Below are positions 1 through 37,523 of a stretch of DNA of 37,523 nt, piece after piece. The notes under the pieces are model-generated. The model made no database searches, was not told where the DNA came from, and saw nothing but the letters and a program-made list of their open reading frames with translations. This DNA is from Gammaproteobacteria bacterium. GTDB taxonomy: Bacteria; Pseudomonadota; Gammaproteobacteria; Ga0077536. Positions within the stretch are counted from its first letter, which is position 1. The number at the start of each line of letters is the position of its first letter. A program made the translations under genes and the position numbers. The DNA lies in the NCBI GenBank assembly GCA_020851775.1, contig JADZCB010000024.1, positions 1 through 37,523 of the forward strand, read 5' to 3'.

Positions 1-2161
1 GCAGCGCGGACGCGCCGGCCAGCACCCGCCGCAACAGCAGGCCGATCAGGGACGCGAGCGCGAGCACGCGCAGGATCGCAAGCGCGAAGTTGACGGGTGG
101 CGACAAGAGCACGAGTTCGAGCGGTTGCGTCGCCGTCACCGGCCCGCTCCACGCGAGGTGCGTCGCACGCCACTGCCAGTCCGGCAGGCCAGGGCCGGTC
201 TGGACAGTGGCAGCGGGATCATAGGTGGCACGCACGTCGGGGACGCGTCGGCCTGCGGCCTGATTGCCACGCCCGACCTCGAGTGCGTCGATTGCGCCCG
301 TGACCGACGCCGCCGAGCCGAGCATCGATTTCTCCCGCATCATCTCCGGCGCAGGCGCAGGCAGCGCGAGCGACGGGGGGCCAGCGGCAGCGACGCCCGC
401 CGGCAGTTCAAGTTGCGGGTAGAGCGCGAGCCGGACCTGCTCGATCGTGAAGCCGAGCGCGAGCACGATCAGCACGAGCAAGGCACCGTTGCGGTACACG
501 GTCGCGAGCGTGCGCAAGCGTCCCGTCGGCAGCACCCGCACCAGCGCGATCGCCGCGAGCACGTGCAACCAGACATGACGCGGCGCGCCCGTCTCGTGCC
601 AGCACAGCACGAGGGCGACGACGCACAGCGCACCGAGACGCCACGACCACAGGCGCGACACGGCCAGCGCGACGATGAAGACGACGAAGAGATCGAGCAG
701 CGTCCAGCGCTGGAGCCAGGTCTCGGAGACATCGTCGACGCCGCGTGTCGACCACAGCCGCCAGCCGGGCGGCAGATGCAGCGTCGCCGTCACGCGGTCG
801 AAGTCGTGCGCCCAGCCGACGGCATTCAACGCCGTGATGGTCTCGATGCGCGAGTCGGCACGCAGATCGACCGCACCGCGCCGCACTTCGACGCCGTGGC
901 GGCCGTCGAAGGCGGTGATGAACTGCGGCTCCCCGTTCAACAGCACGCGGCCCGGCACGAGACCGGCAGCAGCGTCGAGCCGCCAGCCGCGGGTCAGTTC
1001 ACCGGCGATGGTGTCACGCACGCTGAAGCCGTCGCCGTCGAAGTCGAGCCACAGTTCACGCGTGAGTGACAGCCGGTTCGGGGCGGGTGCGGGATCGCCC
1101 CGTCGCTGCTCGACGAACTCGAGCGCGCCGCCGGCGGCGATCCGGAACGCGGGCAGTGCATGCCAGGCCGCCGGCAGCCCGGTCTGACGCGGATCGATCG
1201 CTTCCCCGCCCTGCACGTCGACGACGCGCAGCGCCGGCCGCGCGTCGAACACCCAGATCTCGTCCGCGGGCCACGCGCCGTCGACCGCCGGGCGCCCGAG
1301 CCGCGACACTGGACCGGGCTGACGCGCGGTGACACGTATCGACCAGTGTCCCGGACGCACCTGGAGGAGCAGCCGGCCAGCAGCGTCGAGCCGCGCCGGC
1401 AACGGCGCGTCGAGCCGCATCGGCGCGCCCTCGGCGAGCAGCGCACCGTCGAGCACGATTTCGCGCGGCGTGCCGGCGACATCGAGATCGATCCAGGTTT
1501 CGACCTGGACGGGAATCTCGTCGACGATCCGGCGATAGACATGGAACGTCAACGCGTCGACCTCGGCGTCGGCGCCCGTTGCCGCCGGCGTCTGCAGCCA
1601 CAGTTCGCCGCCCGGCGCGCGCTGCGGAGCTGTCACGTCGACGCCGTCGATGCGCAGATCGACGAGTCCGTAGTCGACCGGCACCTGCAGCGTGTCCGGC
1701 CGTGTCGCCCACGTGTAACGGCCGGTGATGCGGTAGGTACCGGTGGCGAGCCGCACGCTCGGCACGCCGTCACGCGCAGTGACGACGAGCGGCGTGTCAT
1801 CGGCGCGCACGTCCTGCGGCCACTGGCCGTCACGACCCGGCAGGGCGAGATCGGTGTCGGCCCGGATCGCGACGTCGAGCGCGAACGACGCGCCGCCGTC
1901 GACGACGTCGATCCCGAGCCGCCCCGGCCAGGCGCATTGTCGCGCCTCGTTGGCGACGAGGTATGGACAGTCGGGATCGGTTTCGCCGTAGAGCACCCAG
2001 GACCACCACGGGGCGAGCGGCGCGGGCACCTCGTCTGCGCGCAACGGCGGTGCGGCGCGCCCGCCGATGCTCGTGATCATCAGGCACAGCAGCGCGGCGA
2101 ATGCGCAGCCGCGATGTCGTGGCCGAACCCGGCCTCGCACCGCTGCATGGACGTGGCGCAT
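1..2161 (-). CDS. Hypothetical large exported/membrane protein, 3' end truncated by window edge
   Basis: Absent from the ORF track because it has no stop inside the window. The minus-strand frame with codons ending at 2161, 2158, ... has no listed ORF, and my manual translation met no stop from 2161 to position 2. ATG at 2159-2161 with AGGAG 7 nt upstream. Product starts MRHVHAAVRGRVRPRHRGCAFAALLCLMITSIGG (signal-like). Its distal part has several hydrophobic helices (LLDLFVVFIVALAVS, LGALCVVALVLCW, NGALLVLIVLALGF, FALAILRVLALASLIGLLL). The long plus-strand ORFs here look like GC-rich antisense artefacts. No family recognised. Confidence 0.6.
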   Translation of the reverse strand, partial: MRHVHAAVRGRVRPRHRGCAFAALLCLMITSIGGRAAPPLRADEVPAPLAPWWSWVLYGETDPDCPYLVANEARQCAWPGRLGIDVVDGGASFALDVAIRADTDLALPGRDGQWPQDVRADDTPLVVTARDGVPSVRLATGTYRITGRYTWATRPDTLQVPVDYGLVDLRIDGVDVTAPQRAPGGELWLQTPAATGADAEVDALTFHVYRRIVDEIPVQVETWIDLDVAGTPREIVLDGALLAEGAPMRLDAPLPARLDAAGRLLLQVRPGHWSIRVTARQPGPVSRLGRPAVDGAWPADEIWVFDARPALRVVDVQGGEAIDPRQTGLPAAWHALPAFRIAAGGALEFVEQRRGDPAPAPNRLSLTRELWLDFDGDGFSVRDTIAGELTRGWRLDAAAGLVPGRVLLNGEPQFITAFDGRHGVEVRRGAVDLRADSRIETITALNAVGWAHDFDRVTATLHLPPGWRLWSTRGVDDVSETWLQRWTLLDLFVVFIVALAVSRLWSWRLGALCVVALVLCWHETGAPRHVWLHVLAAIALVRVLPTGRLRTLATVYRNGALLVLIVLALGFTIEQVRLALYPQLELPAGVAAAGPPSLALPAPAPEMMREKSMLGSAASVTGAIDALEVGRGNQAAGRRVPDVRATYDPAATVQTGPGLPDWQWRATHLAWSGPVTATQPLELVLLSPPVNFALAILRVLALASLIGLLLRRVLAGASAL

Positions 2162-2226
2162 GGTCGATCTCCTGATCAATGTCACGCTCCTACGCTTGGG
2201 CGTCGCTGCCGCCGCGGACGACGGAT

Positions 2227-3204
2227 TCACAACCAGCCGCGACGCTTGAAGAAGAGATAGGTCAGCACCGCCGACGCGAACATCAGGCCCAGCGCGACGG
2301 GATAGCCCCAGTGCTGGTGCAGCTCGGGCATGAAGTCGAAGTTCATGCCGTAGAGGCTCGCGACCAGCGTCGGCGGCATGAACACGACCGCGGCGACCGA
2401 GAAGATCTTGATGATTCCATTCTGCTCGATGTTGATCATGCCGAGGATCGCGGCAAGCTCGAAGCTGATGCTGGTGCCGAGAAAATGCGTGTGATCGACC
2501 AGCGACTCGATGTCGCGCGCCAGCATCGTCGCGCGCACGAGCGTCGAGGTGTGCAGTTCGTAGCGCAGTTCGGGTTGACCGAGAAAGACCAACAGACGAT
2601 TGAGACTGTTCAGGCTCACGCGTGCCTTGGCGACGAGGATCTGATCGCGTTCGAGCTGACGCAGCATCTGGGCGTAGTCGAGGCGTCGGCGCCGTGACTG
2701 GACATCCGGCGCGAGGACGGCGTGGACCATGCCGTCGAGGTCGTCGCTGACCGCGGCGATGTTGTCGCCGACGCGTTCGATCAGCGTGTCGACGAGCCCG
2801 AGCAGCGCGTGCTCCGGACCATCGCACAGCGTCGGATCCTTCTCGGCACGCCCGGCGAACAGGCGCACGGCCTTGGGGGATGCGTAGCGTACGGTGACCA
2901 GACAGCGGCGCGTCAGTACGAACGTGAAGTCGTCGGCGCGCGGATACTCCGAGTCGGACTGCACCATCACCGTCGCGGTCAGGTACAACGCACCGTTCTC
3001 GGCATAGAGCCGGCGCGAGTCCTCGATGTCCTTCATTTCCTCGCGCGTCGGCAGATCGAGACCGAGCAGGCCTTCGACGTGCTGTTCTTCGTCCCGCGTC
3101 GGATCGAGCAGGTCGACCCAGGCCGTCGTCCCGAGCCGATCGCTCGGAATGAAGCCGGTGGTCGAGTGGAACCGGCCGTCGACGAGACTGTAGGTGGTGA
3201 TCAT
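2227..3204 (-). CDS. corA: CorA-family magnesium/cobalt transporter
   Basis: ORF 2227..3699 trimmed to the in-frame ATG at 3202-3204 (MITTYSLVDGRF...), 325 aa. The C terminus has two TM helices flanking the YGMNF (GMN) signature and ends FFKRRGWL, as in CorA. Confidence 0.9.
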   Translation of the reverse strand: MITTYSLVDGRFHSTTGFIPSDRLGTTAWVDLLDPTRDEEQHVEGLLGLDLPTREEMKDIEDSRRLYAENGALYLTATVMVQSDSEYPRADDFTFVLTRRCLVTVRYASPKAVRLFAGRAEKDPTLCDGPEHALLGLVDTLIERVGDNIAAVSDDLDGMVHAVLAPDVQSRRRRLDYAQMLRQLERDQILVAKARVSLNSLNRLLVFLGQPELRYELHTSTLVRATMLARDIESLVDHTHFLGTSISFELAAILGMINIEQNGIIKIFSVAAVVFMPPTLVASLYGMNFDFMPELHQHWGYPVALGLMFASAVLTYLFFKRRGWL

Positions 3205-3370
3205 CGAAGACTTCCGGCAGGGACGCGGATGCGGCGACCGGCGCAATCGTGCAGGCCGACGCCGACGGCGGCAAGCGGGGCGTGCTCCGCGCGCCGTCTG
3301 AATAAGCGCGGGGAGGCTCCCGGTTCGCGCCCGCCCTAAAGCCCGGCGACCGACCTGCCGCCACAGGGCC

Positions 3371-5125
3371 ATGCCTTCGAACCCGCACGCCGTCACGCTT
3401 CCCGGACTCCGCGCGCTGCTGGCGGCGTGGCTGCTGGGCGCACTGTGCGGTATCGCGCCCGCGCTGCAGGCCGCGACGCCCGGGCCGGACGTGCGGATCC
3501 TGATCGACGTCTCGGGCAGCATGAAGAAGACCGATCCCGGGAATCTCCGCGTACCTGCGCTCAAACTGCTCGCCGGGCTGCTGCCGGCCGACGCGACGGC
3601 CGGCGTATGGCTGTTCGACACCACGGCGACTCCCCTGCTGCCGCCGGGTCCGATCGATGCGGCGTGGAAGACGCTCGCGCGCGAGCGTGCGACGCGCATC
3701 CATTCGAACGGCCTCTACACCAACATCGAGGCTGCGCTCGCCGCGGCGAGCGCCGACTGGTCGCCGATCACTGCCGGCGATGCCGTGGGCCGCCACCTCG
3801 TGCTGCTGACCGATGGCGTCGTCGACGTCGCAAGCGATCCCGCGCAGAGCGCCGCGTCGCGCACCCGGGTGCTCGGCGATCTGCTGGCCGAACTCAAGAC
3901 CAAGGGCGCGCAGGTGCATGCCGTCGCGCTGTCGCAGGACGTCGATCGTGCACTGCTCGATGCGCTCGCGACGGCCACCGGCGGCTGGCGCGAAGACGCG
4001 CCGACCGCAGCCGCCCTGCAGCGCGCGTTTCTCCATCTCTTCGAACAGGCCGCCACGCCGGACTCGCTGCCGCTGAAGGGCAACACCTTCCGCGTCGATG
4101 CGAGCGTGCGCGAACTGACCTTGCTGGTGTTCCGCAACCCCACCGAGACGGCTCCGCTGAGCGTGACCGGTCCCGACGGTATCAAACTCAACGCAGCGGC
4201 GCCCGGCAGCCACAGCCGCTGGCAGAGCGAGGCCGGTTACGATCTCGTGACGATCGAAACGCCGGCGCCGGGCGACTGGCATTTCACCGGCACCCAGGAT
4301 CCCGACAACCGTGCGCTGGTCGTCACCGATCTCGATCTCGGTCTCGGCGACGTGCCGACCAGCCTCCTGCCCGGCGAGGCGCTGCCGCTCGCGGCGCGTC
4401 TGCTCGAACGGGGCCGCCCGATCGAACGTGACGACTTCCTCGCGCTCGCGCGGGCGAGCGTCGCCGTCGTCGGCAACGACGGCGCCGGTGATCTGCGCGA
4501 CCTGCCGCTCGATCCGACCCTCCATGCCTTCAGCGGCGCGCTGGATGCCGAGCTGCCGCCAGGCCCCTACGAGCTGATCGTGCGGGTGGAAAGCGCGACC
4601 TTCGAACGCGAGACCCGGCGCCGCCTGCGCCTCCATCACTCGCCGGTGGCCTTCAAGGCCGTCGGCAAGCCGGCCGCCGGTAGCGACGGCGCGCGCATCC
4701 GGCTCGGGATCGCAGTCAATCCGAAGCTCGTCGAGCCGGCGAGCCTCGGCGGTTACGTGCTGGCGACGGGCCCGGACGACGTGCAGCGGATCGCCGACGT
4801 GCCGCCGCTCGCCGACGGCAAGGTCATCGTCGATCTGCCCGTGAGCGTCGGCGGTACCTGGCGGGTCGCACCGAAAGTCACGCTCAACACGCTGTCCGGC
4901 CGTGCGCTGCGCATCGCGCCGGCGCCGTTCGAGGTCGCCGTCGACGCCCCGCCGCCTCCGCCCTTGGTGCCACCGGCGCAGCCGGTGCCGACGGTGCCGG
5001 CCGTGTCGTGGGGCAAGGTCGCGGCGATCGTCGGCGGCGGCAATCTGGCCTTCGGCGCGGTGCTCGGACCGCTGTGGTTCGTGTTCCGCCGGCGCGAACT
5101 GCCGACGAAAGGCGTGTCGTTGTGA
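3371..5125 (+). CDS. Exported von Willebrand factor A (vWA) domain protein with C-terminal membrane anchor
   Basis: 584-aa ORF. Signal-like N terminus (LLAAWLLGALCGIAPALQA). MIDAS motif DVSGSM (DxSxS), then LVLLTDG. Long beta-rich middle region, Pro-rich linker (PPPPPLVPPAQPVPTVP), one C-terminal TM helix (VAAIVGGGNLAFGAVLGPLWFVF) and a basic tail. Confidence 0.85.
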   Translation: MPSNPHAVTLPGLRALLAAWLLGALCGIAPALQAATPGPDVRILIDVSGSMKKTDPGNLRVPALKLLAGLLPADATAGVWLFDTTATPLLPPGPIDAAWKTLARERATRIHSNGLYTNIEAALAAASADWSPITAGDAVGRHLVLLTDGVVDVASDPAQSAASRTRVLGDLLAELKTKGAQVHAVALSQDVDRALLDALATATGGWREDAPTAAALQRAFLHLFEQAATPDSLPLKGNTFRVDASVRELTLLVFRNPTETAPLSVTGPDGIKLNAAAPGSHSRWQSEAGYDLVTIETPAPGDWHFTGTQDPDNRALVVTDLDLGLGDVPTSLLPGEALPLAARLLERGRPIERDDFLALARASVAVVGNDGAGDLRDLPLDPTLHAFSGALDAELPPGPYELIVRVESATFERETRRRLRLHHSPVAFKAVGKPAAGSDGARIRLGIAVNPKLVEPASLGGYVLATGPDDVQRIADVPPLADGKVIVDLPVSVGGTWRVAPKVTLNTLSGRALRIAPAPFEVAVDAPPPPPLVPPAQPVPTVPAVSWGKVAAIVGGGNLAFGAVLGPLWFVFRRRELPTKGVSL

Positions 5126-5997
5126 GTACGCTGGAAGCCGCCCTGCTCTTCCTTTGCGTCGAATTCGCGCTGCTCGCGATCGCGCTGGCCTGCGTGCAAC
5201 TGCGCGGCGGCAAGCGCCGGCAGGCCACGACGCTCGACAACGTCACGTCGCTGGTGTCGACGGTCGAACAGGCCGAAGCGCCGCGCCGCGAAGCACTGCT
5301 CGCCGTACTGCGTGAAACCTACCGCTTCGATGCCGACAAGGCCGAACAGGTGGTGTCGGACTTCATCGAGCGCGAACACGCGTTCTACAACGCGCTGATC
5401 GGCGTGCATCTCGGGCGCGGCGGCAAGACGCTCGCCGACGTGCCGGCGGAAGTGACGCGGCTGGTCGCGCCATGGTTGCGGCTCACGCCGCAGAAGCTCG
5501 TCGACGAAAGCGCCGTCGCGGCGCTGCAGACGCAGAACCTCGCGCTGACGAACCAGCTCGCCGAGACGAAGCAGGTGCTCGATGATCTGATGAGCGAATA
5601 CAGCGCCGCGTTCCTGCGAGGCAAGACCGAGCCGATGATCCGGGTGGATGGTGACGCGGCCGCGCCGGTGCAGGACGTTACGCTCGCTGACGAGGAATTC
5701 GCGCCGACCGGGCCGCCTCCGCTCGGCGATGTGCCCGACGACGAACTCCTCAGCATGGACGACATCACCGAACTCGCCGACGCGCCACTGCGCGCGCACC
5801 TGGTCGAGGACGACGCACCGGCCACCGCCGCTGTCGACGACGATGCCTTCGGCTTCGCACAGAACGTCATCGATCTCGACAGCGACGACGATCCGGCGCT
5901 GGCCGACGCACCGCCGCCGCTGTCGCAGAGCGATCTCGACGCACTGATGGACAACCTCGGCCTCGACGAGCCGCGCGGAACAGCGGTGCCGGCCTGA
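5122..5997 (+). CDS. Hypothetical single-pass membrane protein with coiled-coil-like segment and highly acidic C-terminal region
   Basis: GTG at 5122 overlaps the vWA stop (GTGA). The longest-ORF start at 5008 would lie inside the vWA gene. N-terminal TM helix (LEAALLFLCVEFALLAIALACV), heptad-like stretch (QTQNLALTNQLAETKQVLDDLMSEY), and a D/E-rich last third ending in LSQSDLDALMDNLGLDE. No family recognised. Confidence 0.65.
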   Translation: MSTLEAALLFLCVEFALLAIALACVQLRGGKRRQATTLDNVTSLVSTVEQAEAPRREALLAVLRETYRFDADKAEQVVSDFIEREHAFYNALIGVHLGRGGKTLADVPAEVTRLVAPWLRLTPQKLVDESAVAALQTQNLALTNQLAETKQVLDDLMSEYSAAFLRGKTEPMIRVDGDAAAPVQDVTLADEEFAPTGPPPLGDVPDDELLSMDDITELADAPLRAHLVEDDAPATAAVDDDAFGFAQNVIDLDSDDDPALADAPPPLSQSDLDALMDNLGLDEPRGTAVPA

Positions 5998-6012
5998 ACG
6001 CCGCGCGCGTCG

Positions 6013-7002
6013 ATGCCGCACCATCGAGTCCTGCCCGACAATGTCAGCACCCAGTTGCTGGCGGCGCGCTATGCGCATCTCGATCTGTTCGCCGGCATCG
6101 AGTTCGCGAGTCTCGCCCCGTTGCTCGCGGGCTGCCCGCTGCTCGATGTCGAGCCCGGCGAACTGGTGCTCGAGGAAGGCGATGCGAACCGCACCGTCTA
6201 CCAGATCGTCAGCGGACGCGTACGCGTCGCGCTCGAGGGTCACGAAGGCATCCCGCTGCTGACGCTCGAGGAAGGCGCCTGCTTCGGCGAGCTGTCGATC
6301 CTGAGCCAGCTCAACGTCTCGGCGAATGTCGTCGCCCTCGAGCATACGCAGCTCCTTGCGATCCCCGACGAGGCACTGTGGTCGCTGATCCGCAGCCATC
6401 ACCGCTTTGCGGTCAATCTGCTCGAGGTGCTGTCCGGGCGCCTGCGCGTGACCAACGACCGGTTGCGTGACAGCCTGCAGGCGCAGCGTCACTATGCGCG
6501 CGCGGCGCGTCTCGATCCGCTGACCGGGCTCTACAACCGGCGCTGGCTCGACGAGGTGCTGGGGCGCGAATACCGCCGCAGCACGCGCGATGGAAAACCC
6601 CTGTCTTTTCTGATGATCGATCTCGATCTGTTCAAGCGCGTCAACGACACGCACGGCCATCTCGTCGGCGACGAGGTGTTGCGCATCCTCGCGTCTCGCC
6701 TGCGCAATGCGATGTCCGCGCGCGGGATCGTCGCGCGCTTCGGCGGCGAGGAATTCGCGGCGCTGCTGCCCGACACCGCGCTCGACGACGCGCTCACCGT
6801 CGCCGAGCAGTTCCGCGTCAACCTCGGCGAGAACCCGATCGCGACCTCGCTGGGGCCGATCCCGGCGACGGTGTCGATCGGCGCTGCCGAGCGCAGCGAA
6901 TGTCATTCGCCGCGCGGCCTGATGCAGCGCGCCGATGCCGCGCTCTACCGGGCGAAGAAACTCGGCCGCAACTGCGTCGCCACCAACGCGACGCCGCCGT
7001 GA
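6013..7002 (+). CDS. Cyclic-nucleotide-binding domain / GGDEF diguanylate cyclase
   Basis: 329-aa ORF starting 15 nt after the previous gene. cNMP-binding beta-roll motif (EGACFGELSIL). GGDEF domain with the LMIDLDLFKRVND metal site and the RFGGEEF active site. No RxxD I-site in the five residues before GGEEF. Confidence 0.9.
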   Translation: MPHHRVLPDNVSTQLLAARYAHLDLFAGIEFASLAPLLAGCPLLDVEPGELVLEEGDANRTVYQIVSGRVRVALEGHEGIPLLTLEEGACFGELSILSQLNVSANVVALEHTQLLAIPDEALWSLIRSHHRFAVNLLEVLSGRLRVTNDRLRDSLQAQRHYARAARLDPLTGLYNRRWLDEVLGREYRRSTRDGKPLSFLMIDLDLFKRVNDTHGHLVGDEVLRILASRLRNAMSARGIVARFGGEEFAALLPDTALDDALTVAEQFRVNLGENPIATSLGPIPATVSIGAAERSECHSPRGLMQRADAALYRAKKLGRNCVATNATPP

Positions 7003-7008
7003 CCTTCG

Positions 7009-7046
7009 CGTAGCCCGGAAACAGCGCTGCGGAATCCGGGCTTCGG
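7009..7046. repeat. REP-like palindromic element (GTAGCCCGG...CCGGGCT), reverse-oriented copy of the 17171 and 27625 elements
   Basis: cgtagcccggaaacagcgctgcggaatccgggcttcgg. An 8-bp stem pairs agcccgga (7012-7019) with tccgggct (7035-7042), directly after the GGDEF stop. Its reverse complement resembles 17171-17211 and 27625-27666. Confidence 0.5.
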
Positions 7047-7074
7047 TACATGTTCATGCGCCAAATGAATCCAG

Positions 7075-7197
7075 GCACGGAGGGCTCGGAGAAATCGTTT
7101 GATTGAATCGCGAGCCCCGTAACGCCAATGCAACGATGGGCGCAGACGTGACGGAGGCTCCCCATCAATCCCTTATCTTTCTCCGTGCCCTCCGTAG
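7075..7197. repeat. Diverged member of the intergenic inverted-repeat element family (arms GCACGGAGGGCTCGGAGAA / TTCTCCGTGCCCTCCGTAG)
   Basis: The arms at 7075-7093 and 7179-7197 are reverse complements at about 16 of 19 positions. The left arm is followed by AAATCGTTTGATTG, like the AAATTGAT / AAATCTGATTG sub-terminal motif of the copies at 10339 and 26426. Confidence 0.45.
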
Positions 7198-7262
7198 CTA
7201 AATTCAGATTCATTCAGGCCATAGATTGCCGTGAAAGAGGCTTGAACGCCGGCGCCTGCCAT

Positions 7263-8576
7263 TCAGCGCCCGGTTAGCGTCGCCGGCACCTTGGTCAATA
7301 CCAGCCATGCACCGAGCGTGAGGAAGCCGGCCAGCGTGTAGAGGCCGGGATCGGTGCTGCCGGTGGTCTCGCGCAGATAGCCGATCAGGTATGGCATCGC
7401 GAAGCCGGACAGATTGCCGAAGGAATTGATCAGCGCGATGCCGCTCGCCGCGGCGGCGCCGCCGAGAAACGCGGTGGCGAGGCTCCATGTCAGCGGGATC
7501 GCCGACAGCAGACCGCAGGTACCGAGCGACAGCGCGAACACCGCGGCGGCAGGCTCGCCGGCGAGCGGGACCGACGCGGCGAGGCCAACGGCTCCGATCA
7601 CGGCCGGGATCGCGACGTGATAGCGGCGCTCGCGGCGCCGATCGGCACTGAGGCCGACCATCGGCATCACCAGCGCCGCGGCGGCCCACGGCAGTGCGCC
7701 GACCAGGCCGATGGTGATGATGTCCTCTATCCCCAGTCCCTCGATGATCGTCGGCAACCAGAAATTGACACCATAGAGCCCGCTGACGAGGCAGAAGTAG
7801 ATCGCGGCGAGCAGCCACACGCGCCGATCGCGCAGACCCGCGAGCGCCGTCAGTTGCGTCTTGTGCGCTTCGTCGGTCGCGAGATTGGCGGCCAGCACGC
7901 GCTTTTCGTCGTCGCTCAGCCAGCGTGCGTCCGCGCTGCTGTCGTCGAGCCACCAGAGGGCGGCGACACCGAGCGCGACGGCCGGCAGCCCTTCGAGCAG
8001 GAACAACCACTGCCAGCCGTGCCAGCCCTGGCGGCCATCCAGCGTCTGCATGATCCAGCCGGACAGCGGATTACCGATCACGCCCGACACCGCGACGGCG
8101 GTGACGAACAGCGCAGTGACGCGACCACGGCGCGCGGCCGGATACCACCACGTCAGATAGAGCACGACACCCGGAAAGAACCCGGCCTCGGCGACGCCGA
8201 GCAGGAAGCGCAGCACGTAGAAGCTCGTCGGTGAGTCGACGAACATCATCGCCGCCGACAGCAGGCCCCAGGAGATCATGATCCGCGCGAGTGCACGCCT
8301 GGCGCCGATCCGGTACAGCAGCAGATTGCTCGGCACTTCGAACAGGAAGTAGCCGAGAAAGAAAATGCCGGCGCCGAGTCCGTACACGGTATCGCTGAAG
8401 CGGAGATCGACGGCCATCGTCAGCTTCGCGAACCCGACATTGACGCGATCGAGATAGGCCGCGACATAGCAGACGAAGAGGAACGGGACGAAGCGCCAGG
8501 TCACGCGCGCGTACAGCGCGTCCTCGTCGAGGGCCACGCGCGAAAGCTCGGCAGGCGCGACGGGGGGTGGGGACAT
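7263..8576 (-). CDS. MFS transporter (anion:cation symporter-like organic acid permease)
   Basis: 437-aa ORF with about 12 hydrophobic helices. The N-terminal block FLFVCYVAAYLDRVNVGFAKL is typical of ACS-type MFS carboxylate permeases. Divergent from the aldehyde dehydrogenase gene. Confidence 0.9.
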   Translation of the reverse strand: MSPPPVAPAELSRVALDEDALYARVTWRFVPFLFVCYVAAYLDRVNVGFAKLTMAVDLRFSDTVYGLGAGIFFLGYFLFEVPSNLLLYRIGARRALARIMISWGLLSAAMMFVDSPTSFYVLRFLLGVAEAGFFPGVVLYLTWWYPAARRGRVTALFVTAVAVSGVIGNPLSGWIMQTLDGRQGWHGWQWLFLLEGLPAVALGVAALWWLDDSSADARWLSDDEKRVLAANLATDEAHKTQLTALAGLRDRRVWLLAAIYFCLVSGLYGVNFWLPTIIEGLGIEDIITIGLVGALPWAAAALVMPMVGLSADRRRERRYHVAIPAVIGAVGLAASVPLAGEPAAAVFALSLGTCGLLSAIPLTWSLATAFLGGAAAASGIALINSFGNLSGFAMPYLIGYLRETTGSTDPGLYTLAGFLTLGAWLVLTKVPATLTGR

Positions 8577-8750
8577 CCGGAGGTTTCCCGGGCGGAACGT
8601 TCAGACGTCGACGCGCAAACGGACCGTGCGCAGCGCGCGCAGGCGCGCCGGTGCCCCGGACGCCGGATCATCATGCGCAAGAAAAAGGCTCCGCTTCATC
8701 GCCGGGATCTCCGCCGCCGTCCGTTCGTCCTACGTCGCGGGCTCACCGGT

Positions 8751-8778
8751 TTGCGCCGGAGGGCCGAACGCCTAGAAT
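8751..8778 (+). promoter_or_regulatory. Candidate sigma70-type promoter for the aldehyde dehydrogenase gene
   Basis: TTGCGC (8751-8756), 16-nt spacer, TAGAAT (8773-8778), about 70 nt upstream of the ATG at 8851. Motif match only. Confidence 0.25.
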
Positions 8779-8850
8779 CAACTGTTCTCACGGACGCCGC
8801 ATTCCGCGACCGCCCGCCGTCCCCCAACGCCCCTCAGGCATGGAGCTCCC

Positions 8851-10269
8851 ATGAAGGTCTACGACAAACTCTACATCAACGGCGCCTGGGTGGCGCCGGT
8901 CGGCAAAGGCATGATCGACGCGACCTGCGCGTCGACCGAAGAAGTCGTCACGCGCATTCCGGAAGGCGTGAAGGAAGATGCCGACCGTGCGGTCGCCGCT
9001 GCCCGCGCCGCGTTCGACACGTGGTCCCGGACGTCCATCGCCGAACGTGCCGCGGTGCTCGAGAAGATCGCCGCCGGCATGGAAGCGCGCAAGAAGGACG
9101 TCGCGCTCGCGATCGCGACCGAAGTCGGCATGCCGTTCAAGATGGCGAATGCGATTCAGGCCAGCCTGCCGATCGGCGCGGCGAAGACCTACGCCGAGTT
9201 GCTGAAGACGTATGCGTTCGAAGAGCAGATCGGATCTTCGCTGGTCGTGCGCGAGCCGATCGGCGTCGTCGCCGCGATCACGCCGTGGAACTTCCCGATC
9301 AACCAGATCATGCTGAAGGTCGCGCCCGCACTGGCCGCGGGCTGCACCGTCGTGCTGAAGCCGAGCGAAGTCGCGCCGACGACGGCCTTCATCCTCGCCG
9401 AGGTGCTGCACGAGATCGGCCTGCCGCCGGGCGTGTTCAATCTCGTCACGGGCTTCGGTCCGGTCGTCGGCGAGGCGCTCGCCGCGCATCCGGACGTCGA
9501 CATGGTGTCTTTCACCGGGTCGACCCGCGCCGGTCGTCGCGTCGCCGAAGTCGCCGCACAGACCGTCAAGCGCGTTGCACTGGAACTCGGCGGCAAGTCG
9601 CCGCACGTAATCCTCGAGGATGCCGATCTCGAGAAGGCCGTGAAGGCCGGCGTCAACGAGTGCTATCTGAACTCTGGCCAGGCCTGCATCGCGCCGACGC
9701 GCATGCTCGCACCGAAGTCGAAATACGAGGAAGTCGTCAAGCTCGCGAAGGCGGCCGCGGAGAGCTTCACCGTCGGCGATCCGATCAATGGCGACGTCAA
9801 GCTCGGGCCGCTGATCTCGGCGGTACAGCGCGATCGCGTCGTCGGCTACATCGAGAAGGGGATCGCGGAAGGCGCACGCCTGGTGACCGGCGGTCCGGAG
9901 AAGCCGGAAGGTCTCGACAAGGGCTACTACGTCAAGCCGACCGTGTTCGCCGACGTGAACAACGACATGACGATCGCCCGCGAGGAGATTTTCGGACCGG
10001 TGCTGACGATCATCCCGTTCGACGATGAGCAGGACGCGGTCCGCATCGCCAACGACACGATCTACGGACTCGGCGGCAACGTGTGGGCCGGCACCAAGGA
10101 GCACGGTATCGAGGTCGCGAAGCGGATTCGCACCGGACAGATTTCCGTCAACGGCGGCCGTTACAACCCACTCGCGCCGTTCGGCGGCTACAAGCAGTCC
10201 GGCCTCGGTCGCGAAGCCGGCAAATTCGGCCTCGAGGAATTCCTGGAAGTGAAGTCGCTGCAGCTCTGA
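8851..10269 (+). CDS. NAD(P)-dependent aldehyde dehydrogenase
   Basis: 472-aa ORF with GGAG 6 nt upstream. ALDH motifs present: ITPWNFP, ELGGKSP (catalytic Glu), NSGQACIAP (catalytic Cys), EEIFGPV. Confidence 0.95.
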
Positions 10270-10282
10270 GTACGCGCCATGC

Positions 10283-10305
10283 GCGGCGGGCCCAAGGCCC
10301 GCCGC
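10283..10305 (+). terminator. GC-rich hairpin downstream of the aldehyde dehydrogenase gene
   Basis: gcggcgggcc-caa-ggcccgccgc is a perfect 10-bp stem 14 nt after the stop. No clear T-tract, so terminator function is tentative. Confidence 0.4.
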
Positions 10306-10338
10306 CTGTGGTAGCCATTTCTGGTGACAGACTGCTTT

Positions 10339-10463
10339 TGCCACAGAGAACACCGAGGGCGGAAATTGATCGCAGCCGCCCCGGTCTCGGCGCCGGGTGT
10401 CGTGATCGCGTCACGCAAGCGCAGGCCCAAACGGTCTCTTTCTTCTCGGTGTTCCCGGTGGCA
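10339..10463. repeat. Intergenic inverted-repeat element (MITE/BIME-like), arms TGCCACAGAGAACACCGAGG / CTCGGTGTTCCCGGTGGCA
   Basis: The arms at 10339-10358 and 10445-10463 are reverse complements at 17 of 19 positions. The element lies between convergent genes. The left arm is identical to the reverse complement of 12897-12916. The right arm is identical to the reverse complement of 26426-26444. Confidence 0.7.
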
Positions 10464-10498
10464 AGTGCAGCTTATGAGGAAGGCAAGACCGCGACGGT

Positions 10499-11638
10499 TC
10501 AAACACGCAGGCCCGCCTGCTTCATCAACGGCAGGACTTTCTCGCCGAAGTATTTCAGCTCTTCGTAATAATCGAGCCAGGACAGGATGAAGCCTTCGAT
10601 ACCGAGCCCGTGGAGCTCGACCATCATCGCGACGACCTGCTCGGGTGTGCCGACCAGCGGGTAGCCACCCCACCCGGCGATGAAGCGTTCGCCGAAGTGC
10701 CTGATCTGCTCGTTGAACGAACTGCTCTCGATACCAAGCAGGTTCATGATGTTGTGCACGGCCTCCCAGTCGCCGCCGGCGACGATGCGGTCGTACAGCG
10801 CCCGCGCCTCGGCCTCGGTGTCGCGGCAGCAGACGAGACCGTAGCTCATCACGCCGCAGGTCCGGCCATAGCCGCGCGCGCGCTGCCTGATGTCTGCGAC
10901 CATGCCGCTCGCCTGGTCCCTGGTCGCCATCGTCACGAAGTTGAAGTCGACGTTGCGGGCCGAGAAGTCCCGGCCTTCCTCGGAATTGCCGGCGTTGATC
11001 AGCACCGGGTACGGCTGCTGCACGGGCTTCGGCAGCAGGAAGCCGCCCTTGACGCGGTAGTACCCGCCTTCGTGGTCGAAATCCTGCTCCGTCCACGCGC
11101 GCTTCATCACGGTGAGCCATTCTTCGGCCATGCCGTAACGCACGTCGTGCGCGAGCTGTTCGACGCCGAACATTTCGATTTCCGGCCGGAACCAGCCACA
11201 GACGACGTTGAGGCCGAAACGGCCGTGCGAGATGTTGTCGATCGTCGCGGCCTGCTTCGCCGCGAACAGCGGATGCACCGTCGGCACATGCGACGTCGCG
11301 AACGTCATGATCCGTTGCGTGTTGCAGGCGAGTGCCGTGGCCCAGGTAAAGACCTCCATGTTGTTCGCATTGAACTGCGTGGTGCCACCGAAATGTTTCC
11401 AGCGCCCGACCGGCACGAGCATCTCGAAGCCGAGCTCGTCGGCGAGCTTCGCGATCTTCACGTTGTGCTCGTAGGTCGGCACGAACGTCGTCTCGGCGTG
11501 CGTGATCGTGCAGCCGTTGCTGCAGTTGGTGCCGAAGATGCCGAGCTTGAGCGGATTGGCGTTGTAGAGAGGCACGTGGGCGCGTCGCCAGGCGGCGACA
11601 TCGTCCGGATGCGGGTGCTCCCTGGGATCTGGATTCAT
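10499..11638 (-). CDS. LLM-class FMNH2-dependent monooxygenase (RutA/SfnG/SsuD-like)
   Basis: ORF 10499..11722 trimmed to the ATG at 11636-11638 (GGAGGA about 10 nt upstream), 379 aa. The blocks PLKLGIFGTNCSNG, ISHGRFGLNVVCGWFRPE and VLINAGNSEEGRDFSARNVDFNF align by eye with RutA/SfnG-type luciferase-like monooxygenases. Confidence 0.88.
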   Translation of the reverse strand: MNPDPREHPHPDDVAAWRRAHVPLYNANPLKLGIFGTNCSNGCTITHAETTFVPTYEHNVKIAKLADELGFEMLVPVGRWKHFGGTTQFNANNMEVFTWATALACNTQRIMTFATSHVPTVHPLFAAKQAATIDNISHGRFGLNVVCGWFRPEIEMFGVEQLAHDVRYGMAEEWLTVMKRAWTEQDFDHEGGYYRVKGGFLLPKPVQQPYPVLINAGNSEEGRDFSARNVDFNFVTMATRDQASGMVADIRQRARGYGRTCGVMSYGLVCCRDTEAEARALYDRIVAGGDWEAVHNIMNLLGIESSSFNEQIRHFGERFIAGWGGYPLVGTPEQVVAMMVELHGLGIEGFILSWLDYYEELKYFGEKVLPLMKQAGLRV

Positions 11639-11867
11639 GGTGTCTCGTTCCTCCGGCCCGACGCAGACAGGCCAGCGATGTAAGGGATCCGGACGCGCCG
11701 GCGCGGCGGATCCCGGCAGCATGCCGCGAAACTCCGGAAGGTGCAGCGTTCGCCATCGGCCGGGTTATTCAAGCCCCCGGTCGCAACGAGGTCAAGCGAA
11801 CACCAGCGCTACCCTACCCTCATATCGGGGACAATGCGCACATCGCGAACAGTGCACGCCGACGATC

Positions 11868-12416
11868 ATGGGAAAGATGCATACCGTCCTCTATTTCGCC
11901 TATGGCTCGAACCTGCATCCGTTGCGCATGGCCGAGCGGCTCGCGGATCCGCGGTTGCTCGGCACGGCGAGCCTGCCCGGCTGGACACGCGTGTTCGACA
12001 AGCGCGGGCGAGACGGCTCCGGCAAGTGCTCGATTGTCCAGGCCGACGACATGCTCCACGGTGCGCTCTACGCACTGACACCGGCGGACAAGGCGCGACT
12101 CGACGTGATCGAGGGTCGCGGCACCGGCTACGACACGCTGGAAGTCGAGATGCCCGGCGTTGGCACCGCGAGCACCTATGTGGCCCGCGCCGATGCGCGC
12201 GCGAGCGGGCTCGCCATCTTCGACTGGTACCTCGGACTCGTCGTCGCCGGTGCACATCATCTGCGTTTTCCGGCTGCCTGCATCGCGCGGCTGCGCGCGC
12301 TGCCGTCCGTGCCGGATCCCGATCACGAACGCGCGGCCGTGCATGCACGTCTGCTCGCCGCGTGTGCCACGATGCCGCCCCTCGCGCGCGTTCCACCGTC
12401 TGCGCCGACGCAGTAA
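11868..12416 (+). CDS. Gamma-glutamylcyclotransferase (AIG2/GGCT-like) family protein
   Basis: ORF 11637..12416 trimmed to the ATG at 11868 (ATG at 11877 is an alternative). N terminus LYFAYGSNLHPLRMAERL is the GGCT-fold YGSN signature. About 182 aa. Confidence 0.75.
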   Translation: MGKMHTVLYFAYGSNLHPLRMAERLADPRLLGTASLPGWTRVFDKRGRDGSGKCSIVQADDMLHGALYALTPADKARLDVIEGRGTGYDTLEVEMPGVGTASTYVARADARASGLAIFDWYLGLVVAGAHHLRFPAACIARLRALPSVPDPDHERAAVHARLLAACATMPPLARVPPSAPTQ

Positions 12417-12465
12417 GCTGGCGGCCCCGACGGCATACCCGCCGTTTTCGACCGACACTTTTTCG

Positions 12466-12798
12466 ATGGAGGCAATGATGGAAGTGATGATGTGGGCCAA
12501 GCTCGCCAAGCCCGAAGGTGCGACGAACAAGGAATTCTTCGAGGTATGGCGACAGGAATCGGTCGCGGCGATCGAGGCCTGGCGCGCCGGCACGATCAAG
12601 GCGATCTGGAAAGTGGCCGGCAAGTATGAAGTCGTCGCGGTGATGGAAGTCCAGAGCGGTGACGACCTCGACGCGATCGTGCACAGCCTGCCGATCTGGA
12701 AGCTCGGCTACGCGCACATCGTGCCCCAGATCGACTGGATCCCGCTGCGGTCCTACGAAAACTGGGGCAAGCAGCTCGCGGAGCTGGCGAAGGGCTGA
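12466..12798 (+). CDS. Muconolactone delta-isomerase-like small protein
   Basis: ORF 12160..12798 trimmed. Candidate in-frame starts are ATG at 12466, 12475, 12478, 12487 and 12490, and the true start is ambiguous. About 100-110 aa. The segment TIKAIWKVAGKYEVVAVMEVQSGDDLDAIVHSLPIWKLGY resembles the muconolactone isomerase ferredoxin-like fold (WR[IL]AG...V[FM]DV.S...L..L...LP). Confidence 0.7.
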   Translation: MEAMMEVMMWAKLAKPEGATNKEFFEVWRQESVAAIEAWRAGTIKAIWKVAGKYEVVAVMEVQSGDDLDAIVHSLPIWKLGYAHIVPQIDWIPLRSYENWGKQLAELAKG

Positions 12799-12817
12799 GT
12801 TGCGGCGGCCTTTTGTT

Positions 12818-12945
12818 TGCCACCGAACACAGAGATCTGAAAATGATGGACGCGCCAATGCGGCGCGTGAGTCATCAACCGTGAATCCCTCGGTGTCCTC
12901 GGTGTTCTCTGTGGCAAGTCAGGAACATCCGAGGCACCGAGGCTC
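12818..12945. repeat. Intergenic inverted-repeat element copy with tandem CACCGAGG octamers
   Basis: Left arm TGCCACCGAACACAGAGA (12818-12835). Right arm CCTCGGTGTTCTCTGTGGCA (12897-12916) is 20/20 identical to the reverse complement of 10339-10358. Extra CCTCGGTG (12888-12895) and CACCGAGG (12935-12942) copies are present. The tail GGAACATCCGAG resembles 17289-17300. Confidence 0.7.
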
Positions 12946-12953
12946 CAAACCGG

Positions 12954-14021
12954 TTACTTCACCCGCGGCATGATCTCGCGCGAGAAGGCTTCGACGGTCT
13001 TCTGGTTGTCGATGATCGGCTGGATCGCGACCTGGTGAATGCCGGCTTTCTTCATGTTGCGGATCGACTCGACGACTTCGTCGGCCGTGCCCGTCAGCGT
13101 CGTCGCGCGGATGATTTTCTCGGTCACCACCGGTTCGTGCTCCTTCTTGAAGCCCAGCAGGTAGTCCGAATACATCTTGAGGTGACGCGTCTCGATCGGG
13201 CCTTCGGGTACCTTGTAGATGTCCTTGAAGGCGACGATGTCGTCGCGCAGATCGGCCGGCAGCGTCTGCGGATCCGGGTTCGACAGCGCGAAGATGTTCG
13301 TCGACGAGGCGACGAACGGACCGACGGCCTGACGCACTTCGGAGGTCTCGAGCTTTTCGCCCGGCTGGGTCAGGTGGAAAGCCGTCATGACGAGCGCATA
13401 GACGTCCTTCGGGTTGCGACCCACCCGCTCGGCGCCGGCGTAGACGTGCTCCATCACGAACTCGATCAGCGACGGGCTGACTGCGCCGAAGAGGATGACA
13501 CCATCCGCCATCTCGCCCGCCATCTCGAGGCTCTTCGGACCGCTCGCGGCGATGTAGATCGGAATCTTCGTCTTGATGTTGTACCAGTCCGCGTCCGGGT
13601 TCAGGAAGCGGATCTTGCGGTGACGCGCGCCTTCGGTGTAGTCGGTGGTCTTGCCTTCGAAGAGGTCGCGACAGATCCGGATGTGCTCACGCATCACGTC
13701 CAGCTTCGCGGCCGGCATGCCGAGCGTGCGGCGTGCCGTGTTGCCGGTGCCGATCCCGAGAATCGTGCGACCCGGCGCCAGTTCGTTGACCGTCGCAATC
13801 GAGTTCGCGGTCACCGGCGCGATGCGCGACTCCGGGTTGGTGACACCGGTGCCGAGCGCGATCTTCGTCGTGTTGATCGCGCACAGCGCCATGCTCGCGT
13901 ACGGATCGCTGAACAGCATCTGCGAGTCGTACAGCCACGCGTGCGTGAAGCCGTGCTGCTCGGCGAAGGCGACGTCCTTGTGAATGTGGATCGCCGCCGG
14001 AAAGACAAAACCGTAATCCAT
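12954..14021 (-). CDS. LLM-class flavin/F420-type oxidoreductase (Mer-like)
   Basis: 355-aa ORF. Luciferase-like TIM-barrel blocks are present: FGFTHAWLYDSQ, LGTGVTNPESRIAPVTA, GRTILGIGTGN, IPIYIAASGPKSLEMAGE. It is the last gene of the minus-strand SCP2-like / hydrolase / LLM operon. Confidence 0.88.
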   Translation of the reverse strand: MDYGFVFPAAIHIHKDVAFAEQHGFTHAWLYDSQMLFSDPYASMALCAINTTKIALGTGVTNPESRIAPVTANSIATVNELAPGRTILGIGTGNTARRTLGMPAAKLDVMREHIRICRDLFEGKTTDYTEGARHRKIRFLNPDADWYNIKTKIPIYIAASGPKSLEMAGEMADGVILFGAVSPSLIEFVMEHVYAGAERVGRNPKDVYALVMTAFHLTQPGEKLETSEVRQAVGPFVASSTNIFALSNPDPQTLPADLRDDIVAFKDIYKVPEGPIETRHLKMYSDYLLGFKKEHEPVVTEKIIRATTLTGTADEVVESIRNMKKAGIHQVAIQPIIDNQKTVEAFSREIMPRVK

Positions 14022-14074
14022 CGTTGCTTACCTTGGTTGAGTGGAGGCCCGGCGCGCGGGCGCCGGGCCCGGGA

Positions 14075-14887
14075 TCAGGACAGCACGCCGTGCCGGCGGC
14101 AGAAGTCCGTGATTATCTTGCAGATCAGTTTCGGGTCCTCGAACATCGGGTAGTGGCCGATGTTCTTCAGGTGCCTGATTTCGGCACCCTTGATCGCCTT
14201 CGCCGTTTCCTCGGCGAGCTCGCGCGGCAGCCAGAAATCGTCCTCGCCGCGGACGACGAGCATCGGGCAGCCGACGTTCTTCAGCTTCGCAAGCACGTCG
14301 TGCCGGGCCCAGCCTTCGAGGTCGCCGACGGCGCTGACCTGCGCATTGCGATGCTGCCAGCGCAGTTCCTCGATCTGCGCGGCACTGCAATTGCGATTCA
14401 GCGATTCGATCGCGGCGCGCTCCATCATGTCCTGCCAGCCCGGCGCCCATGCCGGGTGCACCATCGACGACGGCAACGGGAAGGTCGGCGAACGGCCGAG
14501 ACCCTCCATCGGCACGCCGGCGGCGAGTTCGCGCCAGTGATATGCCGCGTAGTCGAGCGTGATGTCGCCGCCGATCGAACAACCGATCAGCACCGGATTC
14601 TTCAGCCTCAGAGTCTTGATGAAGGCGTGGACGAACTCGGCGTGTTCGTGAATCGTGCGGTGTTGCTGCCAGTTCACCGGGTACGACCGGGAATGACCCG
14701 GCAGGTCCAGCGCATAGGCGTGGAAGCCCTGCTCGGCGAACATCGGCAGGATGTACTGGTATTCGAGCGAGTTCGCGCCCGCGGTGTGCACGCATACGAT
14801 CGGCTGGCCTTCCCCGATGTCGTCGTAGAACGTGCGCGTGCCCTTGACCTTGACGTAGTTGCCGCGAATGTCTTCTGGCGTTGCCAT
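14075..14887 (-). CDS. Alpha/beta-fold hydrolase (paralog A)
   Basis: ORF 14075..14920 trimmed to the ATG at 14885-14887 (GGAG 9 nt upstream; the 14920 ATG has no RBS), 270 aa. Has PIVCVHTAG, nucleophile elbow GCSIGG (GxSxG) and IGHYPMFEDP (catalytic His region). Confidence 0.85.
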   Translation of the reverse strand: MATPEDIRGNYVKVKGTRTFYDDIGEGQPIVCVHTAGANSLEYQYILPMFAEQGFHAYALDLPGHSRSYPVNWQQHRTIHEHAEFVHAFIKTLRLKNPVLIGCSIGGDITLDYAAYHWRELAAGVPMEGLGRSPTFPLPSSMVHPAWAPGWQDMMERAAIESLNRNCSAAQIEELRWQHRNAQVSAVGDLEGWARHDVLAKLKNVGCPMLVVRGEDDFWLPRELAEETAKAIKGAEIRHLKNIGHYPMFEDPKLICKIITDFCRRHGVLS

Positions 14888-14909
14888 GAGCGTGTGACTC
14901 CGGTCTGCG

Positions 14910-15338
14910 TTAGCGGGCATTGGCCGCGTCTTTGAGGGTATAGGCGAGCACGAACATCGCCTCGGTCATGCGCATCGCCTCGAGCCTGTTGCCCTCGGTC
15001 GCGATCACGACTTCCATTTCTCCTACCCGTCTGAGTTTCGGGTCGTCGTCGAAGTAGCGCTTCCCCGGGAATGTCAGATCGGCCCAGCGCCGCTTGCCCG
15101 ACAGCAGGAGTTTCCAGCCGGCCTCGGTGCCGCTGAACTTAAAGGTGTAGCCGAACGGCGGCACGGTCGTGTCCTGATCGATGACCTTGCCGCGATAGAT
15201 CTTGAGCCACAGCCGGTCGTCGTCGACTTCCAGCAGCACCGAACCGTCGAACCACGCAGTCTGCGTGACGAACTCCGCATTCGCGTTCAGTGCCTTGACG
15301 AAACGCCGCTGGAACGCGGAGTTGGCAAGAAACGACAT
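14910..15338 (-). CDS. SCP2 (sterol-carrier)-like small protein (paralog A)
   Basis: ORF 14910..15521 trimmed to the ATG at 15336-15338 (GAGGGGA upstream), 142 aa. The pattern ...LLEVDDDRLWLKIYRGKV...YTFKFSGTEAGWKLLL...VIATEGNRLEAMRMTEAM resembles SCP2 (..V.V.NGK...AD..L....D...L..GKLKI.GNM..AMKL). Assignment by eye only. Confidence 0.6.
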   Translation of the reverse strand: MSFLANSAFQRRFVKALNANAEFVTQTAWFDGSVLLEVDDDRLWLKIYRGKVIDQDTTVPPFGYTFKFSGTEAGWKLLLSGKRRWADLTFPGKRYFDDDPKLRRVGEMEVVIATEGNRLEAMRMTEAMFVLAYTLKDAANAR

Positions 15339-15636
15339 GAGTGATGTCCCCTCTGGTGATGGATGGTATCCGGCCCGGGTGCGGCGGGAGCGCGTCCGCG
15401 ATGCGCGGACCCCGGCCTGCCGTGCGGGTCTTGGACGGGTGCGCCTGGGCGCCTTGCCACCGACGGCGACCGATGGTCGCGCGGCTGCCGCATTCTGCTC
15501 ATTGCCGGTCGCGCTTGGCAAGGTGAAATCATGGACGAGAGCCTCGTAAATCCGTCACTTATCGTATTAGCAGAAGGGCCTGTTCCGTTTGTGCGATGGC
15601 CGTTCGCAGACCACCCTCGACGTCGGAATCCGCGCC

Positions 15637-15665
15637 TTGACAGGGTGGGATCGCGGGCGTCTACT
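15637..15665 (+). promoter_or_regulatory. Candidate sigma70-type promoter for the plus-strand SCP2-like / hydrolase pair
   Basis: TTGACA (15637-15642), 17-nt spacer, TCTACT (15660-15665), about 48 nt upstream of the ATG at 15714. Motif match only. Confidence 0.3.
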
Positions 15666-15713
15666 GCCGCCGCTGATGCACCGAGAATCCCTCAATTCAG
15701 CGGAGGTCCCACC

Positions 15714-16091
15714 ATGTTCGATACGTCCTGGATGAAACGCTGGCAGGACGCGGTCAATGCCAACGGCCCGATGAGCTGGATCGGCAAACACCTGACCGCC
15801 GACATCCTGCTCGGCTTTGGCGACGACGATGTCGTCGTGCATTTCAAGAACGGCAAGATCGAGAAGTTCACCGACCAGCTCGGTCCGGAAACGTGCTACC
15901 AGCTCGCGCTGCGGGCGCCGGCGGAAAGCTGGCAAAAGTTCTGCGAGAAGGTTCCGCCGCCGATGTACAACGACATCTGGGCGATGGCGCACCCGCTGCA
16001 TGGCCGCCTGAAGATGGAAGGCGATCAAAAGGTGCTGTGGCAGAACATGCGCGCGCTGTTCTGGGCTTTCGATCGCATGCGCGAAGTCTGA
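15714..16091 (+). CDS. SCP2 (sterol-carrier)-like small protein (paralog B)
   Basis: ORF 15363..16091 trimmed to the ATG at 15714 (GGAGG at 15702-15706), 125 aa. The segments DVVVHFKNGKIEKF...LALRAPAESWQKF...HGRLKMEGDQKVLWQNMRAL are SCP2-like and share the overall pattern of the protein at 14910-15338. Confidence 0.6.
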   Translation: MFDTSWMKRWQDAVNANGPMSWIGKHLTADILLGFGDDDVVVHFKNGKIEKFTDQLGPETCYQLALRAPAESWQKFCEKVPPPMYNDIWAMAHPLHGRLKMEGDQKVLWQNMRALFWAFDRMREV

Positions 16092-16120
16092 ACGCGTCAA
16101 CGCATTACGGGAGAACGTCA

Positions 16121-16978
16121 GTGTCAAAGATTGAACCTATCGTTGGCCGGTACGTGTGGGTGACCTACGAAGGCACCGAGTACCGCATGTATTTCGAGGA
16201 AGCGGGCAACCCGAACGGGATCCCGATGATCTGTCTGCACACCGCGGGCACCGACGGCCGCGAGTGGCGGCATCAGTTGTGCGACGAACGCATCGGCAAG
16301 CACTTCCGCACGATCGCGGTCGATCTCCCGCGCCACGGCAAGTCGATTCCACCGTATGACTGGTACAAGGAGAACGAGGAATACAAGCTGACCTCCACGT
16401 TCTACAGCGGCATCGTGATGGCGTTCAGCAAGGCGCTGGGGCTCGATCGGCCGGTGATCATGGGCAGCTCGATGGGCGGCAACATCTGCCTCCATCTCGC
16501 GAAGGACTACGAGAACGACGTGCGCGCGCTGATCGCGGTCGAAGCCTGCGAGTGGTCGCCGGGCTGGCACCTCGACTGGCTGCGCCATGCGCACATCCAC
16601 GGCGGCGAAGTCTGCGCGACCTCCGTGTTCGGCCTGATGGCTCCACAGAGCCCGGACAAGTACCGCTGGGAGACCTGGTGGTATTACTCGCAGGGCGGCC
16701 CGGGCATCTTCAAGGGCGATCTCTACTTCTACAGCTACAACCACGACTTCCGGGGCAAGACCCAGCAGCTCTCGGGCAAGGTGCCGATCTACTACATGAC
16801 CGGCGTCTACGACTTCGCCTGCACGCCCGAAATGACCGAAGAAGCGGCGCGCAACACGAAGAACTCCGAGTGCATCATCATGGAAGAGATCGGTCACTTC
16901 CCGATGAGCGAGAACCCGGACGTCTTCAACCGCTATCTGTACCCCGTCCTCGACAAGATCGTCGCCGCCAACAAGTGA
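16121..16978 (+). CDS. Alpha/beta-fold hydrolase (paralog B)
   Basis: ORF 15893..16978 trimmed to the in-frame GTG at 16121 (GGGAGA upstream), 285 aa. Has PMICLHTAG (compare PIVCVHTAG in paralog A), nucleophile elbow GSSMGG and IGHFPMSENP. Confidence 0.85.
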   Translation: MSKIEPIVGRYVWVTYEGTEYRMYFEEAGNPNGIPMICLHTAGTDGREWRHQLCDERIGKHFRTIAVDLPRHGKSIPPYDWYKENEEYKLTSTFYSGIVMAFSKALGLDRPVIMGSSMGGNICLHLAKDYENDVRALIAVEACEWSPGWHLDWLRHAHIHGGEVCATSVFGLMAPQSPDKYRWETWWYYSQGGPGIFKGDLYFYSYNHDFRGKTQQLSGKVPIYYMTGVYDFACTPEMTEEAARNTKNSECIIMEEIGHFPMSENPDVFNRYLYPVLDKIVAANK

Positions 16979-16986
16979 GCGAGCAG

Positions 16987-17013
16987 ACCGGGCGCCGCAG
17001 GCGCCCGGTTTTC
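16987..17013 (+). terminator. Intrinsic-terminator-like hairpin after hydrolase paralog B
   Basis: accgggcgc-cgcag-gcgcccggt is a perfect 9-bp stem, followed by TTTT, 9 nt after the stop at 16978. Confidence 0.5.
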
Positions 17014-17045
17014 CCGTCTGGCGCGCCCCCGCGGATGCCTGTTTT

Positions 17046-17310
17046 TGCCACCGAACACCAAGAACACAGAGGAGGTCGGGTTCGGATTGATCCACCACGC
17101 GTACCGCCATCCATTCAGCCCGGGTGGAGCGCAGCGCGCAACCCGCGCTTGAAGCTGTCGGTGCGTTGAAAATCCCGGGTTACGCGCTACGCGCTCCACC
17201 CGGGCTACGAACTCGGCCGCTGCTCCAAACACCGCGACGTGGCACCACGCCACTCTCATCTTCGTCGGTGTTCCCGGTGGCAATCCCCGGAACATTCGAG
17301 CGCACCGCGC
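17046..17310. repeat. Composite intergenic inverted-repeat element carrying an internal REP doublet
   Basis: Left arm TGCCACCGAACACCAAGAACACAGAGGAGG (17046-17075). Right arm TCGGTGTTCCCGGTGGCA (17265-17282) is 18/18 identical to the reverse complement of the 26426 arm. The tail GGAACATTCGAG matches the tail at 12921. The interior holds two inverted REP units. Confidence 0.7.
17117..17211. repeat. REP doublet (two inverted GTAG/CTAC-type palindromic units) forming a long hairpin
   Basis: agcccgggtggagcgc (17117-17132) pairs perfectly with gcgctccacccgggct (17191-17206), a 16-bp stem. Imperfect pairing continues inward. The right unit ends GGGCTACG. Confidence 0.6.
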
Positions 17311-17372
17311 TTGCCCCGGCGCCGGACACCCGCCCTGCCCTGCGCTACCATGGCGTCTTCGCGAGTGCCGCC

Positions 17373-18287
17373 ATGAACTTTCGCCATCTCCGCTATTTCG
17401 TCGCCATCGTCGATCACGGTTCGATGGTCAAGGCGTCCGACAGCCTGTTCGTCGCGCAGTCGGCGCTGTCCCAGCACATGCGCAATCTCGAGGCCGAACT
17501 CGGCGTGCAACTGCTGTTGCGTACCGGGCGCGGGGTCGTGCCGACCGAGGCGGGACAGGATTTTCTGCAGCGCGCACGCGCGATTCTCGCCCAGGTCGAG
17601 GAAGCGCAACGGGCACTGCGCGAACAGAGCGCGACGCCGCAGGGCAACGTCACCCTCGGCGCGCCACCGAGCGTCAGCGCGATGCTCGCGGTGCCGCTGA
17701 TCCTGCGCATGCAGCAGGCGCTGCCGAAGGTCGCCTTGCGCGTCGCCGAGGGCATGAGCGGCTACGTGCTCGACTGGCTGCAGGCCGGCGTCGTCGATCT
17801 GGGCCTCGTCTACGGGGCCCAGCGCGCGCCGGGCATCGTCACCACCGAACTCTATACCGAGCGCCTGTACCTGATCGCGCCGCCCGGCACGCAGATGGGC
17901 GAGACGCTGAATTTCGCTGACATCGACGGCCTGCCGCTGATCCTGCCGGGCCGCCAGCACGGTCTGCGCGACATGATCGACCGCCTCGCCCGCGAGCGCC
18001 GGATCACGTTGAACATCCCGGTCGAACTCGACGCGATGTCGCAGATGAAGCTGCTCGTGCGCCATGGCGTCGGCTGCACCATCCTGCCACTGGCCGCGGT
18101 GCGCGACGAGGTCGAGCGCGGCGAGCTGCGCGCCGTCCCGATCGTCGATCCCGACATCAACCGCACGATCTATGTCGCGATGGCCAGCGACCGGCCGCAA
18201 ACGCCGGCCGTCGCGGCCACCGTGCGCATCCTCGAAGCCTGCGTGCAGCGGCTGATGACGCCGGACGGCGTCCCGCGCTCACCGTAG
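17373..18287 (+). CDS. LysR-family transcriptional regulator
   Basis: ORF 17124..18287 trimmed to the ATG at 17373, 304 aa. N-terminal wHTH MNFRHLRYFVAIVDHGSMVKASDSLFVAQSALSQHMRNLEAELGVQLL is the LysR signature. The C-terminal part is a substrate-binding domain. Confidence 0.9.
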   Translation: MNFRHLRYFVAIVDHGSMVKASDSLFVAQSALSQHMRNLEAELGVQLLLRTGRGVVPTEAGQDFLQRARAILAQVEEAQRALREQSATPQGNVTLGAPPSVSAMLAVPLILRMQQALPKVALRVAEGMSGYVLDWLQAGVVDLGLVYGAQRAPGIVTTELYTERLYLIAPPGTQMGETLNFADIDGLPLILPGRQHGLRDMIDRLARERRITLNIPVELDAMSQMKLLVRHGVGCTILPLAAVRDEVERGELRAVPIVDPDINRTIYVAMASDRPQTPAVAATVRILEACVQRLMTPDGVPRSP

Positions 18288-18487
18288 GCGCGTCGGCTGG
18301 CGCGATCCCGCAGACGGCGGCCGGACGAATTTTGCGATCGCTTCTAGCTGAAAGTCCTATCGGGAGCGGTGCCTCCATCCGAATCGGCGGCTACGCGGCC
18401 CTGGAGCGTTTTGTTAGGATTCGAGGCCGCTTCCGGCTCAGGGATGCGGCGACGGGCCATTCCACTCATATTCACGGCGGCAACTCC

Positions 18488-19654
18488 ATGCAGCATATCG
18501 ACCATTCCGAAACCGTCACCCAGTTGCGCGACACCGTCGAGCGCGTGTGCAACGATTTTCCGGGGGAATACTGGCGGGCAAAGGACCGTGAACGTGCCTA
18601 TCCGGGGGAATTCGTCCAGGCGCTGACCGATCTCGGTCTGCTCTCCGCACTGATCCCGGAAGAATTCGGGGGCAGTGGCCTGCCGTTGTCGATGGGCTCG
18701 GAGATCCTCAAGGCCATCCATGAATTCGGCGGCAACGCCGGCGCCTGCCATGCGCAGATGTACACGATGGGCACCGTGCTGCGGCATGGCAACGCCGATC
18801 AGAAAAAGCGCTATCTGCCGAAAATCGCCAGCGGCGAACTGCGCCTGCAGGCCTTCGGCGTCACCGAACCGACCGCCGGCACCGACACCACCAGCATCTC
18901 GACGATGGCGGTACGCCAGGGCGATCACTACATCATCAACGGCCAGAAGGTGTGGACCTCGCGCGCCGAATACTCCGATCTGATGGTGCTGCTGGCCCGC
19001 ACGACTCCGAAGGACCAGGTCAAGAAGCGCACCGACGGGCTGTCGGTGTTCCTCGTCGACATGCAGCACGCGAAAGCGCACGGCATGACGATCAAACCGA
19101 TCCGCACGATGATCAACCATTCGACGACGGAAGTGTTCTTCGACAACGTGCCAGTGCCGGTCGCGAACCTCATCGGCGAAGAAGGCCAGGGCCTGCGTTA
19201 CATCCTGTCCGGCATGAATGCCGAACGCATCCTGATCGCCTCGGAATGCATCGGCGACGGCCGCTGGTTCATCAAGAAAGCCCGCGACTACGCGTGTGAA
19301 CGCAAGGTGTTCGGGCGCCCGATCGGCCAGAACCAGGGCGTCCAGTTCCCGATCGCGCGCGCCTATGCCGAAGTCGAGGCCGCCAACCTGATGGTCGACC
19401 ATGCGGCGAAGCGCTACGAGCAGGGCAAGCCGTGCGGCACACAGGCGAACATCTCGAAGATGCTCGCGTCCGAGGCGGCATGGCATGCCGGCGAGGCCTG
19501 CATCCAGACGTTCGGCGGCTTCGGTGTCGCCGAGGAATACGACGTCGAGCGCAAGTTCCGTGAATCACGGCTCTATCAGATCGCGCCGATTTCGACCAAT
19601 CTCATTCTTTCCTATGTCGCCGAGCACGAACTCGGCATGCCGCGTTCCTACTGA
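18488..19654 (+). CDS. Acyl-CoA dehydrogenase family protein
   Basis: ORF 18332..19654 trimmed to the ATG at 18488, 388 aa. ACAD blocks present: AFGVTEPTAGTD, INGQKVWTS, GFGVAEEYDVERKFRESRLYQI. The MCAD-type YEGT glutamate position reads APIS, while an IVD/LCAD-type glutamate context (SGMNAERILIA) is present (alignment by eye). Confidence 0.88.
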   Translation: MQHIDHSETVTQLRDTVERVCNDFPGEYWRAKDRERAYPGEFVQALTDLGLLSALIPEEFGGSGLPLSMGSEILKAIHEFGGNAGACHAQMYTMGTVLRHGNADQKKRYLPKIASGELRLQAFGVTEPTAGTDTTSISTMAVRQGDHYIINGQKVWTSRAEYSDLMVLLARTTPKDQVKKRTDGLSVFLVDMQHAKAHGMTIKPIRTMINHSTTEVFFDNVPVPVANLIGEEGQGLRYILSGMNAERILIASECIGDGRWFIKKARDYACERKVFGRPIGQNQGVQFPIARAYAEVEAANLMVDHAAKRYEQGKPCGTQANISKMLASEAAWHAGEACIQTFGGFGVAEEYDVERKFRESRLYQIAPISTNLILSYVAEHELGMPRSY

Positions 19655-19684
19655 ACGCCCTCGTTTGAAGACCCAGGAGTTGCC

Positions 19685-21175
19685 ATGAGCGCATTGCCGC
19701 GTTTCGACGCCTACATCAACGGCCAGACCGCCAAACCGTCCGGCGGCCAGTACTTCGAGACCGTGAACCCGTATACCGCGAAGGTGTGGGCCGAGGTCGC
19801 CCGCTGCACGGCGGAGGACGCGAACAGGGCCGTCGAGGCCGCCTATGCGCAGTTGACGACCGGTGAGTGGTCGAAGCTCAACGCCACCCAGCGCGGCGCG
19901 CTGGTGCGCAGACTCGGCGATCTGATCCGCGACAACGCGCAGGAGCTCGCCGAATTCGAAGTGCGCGACAACGGCAAGCTCGTCAACGAGATGCTCGCGC
20001 AGTGCAACTACCTGCCACAGTGGTATTACTACTACGGCGGTCTCGCCGACAAGATCGAAGGTGCGGTGATCCCGATCGACAAACCCGACGTCTTCAACTT
20101 CACGCGCCACGAACCCATCGGCGTCGTCGCCGCGATCACGCCGTGGAATTCGCCGCTGCTGCTGCTGTCGTTCAAGCTCGCACCGGCGCTCGCCGCCGGC
20201 TGCACGCTCGTCATCAAGCCGTCCGAGTTCACCTCGACGTCGACGCTGAAGCTGATGGAACTCGTCGAGAAGGCCGGCATCCCGCCGGGCGTCGTCAACG
20301 TCGTCACCGGTTTCGGCAACGAGGTCGGCGCGGCACTCGTCGAGCATCCGAAGGTCGCGAAGGTCGCCTTCACCGGCGGCACCGAGAGCGGCGCGTTCGT
20401 CTACTCGCAGGCGGCGAAGACCCTGAAGCGCTGCACGCTCGAACTCGGCGGCAAGTCGCCGAACATCGTGTTCGACGATGCGGTCATCGACGATGCCGTC
20501 AAGGGCGCGATCTCCGGCATCTTCGCTGCCACCGGCCAGACCTGCATCGCGGGCTCGCGCCTGCTGGTGCAGGATGGCATCTACGACGAGTTCGTCGAGC
20601 GCCTCGTCACCTTCGCGCGCACGGCGCGGATGGGCAACCCGATGGATCCGACGACGCAGGTGGGCCCCGTCACCACGCCGCCGCAGTACGAGAAGATCCT
20701 CAAGTACATCGACGTCGCGAAGAGCGAAGGGGCGCAATGCCTGCTCGGCGGCGGCCCGGCCAGCGGTCCCGAATGCGGCGACAGCAAGTGGTTCGTGCAA
20801 CCGACGATCTTCGGCGGCGTGACGAACAAGATGCGCATCGCGCAGGAAGAGGTGTTCGGCCCGGTGCTGTCGATCATCCGCTTCAAGACCGACGAGGAAG
20901 CGGTAGAAATCGCCAACGACATCGCCTTCGGTCTCGCGGCCGGGGTATGGACGCAGTCGATCAAGCGCGCGTTCAAGATCTCGGCGGCGATTCGTGCCGG
21001 CACGGTATGGGTCAACACCTACCGCGCGATCAGCTACCTGTCGCCGTTCGGGGGATACAAGATGAGCGGCCTCGGGCGCGAGAACGGCCTCGAAGGCATG
21101 CAGGAATACCTGCAGACCAAGAGCGTGTGGATCTCGACCGCCGCCGACGTTCCCAACCCGTTCGTGATGCGCTGA
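19685..21175 (+). CDS. NAD(P)-dependent aldehyde dehydrogenase
   Basis: 496-aa ORF. Motifs present: ITPWNSP, ELGGKSPNIV, ATGQTCIAGSR (catalytic Cys), EEVFGPV. Confidence 0.95.
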   Translation: MSALPRFDAYINGQTAKPSGGQYFETVNPYTAKVWAEVARCTAEDANRAVEAAYAQLTTGEWSKLNATQRGALVRRLGDLIRDNAQELAEFEVRDNGKLVNEMLAQCNYLPQWYYYYGGLADKIEGAVIPIDKPDVFNFTRHEPIGVVAAITPWNSPLLLLSFKLAPALAAGCTLVIKPSEFTSTSTLKLMELVEKAGIPPGVVNVVTGFGNEVGAALVEHPKVAKVAFTGGTESGAFVYSQAAKTLKRCTLELGGKSPNIVFDDAVIDDAVKGAISGIFAATGQTCIAGSRLLVQDGIYDEFVERLVTFARTARMGNPMDPTTQVGPVTTPPQYEKILKYIDVAKSEGAQCLLGGGPASGPECGDSKWFVQPTIFGGVTNKMRIAQEEVFGPVLSIIRFKTDEEAVEIANDIAFGLAAGVWTQSIKRAFKISAAIRAGTVWVNTYRAISYLSPFGGYKMSGLGRENGLEGMQEYLQTKSVWISTAADVPNPFVMR

Positions 21176-21209
21176 ATCGCGCGTCGCGACCTTGCAGGAG
21201 ATGCAGACG

Positions 21210-22298
21210 ATGAAAGGCCAGCTTGCCCTGATGACCGAACCCGGGAAACTCCAGATCCAGGAGTACACCGTTCCCGATCCCGAACCGGGCGCGATCATCG
21301 CGCGCATCCTCCGCAGCAACGTCTGCGGCAGTGAAGTCCATATCTGGTGTGGACATCATCCGGCGAAGAAGCGCGGCGGCCTCGGCCACGAGACGGTCGC
21401 GATCATCGAGAAACTCGGCGCCGGCGTGACCACCGATCACGCCGGTCAGCCGGTGAAGGAAGGTGATCGCATCGTCGCGACCTACTTCATCCACTGTCGC
21501 AAGTGCTACCCGTGTCAGAAGGGCCAGTTCTGGATGTGCGACAACGCGTACCGTTACTGGGGCCGGCAGCCCGAGGACGCGCCACATTTCCACGCGACCT
21601 TCGCGACGCACTGGATCGTCCACCCCGAACAGACGTTCTACAAGGTGCCGGATACCGTCTCGGATCAGGCCGCCGCGAGCGCGAACTGCGCGCAGAGCCA
21701 GGTCTACTTCGGCATCGACATGACCGGCCTCACTTACGGCGACAGCATCGTGATCCAGGGCGCCGGCGGCCTCGGACTCAACGCGGCGGCAATCGCGCAC
21801 GAGAAAGGCGCGGAAGTCATCGTGATCGACGGCGTCAAGCTGAGGCTCGACGAGGCGAAGCGCTTCGGCGCCCATCACGTGATCGACATGAACGCTTACC
21901 CGACGATCGCCGATCGCGTCGCCGCCGTGCAGAAGTTGACCGGTGGCCGCGGTGCCGACTACGGCATGGAAGTCACGGGCGTGCTCGACGCATTCCCCGA
22001 GGCCTTCCAGTTGATTCGCCCCGGCGGCACGATGATTTCGATGGGCACCGTCACCCCGGGCCGGACCGTGCCCTACGATCCGGCCTTCGCGCTGCGGCGC
22101 GGCGTGCAGACCGTCACGGCGCTGCGCTACAACGGCCCCTATCTGAAGAAATCGATGGATTTCCTCGCCGCGAACCGCGACAAGTATCCGTTCGACAGCC
22201 TCCTCGATCGCGACTACGGCATGGACAGGATCGTCGAAGCGCTCGACGACTCCGCCGCGCGCAAGGTGCGGCGCGCGTCGATCGTGATGCCGGCCTGA
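21210..22298 (+). CDS. Zinc-binding medium-chain alcohol dehydrogenase
   Basis: ORF 21192..22298 (TTG) trimmed to the ATG at 21210 (AGGAG 9 nt upstream). Motifs present: CGSEVH, LGHETV (GHE), structural zinc CRKCYPCQKGQFWMC, Rossmann GAGGLG. Confidence 0.85.
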   Translation: MKGQLALMTEPGKLQIQEYTVPDPEPGAIIARILRSNVCGSEVHIWCGHHPAKKRGGLGHETVAIIEKLGAGVTTDHAGQPVKEGDRIVATYFIHCRKCYPCQKGQFWMCDNAYRYWGRQPEDAPHFHATFATHWIVHPEQTFYKVPDTVSDQAAASANCAQSQVYFGIDMTGLTYGDSIVIQGAGGLGLNAAAIAHEKGAEVIVIDGVKLRLDEAKRFGAHHVIDMNAYPTIADRVAAVQKLTGGRGADYGMEVTGVLDAFPEAFQLIRPGGTMISMGTVTPGRTVPYDPAFALRRGVQTVTALRYNGPYLKKSMDFLAANRDKYPFDSLLDRDYGMDRIVEALDDSAARKVRRASIVMPA

Positions 22299-22311
22299 CG
22301 GGAGACCCGGC

Positions 22312-23415
22312 ATGAGTGCACTCGAAGGTACGCTCGTCGTCTCGCTCGAGCAGGCGGTCGCGGCGCCCTACTGCGCCCGCCTGCTGGCCGAGGCCGGTGC
22401 GCGCGTGATCAAGATCGAACGCGACGAAGGCGATTTCGCGCGCCACTACGACACCGTCGTCAACGGCGAATCGGCGTTCTTCGTGTGGCTCAATGCCGGC
22501 AAGGAATCGATCGTGCTCGACGTCAAGCACGCCGATGATCTGGCGTTGCTGAAACGGATGGTCGCCCGGGCCGACATCTTCATCCAGAACATCCGTCCCG
22601 GGGCCGTCGACCGCCTCGGCCTCGGCTGGGAGGACGTGCAGAAGCTGAATCCGCGCACGATCATGTGCAGCATCTCGGGCTACGGGCTCAACGGCGAACT
22701 GGCCGAGTTGAAGGCCTACGACTTTCTCGTCCAGGCCGAAAGCGGCCTCGTCTCGCTGACAGGGACACCGACCGAACCGGCGCGCGTCGGGCTCTCGGTC
22801 TGCGACATCTCGACCGGTGCAACGGCCTATGGAGAAATCCTGCGTGCGCTGATCGAACGTGGCCGCACCGGTCGCGGGCAGCACCTCGACGTCGCGCTGT
22901 TCGACGTCATGACCGAATGGGCCAGCGTGCCGCTCGCGTATTACGAGTACGGCGGCAAGCGCCTGACCGGCACCGGCCTCGATCACACCCAGATCGCACC
23001 CTACGGCGCACATCACACCCGGGACGGGCTCATCATCATCGCCGTGCAGAATCATCGCGAGTGGATCAACCTCTGCAAGGTGATCGGCCGGCCCGAACTC
23101 GCCGACGACGAGCGCTTCCGCACCAACCCGCTGCGCGTCGCCAACCGCGTCGCGCTGACGGCCGAGATCGAGGCGTTCTTCCGGCAGTACACGCGCGTCG
23201 AGCTCGCGAAACTGCTCGAGGCCGGCGACATCGCCTACGGCCGCATCAACTACGTCGACGACGTGCTGAAGCATCCGGCGCTGAAGACGAAGCAGGTCGT
23301 GTCGCAAGGGCGCGTCGCGAATTTCGTGCGCCGCGTCTGCGACGAATCGGAGACACCGCGCATCGTGCCCGGCCTCGGCGAGCACAGCGCGGCGATCCGT
23401 GCCGAATTCGGCTGA
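22312..23415 (+). CDS. Family III CoA-transferase (CaiB/BaiF/Frc-like)
   Basis: 367-aa ORF. N-terminal VVSLEQAVAAPYCARLLAEAGARVIKIE, and the catalytic Asp context YDFLVQAESGLVSLTG is typical of class III CoA-transferases. Confidence 0.9.
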   Translation: MSALEGTLVVSLEQAVAAPYCARLLAEAGARVIKIERDEGDFARHYDTVVNGESAFFVWLNAGKESIVLDVKHADDLALLKRMVARADIFIQNIRPGAVDRLGLGWEDVQKLNPRTIMCSISGYGLNGELAELKAYDFLVQAESGLVSLTGTPTEPARVGLSVCDISTGATAYGEILRALIERGRTGRGQHLDVALFDVMTEWASVPLAYYEYGGKRLTGTGLDHTQIAPYGAHHTRDGLIIIAVQNHREWINLCKVIGRPELADDERFRTNPLRVANRVALTAEIEAFFRQYTRVELAKLLEAGDIAYGRINYVDDVLKHPALKTKQVVSQGRVANFVRRVCDESETPRIVPGLGEHSAAIRAEFG

Positions 23416-23495
23416 AGACCCGTCGGTACATGACCGGCGGGACGCCCGATACTGGCGCCCTGCGCCAACCACAACGACATGCAAGGGGGAGCAAG

Positions 23496-24434
23496 ATGAA
23501 GTTCAAGGCAATCATGGCGGCACTGGCCCTCGCCGGCGGCGTCGGCACCGTGCAGGCGGAAGACAAGTTCTGGCCGTCCAAATGGGGCGCGGACGATCAG
23601 CTCGGCGCCTTCAACATGAACGGGCCGGAGCGCACGCTCGAGGCGGTGAAGCTCGTGACGACGGGCAAGACTTACCGGCTCGGCGTCGAATCGAGCCCCA
23701 AAACGCCGTCCTATCCGCCGCGCTATTTCCACATCACGGTGCTGACGCCGAACCAGGCGCCGGGCCAGTCACTGGGCGACAACAAGTTCAATTATGCCGA
23801 CGAGATCATCGCCGGCTGGATGGGAACGGGTTCGCAGCTCGACGGCCTCGGCCATGCCGCGATCGACGACGTCTACTACAACGGCAAGCACGGCCGTGAC
23901 TTCATCCGCGCCGATGGCCTGACGATGTTCGGCACGCACCAGATCCCGCCGGTCGTCACCCGCGGCGTGCTGATCGACATCGCCGCCTGCAAGAAGACCG
24001 ACATGCTGGTCGAGAACACCGTGTTCAACAGCGCCGACATCAAGGCCTGCGCCGCCGCGCAAGGCACGGAAATCCGCAAAGGCGACGTCGTGCTGTTCAA
24101 CACCGGCTGGCTGAACCTGCTCGACCTGGACCCGGTGCGTTTCGGCAAGGCGAATCCCGGTATCGGCCACGACGGCTCGAAATATCTCGCCTCGCTCGAT
24201 GTAATGGCGGTCGGTGCGGACACCTGGGCGCTGGAAGCGATTCCCTGTGAAGATCCGAAAATCATCTTCCCGGTCCACCAGGAGCTGCTGACGCGCCACG
24301 GGATCTACATCCTCGAAAACATGGACACCCGCGAGCTCGCGAAGGACAAGGCCTACGAGTTCATGTTCGTGCTCGGCGCCGCGCGCATGACGGGCGCGGT
24401 GCAGATGATCATCAACCCGGTCGCGATCCGCTGA
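23496..24434 (+). CDS. Cyclase-family (kynurenine formamidase / isatin hydrolase-like) metal hydrolase with signal peptide
   Basis: ORF 22665..24434 trimmed to the ATG at 23496 (GGGGGAG upstream), 312 aa. N terminus MKFKAIMAALALAGGVGTVQA-EDK is a Sec-type signal with an AxA-like site. Blocks GADDQLGAFN, GTGSQLDGLGH and LENM resemble the putative-cyclase fold. Confidence 0.8.
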   Translation: MKFKAIMAALALAGGVGTVQAEDKFWPSKWGADDQLGAFNMNGPERTLEAVKLVTTGKTYRLGVESSPKTPSYPPRYFHITVLTPNQAPGQSLGDNKFNYADEIIAGWMGTGSQLDGLGHAAIDDVYYNGKHGRDFIRADGLTMFGTHQIPPVVTRGVLIDIAACKKTDMLVENTVFNSADIKACAAAQGTEIRKGDVVLFNTGWLNLLDLDPVRFGKANPGIGHDGSKYLASLDVMAVGADTWALEAIPCEDPKIIFPVHQELLTRHGIYILENMDTRELAKDKAYEFMFVLGAARMTGAVQMIINPVAIR

Positions 24435-24492
24435 GTCCAGCCCCGCGCACGGCGGCGGTGGCCGCCGTGTGCTTCCCAGGAGACAACGAGAC

Positions 24493-25512
24493 ATGAGCCT
24501 GCACGTCGTCGACGGCCCGTATTTCGAAGAGTTCACCATCGGCCAGGTATTCGCCGCGCCGTCGATCACCGTCACCGACGGACACGCCGCGGTATATTCG
24601 GCGCTGTTCGGAGATCGCATGCGCCTGCCGCTCGACCGCCACCTGAGCCGTCGCGTGACCGGCGACGAGCGCCCGCTCGCCCACTCGTATCTCGCGGTCC
24701 ATCTCGCGGCCGGCCAGACGACTTACGCGTCCCAGCACGTGAAGGGCAATCTGTTCTATCGCGGCATGCTGTTGCGCAAGCCGGTCTTCGTCGGCGACTC
24801 GCTTTACACGACGACGAAGGTCGTCGGTCTGAAGCAGAACAAGGCGAAGCCCGGGCGCGCCGCGACCGGCATGGTCGCGCTCGAAATGACGACCGTGAAC
24901 CAGCGCGACGACGTCGTGCTGCATTTCTGGCGCAGCCCGATGATCGCCTGCCGCGATCAGAACGCCGCGACCGGACACGATGACGACTTCGGCTGGATCA
25001 AGCACAGTTTCGATGAAGCCGAACTGCTCGGCGCGCTGCCGGAGGGCTGGAACCTCGCGCCGCTGGCGAGCGAGCTGACGGGTCTGAAGCCGCTGGCGCT
25101 CGCCGTCGGTGACGAGGTCGACGTCAAGATTCAGGACACCGTGACCTGCGCACCGGAACTGGTCCGCATGTCGCTGAACATGGCCTATACGCACACCGAC
25201 GCGACGAAGAGCTACCTCGGCCAGCGTCTCGTCTACGGCGGCCACACGATATCACTGATCCTCGCCCAGGTCGGGCGGGCACTGCCGAACCTGCTGACGA
25301 TGGTCGCGTGGCGCTACTGCGATCACCTCGGGCCCGTGCTCGAGAACGACGTGATCAGCAGCCGCTTCAAGGTCGTCGACATCGTCGACGCGCCGCAGGG
25401 CGGCCGTCTCTACGATCTCGAGATCGAGGGCTACGCGCAGCGTCCCGATGCGAGCGGCAAATACCAGCACGAGAAGGTGCTGGCCTGGGGACTGGTGGTC
25501 TGGGGGGCTTGA
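24493..25512 (+). CDS. MaoC-like double hot-dog (R)-specific enoyl-CoA hydratase/dehydratase
   Basis: ORF 24469..25512 trimmed to the ATG at 24493 (AGGAGA 9 nt upstream), 339 aa. Two hot-dog halves. Size and N terminus (FEEFTIGQVF...TVTDGHAAVYSALFGD) resemble mesaconyl-/itaconyl-CoA hydratase-type MaoC proteins. The subfamily is not certain. Confidence 0.75.
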   Translation: MSLHVVDGPYFEEFTIGQVFAAPSITVTDGHAAVYSALFGDRMRLPLDRHLSRRVTGDERPLAHSYLAVHLAAGQTTYASQHVKGNLFYRGMLLRKPVFVGDSLYTTTKVVGLKQNKAKPGRAATGMVALEMTTVNQRDDVVLHFWRSPMIACRDQNAATGHDDDFGWIKHSFDEAELLGALPEGWNLAPLASELTGLKPLALAVGDEVDVKIQDTVTCAPELVRMSLNMAYTHTDATKSYLGQRLVYGGHTISLILAQVGRALPNLLTMVAWRYCDHLGPVLENDVISSRFKVVDIVDAPQGGRLYDLEIEGYAQRPDASGKYQHEKVLAWGLVVWGA

Positions 25513-25594
25513 GCGACAGCGCGTCGCGTGGAGGAGCGCTGCGCTTTCGGGATCGGGGCCTCGGCGAGGCTGGGCGCCGGTGCCGGGCGTGCCG

Positions 25595-26383
25595 TCACAT
25601 GCCGGCCGTATGCCCGCCGTCGATCGTGATCACGTTGCCGTTCATGTAGCGTGAGGCGTCCGAGGCGAGGAACACCAGTGCGCCATCGAGCTCGGCGGGA
25701 TCACCGAAGCGTTTGGCAGGAATGCGTTGCCGCAGTCGCTCACCGGCCGGCGAGTGCAGCCACTTGTCGTTCATTTCGGTCGCGAAATAGCCGGGCGCGA
25801 GCGCATTGACGCGGATGCCTTTCTCGGCGACGTCGACACACAGATCGCGACCGAGATTGATGAGGCCCGCCTTCGCTGCGCTGTACGGCGCGAGATGGCC
25901 GATCGCGCGGATGCCGAGCACCGAGGCGATGTTGATGATGCTGAGCGGCCGCCCGTCGGCGAGCCGCGCGGCGATGACCGCCTGCGCCAGCACCCACGGC
26001 CCGCGCAGATTCGTTTCGTACACTTCATCCCACTCGGCGTCGCCGAGTTTCTCCGGCGCGCGTGGCCGCGCGATGCCGGCGTTGTTGACGAGCACGTCGA
26101 GCGGCGCGACCGCTTCAGCTTCCGCGATCACGTGCCGTATCGCAGCGCGATCGCGCACATCCAGCGCATACACGTCGCAGACACCGCCCGCGCCCCGGAT
26201 CTCCGCGGCGAGTGAGGTCATCTTCTCGACGCTGCGCGCCGCCATCGCGACGCGTGCGCCAGCCGCCGCCAGCGTGGATGCGAAGCGTCGCCCGAGACCG
26301 CTCGACGCGCCGGTGAGAAACACGTGCTTGCCCGTCAGATCGAACAGGCCGCGCAGGAAAGGCCCGGTATCGGGGGTGCTCAT
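25595..26383 (-). CDS. Short-chain dehydrogenase/reductase (SDR)
   Basis: ORF 25595..26440 trimmed to the ATG at 26381-26383 (GGAG upstream), 262 aa. Motifs present: TGASSGLG (TGxxxGxG), NNAG, YSAAK (YxxxK). Confidence 0.9.
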   Translation of the reverse strand: MSTPDTGPFLRGLFDLTGKHVFLTGASSGLGRRFASTLAAAGARVAMAARSVEKMTSLAAEIRGAGGVCDVYALDVRDRAAIRHVIAEAEAVAPLDVLVNNAGIARPRAPEKLGDAEWDEVYETNLRGPWVLAQAVIAARLADGRPLSIINIASVLGIRAIGHLAPYSAAKAGLINLGRDLCVDVAEKGIRVNALAPGYFATEMNDKWLHSPAGERLRQRIPAKRFGDPAELDGALVFLASDASRYMNGNVITIDGGHTAGM

Positions 26384-26425
26384 CGTTTGCTCCATGTAGT
26401 TCGGTGCCACGGGATGTCTCGAATC

Positions 26426-26525
26426 TGCCACCGGGAACACCGAGGGAAATCTGATTGGGCCACCAAGGTAGGTTGGGCTTCCTTCGTCAGCCCAACCTAC
26501 GACCGCTCTATGTTCTTGGTGGTCC
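26426..26525. repeat. Intergenic inverted-repeat element copy with an internal GTAG...CTAC REP hairpin
   Basis: Left arm TGCCACCGGGAACACCGAGGG (26426-26446) followed by AAATCTGATTG. Internal perfect 12-bp hairpin gtaggttgggct-tccttcgtc-agcccaacctac (26468-26500). The right arm ctctatgttcttggtggt (26506-26523) has reverse complement accaccaagaacatagag; within it, caccaagaacatagag matches the 17046 arm segment caccaagaacacagag at 15 of 16 positions. Confidence 0.65.
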
Positions 26526-26558
26526 GATTACAGCATCATCGCTGGCGCCCGCGCCCGC

Positions 26559-27464
26559 TCAAAGCCCGAGCTTCGGCTTCACCCATGCCGCGAGGCGCGC
26601 GATTGCCTGATCGGCTTCGGGCGCACGGCCGGCGAGGAAGTGGTAGACGTGCTGCATCTCGGAATCGACGTCGCAGCGGATGTCGACACCCGCTGCCTTG
26701 GCCTTGTCGACGAAGCGCAGCGAGTCGTCGAGCAGCGTTTCGTCGCCACCGACCTGGATGTAGGTCGGCGGAAAGCCCGCGAGATCGGCGTAGAGCGGGT
26801 TGGCGAGCGGGTCCTGTTTCGACGCGCTGCCGAGGAAGGTCGCCGCCATGTTCATCAGGATCGGCTCCTGCACCAGTGCGTCGGTGGCGGCCTTGGTCTT
26901 CAGGCTCGCGCCTTTCGCTTCCATGTCGTACCACGGGGACAGCGGCATCACGGCTGCCGGCAGCGGCAGGCCCTGGGCCTTCGCGGCGAGCACGACCGAA
27001 GTGCACAGACCACCGCCGGCCGAGTCACCGGTCGTTGCGATGTGGTTCGGTGTGATGCCCTGATCGAGCAGCCACTTGTAGACCTTGACCGCGTCCTCGT
27101 TCTGGGCCGGATGAGTCGCTTCCGGCGCACGGCGGTAATGCAGAATCAGCGCGCGGCAGCCGACCGCCTTCGCGAAGTGACCGAACATCTTGCGGTGCGT
27201 GTACATCGAGCCCGTGACGTAGCCACCGCCGTGCGTGCACAACAACACGCGATCCTCGCGGCAGCCTTTCGGCACGGCCCACAGGCAGGGCACGCCCGCC
27301 GCGTCGACCTCGAGGTAGTCGACGCCGCCCGGTTCGACGGTGACGTCGCCCCAATGCTCGAAGATGTCACGAATCTCATCGAGTCCCATCGTCGGGTTCG
27401 CCGCCATCGCCGCGGCCCAGCCCTTGTAGAGTTCCTTCAATGCTTCCGATTGCTTGCTTGCCAT
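26559..27464 (-). CDS. Alpha/beta hydrolase fold-3 esterase/lipase (HSL family)
   Basis: 301-aa ORF with GAGAGGA RBS. Oxyanion motif HGGGY and nucleophile elbow GDSAGG, typical of hormone-sensitive-lipase-type carboxylesterases. Confidence 0.9.
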   Translation of the reverse strand: MASKQSEALKELYKGWAAAMAANPTMGLDEIRDIFEHWGDVTVEPGGVDYLEVDAAGVPCLWAVPKGCREDRVLLCTHGGGYVTGSMYTHRKMFGHFAKAVGCRALILHYRRAPEATHPAQNEDAVKVYKWLLDQGITPNHIATTGDSAGGGLCTSVVLAAKAQGLPLPAAVMPLSPWYDMEAKGASLKTKAATDALVQEPILMNMAATFLGSASKQDPLANPLYADLAGFPPTYIQVGGDETLLDDSLRFVDKAKAAGVDIRCDVDSEMQHVYHFLAGRAPEADQAIARLAAWVKPKLGL

Positions 27465-27624
27465 TCCTCTCGTCCTCCGTTCTTTGTCGTGTTTAGTGCC
27501 TGTCCAGCATAGCGAGCGCGGCGGGCCCGGTCATCCCGGGAAACCGATCGCTGAACTGGTGACGAAATGGCGAGCGCCTCGCCGTCCGAGGGATGGCGCA
27601 GCGGAGTCCGGGATCTTCAGCGCC

Positions 27625-27666
27625 GATCCCGGGTTGCGCGCTGTGCGCTTCCCCCGGGCTACGAAG
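27625..27666. repeat. REP-like palindromic element ending GGGCTACG
   Basis: gatcccgggttgcgcgctgtgcgcttcccccgggctacgaag closely resembles 17171-17211 (aatcccgggttacgcgctacgcgctccacccgggctacgaa). It is preceded by a partial inverted unit (tccgggatc at 27607-27615 pairs with gatcccggg at 27625-27633). Confidence 0.55.
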
Positions 27667-27676
27667 ACGATGTCTC

Positions 27677-28987
27677 TCACCGCCCCGTTTCGTTCAACAC
27701 GCTCGGCTCGAAGTCCTTCTGATCGATGTTGTCCGGGTTGGTGACGTGCAGCATCTGCAGCGTCGTGCAATGCTGGTTCTGCAGATCGATCGCCGCCGAC
27801 GAGTCGAGCAGCGGTACACCGGTGCCCTTGTTCTGCGGCACGTGGTAGTCCGGGTGCGCGACGCCGCCGATCAGCATCTTCCACAAGGTGCCGGCGCGGT
27901 CGTAGGTCTTGCCGAAAACCGGCAGCATGGTCTGTGCATCGAGATAGAAGTAGCGCTTCGACAGCGGATGATCCGAGCGCGTCGGCTCGCCTTCGAGAAT
28001 GTGCGCCTTGCGCAACTGCCAGCTCACGTTCGGGAAACAACTCGAATAACCGCCGAAGTCGACGAACTGGTAGTCGTACTTGCGCGCCTTCAGATCCGCA
28101 TGCTGCTGCTGATCGTGGCGATACATCGGCAGCATCACGTACGTCGGTCCCTTGTACGTCCACTTCATGTCGCGGATGCGGCCGCTGTAACCGAGGAAAT
28201 CCTCGATCATGAGATCGCTGCCGAGAAAGGAGTCCGTGCGCGTCGTCGTCGCGATGCGGCGCACGCGACGGAGATTCGGCACGTACATCCAGCCCTGCTC
28301 TTCGGCGTTGTCGTCGCTGTTGTAGAAGATCAGGATCTTCGTCCCCGACACGTCACCCGGATCTTCGGCCGTCAGCGTGAAGGCGCTGAACACTGCGTAG
28401 GGATTGCGCTCGACGTGCGGCACCGGGTCGACGACATGGCGGTACATGAAGCGCATGCCGACAGCCGTGAACGTCAGCGTGCGCTCGAGGGTCTGCGTGC
28501 GCATTTGACGATACCCCCAGTACATCTCGGGGATCGCGCCGCTGTCTCCGGCATAGGCATAGCGCATGTTCCAGATCAGCTTGTCGCCGGCGCGCGGATC
28601 GTCGAGGGACGGCTCGCCGGGAAACGGGCGGCCGGCCGTGTAGTTCAGCAGATCGCCGGGCTTCTCACCGAGCTGTGTCTGACCGCCGTACTGCTGCGTG
28701 GCGGCGACGTAGTTCGGATGCGGATCGAACGAGAGCGGTTCGCCGACAGCGATACTGACCCAGTTCTTCACGACGAGGTCGGCAAAATCCGGATCGAGGA
28801 GCTGGCGATACTGCTCCAGGTTGTCCGCTCCGATCACCGTGCCGGGCGCCGGCGCCATCTCCTGGATTTCGGCCACATTGAAATCGAAATCTCCGGCCCA
28901 CCCGGCCGGGGCTGCGACGAACGTGAATACCCCGGCGACGGACACGCGCAGGCCGCGCACGACCGCCCTGGTCAGCGAGTTTTTCAT
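27677..28987 (-). CDS. DUF1329-family periplasmic protein (paralog B)
   Basis: 436-aa ORF with AGAGGA RBS and a signal-like N terminus (VSVAGVFTFVAAPAGWA). The blocks NYTAGRPFPG and YVPNLRRVRRIATTTRTDSFLGSDLMIEDF are shared with the protein at 31150-32520 and are typical of DUF1329 as I remember it. Confidence 0.8.
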   Translation of the reverse strand: MKNSLTRAVVRGLRVSVAGVFTFVAAPAGWAGDFDFNVAEIQEMAPAPGTVIGADNLEQYRQLLDPDFADLVVKNWVSIAVGEPLSFDPHPNYVAATQQYGGQTQLGEKPGDLLNYTAGRPFPGEPSLDDPRAGDKLIWNMRYAYAGDSGAIPEMYWGYRQMRTQTLERTLTFTAVGMRFMYRHVVDPVPHVERNPYAVFSAFTLTAEDPGDVSGTKILIFYNSDDNAEEQGWMYVPNLRRVRRIATTTRTDSFLGSDLMIEDFLGYSGRIRDMKWTYKGPTYVMLPMYRHDQQQHADLKARKYDYQFVDFGGYSSCFPNVSWQLRKAHILEGEPTRSDHPLSKRYFYLDAQTMLPVFGKTYDRAGTLWKMLIGGVAHPDYHVPQNKGTGVPLLDSSAAIDLQNQHCTTLQMLHVTNPDNIDQKDFEPSVLNETGR

Positions 28988-29053
28988 GGATAAATCCTCT
29001 GTTGCGTTGCGAACGATGCGTGAAGTGCTGCCGCCGCGCGGCGAATACCCCGG

Positions 29054-29668
29054 TCAAAGTGCGAGCGACGACACCGAATAATGCCGTTTGATGGCGGGTA
29101 GCGCGAGCGTCAGTGACGCCATCATCAGCGAGTGCATCGGCCGTCCCTGCTCGATGCACTGAAGGAACTCCTGGACGTCGACGAGTTCGACTTCGAGATC
29201 TTCGTAAGTGTCGAGCTTGGGCTCGGCGAGCTTGCGGCAACCGGTGCCGAGGAAGACGTGCATGCGATTGTCCTGCAGGCCGGGGTTCGGATAGTGCAGA
29301 CCGAGGTAGTTCATGCGCCCTGCAGCATAGCCGGTTTCCTCGAGCAGCTCGCGGGTCGCGGCTGCTTCCGGCGTTTCATCCGGATTGTCGGGTTCGAGCG
29401 TCCCGCCCGGAAACTCGTAGAAGCGGCGACGCGCCGCGTGACGATACTGGTTCACGAGCACGATCTGACCGTCCTCGGTCAGCGGCACGACATTGACCCA
29501 GTCGACGAATTCCATGACGAAATAGGCCGGCATGATGCGCTCGTCGGGCAGCGCGCAGCGGTCCTTGCGGAAACGGAAATAGGGGTGGCTGAAGAGTTCG
29601 TCGGAACTCAGGATCTCCCACCGTTCGGTGCGGGTACGGGCGCCGTCGCGGTCTTTGGGATCGTTCAC
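29054..29668 (-). CDS. NUDIX hydrolase (ADP-ribose pyrophosphatase-like)
   Basis: ORF 29054..29965 trimmed to the in-frame GTG at 29666-29668, because further upstream it would overlap the HEAT gene (stop at 29689). The start is uncertain. Nudix box GGTLEPDNPDETPEAAATRELLEETG (REx2EExG). The N-terminal beta domain pattern (PYFRFRKD...VNVVPLTEDGQIVLVNQYRHA) resembles NudF-type enzymes. Confidence 0.72.
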   Translation of the reverse strand: MNDPKDRDGARTRTERWEILSSDELFSHPYFRFRKDRCALPDERIMPAYFVMEFVDWVNVVPLTEDGQIVLVNQYRHAARRRFYEFPGGTLEPDNPDETPEAAATRELLEETGYAAGRMNYLGLHYPNPGLQDNRMHVFLGTGCRKLAEPKLDTYEDLEVELVDVQEFLQCIEQGRPMHSLMMASLTLALPAIKRHYSVSSLAL

Positions 29669-29688
29669 CGCCCGCCGCCCGTCATCGC

Positions 29689-30858
29689 TCAGATCTGCAC
29701 GCCGCCGACATAGCGGTGTCCCGCGATGTGCACGATCGACCAGGCCGCCATGCCTCGGATCCCCGCATCCTCGTCCTTCAGGAACGGCACCAGCCGGGCC
29801 AGCGCAGCTTCGTCCTTGCGCTGACCGATCAACCAGATGGTCTGCATGCGGATGTCCGCTTCCTGGTGCCCGAGCCCCCAATCGTAGATCTTGCTCGCGT
29901 CGCTCGCGATCCAGCCCCAGGACTCGAGCAGGCGCGTCGCGGCATCGTTCTTCAGCGGGCAGCAATGAATCAGGGTTTCGGAAATCTGCGCCGCCATCTG
30001 CGGCGGCAGCCGCTTCAGCGCACCCGCCATCACGGTCGCTTCCATCGGCTTGCCATAGCCGATGGTCTGGATGATCTGGGAAATAGCGTCATCGTCGCCG
30101 AGCGCGGCCTTGCTCGCGATGGCCGCGAGCGCCACACGCTGATCGGTCTCCTTGGCCAGGACCGCGAGCTTGTCCTTCGCTTCCTTGCTGTCGACGAGTC
30201 CGAGGGCGACGGCCGCGACCTCGCGCACGTCGACACTCGACTCCTCGGCCGCCGAAAGCATCGCGCTGCGTGCGTTCGCGTCACCGCCAATCAGCAATGT
30301 GTATTGACCGTAGGCGCGGATGACGGCCGATGTGTGGGTGTCGGCGACGAGTGCGCGCACCGCCGCGTCTTCGGCAGAGCCTGCCGAACGCACCAATGCC
30401 TGCAGGGCGTGGCGCTTGACGAAATCAGTACTGTCCGGCCCCAGCGCCTCGACCAGCAGGTCGCCCATGTCGTCGCGCGGGACCGACGCCAGCGACTCCG
30501 CCATCAAGCCGAGGACCTCCGGGTTCCGTGCGGCGGATTTGAGCAGCAGGTTGACGCCGTTCGGGTGCGTCGCGGTGATCAGCGTGTCGATCGCCGAGCG
30601 CCGGATCACGATGTCCTCGACGTCGATACAGCGCTCGAGCAGCACCAGGGCTTGTGCATCTCCGATATCGCTCAGCGCACCGGCGGCCAGGATGCGATCG
30701 TAGATGTCCTGCGAGTTCATCATTTCGCGCGCGACGTCGACGGCGCGATAAAGGCTCTGGTCCGACTGTTCGGCCGGCTCGGTGGCCAGCGCGGCGAGCG
30801 GCAGGCCGAAGGTGAGCGTGAGAACGGGAAAAAGAAAACGAGGCAGAAGGTTCGGCAT
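29689..30858 (-). CDS. Exported HEAT/armadillo-like repeat protein
   Basis: 389-aa ORF with GGAGA RBS. N terminus MPNLLPRFLFPVLTLTFGLPLAALA-TEP is signal-like. The rest is all-helical with recurring 30-40-aa units such as RILAAGALSDIGDAQALVLL, VIRRSAIDTLI, VKRHALQALVRSG, VREVAAVALGLV, RVALAAIASKAALGD and AGIRGMAAWSIVHIAG, typical of PBS-lyase HEAT-like repeats. Confidence 0.72.
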   Translation of the reverse strand: MPNLLPRFLFPVLTLTFGLPLAALATEPAEQSDQSLYRAVDVAREMMNSQDIYDRILAAGALSDIGDAQALVLLERCIDVEDIVIRRSAIDTLITATHPNGVNLLLKSAARNPEVLGLMAESLASVPRDDMGDLLVEALGPDSTDFVKRHALQALVRSAGSAEDAAVRALVADTHTSAVIRAYGQYTLLIGGDANARSAMLSAAEESSVDVREVAAVALGLVDSKEAKDKLAVLAKETDQRVALAAIASKAALGDDDAISQIIQTIGYGKPMEATVMAGALKRLPPQMAAQISETLIHCCPLKNDAATRLLESWGWIASDASKIYDWGLGHQEADIRMQTIWLIGQRKDEAALARLVPFLKDEDAGIRGMAAWSIVHIAGHRYVGGVQI

Positions 30859-31075
30859 GACGGTCTCCGCTGGCTTGCCGGTTCGAGCCGGAAATCCGCT
30901 GTGGGTTCCGCCAGTCTATCAGTCCCGTCGCAGAATTTCGTCGGCGCATCACCTTGCGTGCCAGGCTTGCGGGTGCGGCCATGGGCCTCTGAAAAGTGCG
31001 GGCGCCCGATGCCGAGCCGAACTTCGGCGCCGGTGTATTCGCGGGCCACTACGACTCGCTTTGAGTCGTCGCCGC

Positions 31076-31103
31076 AAAAAACAAGGGCCGCGTTGCGGCC
31101 CTT
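31076..31103 (-). terminator. Rho-independent terminator after DUF1329 paralog A
   Basis: On the minus strand: aagggccgc-aac-gcggccctt (perfect 9-bp stem) followed by GTTTTTTG. It lies about 47 nt downstream of the stop at 31150. Confidence 0.7.
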
Positions 31104-31116
31104 GGAAGGAAACGGA

Positions 31117-31142
31117 CTGGATCGGGCGTGAGCCCGATCCAG
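31117..31142 (-). terminator. Second perfect hairpin immediately after the DUF1329 paralog A stop
   Basis: ctggatcgggc-gtga-gcccgatccag is a perfect 11-bp stem, 7 nt from the stop codon, in tandem with the 31076 terminator. Confidence 0.45.
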
Positions 31143-31149
31143 GAAGACC

Positions 31150-32520
31150 TCAGCGGCCTTCGGTGAGATAGTTCACGTCGAGGATCTTCTTCACGAGATC
31201 CAGATCCGTCGCCGGGTTGGAGTGGCCGCGGCAGGGCACGAGCGTCCCGCGGTTGTTCTGCAGGTCGATCACGTTGATCGACTGGAACATGCTGACCCGC
31301 GAGCCCGGAGGCGTCACCTCAGCCTTCCATTTCGTGACCTGCTCCTGAAGCTGCGGGTCTTCCGACCACGCCTTCGAGAGCTGCCACACCTTCCAGAGCT
31401 GACCGGCCTTGTCGAAGGCGTTCGCGTGGTAGCACTCGCCGCTCTGGCGATCGATGTGCAGGAACTTCAGCGAATACGGATGGCTCGCGCGCTTGGGGAT
31501 CTGCTTCATCACGTCGACCTGGCGCAGCGCCCAGTCGTCGAGCATCGCCCAGCCGTTCGGGCCGTAGTAGACCGCGTCCGAATTGCGCGAGCGCGCCACG
31601 GCCAACTGTCTCGCGGTGCCGACGTACTCCCACTCGTGCTCGAGCGGACGGCCGTTGAAGCAGTAGAAATCTTCCAGCGTGTGATCCGTGCCGAGCAGCG
31701 AGTCCGACTTCACTTCCACCGAGATGCGGCGCACGCGACGCAGGCTCGGGATGTAAGCCCAAGAGTCGTCGGTCTTGCGCGGGTTGTCGTAGCGGAGGAT
31801 CAGGAAAGCCGTACCGGCGATGTCGAAGGGCGAGGAGAAGCCCGTGTATTCGCGGAACTCCGTGTCCTTCGCGAAGCCTTCGCCGTTGTTGACCTTGTAG
31901 TTTTTCTCCGGCAGGTCCGAACGGTGCGAGAACATCACGCGGCGATAGGGGCCGGCCAGCGCGCGCTCGAAGGAGCCGCCGCCCGTATAGTAGGGCTTAT
32001 ACTTGCCGCCGCCTTCGCTCATGATTTCGTGGCCGCTGTGCTCGCCGCCCGCGCGCACCCATACCCAGTGCACCTCCCGGTTCGAAAGGCCGCCGAGCTG
32101 CCAGCGGAAGTTGAAGTTCCACGTCATCTTCTGGCCGTCTTCCTTGCCCGGCTTGAAGGTGGCCGGGTCGAAGGGGCGGCCCGCCGTATAGTTCTCGAGC
32201 GCGCCGTCGGCCGCGATCGTTGCCGTGCCGGCGAACTGCTCCGTGGCTTTCTGGTAGACCTCGGCCGGGCTCAGATCGCCGGCGTCTTTGATCTTGACTT
32301 CCATGCCCTCGAAGATCTGGATGTCCTGATACTCGGCGGGCGTGAACGGACGGATCAGATCGGCCTTGTCATAGGTGATGACGTCACCGTCGACGAACTG
32401 CGGCTGCGCGCTCTGATTGGCATTGAACCAGGCCATGTAGTCGTCCGGCGTGAAGGCAGTCGCCGCCAGCGGCTGCGCCGCGAACGCGGCCAGCAGAGCG
32501 TACCGAATCGGATTTTTCAT
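31150..32520 (-). CDS. DUF1329-family periplasmic protein (paralog A)
   Basis: 456-aa ORF with GAGGAG RBS. Signal-like N terminus MKNPIRYALLAAFAAQPLAATA. Has the blocks NYTAGRPFDP and YIPSLRRVRRISVEVKSDSLLGTDHTLEDF. Confidence 0.82.
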   Translation of the reverse strand: MKNPIRYALLAAFAAQPLAATAFTPDDYMAWFNANQSAQPQFVDGDVITYDKADLIRPFTPAEYQDIQIFEGMEVKIKDAGDLSPAEVYQKATEQFAGTATIAADGALENYTAGRPFDPATFKPGKEDGQKMTWNFNFRWQLGGLSNREVHWVWVRAGGEHSGHEIMSEGGGKYKPYYTGGGSFERALAGPYRRVMFSHRSDLPEKNYKVNNGEGFAKDTEFREYTGFSSPFDIAGTAFLILRYDNPRKTDDSWAYIPSLRRVRRISVEVKSDSLLGTDHTLEDFYCFNGRPLEHEWEYVGTARQLAVARSRNSDAVYYGPNGWAMLDDWALRQVDVMKQIPKRASHPYSLKFLHIDRQSGECYHANAFDKAGQLWKVWQLSKAWSEDPQLQEQVTKWKAEVTPPGSRVSMFQSINVIDLQNNRGTLVPCRGHSNPATDLDLVKKILDVNYLTEGR

Positions 32521-32555
32521 TGAGTTGAACTCCTCGTTCTTTCTGTCGTTGCATT

Positions 32556-32588
32556 CCGCGCCGGCCGCCGTGGGCTCGGCCGGCGCGG
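32556..32588 (-). other. Intercistronic GC hairpin between the DUF1302 and DUF1329 genes
   Basis: ccgcgccggcc-N11-ggccggcgcgg is a perfect 11-bp stem with no T-tract. It could be an mRNA processing/stability element or a partial attenuator setting barrel:periplasmic-protein stoichiometry. Confidence 0.4.
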
Positions 32589-32615
32589 AGTTTGACCCTC
32601 GTCTATCCGCCAGCT

Positions 32616-34913
32616 TTAGAATTGATACTTAAGCTGGAAGAACACCTCGTCGTTGTTGCGCAGCGCGCCGATGCCTTCCCGACCAACACCGAAGACGCTG
32701 TTGTTATACGGGTCGCGAAGTCCGTTCGCTCCCGGCGTAGCGAACGATGTGTAAGGACCGAGATCGTGCCGGTAGTTCTCGTCTCCCTCCCAAATCATAT
32801 GGAGACCCCCTTTGATGGACCAGTGGTTGTCGATGAACCACTCGACGTTCTGGCCGAACACATAGGAGTTCGAGGCCTCTTCCCACACCACGAAGCCGAC
32901 CGGCTTGACCTTGTCACGCATGTAATTGCCGATCCAGAAGAAGGTCGTGATGAAGTTGTGCTCGTCCTGGAAGTATCCCGTGTGCTTGTCGCCCTCGTGA
33001 TCCATGTACCAGGTATCGAAGATCTGCATCGACAGGAAGAAGGTGCGATCCTTGTTCAGCCACGGGATGAAGGTCGGACGGTCCATGCCGATCGACCACC
33101 GCATGACTTCACTGGTATCCACCCAATTCGCCTTGCGCGTGTTGTTGACGAGTTCGTCGAAGGTCCACGATGACTCCACACGGAACACGATACCGGACCA
33201 CGGTTCGAAGTAATCGAACGAGAGCCCCGGCGTGTGCGACTGCTTGTAGTTCATGCTGACGCCACCGCCATTCATGATGGCCGTGCGATAGAGGATCGTT
33301 GCATCCTTCTTCGCGATGGCTTCACGTGCGGCATCCTGCACATTGACCATATTACCGGTGAGATTATCCAGTATCTGTCCTGTGCCGTTGGCCGCGAGAG
33401 CCTGGAGCGCCTGATTCGGATCCGCCACCCGGATCGGGATACCAAAAGCTTCAGCAGGAATGCCTGCAACATTTGTGCAAGCTCCGCCGCCGCCGCCCGG
33501 GAGCGCGAACGCGGCACTCAAGCCTGCAATCGTACAATCTGCCGTCCCGAGCAGTGCAGCTGCCCCGCCCGCAAGATTCGCCTCGGGTACCAGCACGCTG
33601 TCGAAACGGAAGATCGGGGTGTCGTTCCAACCGTAGTAGTAGGACGTAGCGATGTGCAATTCGCCGAGACGGAACTCCCAGCGCAGACCCGCTTCGGTGT
33701 TCTCGATATCCCACTCTGGGCGATTATCGCCACCAGACAGACCGGCCGGCTGACCGAAGCCCGTAGGCTTGCGCGGGTCATTGGGTCCACGCGAACCGCA
33801 GACGATGTTGTGGTTGAGTGCCACGCCCGCAGCGGCGGCATCCGCCACGGCCAGGTTGAGGCCGAGGCAGGGCTCGACGGAGAAGTACTCATTGAAAGCG
33901 GCGAAGGTCGCAATGTCCTTTGAAAACGGGTGCGCCCAACCGGCGGACGGATTGCCAAGGCCTACATGCTGGAATTCATCGAAATTCCACACGAGCTGGA
34001 TGGCGTTGTCCGTAGTCGGACCGACATTGCCGAACTTCCATTGCGCCGACGCGATCCACTGCGGGATGCGGATGTCCTCGAAGGAATCGAAGAAGAAGTG
34101 CTGGCCGAAGTCGACCGGATTCACCAGATCCTGCAAACGGAAGAAGTCTGTCTTGCCCCACACGATCTGCTGCTTGCCCACGCGGAACCACCAGTCGCCG
34201 GCGGTCGCGTCGACATAGAGCTCGCGGAACGGATACAGCCGGCCACTGGAACCGGTGTTGTTCATCGCGACGTCGAGCGGATCGTCGTCGAGGTCATAGC
34301 AGCGACGGCAATTCAGCTCCATCGGAGTCAGCGGCGAGAACTGGCTCAACATCGACCCGTTCCCTGCTGCAACGCTGTACTTCGCACCTGACGCTGTACG
34401 GTTGAGAATAGTTTCGAAATTATTGGCGAAGCTGGGATTCTCCAGACCATTAAGGATGAGTTTCCCGACACCACCAGTATTAAACGTGCCGAACGGCCCG
34501 CCAACAATCGCGTCAAAGCCACCGAAACCGACCGGATTGTTATCGAAGCCCCACTTGTTGCCCATGTAAGAAGGCGTGGTGCCATTGCGACCACGGCCAC
34601 CGCCGATGTCATCGCCGTAGTAATAGGCTGCATCGAACTCGGGACGGATCACCGTCACGAAGCTCAAGGTATCGAAAATGCCGATGTCTTCGTAATTGAC
34701 CTCGGCATTGAGCTCGAAACGCTGTATCCACTGGTTCAGGTAGGGGCTACCGTTGCCCACATTCGCTCGCGCTTCGGAGCTGAGGTAGCCTTCGAGTTTC
34801 ACCTCGCCCCCGAGTGCGTCGATCATGATGCGTGCCTCTGCAGCAGGTGCGATCAACACCGCGGCAGAAAGCACGGACGCACCCAATGACAAAGCGCGCA
34901 AAGTGCTTTTCAT
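32616..34913 (-). CDS. DUF1302-like outer-membrane beta-barrel protein
   Basis: ORF 32616..35033 trimmed to the ATG at 34911-34913 (GGGAGA upstream), 765 aa. Signal peptide MKSTLRALSLGASVLSAAVLIAPAAEA. Gly/aromatic-rich with alternating beta-strand patterns. The C-terminal FFQLKYQF ends in Phe, as in OMPs. Its position directly upstream of a DUF1329 gene fits the usual DUF1302/DUF1329 pairing. Family assignment is by eye. Confidence 0.75.
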   Translation of the reverse strand: MKSTLRALSLGASVLSAAVLIAPAAEARIMIDALGGEVKLEGYLSSEARANVGNGSPYLNQWIQRFELNAEVNYEDIGIFDTLSFVTVIRPEFDAAYYYGDDIGGGRGRNGTTPSYMGNKWGFDNNPVGFGGFDAIVGGPFGTFNTGGVGKLILNGLENPSFANNFETILNRTASGAKYSVAAGNGSMLSQFSPLTPMELNCRRCYDLDDDPLDVAMNNTGSSGRLYPFRELYVDATAGDWWFRVGKQQIVWGKTDFFRLQDLVNPVDFGQHFFFDSFEDIRIPQWIASAQWKFGNVGPTTDNAIQLVWNFDEFQHVGLGNPSAGWAHPFSKDIATFAAFNEYFSVEPCLGLNLAVADAAAAGVALNHNIVCGSRGPNDPRKPTGFGQPAGLSGGDNRPEWDIENTEAGLRWEFRLGELHIATSYYYGWNDTPIFRFDSVLVPEANLAGGAAALLGTADCTIAGLSAAFALPGGGGGACTNVAGIPAEAFGIPIRVADPNQALQALAANGTGQILDNLTGNMVNVQDAAREAIAKKDATILYRTAIMNGGGVSMNYKQSHTPGLSFDYFEPWSGIVFRVESSWTFDELVNNTRKANWVDTSEVMRWSIGMDRPTFIPWLNKDRTFFLSMQIFDTWYMDHEGDKHTGYFQDEHNFITTFFWIGNYMRDKVKPVGFVVWEEASNSYVFGQNVEWFIDNHWSIKGGLHMIWEGDENYRHDLGPYTSFATPGANGLRDPYNNSVFGVGREGIGALRNNDEVFFQLKYQF

Positions 34914-35349
34914 CGCGTTATCTCCCATGTTTCCCCCTAGAAGTACACATGCGCCTTGCGGCACATGTGCGAGTTCACAGCCATCGGGCCCGCCGCCTTC
35001 CCCTGTCCACCGGCCATACGGCACGGTATTCAAGACGAGCTGCCCCGATTTGTTCGCGAGTGTGTCACAGCTGTTGTAAAGGGTAAACAGGAATTTGCGA
35101 CTTATTCGTCATTTGAGGGATAGCTGTGGCTGACGTGCAACAGAAACGCTGCAAGCGCATGATTTGCTGCGTCGCGTCATCCACACCTGAGTCCAGCCCT
35201 GTTCCACCCGGGATCGCGCGCGTCCCGAGGCCGAGTCGTCTTCCGCAGCGGTTCCAGCCCGCTCCCTGGCCGGCTTAAATGTATACACTCGGCTCCTCAA
35301 TTTTTCGATGAAGCCTGGCGGCCCTGCGCCGCGGGCGCGGTGAACGGAC

Positions 35350-36822
35350 GTGATCGAGATAGGCGTATTCCACAACGGCGCGAGCGACCTGCCGCCGGTG
35401 CGCACCCGCGACGGCACCGTCTGCAACGACGGCAGCCTCGCCGAGGTCCATGCCGCGGCCCAGCGCACGATCGTCAACCAGATCCGCCAGGGCATCCTCG
35501 CCGACCGGCTGGGCTTCGACTACTGGTTCCAGACCGAGCACCACTTCCAGCCCGAAGGGGCGGAGATGAGCCCGAACCCGCTGGCGAGCGAGATGGCGAT
35601 CGCCGCCAACACCCGGCGCATCCGGCTCGGTCAGGCCGCGAACATCATCACCTGGCATCATCCGGTGCGGCTGGCCGAGATGGCCGCAATGCTCGACGTC
35701 GTCAGCGGCGGGCGCGTCGAGGTCGGCGTCGGCCGCGGCTACCAGCCGCGCGAGAACGAGGTGCTCGGCAAGCCCTATGGCTCCACGATCCAGGATCAGG
35801 AGCGCAACCGCGTCGCCTTCCACGAAGCGCTCGACATCCTGATCAAGTGCTGGACGGAGCCCTCGTTCAGCCACCGCGACGAGTTCTTCTCGATTCCGCC
35901 GCGCTACACCAAGTGGAACCACAAGCAGACCGTCGCCTACTACGGGCTCGACAAGGTCGAGCGCGAAGTCGAGGACGTGCTGTCCCTGGGCTCGCCGGAC
36001 ATGTATTCCGCCGGCAGCCCGGTGCTGGCGACGACGACCACCTTGCGCGAGATCAGCGTCTTTCCGCAGCCGCTGCAGAAGCCCTATCCGCAGCTGTGGG
36101 AGCCCTTGACGAGCCCGCGCTCGATCCGCTTCTGCGCCGAGCGCGGCGTCAACGGCTATTTCATCGTCGAGCCCAATTCGCGACTGAAGCAGAACGTCGA
36201 GATGTACTACGAGGACGCCGAGCGCGCGGGCTGGCCCGATCGCCTGCAGCGCGGGGCATTCAAGTACGGCTGGGACTGCGACAAGCGCCGCGGCATCGTC
36301 ACCTGCCGCTACATCCACCTGCTGCTGCCGGGCATGGATCGCGACAAGGAGCTCGAGCGCCTGAAGTTCGCGCTCGAAGTGCAGTGGGACTACTACGGGC
36401 CCTTCGGCTTCGCGGCGCTGGTGTCAGAGGCGGGCGAGGATTCGATGGACCTGCGCACGAAGATCCGTCCGGAATCTCTGCTCGCCAAGGACATCGCGCT
36501 GTTCGGCACACCCGCGGAAGTGGTCGAGAAAATCATGCGCACCAAGGAGTACGTCGGCTACGACGACTTCATGTTCCATGCCTGGTTCGAGCTGGCCGGC
36601 TTCCAGGGTGCGGAGATCGAGGACCAGATGTACTATTTTGCCGAGGAGTGCATGCCGCTGCTCGATCGCGCCTGCGGCGGCCGACCGCCTCCGCGCACGG
36701 ATTTCCCGGTGCCGAGTTTCGACGACGTGCGCGCCGCCGCGCCGCGCCGGGCACGCGATGCGTTTCCATCCACCCCAACCCCACACGACAAGAACCGACA
36801 TGACACCCGAAGAATTCCGTAA
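35350..36822 (+). CDS. LLM-class flavin-dependent monooxygenase (oxygenase component of a two-component system)
   Basis: 490-aa ORF with a GTG start (MIEIGVFHNG...). Luciferase-like blocks present: LGFDYWFQTEHHF, RLGQAANIITWHHPVRLAEMAAMLDVVSGGRVEVGVGRGY, LFGTPAEVVEKI. The last ~48 aa form a low-complexity P/R/D-rich tail that overlaps the reductase start. Confidence 0.85.
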   Translation: MIEIGVFHNGASDLPPVRTRDGTVCNDGSLAEVHAAAQRTIVNQIRQGILADRLGFDYWFQTEHHFQPEGAEMSPNPLASEMAIAANTRRIRLGQAANIITWHHPVRLAEMAAMLDVVSGGRVEVGVGRGYQPRENEVLGKPYGSTIQDQERNRVAFHEALDILIKCWTEPSFSHRDEFFSIPPRYTKWNHKQTVAYYGLDKVEREVEDVLSLGSPDMYSAGSPVLATTTTLREISVFPQPLQKPYPQLWEPLTSPRSIRFCAERGVNGYFIVEPNSRLKQNVEMYYEDAERAGWPDRLQRGAFKYGWDCDKRRGIVTCRYIHLLLPGMDRDKELERLKFALEVQWDYYGPFGFAALVSEAGEDSMDLRTKIRPESLLAKDIALFGTPAEVVEKIMRTKEYVGYDDFMFHAWFELAGFQGAEIEDQMYYFAEECMPLLDRACGGRPPPRTDFPVPSFDDVRAAAPRRARDAFPSTPTPHDKNRHDTRRIP

Positions 36823-37282
36823 AGCCTGTGGTTTCTGGGCCAGCGGCGTCTCGATCATCACGACCCGCGACACCGACGGCAGGCCCTATGGCCTGACGAT
36901 GAACGCAGTGACATCGCTGTCGTTGGATCCGCCGATGTTCGTCATCTGCGTCGACAACAAGTCCGACACGCTGGAGCCGCTGAAGCGCAGCGGCGTGTTC
37001 TGCATCAACGTGCTGCAGCAGGACCAGCAGCCGCTGTCGAATGCCTTCGCGAAGAAGAATCCGGACAAGTTTGCCGAGGTCGCCTACGAGTGGGGCGAGT
37101 CGGGCGCCCCGCTGCTGACGGGCCGCCTGATGGGCATCGAATGCCGGGTCAGCGCCGTGCATCCGGGCGGCGACCACCACATCGTCGTCGGCACCGTGAC
37201 GCAGATTACCCGCCCCGGCGGCGACGACGCGCCACCGATGCTGTACTACCGGGGACGCTACGCCAACCTGGCTGCGTCATAG
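36800..37282 (+). CDS. NAD(P)H-dependent flavin reductase (HpaC/NtaB-like small component)
   Basis: ORF 36578..37282 trimmed to the ATG at 36800, 160 aa. FRKACGFWASGVSIITTRDTDGRPYGLTMNAVTSLSLDPPMFVICV is the flavin-reductase-like domain signature. It overlaps the LLM gene by 23 nt. Confidence 0.9.
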   Translation: MTPEEFRKACGFWASGVSIITTRDTDGRPYGLTMNAVTSLSLDPPMFVICVDNKSDTLEPLKRSGVFCINVLQQDQQPLSNAFAKKNPDKFAEVAYEWGESGAPLLTGRLMGIECRVSAVHPGGDHHIVVGTVTQITRPGGDDAPPMLYYRGRYANLAAS

Positions 37283-37430
37283 CTCGACGACCTCCTGCGA
37301 TCGAAGGGTGGAACGGCCGGTCACTGTCCTTGTATGCATTCCGGGCTTGTTGCTATCGTACGCCGGACCTCAGGGGGAGCGCCGGGCACCCCGCTCGCGC
37401 GTCATTTCAATCAAACCTTAGAAGGCTCGC

Positions 37431-37523
37431 ATGATGTTTAACCGCGCTGTCCGTCGGCCGCTCGCGGCTATCGGAAATACTTTGATTCTCGCTGCCCTCG
37501 CCACCCCGGCGCTGGCGGCCCGC
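37431..37523 (+). CDS. Start of an exported protein (5' fragment, truncated by window edge)
   Basis: ATG at 37431 with GAAGG upstream. MMFNRAVRRPLAAIGNTLILAALATPALAAR looks like a signal peptide (basic n-region, hydrophobic core, ALA site). Only 31 codons are visible. Confidence 0.45.
   Translation, partial: MMFNRAVRRPLAAIGNTLILAALATPALAAR

Follow-up and report, generated by a model that had tools for sequence, protein, structure and literature searches.

A conserved exported HEAT-repeat protein in a DUF1302/DUF1329 gene array of uncultured Gammaproteobacteria

Our results indicate that the novelty of this locus is a conserved exported HEAT-repeat protein, which was found only in uncultured Gammaproteobacteria. 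The window that we analyzed, an entire contig of 37.5 kb (37,523 nucleotides) from the MAG of an uncultured gammaproteobacterium, encodes it between a DUF1302 outer-membrane barrel with its DUF1329 neighbor and a second DUF1329 protein. On balance, we favor the view that the locus is the core of a lineage-specific, enlarged DUF1302/DUF1329/BNR (Ycf48-like)/MMPL (RND) envelope system, whose mechanism we infer below. The cluster of Shewanella amazonensis (Sama_1588-1591), for which Price et al. reported cofitness of DUF1302, DUF1329, BNR (COG4447) and RND-MMPL (COG1033), comprises the same four protein families, with a putative envelope or transport role in both.

Five minus-strand genes run from position 34913 down to 27677, as the original prediction had described, and its placement of them in the DUF1302 and DUF1329 families is upheld by Pfam profile searches, which give the order DUF1302, DUF1329-A, HEAT_2, NUDIX and DUF1329-B (Table 1). 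The two-component flavin monooxygenase noted beside them is also confirmed, as an LLM monooxygenase and a flavin reductase.

Table 1. Features of the 37,523-nucleotide window, with coordinates and supporting matches
Feature	Position	Strand	Support
LysR regulator	17124-18287	+	Pfam/NCBIfam
Acyl-CoA dehydrogenase	18332-19654	+	Pfam/NCBIfam
Aldehyde dehydrogenase	19685-21175	+	Pfam/NCBIfam
Zn alcohol dehydrogenase	21192-22298	+	Pfam/NCBIfam
Family III CoA-transferase	22312-23415	+	Pfam/NCBIfam
MaoC hydratase	24469-25512	+	Pfam/NCBIfam
SDR	25595-26440	-	Pfam/NCBIfam
HSL-family esterase	26559-27464	-	Pfam/NCBIfam
DUF1329-B	27677-28987	-	PF07044, E 5e-55, 187.7 bits (cutoff 23.1)
NUDIX hydrolase, predicted cytoplasmic, ADP-ribose-pyrophosphatase-like, 203 aa	29054-29665	-	PF00293, E 2.7e-16, 60.2 bits
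HEAT_2 solenoid, 389 aa, N-terminal signal peptide	29689-30858	-	PF13646, E 2.8e-23, 82.4 bits (cutoff 27.7)
Intrinsic terminator, DUF1329-A/HEAT gap	31104-31082	-	CAAGGGCCGC-AAC-GCGGCCCTTG + T6; 10 pairs, 8 G-C
DUF1329-A	31150-32520	-	PF07044, E 1.5e-35, 123.6 bits (cutoff 23.1); LolA_like E 9e-17
DUF1302 outer-membrane barrel, long form	32616-34913	-	PF06980, E 4e-18, 66 bits (cutoff 23.2)
LLM luciferase-like flavin monooxygenase, 490 aa, divergent from DUF1302	35350-36822	+	Pfam Bac_luciferase, E 3e-35
NAD(P)H-flavin reductase	36800-37282	+	Pfam Flavin_Reduct, E 7e-45
BNR/Ycf48-like beta-propeller, first 31 codons (signal peptide), cut by contig end	37431-37523	+	Match to L002 BNR

Across about 60 related loci the consensus order is BNR< FlavRed< (LLM-MO<) (MMPL>) DUF1302> (DUF1329-A>) HEAT> (NUDIX>) DUF1329-B> esterase/SDR and further catabolic genes, with variable members in parentheses; the window has every element except MMPL, its BNR gene being cut by the contig end. 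The arrangement recurs in 31 species-level MAGs and dozens of metagenome contigs (presence/absence counts throughout are raw locus counts that ignore kinship, and some metagenome loci duplicate MAG loci). This recurrence rules out a chance juxtaposition of the five genes and establishes the co-conservation of HEAT, NUDIX and the second DUF1329 beyond a single strain. One locus, L040, has the exact gene order of the window plus MMPL. In every related locus of sufficient reach, a DUF1302 ortholog lies upstream of HEAT and DUF1329-B downstream of it, and the position of HEAT, between DUF1302 or DUF1329-A and DUF1329-B, is constant.

The literature and outgroup loci back the expectation that a BNR/Ycf48-like protein and an RND/MMPL transporter usually accompany DUF1302 and DUF1329. 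The further claim that neither partner is in the window is correct for MMPL/RND, for which we found no gene within the 37.5 kb, but not for BNR. The last 93 nt encode MMFNRAVRRPLAAIGNTLILAALATPALAAR, which matches the N-terminus of the BNR protein of a close relative, L002 (MMFNRAIRRPLAVIGQSLIIAAVALPAMAAR), and all related loci of sufficient reach have a full BNR gene (PF14870, PSII_BNR) after the flavin reductase. The original prediction had counted a BNR/RND pair just outside the window as evidence against itself; since the BNR N-terminus is encoded at 37431-37523, half of that pair is found there. MMPL adjoins DUF1302 in L040 as well as in 17 related loci; most of the more distant relatives have it immediately upstream of DUF1302. 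In L002 it is unlinked, elsewhere in the assembly (83% identity), and the unlinked MMPL ortholog of the relative GCA_022843415.1 lies beside carotenoid and bacteriochlorophyll genes. From a relative we infer that MMPL is present in this genome too.

At least 15 loci have HEAT alongside both BNR and MMPL, and HEAT is therefore a substitute for neither. L040 combines DUF1329-A, HEAT, NUDIX, DUF1329-B, BNR and MMPL, and L034 all of these but NUDIX. Because of the L040 order with its MMPL, and because a relative keeps MMPL elsewhere, we regard HEAT, DUF1329-A and NUDIX as additions to the four-part system and not as replacements for BNR and RND. The proposed undescribed variant of the apparatus does not hold as a version missing its partners, but it does as an enlarged four-part system with a new HEAT protein. 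The canonical order is seen among non-HEAT loci with at least 5 kb upstream (n = 20, DUF1329-B at most 55% identical), where MMPL is found in 13, DUF1302 in 11 and BNR in 6; loci in this identity range that are of sufficient reach mostly retain MMPL>DUF1302>DUF1329, several with BNR upstream.

Judged from its signal peptide and an AF2 model (pLDDT 91.8; 22 helices in about 11 repeats, residues 1 to 28 disordered), the HEAT protein is an exported alpha-solenoid. Of 56 family members, 54 begin with a hydrophobic stretch that resembles a signal peptide, and a Cys299-Cys300 pair is conserved, with Cys299 in at least 90% of the 56 sequences. The modeled fold is that of a generic solenoid: a PDB profile search matched alphaRep proteins at 1e-29, and Foldseek returned only designed repeat proteins, importins and PP2A, at TM-scores of 0.3 to 0.4. 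Repeat type and solenoid fold are common to the PBS-type HEAT-like repeat proteins (PF13646/PF03130; alphaRep, YibA, NblB and CpcE/F-type bilin lyases). However, those proteins are cytoplasmic, whereas the family described here bears a signal peptide, is uniformly about 385 aa long, and has motifs of its own (ESLAS.PRDDM, CC.L..DAATR..ESWG and GMAAW) and a fixed place in the DUF1302/DUF1329 array. All NCBIfam models scored far below cutoff against HEAT, and we rejected its identification as a bilin lyase or NblB-type protein (NblB, 33.9 bits versus 300; CpcE, 23.5 versus 330). Its orthologs form 67 clusters at 37 to 97% identity, and distant homologs at 26 to 28% identity still come after DUF1302 or DUF1329-A.

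HEAT goes strictly with a single DUF1329-B subfamily and with a long form of the barrel. In the metagenome survey it lies between the barrel and DUF1329-B in 24 of 24 relatives whose DUF1329-B is at least 59% identical, and in 0 of 29 at 55% or below. The DUF1302 protein, 765 aa when counted from the ATG, begins with the signal peptide MKSTLRALSLGASVLSAAVLIAPAAEA. At residues ~448 to 552 it has an insertion of about 105 residues that is specific to the clade (mapped by alignment). Long-form barrels with this insertion match the presence of HEAT exactly; the median stop-to-stop DUF1302 ORF is 821 aa in HEAT loci versus 638 aa in non-HEAT loci.

Both DUF1329 proteins are LolA-like and have a Sec signal peptide, without a lipobox Cys in the case of DUF1329-A. 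They had been taken to represent an old split rather than a recent duplication, and this is borne out: they are 26% identical over 422 columns, share the blocks NYTAGRPF and [IV]P[SN]LRRVRRI...DS[LF]LG[TS]D...EDF, and fall into two deep orthologous groups in a tree of 47 sequences. DUF1329-B is the universal DUF1329 of this system; the DUF1329-A orthogroup is restricted to a subset of loci. The strong terminator reported after DUF1329-A is likewise real and is the sole strong one of five sites detected over 8 kb. Of 32 related loci, 22 have a T-run hairpin no more than 260 nt upstream of HEAT, compared with 2.6% expected, with stem sequences that vary between loci. This conserved terminator divides the array into a barrel (plus DUF1329-A) part and a HEAT-(NUDIX)-DUF1329-B part.

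The catabolic, hydrophobic-substrate context that had been suggested is plausible. The genes at 17124-27464 occur as the same set, in the same order, beside the transport genes in most related loci. Full-length orthologs of the LLM monooxygenase are 76 to 98% identical, and the flavin reductase, whose probable ATG overlaps the monooxygenase stop and which scores below cutoff against the HsaB model (151 bits), is retained in all loci, where it lies between the transport genes and BNR. The NUDIX gene has a GTG start 23 nt past the HEAT stop. The closest PDB entries to its product are NudF/ADPRase (5c7q at 9e-19, and 1mk1), its NudE score is 47.6 bits against a cutoff of 169, and its NUDIX box, as read from the sequence, has the REx2EE core (RELLEETGY), with the leading Gly and the first Glu 4 residues further apart than usual. 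NUDIX occupies the same position, at 68 to 95% identity, in L004, L007, L016, L019, L020, L021, L023, L024, L028 and L040; it is better conserved than HEAT and is absent from about two thirds of loci. NUDIX and the monooxygenase are both present in 7 loci and both absent from 18, with NUDIX alone in 1 and the monooxygenase alone in 0; among further loci, L040 and L057 have both and L076 has only NUDIX.

In the mechanism that we propose, the barrel would be an outer-membrane port, and the LolA-like DUF1329 proteins would ferry a hydrophobic molecule through the periplasm, with the barrel at one end and an MMPL-BNR complex of the inner membrane at the other. The shuttle step is borrowed from published co-folding of the Pseudomonas putida proteins, in which DUF1329 has predicted contacts with the barrel and with BNR-RND; a published predicted barrel-DUF1329 complex has an ipTM of 0.84. 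HEAT would be an added, putative periplasmic adaptor that keeps DUF1329-B, and DUF1329-A in loci that have it, docked to the barrel (the clade-specific insertion may be the site), or that links them instead to BNR/MMPL. The cargo would most likely be a hydrophobic substrate or intermediate of the adjacent LysR-linked pathway, with its flavin monooxygenase, esterase, alcohol and aldehyde dehydrogenases, CoA-transferase and beta-oxidation-type enzymes. Because gains and losses of NUDIX coincide with those of the monooxygenase, we assign it to the enzymatic side; it would act in the cytoplasm, outside the envelope machine.

Compared with the Sama_1588-1591-type cluster, this locus has an exported HEAT solenoid between barrel and DUF1329, a barrel about 150 to 180 aa longer, a second DUF1329 paralog, a NUDIX gene inside the array, a BNR gene that is inverted and set apart by the flavin reductase and monooxygenase, and an MMPL gene presumably moved out of the locus. 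In P. putida (PP_0765/PP_0766 and PP_2018/PP_2019), genetic evidence connects a DUF1302 barrel and a DUF1329 protein with an unlinked BNR/RND pair; the phenotype involves Tween 20 and butyl stearate, and mutants do not grow on fatty esters (Thompson et al. 2020; Foldy 2024). That system is without HEAT, has a single DUF1329 and LuxR-type regulation, and has the whole BNR-RND pair unlinked, whereas only MMPL is unlinked in the clade of the window. AmeABCD of Castellaniella defragrans again consists of the same families (DUF1302 barrel AmeA, DUF1329/LolA-like AmeB, COG4447 AmeC and RND AmeD) and lies inside a hydrophobic-substrate (monoterpene) metabolism cluster, like the catabolic setting here, but it is without HEAT, NUDIX and a second DUF1329, its AmeA has 605 aa, and the system, for which a monoterpene phenotype is reported, was interpreted as monoterpene efflux. 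Marinobacter AupA/AupB, an outer-membrane protein and a partner needed for use of a hydrophobic substrate, had been named as the alkane-uptake phenotype of DUF1302/DUF1329. We rejected this match, since AupA is FadL-like according to its authors (who place AupB in the inner membrane and in no known family) whereas the barrel here is DUF1302; the AupA/AupB paper gives no DUF1302/DUF1329 or Pfam assignment, and the pair is therefore no evidence for the family.

Transport in the opposite direction is possible, though doubtful: the system could export a lipid, a surfactant-like compound or a toxic hydrophobic intermediate, with HEAT as an adaptor of the export route. Proteins of the MMPL/RND type export their substrates at the expense of the proton gradient. 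Price et al. proposed that a cell-wall component is exported, the homologous AmeABCD was characterized as an efflux system, and the MMPL ortholog of GCA_022843415.1 has pigment genes as neighbors. The embedding of the transport genes in a catabolic cluster in all related loci and the growth defect of the P. putida mutants on fatty esters argue against export, but they are not decisive, because both observations would also be expected if a solubilizing factor were exported or a toxic intermediate expelled.

It is unlikely that HEAT stands outside the working conduit and serves to assemble or stabilize the long-form barrel, which has the 105-residue insertion. A likeness is offered by Ycf48, a BNR protein that assists photosystem II assembly. 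The exact match between HEAT and the long-form barrel, the generic solenoid fold, and a separate unit behind the terminator, consistent with a substoichiometric helper, would fit such a role, but HEAT is cotranscribed with DUF1329-B, a presumed working component. Quite improbable is that HEAT and/or NUDIX are passengers, kept by descent beside the transport genes without a functional link: NUDIX is missing from most loci and its nearest outgroup homologs (~50% identity) are in housekeeping contexts, but HEAT homologs as little as 26% identical still occupy the same place, in marine, freshwater and groundwater lineages alike and after several rearrangements of neighboring genes, and NUDIX is the better conserved of the two and covaries with the monooxygenase. 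The originally predicted variant, in which HEAT and the second DUF1329 take the place of BNR and RND, is largely refuted and hardly tenable: MMPL is off the contig and DUF1329-A and locus-linked MMPL are anticorrelated (DUF1329-A only, 11 loci; MMPL only, 15; both, 2; neither, 1), but a BNR gene starts at 37431, HEAT stands alongside BNR and MMPL in the loci named above, L040 and L034 included, and a genome of the DUF1329-A clade keeps its MMPL elsewhere.

Within the enlarged system that we favor, a fixed periplasmic bridge is a speculative and rather unlikely possibility. The HEAT solenoid, the 105-residue barrel insertion and the two LolA-like paralogs would together join the barrel to MMPL-BNR, where the canonical system would instead use a diffusing DUF1329 shuttle. 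If this is true, it would be a new architecture for the movement of hydrophobic molecules across the Gram-negative envelope, and the natural variants, with or without DUF1329-A and with or without a linked MMPL, would reveal the workings of the DUF1302/DUF1329 system.

Systems composed of a DUF1302 barrel, a DUF1329 protein, a Ycf48-like BNR protein and an RND-type MMPL protein are widespread in the Proteobacteria, P. aeruginosa and P. putida among them, and growth on some hydrophobic substrates depends on them. To our knowledge, no structure of the barrel has been solved, and neither the cargo nor the direction of transport is known. The module in the window is a variant of this known, mechanistically dark system. 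Pfam matches and the presence of a hairpin followed by T6 confirm the five genes, their families and the terminator as the original prediction placed them. Alignment of the two DUF1329 paralogues, A and B, at 26% identity likewise confirms the motifs reported as common to both. NCBIfam has no model for the DUF proteins, the HEAT and NUDIX proteins score far below all of its cut-offs, and Rfam gave no match in the whole window, whose G+C content is about 65%.

Features of the window (positions in nucleotides)
Feature	Position	Strand	Remarks
Block of genes apparently unrelated to the module	2227-10269		includes a CorA-like transporter and a VWA-domain protein
cNMP-binding GGDEF diguanylate cyclase	5998-7002		
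MFS transporter	7263-8600		
Second aldehyde dehydrogenase	8776-10269		
Second block of oxygenase and hydrolase genes	10499-16978		
Luciferase-like monooxygenases	10499-11764, 12954-14027	minus	second block
Muconolactone-isomerase-like protein	12109-12798		second block
Alpha/beta hydrolase	14075-14965	minus	second block
Alpha/beta hydrolase	15893-16978	plus	second block
DUF1329-B	27677-28987	minus	E 5e-55
NUDIX	29054-29665	minus	E 2.7e-16; GTG start 23 nt past HEAT stop
HEAT_2 protein	29689-30858	minus	E 2.8e-23; signal peptide
Cys299-Cys300 codons of HEAT	29959-29964		
TA[GA]ACT box region	30880-30935		candidate promoter and leader
Terminator hairpin	31104-31082	minus	10-bp stem, 8 GC, then T6; about 45 nt past A stop
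DUF1329-A	31150-32520	minus	PF07044, E 1.5e-35
DUF1302 barrel	32616-34913	minus	PF06980, E 4e-18; 765 aa; clear signal peptide
Barrel insertion	33258-33572		residues about 448-552
Palindrome	34946-34969		33-56 nt upstream of DUF1302 start
Luciferase-like monooxygenase	35350-36822		490 aa; across a 436-bp divergent region from DUF1302
Flavin reductase	36800-37282		beside the monooxygenase
BNR/PSII_BNR N terminus	37431-37523	plus	last 93 nt

The orthologues of the HEAT protein make up a compact family of 67 clusters, each about 385 aa long and sharing 37-97% identity; clustering 1.84 billion proteins at 50% identity leaves about 40 single-domain representatives. In a genome set covering 185,579 species the family occurs in 31, and these are without exception uncultured Gammaproteobacteria such as Ga0077536. 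From a BLAST-based synteny map and called genes with Pfam assignments, the gene order is BNR< FlavRed< [LLM-MO<] [MMPL>] DUF1302> [DUF1329-A>] HEAT> [NUDIX>] DUF1329-B> [esterase] SDR> MaoC< CoA-transferase< [ADH<] ALDH<, where LLM-MO is the luciferase-like monooxygenase, arrowheads give gene direction and brackets mark optional genes. DUF1329-B is universal, being present in all loci, and DUF1329-A forms a separate deep orthogroup found in only a subset. In a wider survey of 80 metagenome loci seeded with DUF1329, HEAT lay directly upstream of B in all 24 loci with a B of at least 59% identity and enough upstream sequence, and was absent from all 29 with a B of at most 55% identity. Among the 20 low-identity loci with at least 5 kb of upstream sequence, MMPL was found in 13, DUF1302 in 11 and BNR in 6, arranged in the canonical order BNR> MMPL> DUF1302> DUF1329. 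Even HEAT homologues at only 26-28% identity come after DUF1302 or a DUF1302-DUF1329A pair. The proposed co-conservation of the arrangement is borne out. HEAT thus defines a clade in which it has been inserted between the canonical barrel and DUF1329, and it co-exists with BNR and MMPL.

Two side observations concern individual loci. The nearest relative, L007 (DAOKZI010000004.1), carries at 6305-10000 two tandem DUF1329-A copies and, separating the second of them from HEAT, about 650 bp of inserted sequence with REP-like palindromes; its terminator hairpin is kept and its T-run lost. Five MAG records with the locus (L008, L012, L014, L022 and L030) bear the titles Hydrogenophaga intermedia, Klebsiella pneumoniae or Enterobacteriaceae, and gene by gene they match the Ga0077536-type locus at 59-87% identity; the bins are probably mislabelled or contaminated.

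The original prediction held that HEAT and the second DUF1329 take the place of the BNR and RND partners, and this did not hold up. In related loci the BNR gene comes after the flavin reductase gene and is present in every locus reaching that far. The end of the window encodes MMFNRAVRRPLAAIGNTLILAALATPALAAR, the N terminus of BNR (compare MMFNRAIRRPLAVIGQSLIIAAVALPAMAAR in the close relative L002); of the two "missing" partners, BNR is therefore there after all, truncated where the contig stops. No MMPL/RND gene is found anywhere in the window. Within the more distant clade (HEAT identity at most 50%), MMPL lies directly upstream of DUF1302 in most loci, L016 and L025 being exceptions, and the locus of the closer clade is without it. 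MMPL and DUF1329-A occur together in L034 and L019, and L040 (GCA_964555355.1) holds all nine genes in one array, with the order of the window plus MMPL. Assembly GCA_022843415.1, which also holds L002, has on another contig an MMPL gene 83% identical to the locus-linked MMPL of L034. In the closer, DUF1329-A-carrying clade MMPL has therefore probably been relocated, not lost. The module on the contig is neither minimal nor a partner-less variant. The relocated orthologue in GCA_022843415.1 adjoins bchI/bchD-like Mg-chelatase genes (L039, 1-2800). In L038 (1-9800), which is from a different assembly (GCA_001468985.1), the Mg-chelatase genes are also flanked by carotenoid genes, namely those for CrtC, phytoene synthase and phytoene desaturase. 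An aerobic anoxygenic phototroph is a possible identity for the lineage.

In 22 of 32 loci, the 260 nt preceding HEAT contain a hairpin with a T-run, against 2.6% expected from the locus-wide density. The stems differ in sequence between loci, and the site is present with either A or the barrel as the upstream gene. The operon split noted in the original prediction is therefore a conserved property. A sigma-70 consensus scan of 27400-35400 found no sites. By eye, we spotted a TA[GA]ACT box in the three closest loci (the window, L004 at about 2500-2560 and L007 at about 9930-9990), about 55 nt upstream of the HEAT ATG. GGAACC...TTCCGG...GCGGAGA follows the box, and the whole stretch, 10-60 nt ahead of the start codon, may serve the HEAT-NUDIX-B unit as promoter and leader. 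The divergent region between DUF1302 and the monooxygenase contains a near-perfect palindrome, CACATGCGCC-N4-GGCACATGTG, a possible operator site.

The HEAT family has conserved motifs of its own, and 54 of its 56 members have a hydrophobic N terminus. AlphaFold2 gave a confident model from these 56 sequences (pLDDT 91.8, pTM 0.86) with 22 helices in about 11 repeats and residues 1-28 disordered. Foldseek against the PDB returned only generic solenoids (TM-scores 0.3-0.4) and no functional lead, and PDB sequence searches returned only generic or designed solenoids. Both cysteines of the Cys299-Cys300 pair, in the motif CC.L..DAATR..ESWG, are at least 90% conserved in the 56 sequences and could be joined in a vicinal disulfide or make up a ligand site of the exported protein. 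A literature search on DUF1329 with "HEAT repeat" found no paper combining both in the library covered, and the HEAT-containing variant therefore seems undescribed.

The barrel differs as well, with a median stop-to-stop ORF of 821 aa in HEAT loci and of 638 aa in their nearest relatives without HEAT. This gap is due mainly to an inserted stretch of about 105 residues, Gly/Ala-rich and with two cysteines, that is present in HEAT-locus barrels and missing in the nearest canonical ones. A single-sequence AlphaFold2 model of the barrel was unusable (mean pLDDT 30.7) and did not place the insertion on either side of the membrane.

The NUDIX protein has no signal peptide and is cytoplasmic and ADP-ribose-pyrophosphatase-like. 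At least 11 loci, from both clades, have it in the same slot at 68-95% identity, and it is thus better conserved than HEAT. Seven loci have both NUDIX and the monooxygenase, one has NUDIX only, none has the monooxygenase only and 18 have neither (Fisher test, 1e-5, with loci counted without correction for phylogeny). With L040 and L057 (both genes) and L076 (NUDIX only) added, the tally is at least nine, two, none and at least 18; the loci in this pattern are the window, L007, L016, L019, L020, L021, L023, L028, L040, L057 and L076. Double-positive loci are scattered among double-negative ones in the DUF1329-B tree, which implies several joint gains or losses, and the transport genes stand between the two. 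Because NUDIX tracks the monooxygenase, we assign it to the enzymatic side and not to the envelope machine. Their joint gain and loss suggests that the two are functionally linked, for example through a dinucleotide cofactor. The outgroup NUDIX genes of L123 and L124 (about 50% identity) lie among housekeeping genes and say nothing for or against such a link beyond the locus. The Pfam match to the monooxygenase is N-terminal only, and a suspected frameshift was ruled out by full-length orthologues at 76-98% identity.

Downstream of DUF1329-B follow, in order, an HSL-family esterase, an SDR, a MaoC hydratase, a family III CoA-transferase, a Zn alcohol dehydrogenase, an aldehyde dehydrogenase, an acyl-CoA dehydrogenase and a LysR regulator. 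The luciferase-like monooxygenase, HsaB-like reductase, HSL-type esterase, CoA-transferase, MaoC and SDR did not reach equivalog cut-offs, so no specific substrate (steroid, terpenoid or alkane) can be named. Genes for muconolactone isomerase and alpha/beta hydrolases also flank the locus in the related loci L001 and L004, which makes the catabolic island larger than the module.

The four canonical families show cofitness in published data (Price et al.), and P. putida mutants are impaired in growth on Tween 20 and on butyl stearate (Thompson et al. 2020). In Castellaniella defragrans there is a monoterpene phenotype, and AmeABCD was characterised as an efflux system. The AupA/AupB phenotype, which the original prediction had linked to these families, is that of a FadL-like protein in the paper that described it. 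Published co-folding predicts contacts of DUF1329 with the barrel or, alternatively, with the BNR-RND pair. The simplest reading is that a hydrophobic molecule takes a trans-envelope route, in which the LolA-like DUF1329 proteins would be carriers between the barrel port and an MMPL-BNR inner-membrane complex. The HEAT solenoid would be a periplasmic adaptor added in the HEAT-carrying clade; a serious rival is that HEAT is an assembly factor. For the trans-envelope route, the conserved neighbours suggest a cargo from the adjacent catabolic pathway, either a substrate or an intermediate, and both uptake and efflux would fit. Since all carriers are uncultured Gammaproteobacteria, tests need heterologous expression. 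Three co-inherited gains, namely the exported HEAT protein (strictly), the matching barrel insertion and the optional second LolA-like paralogue, provide handles for co-folding and co-evolution analysis of this system.
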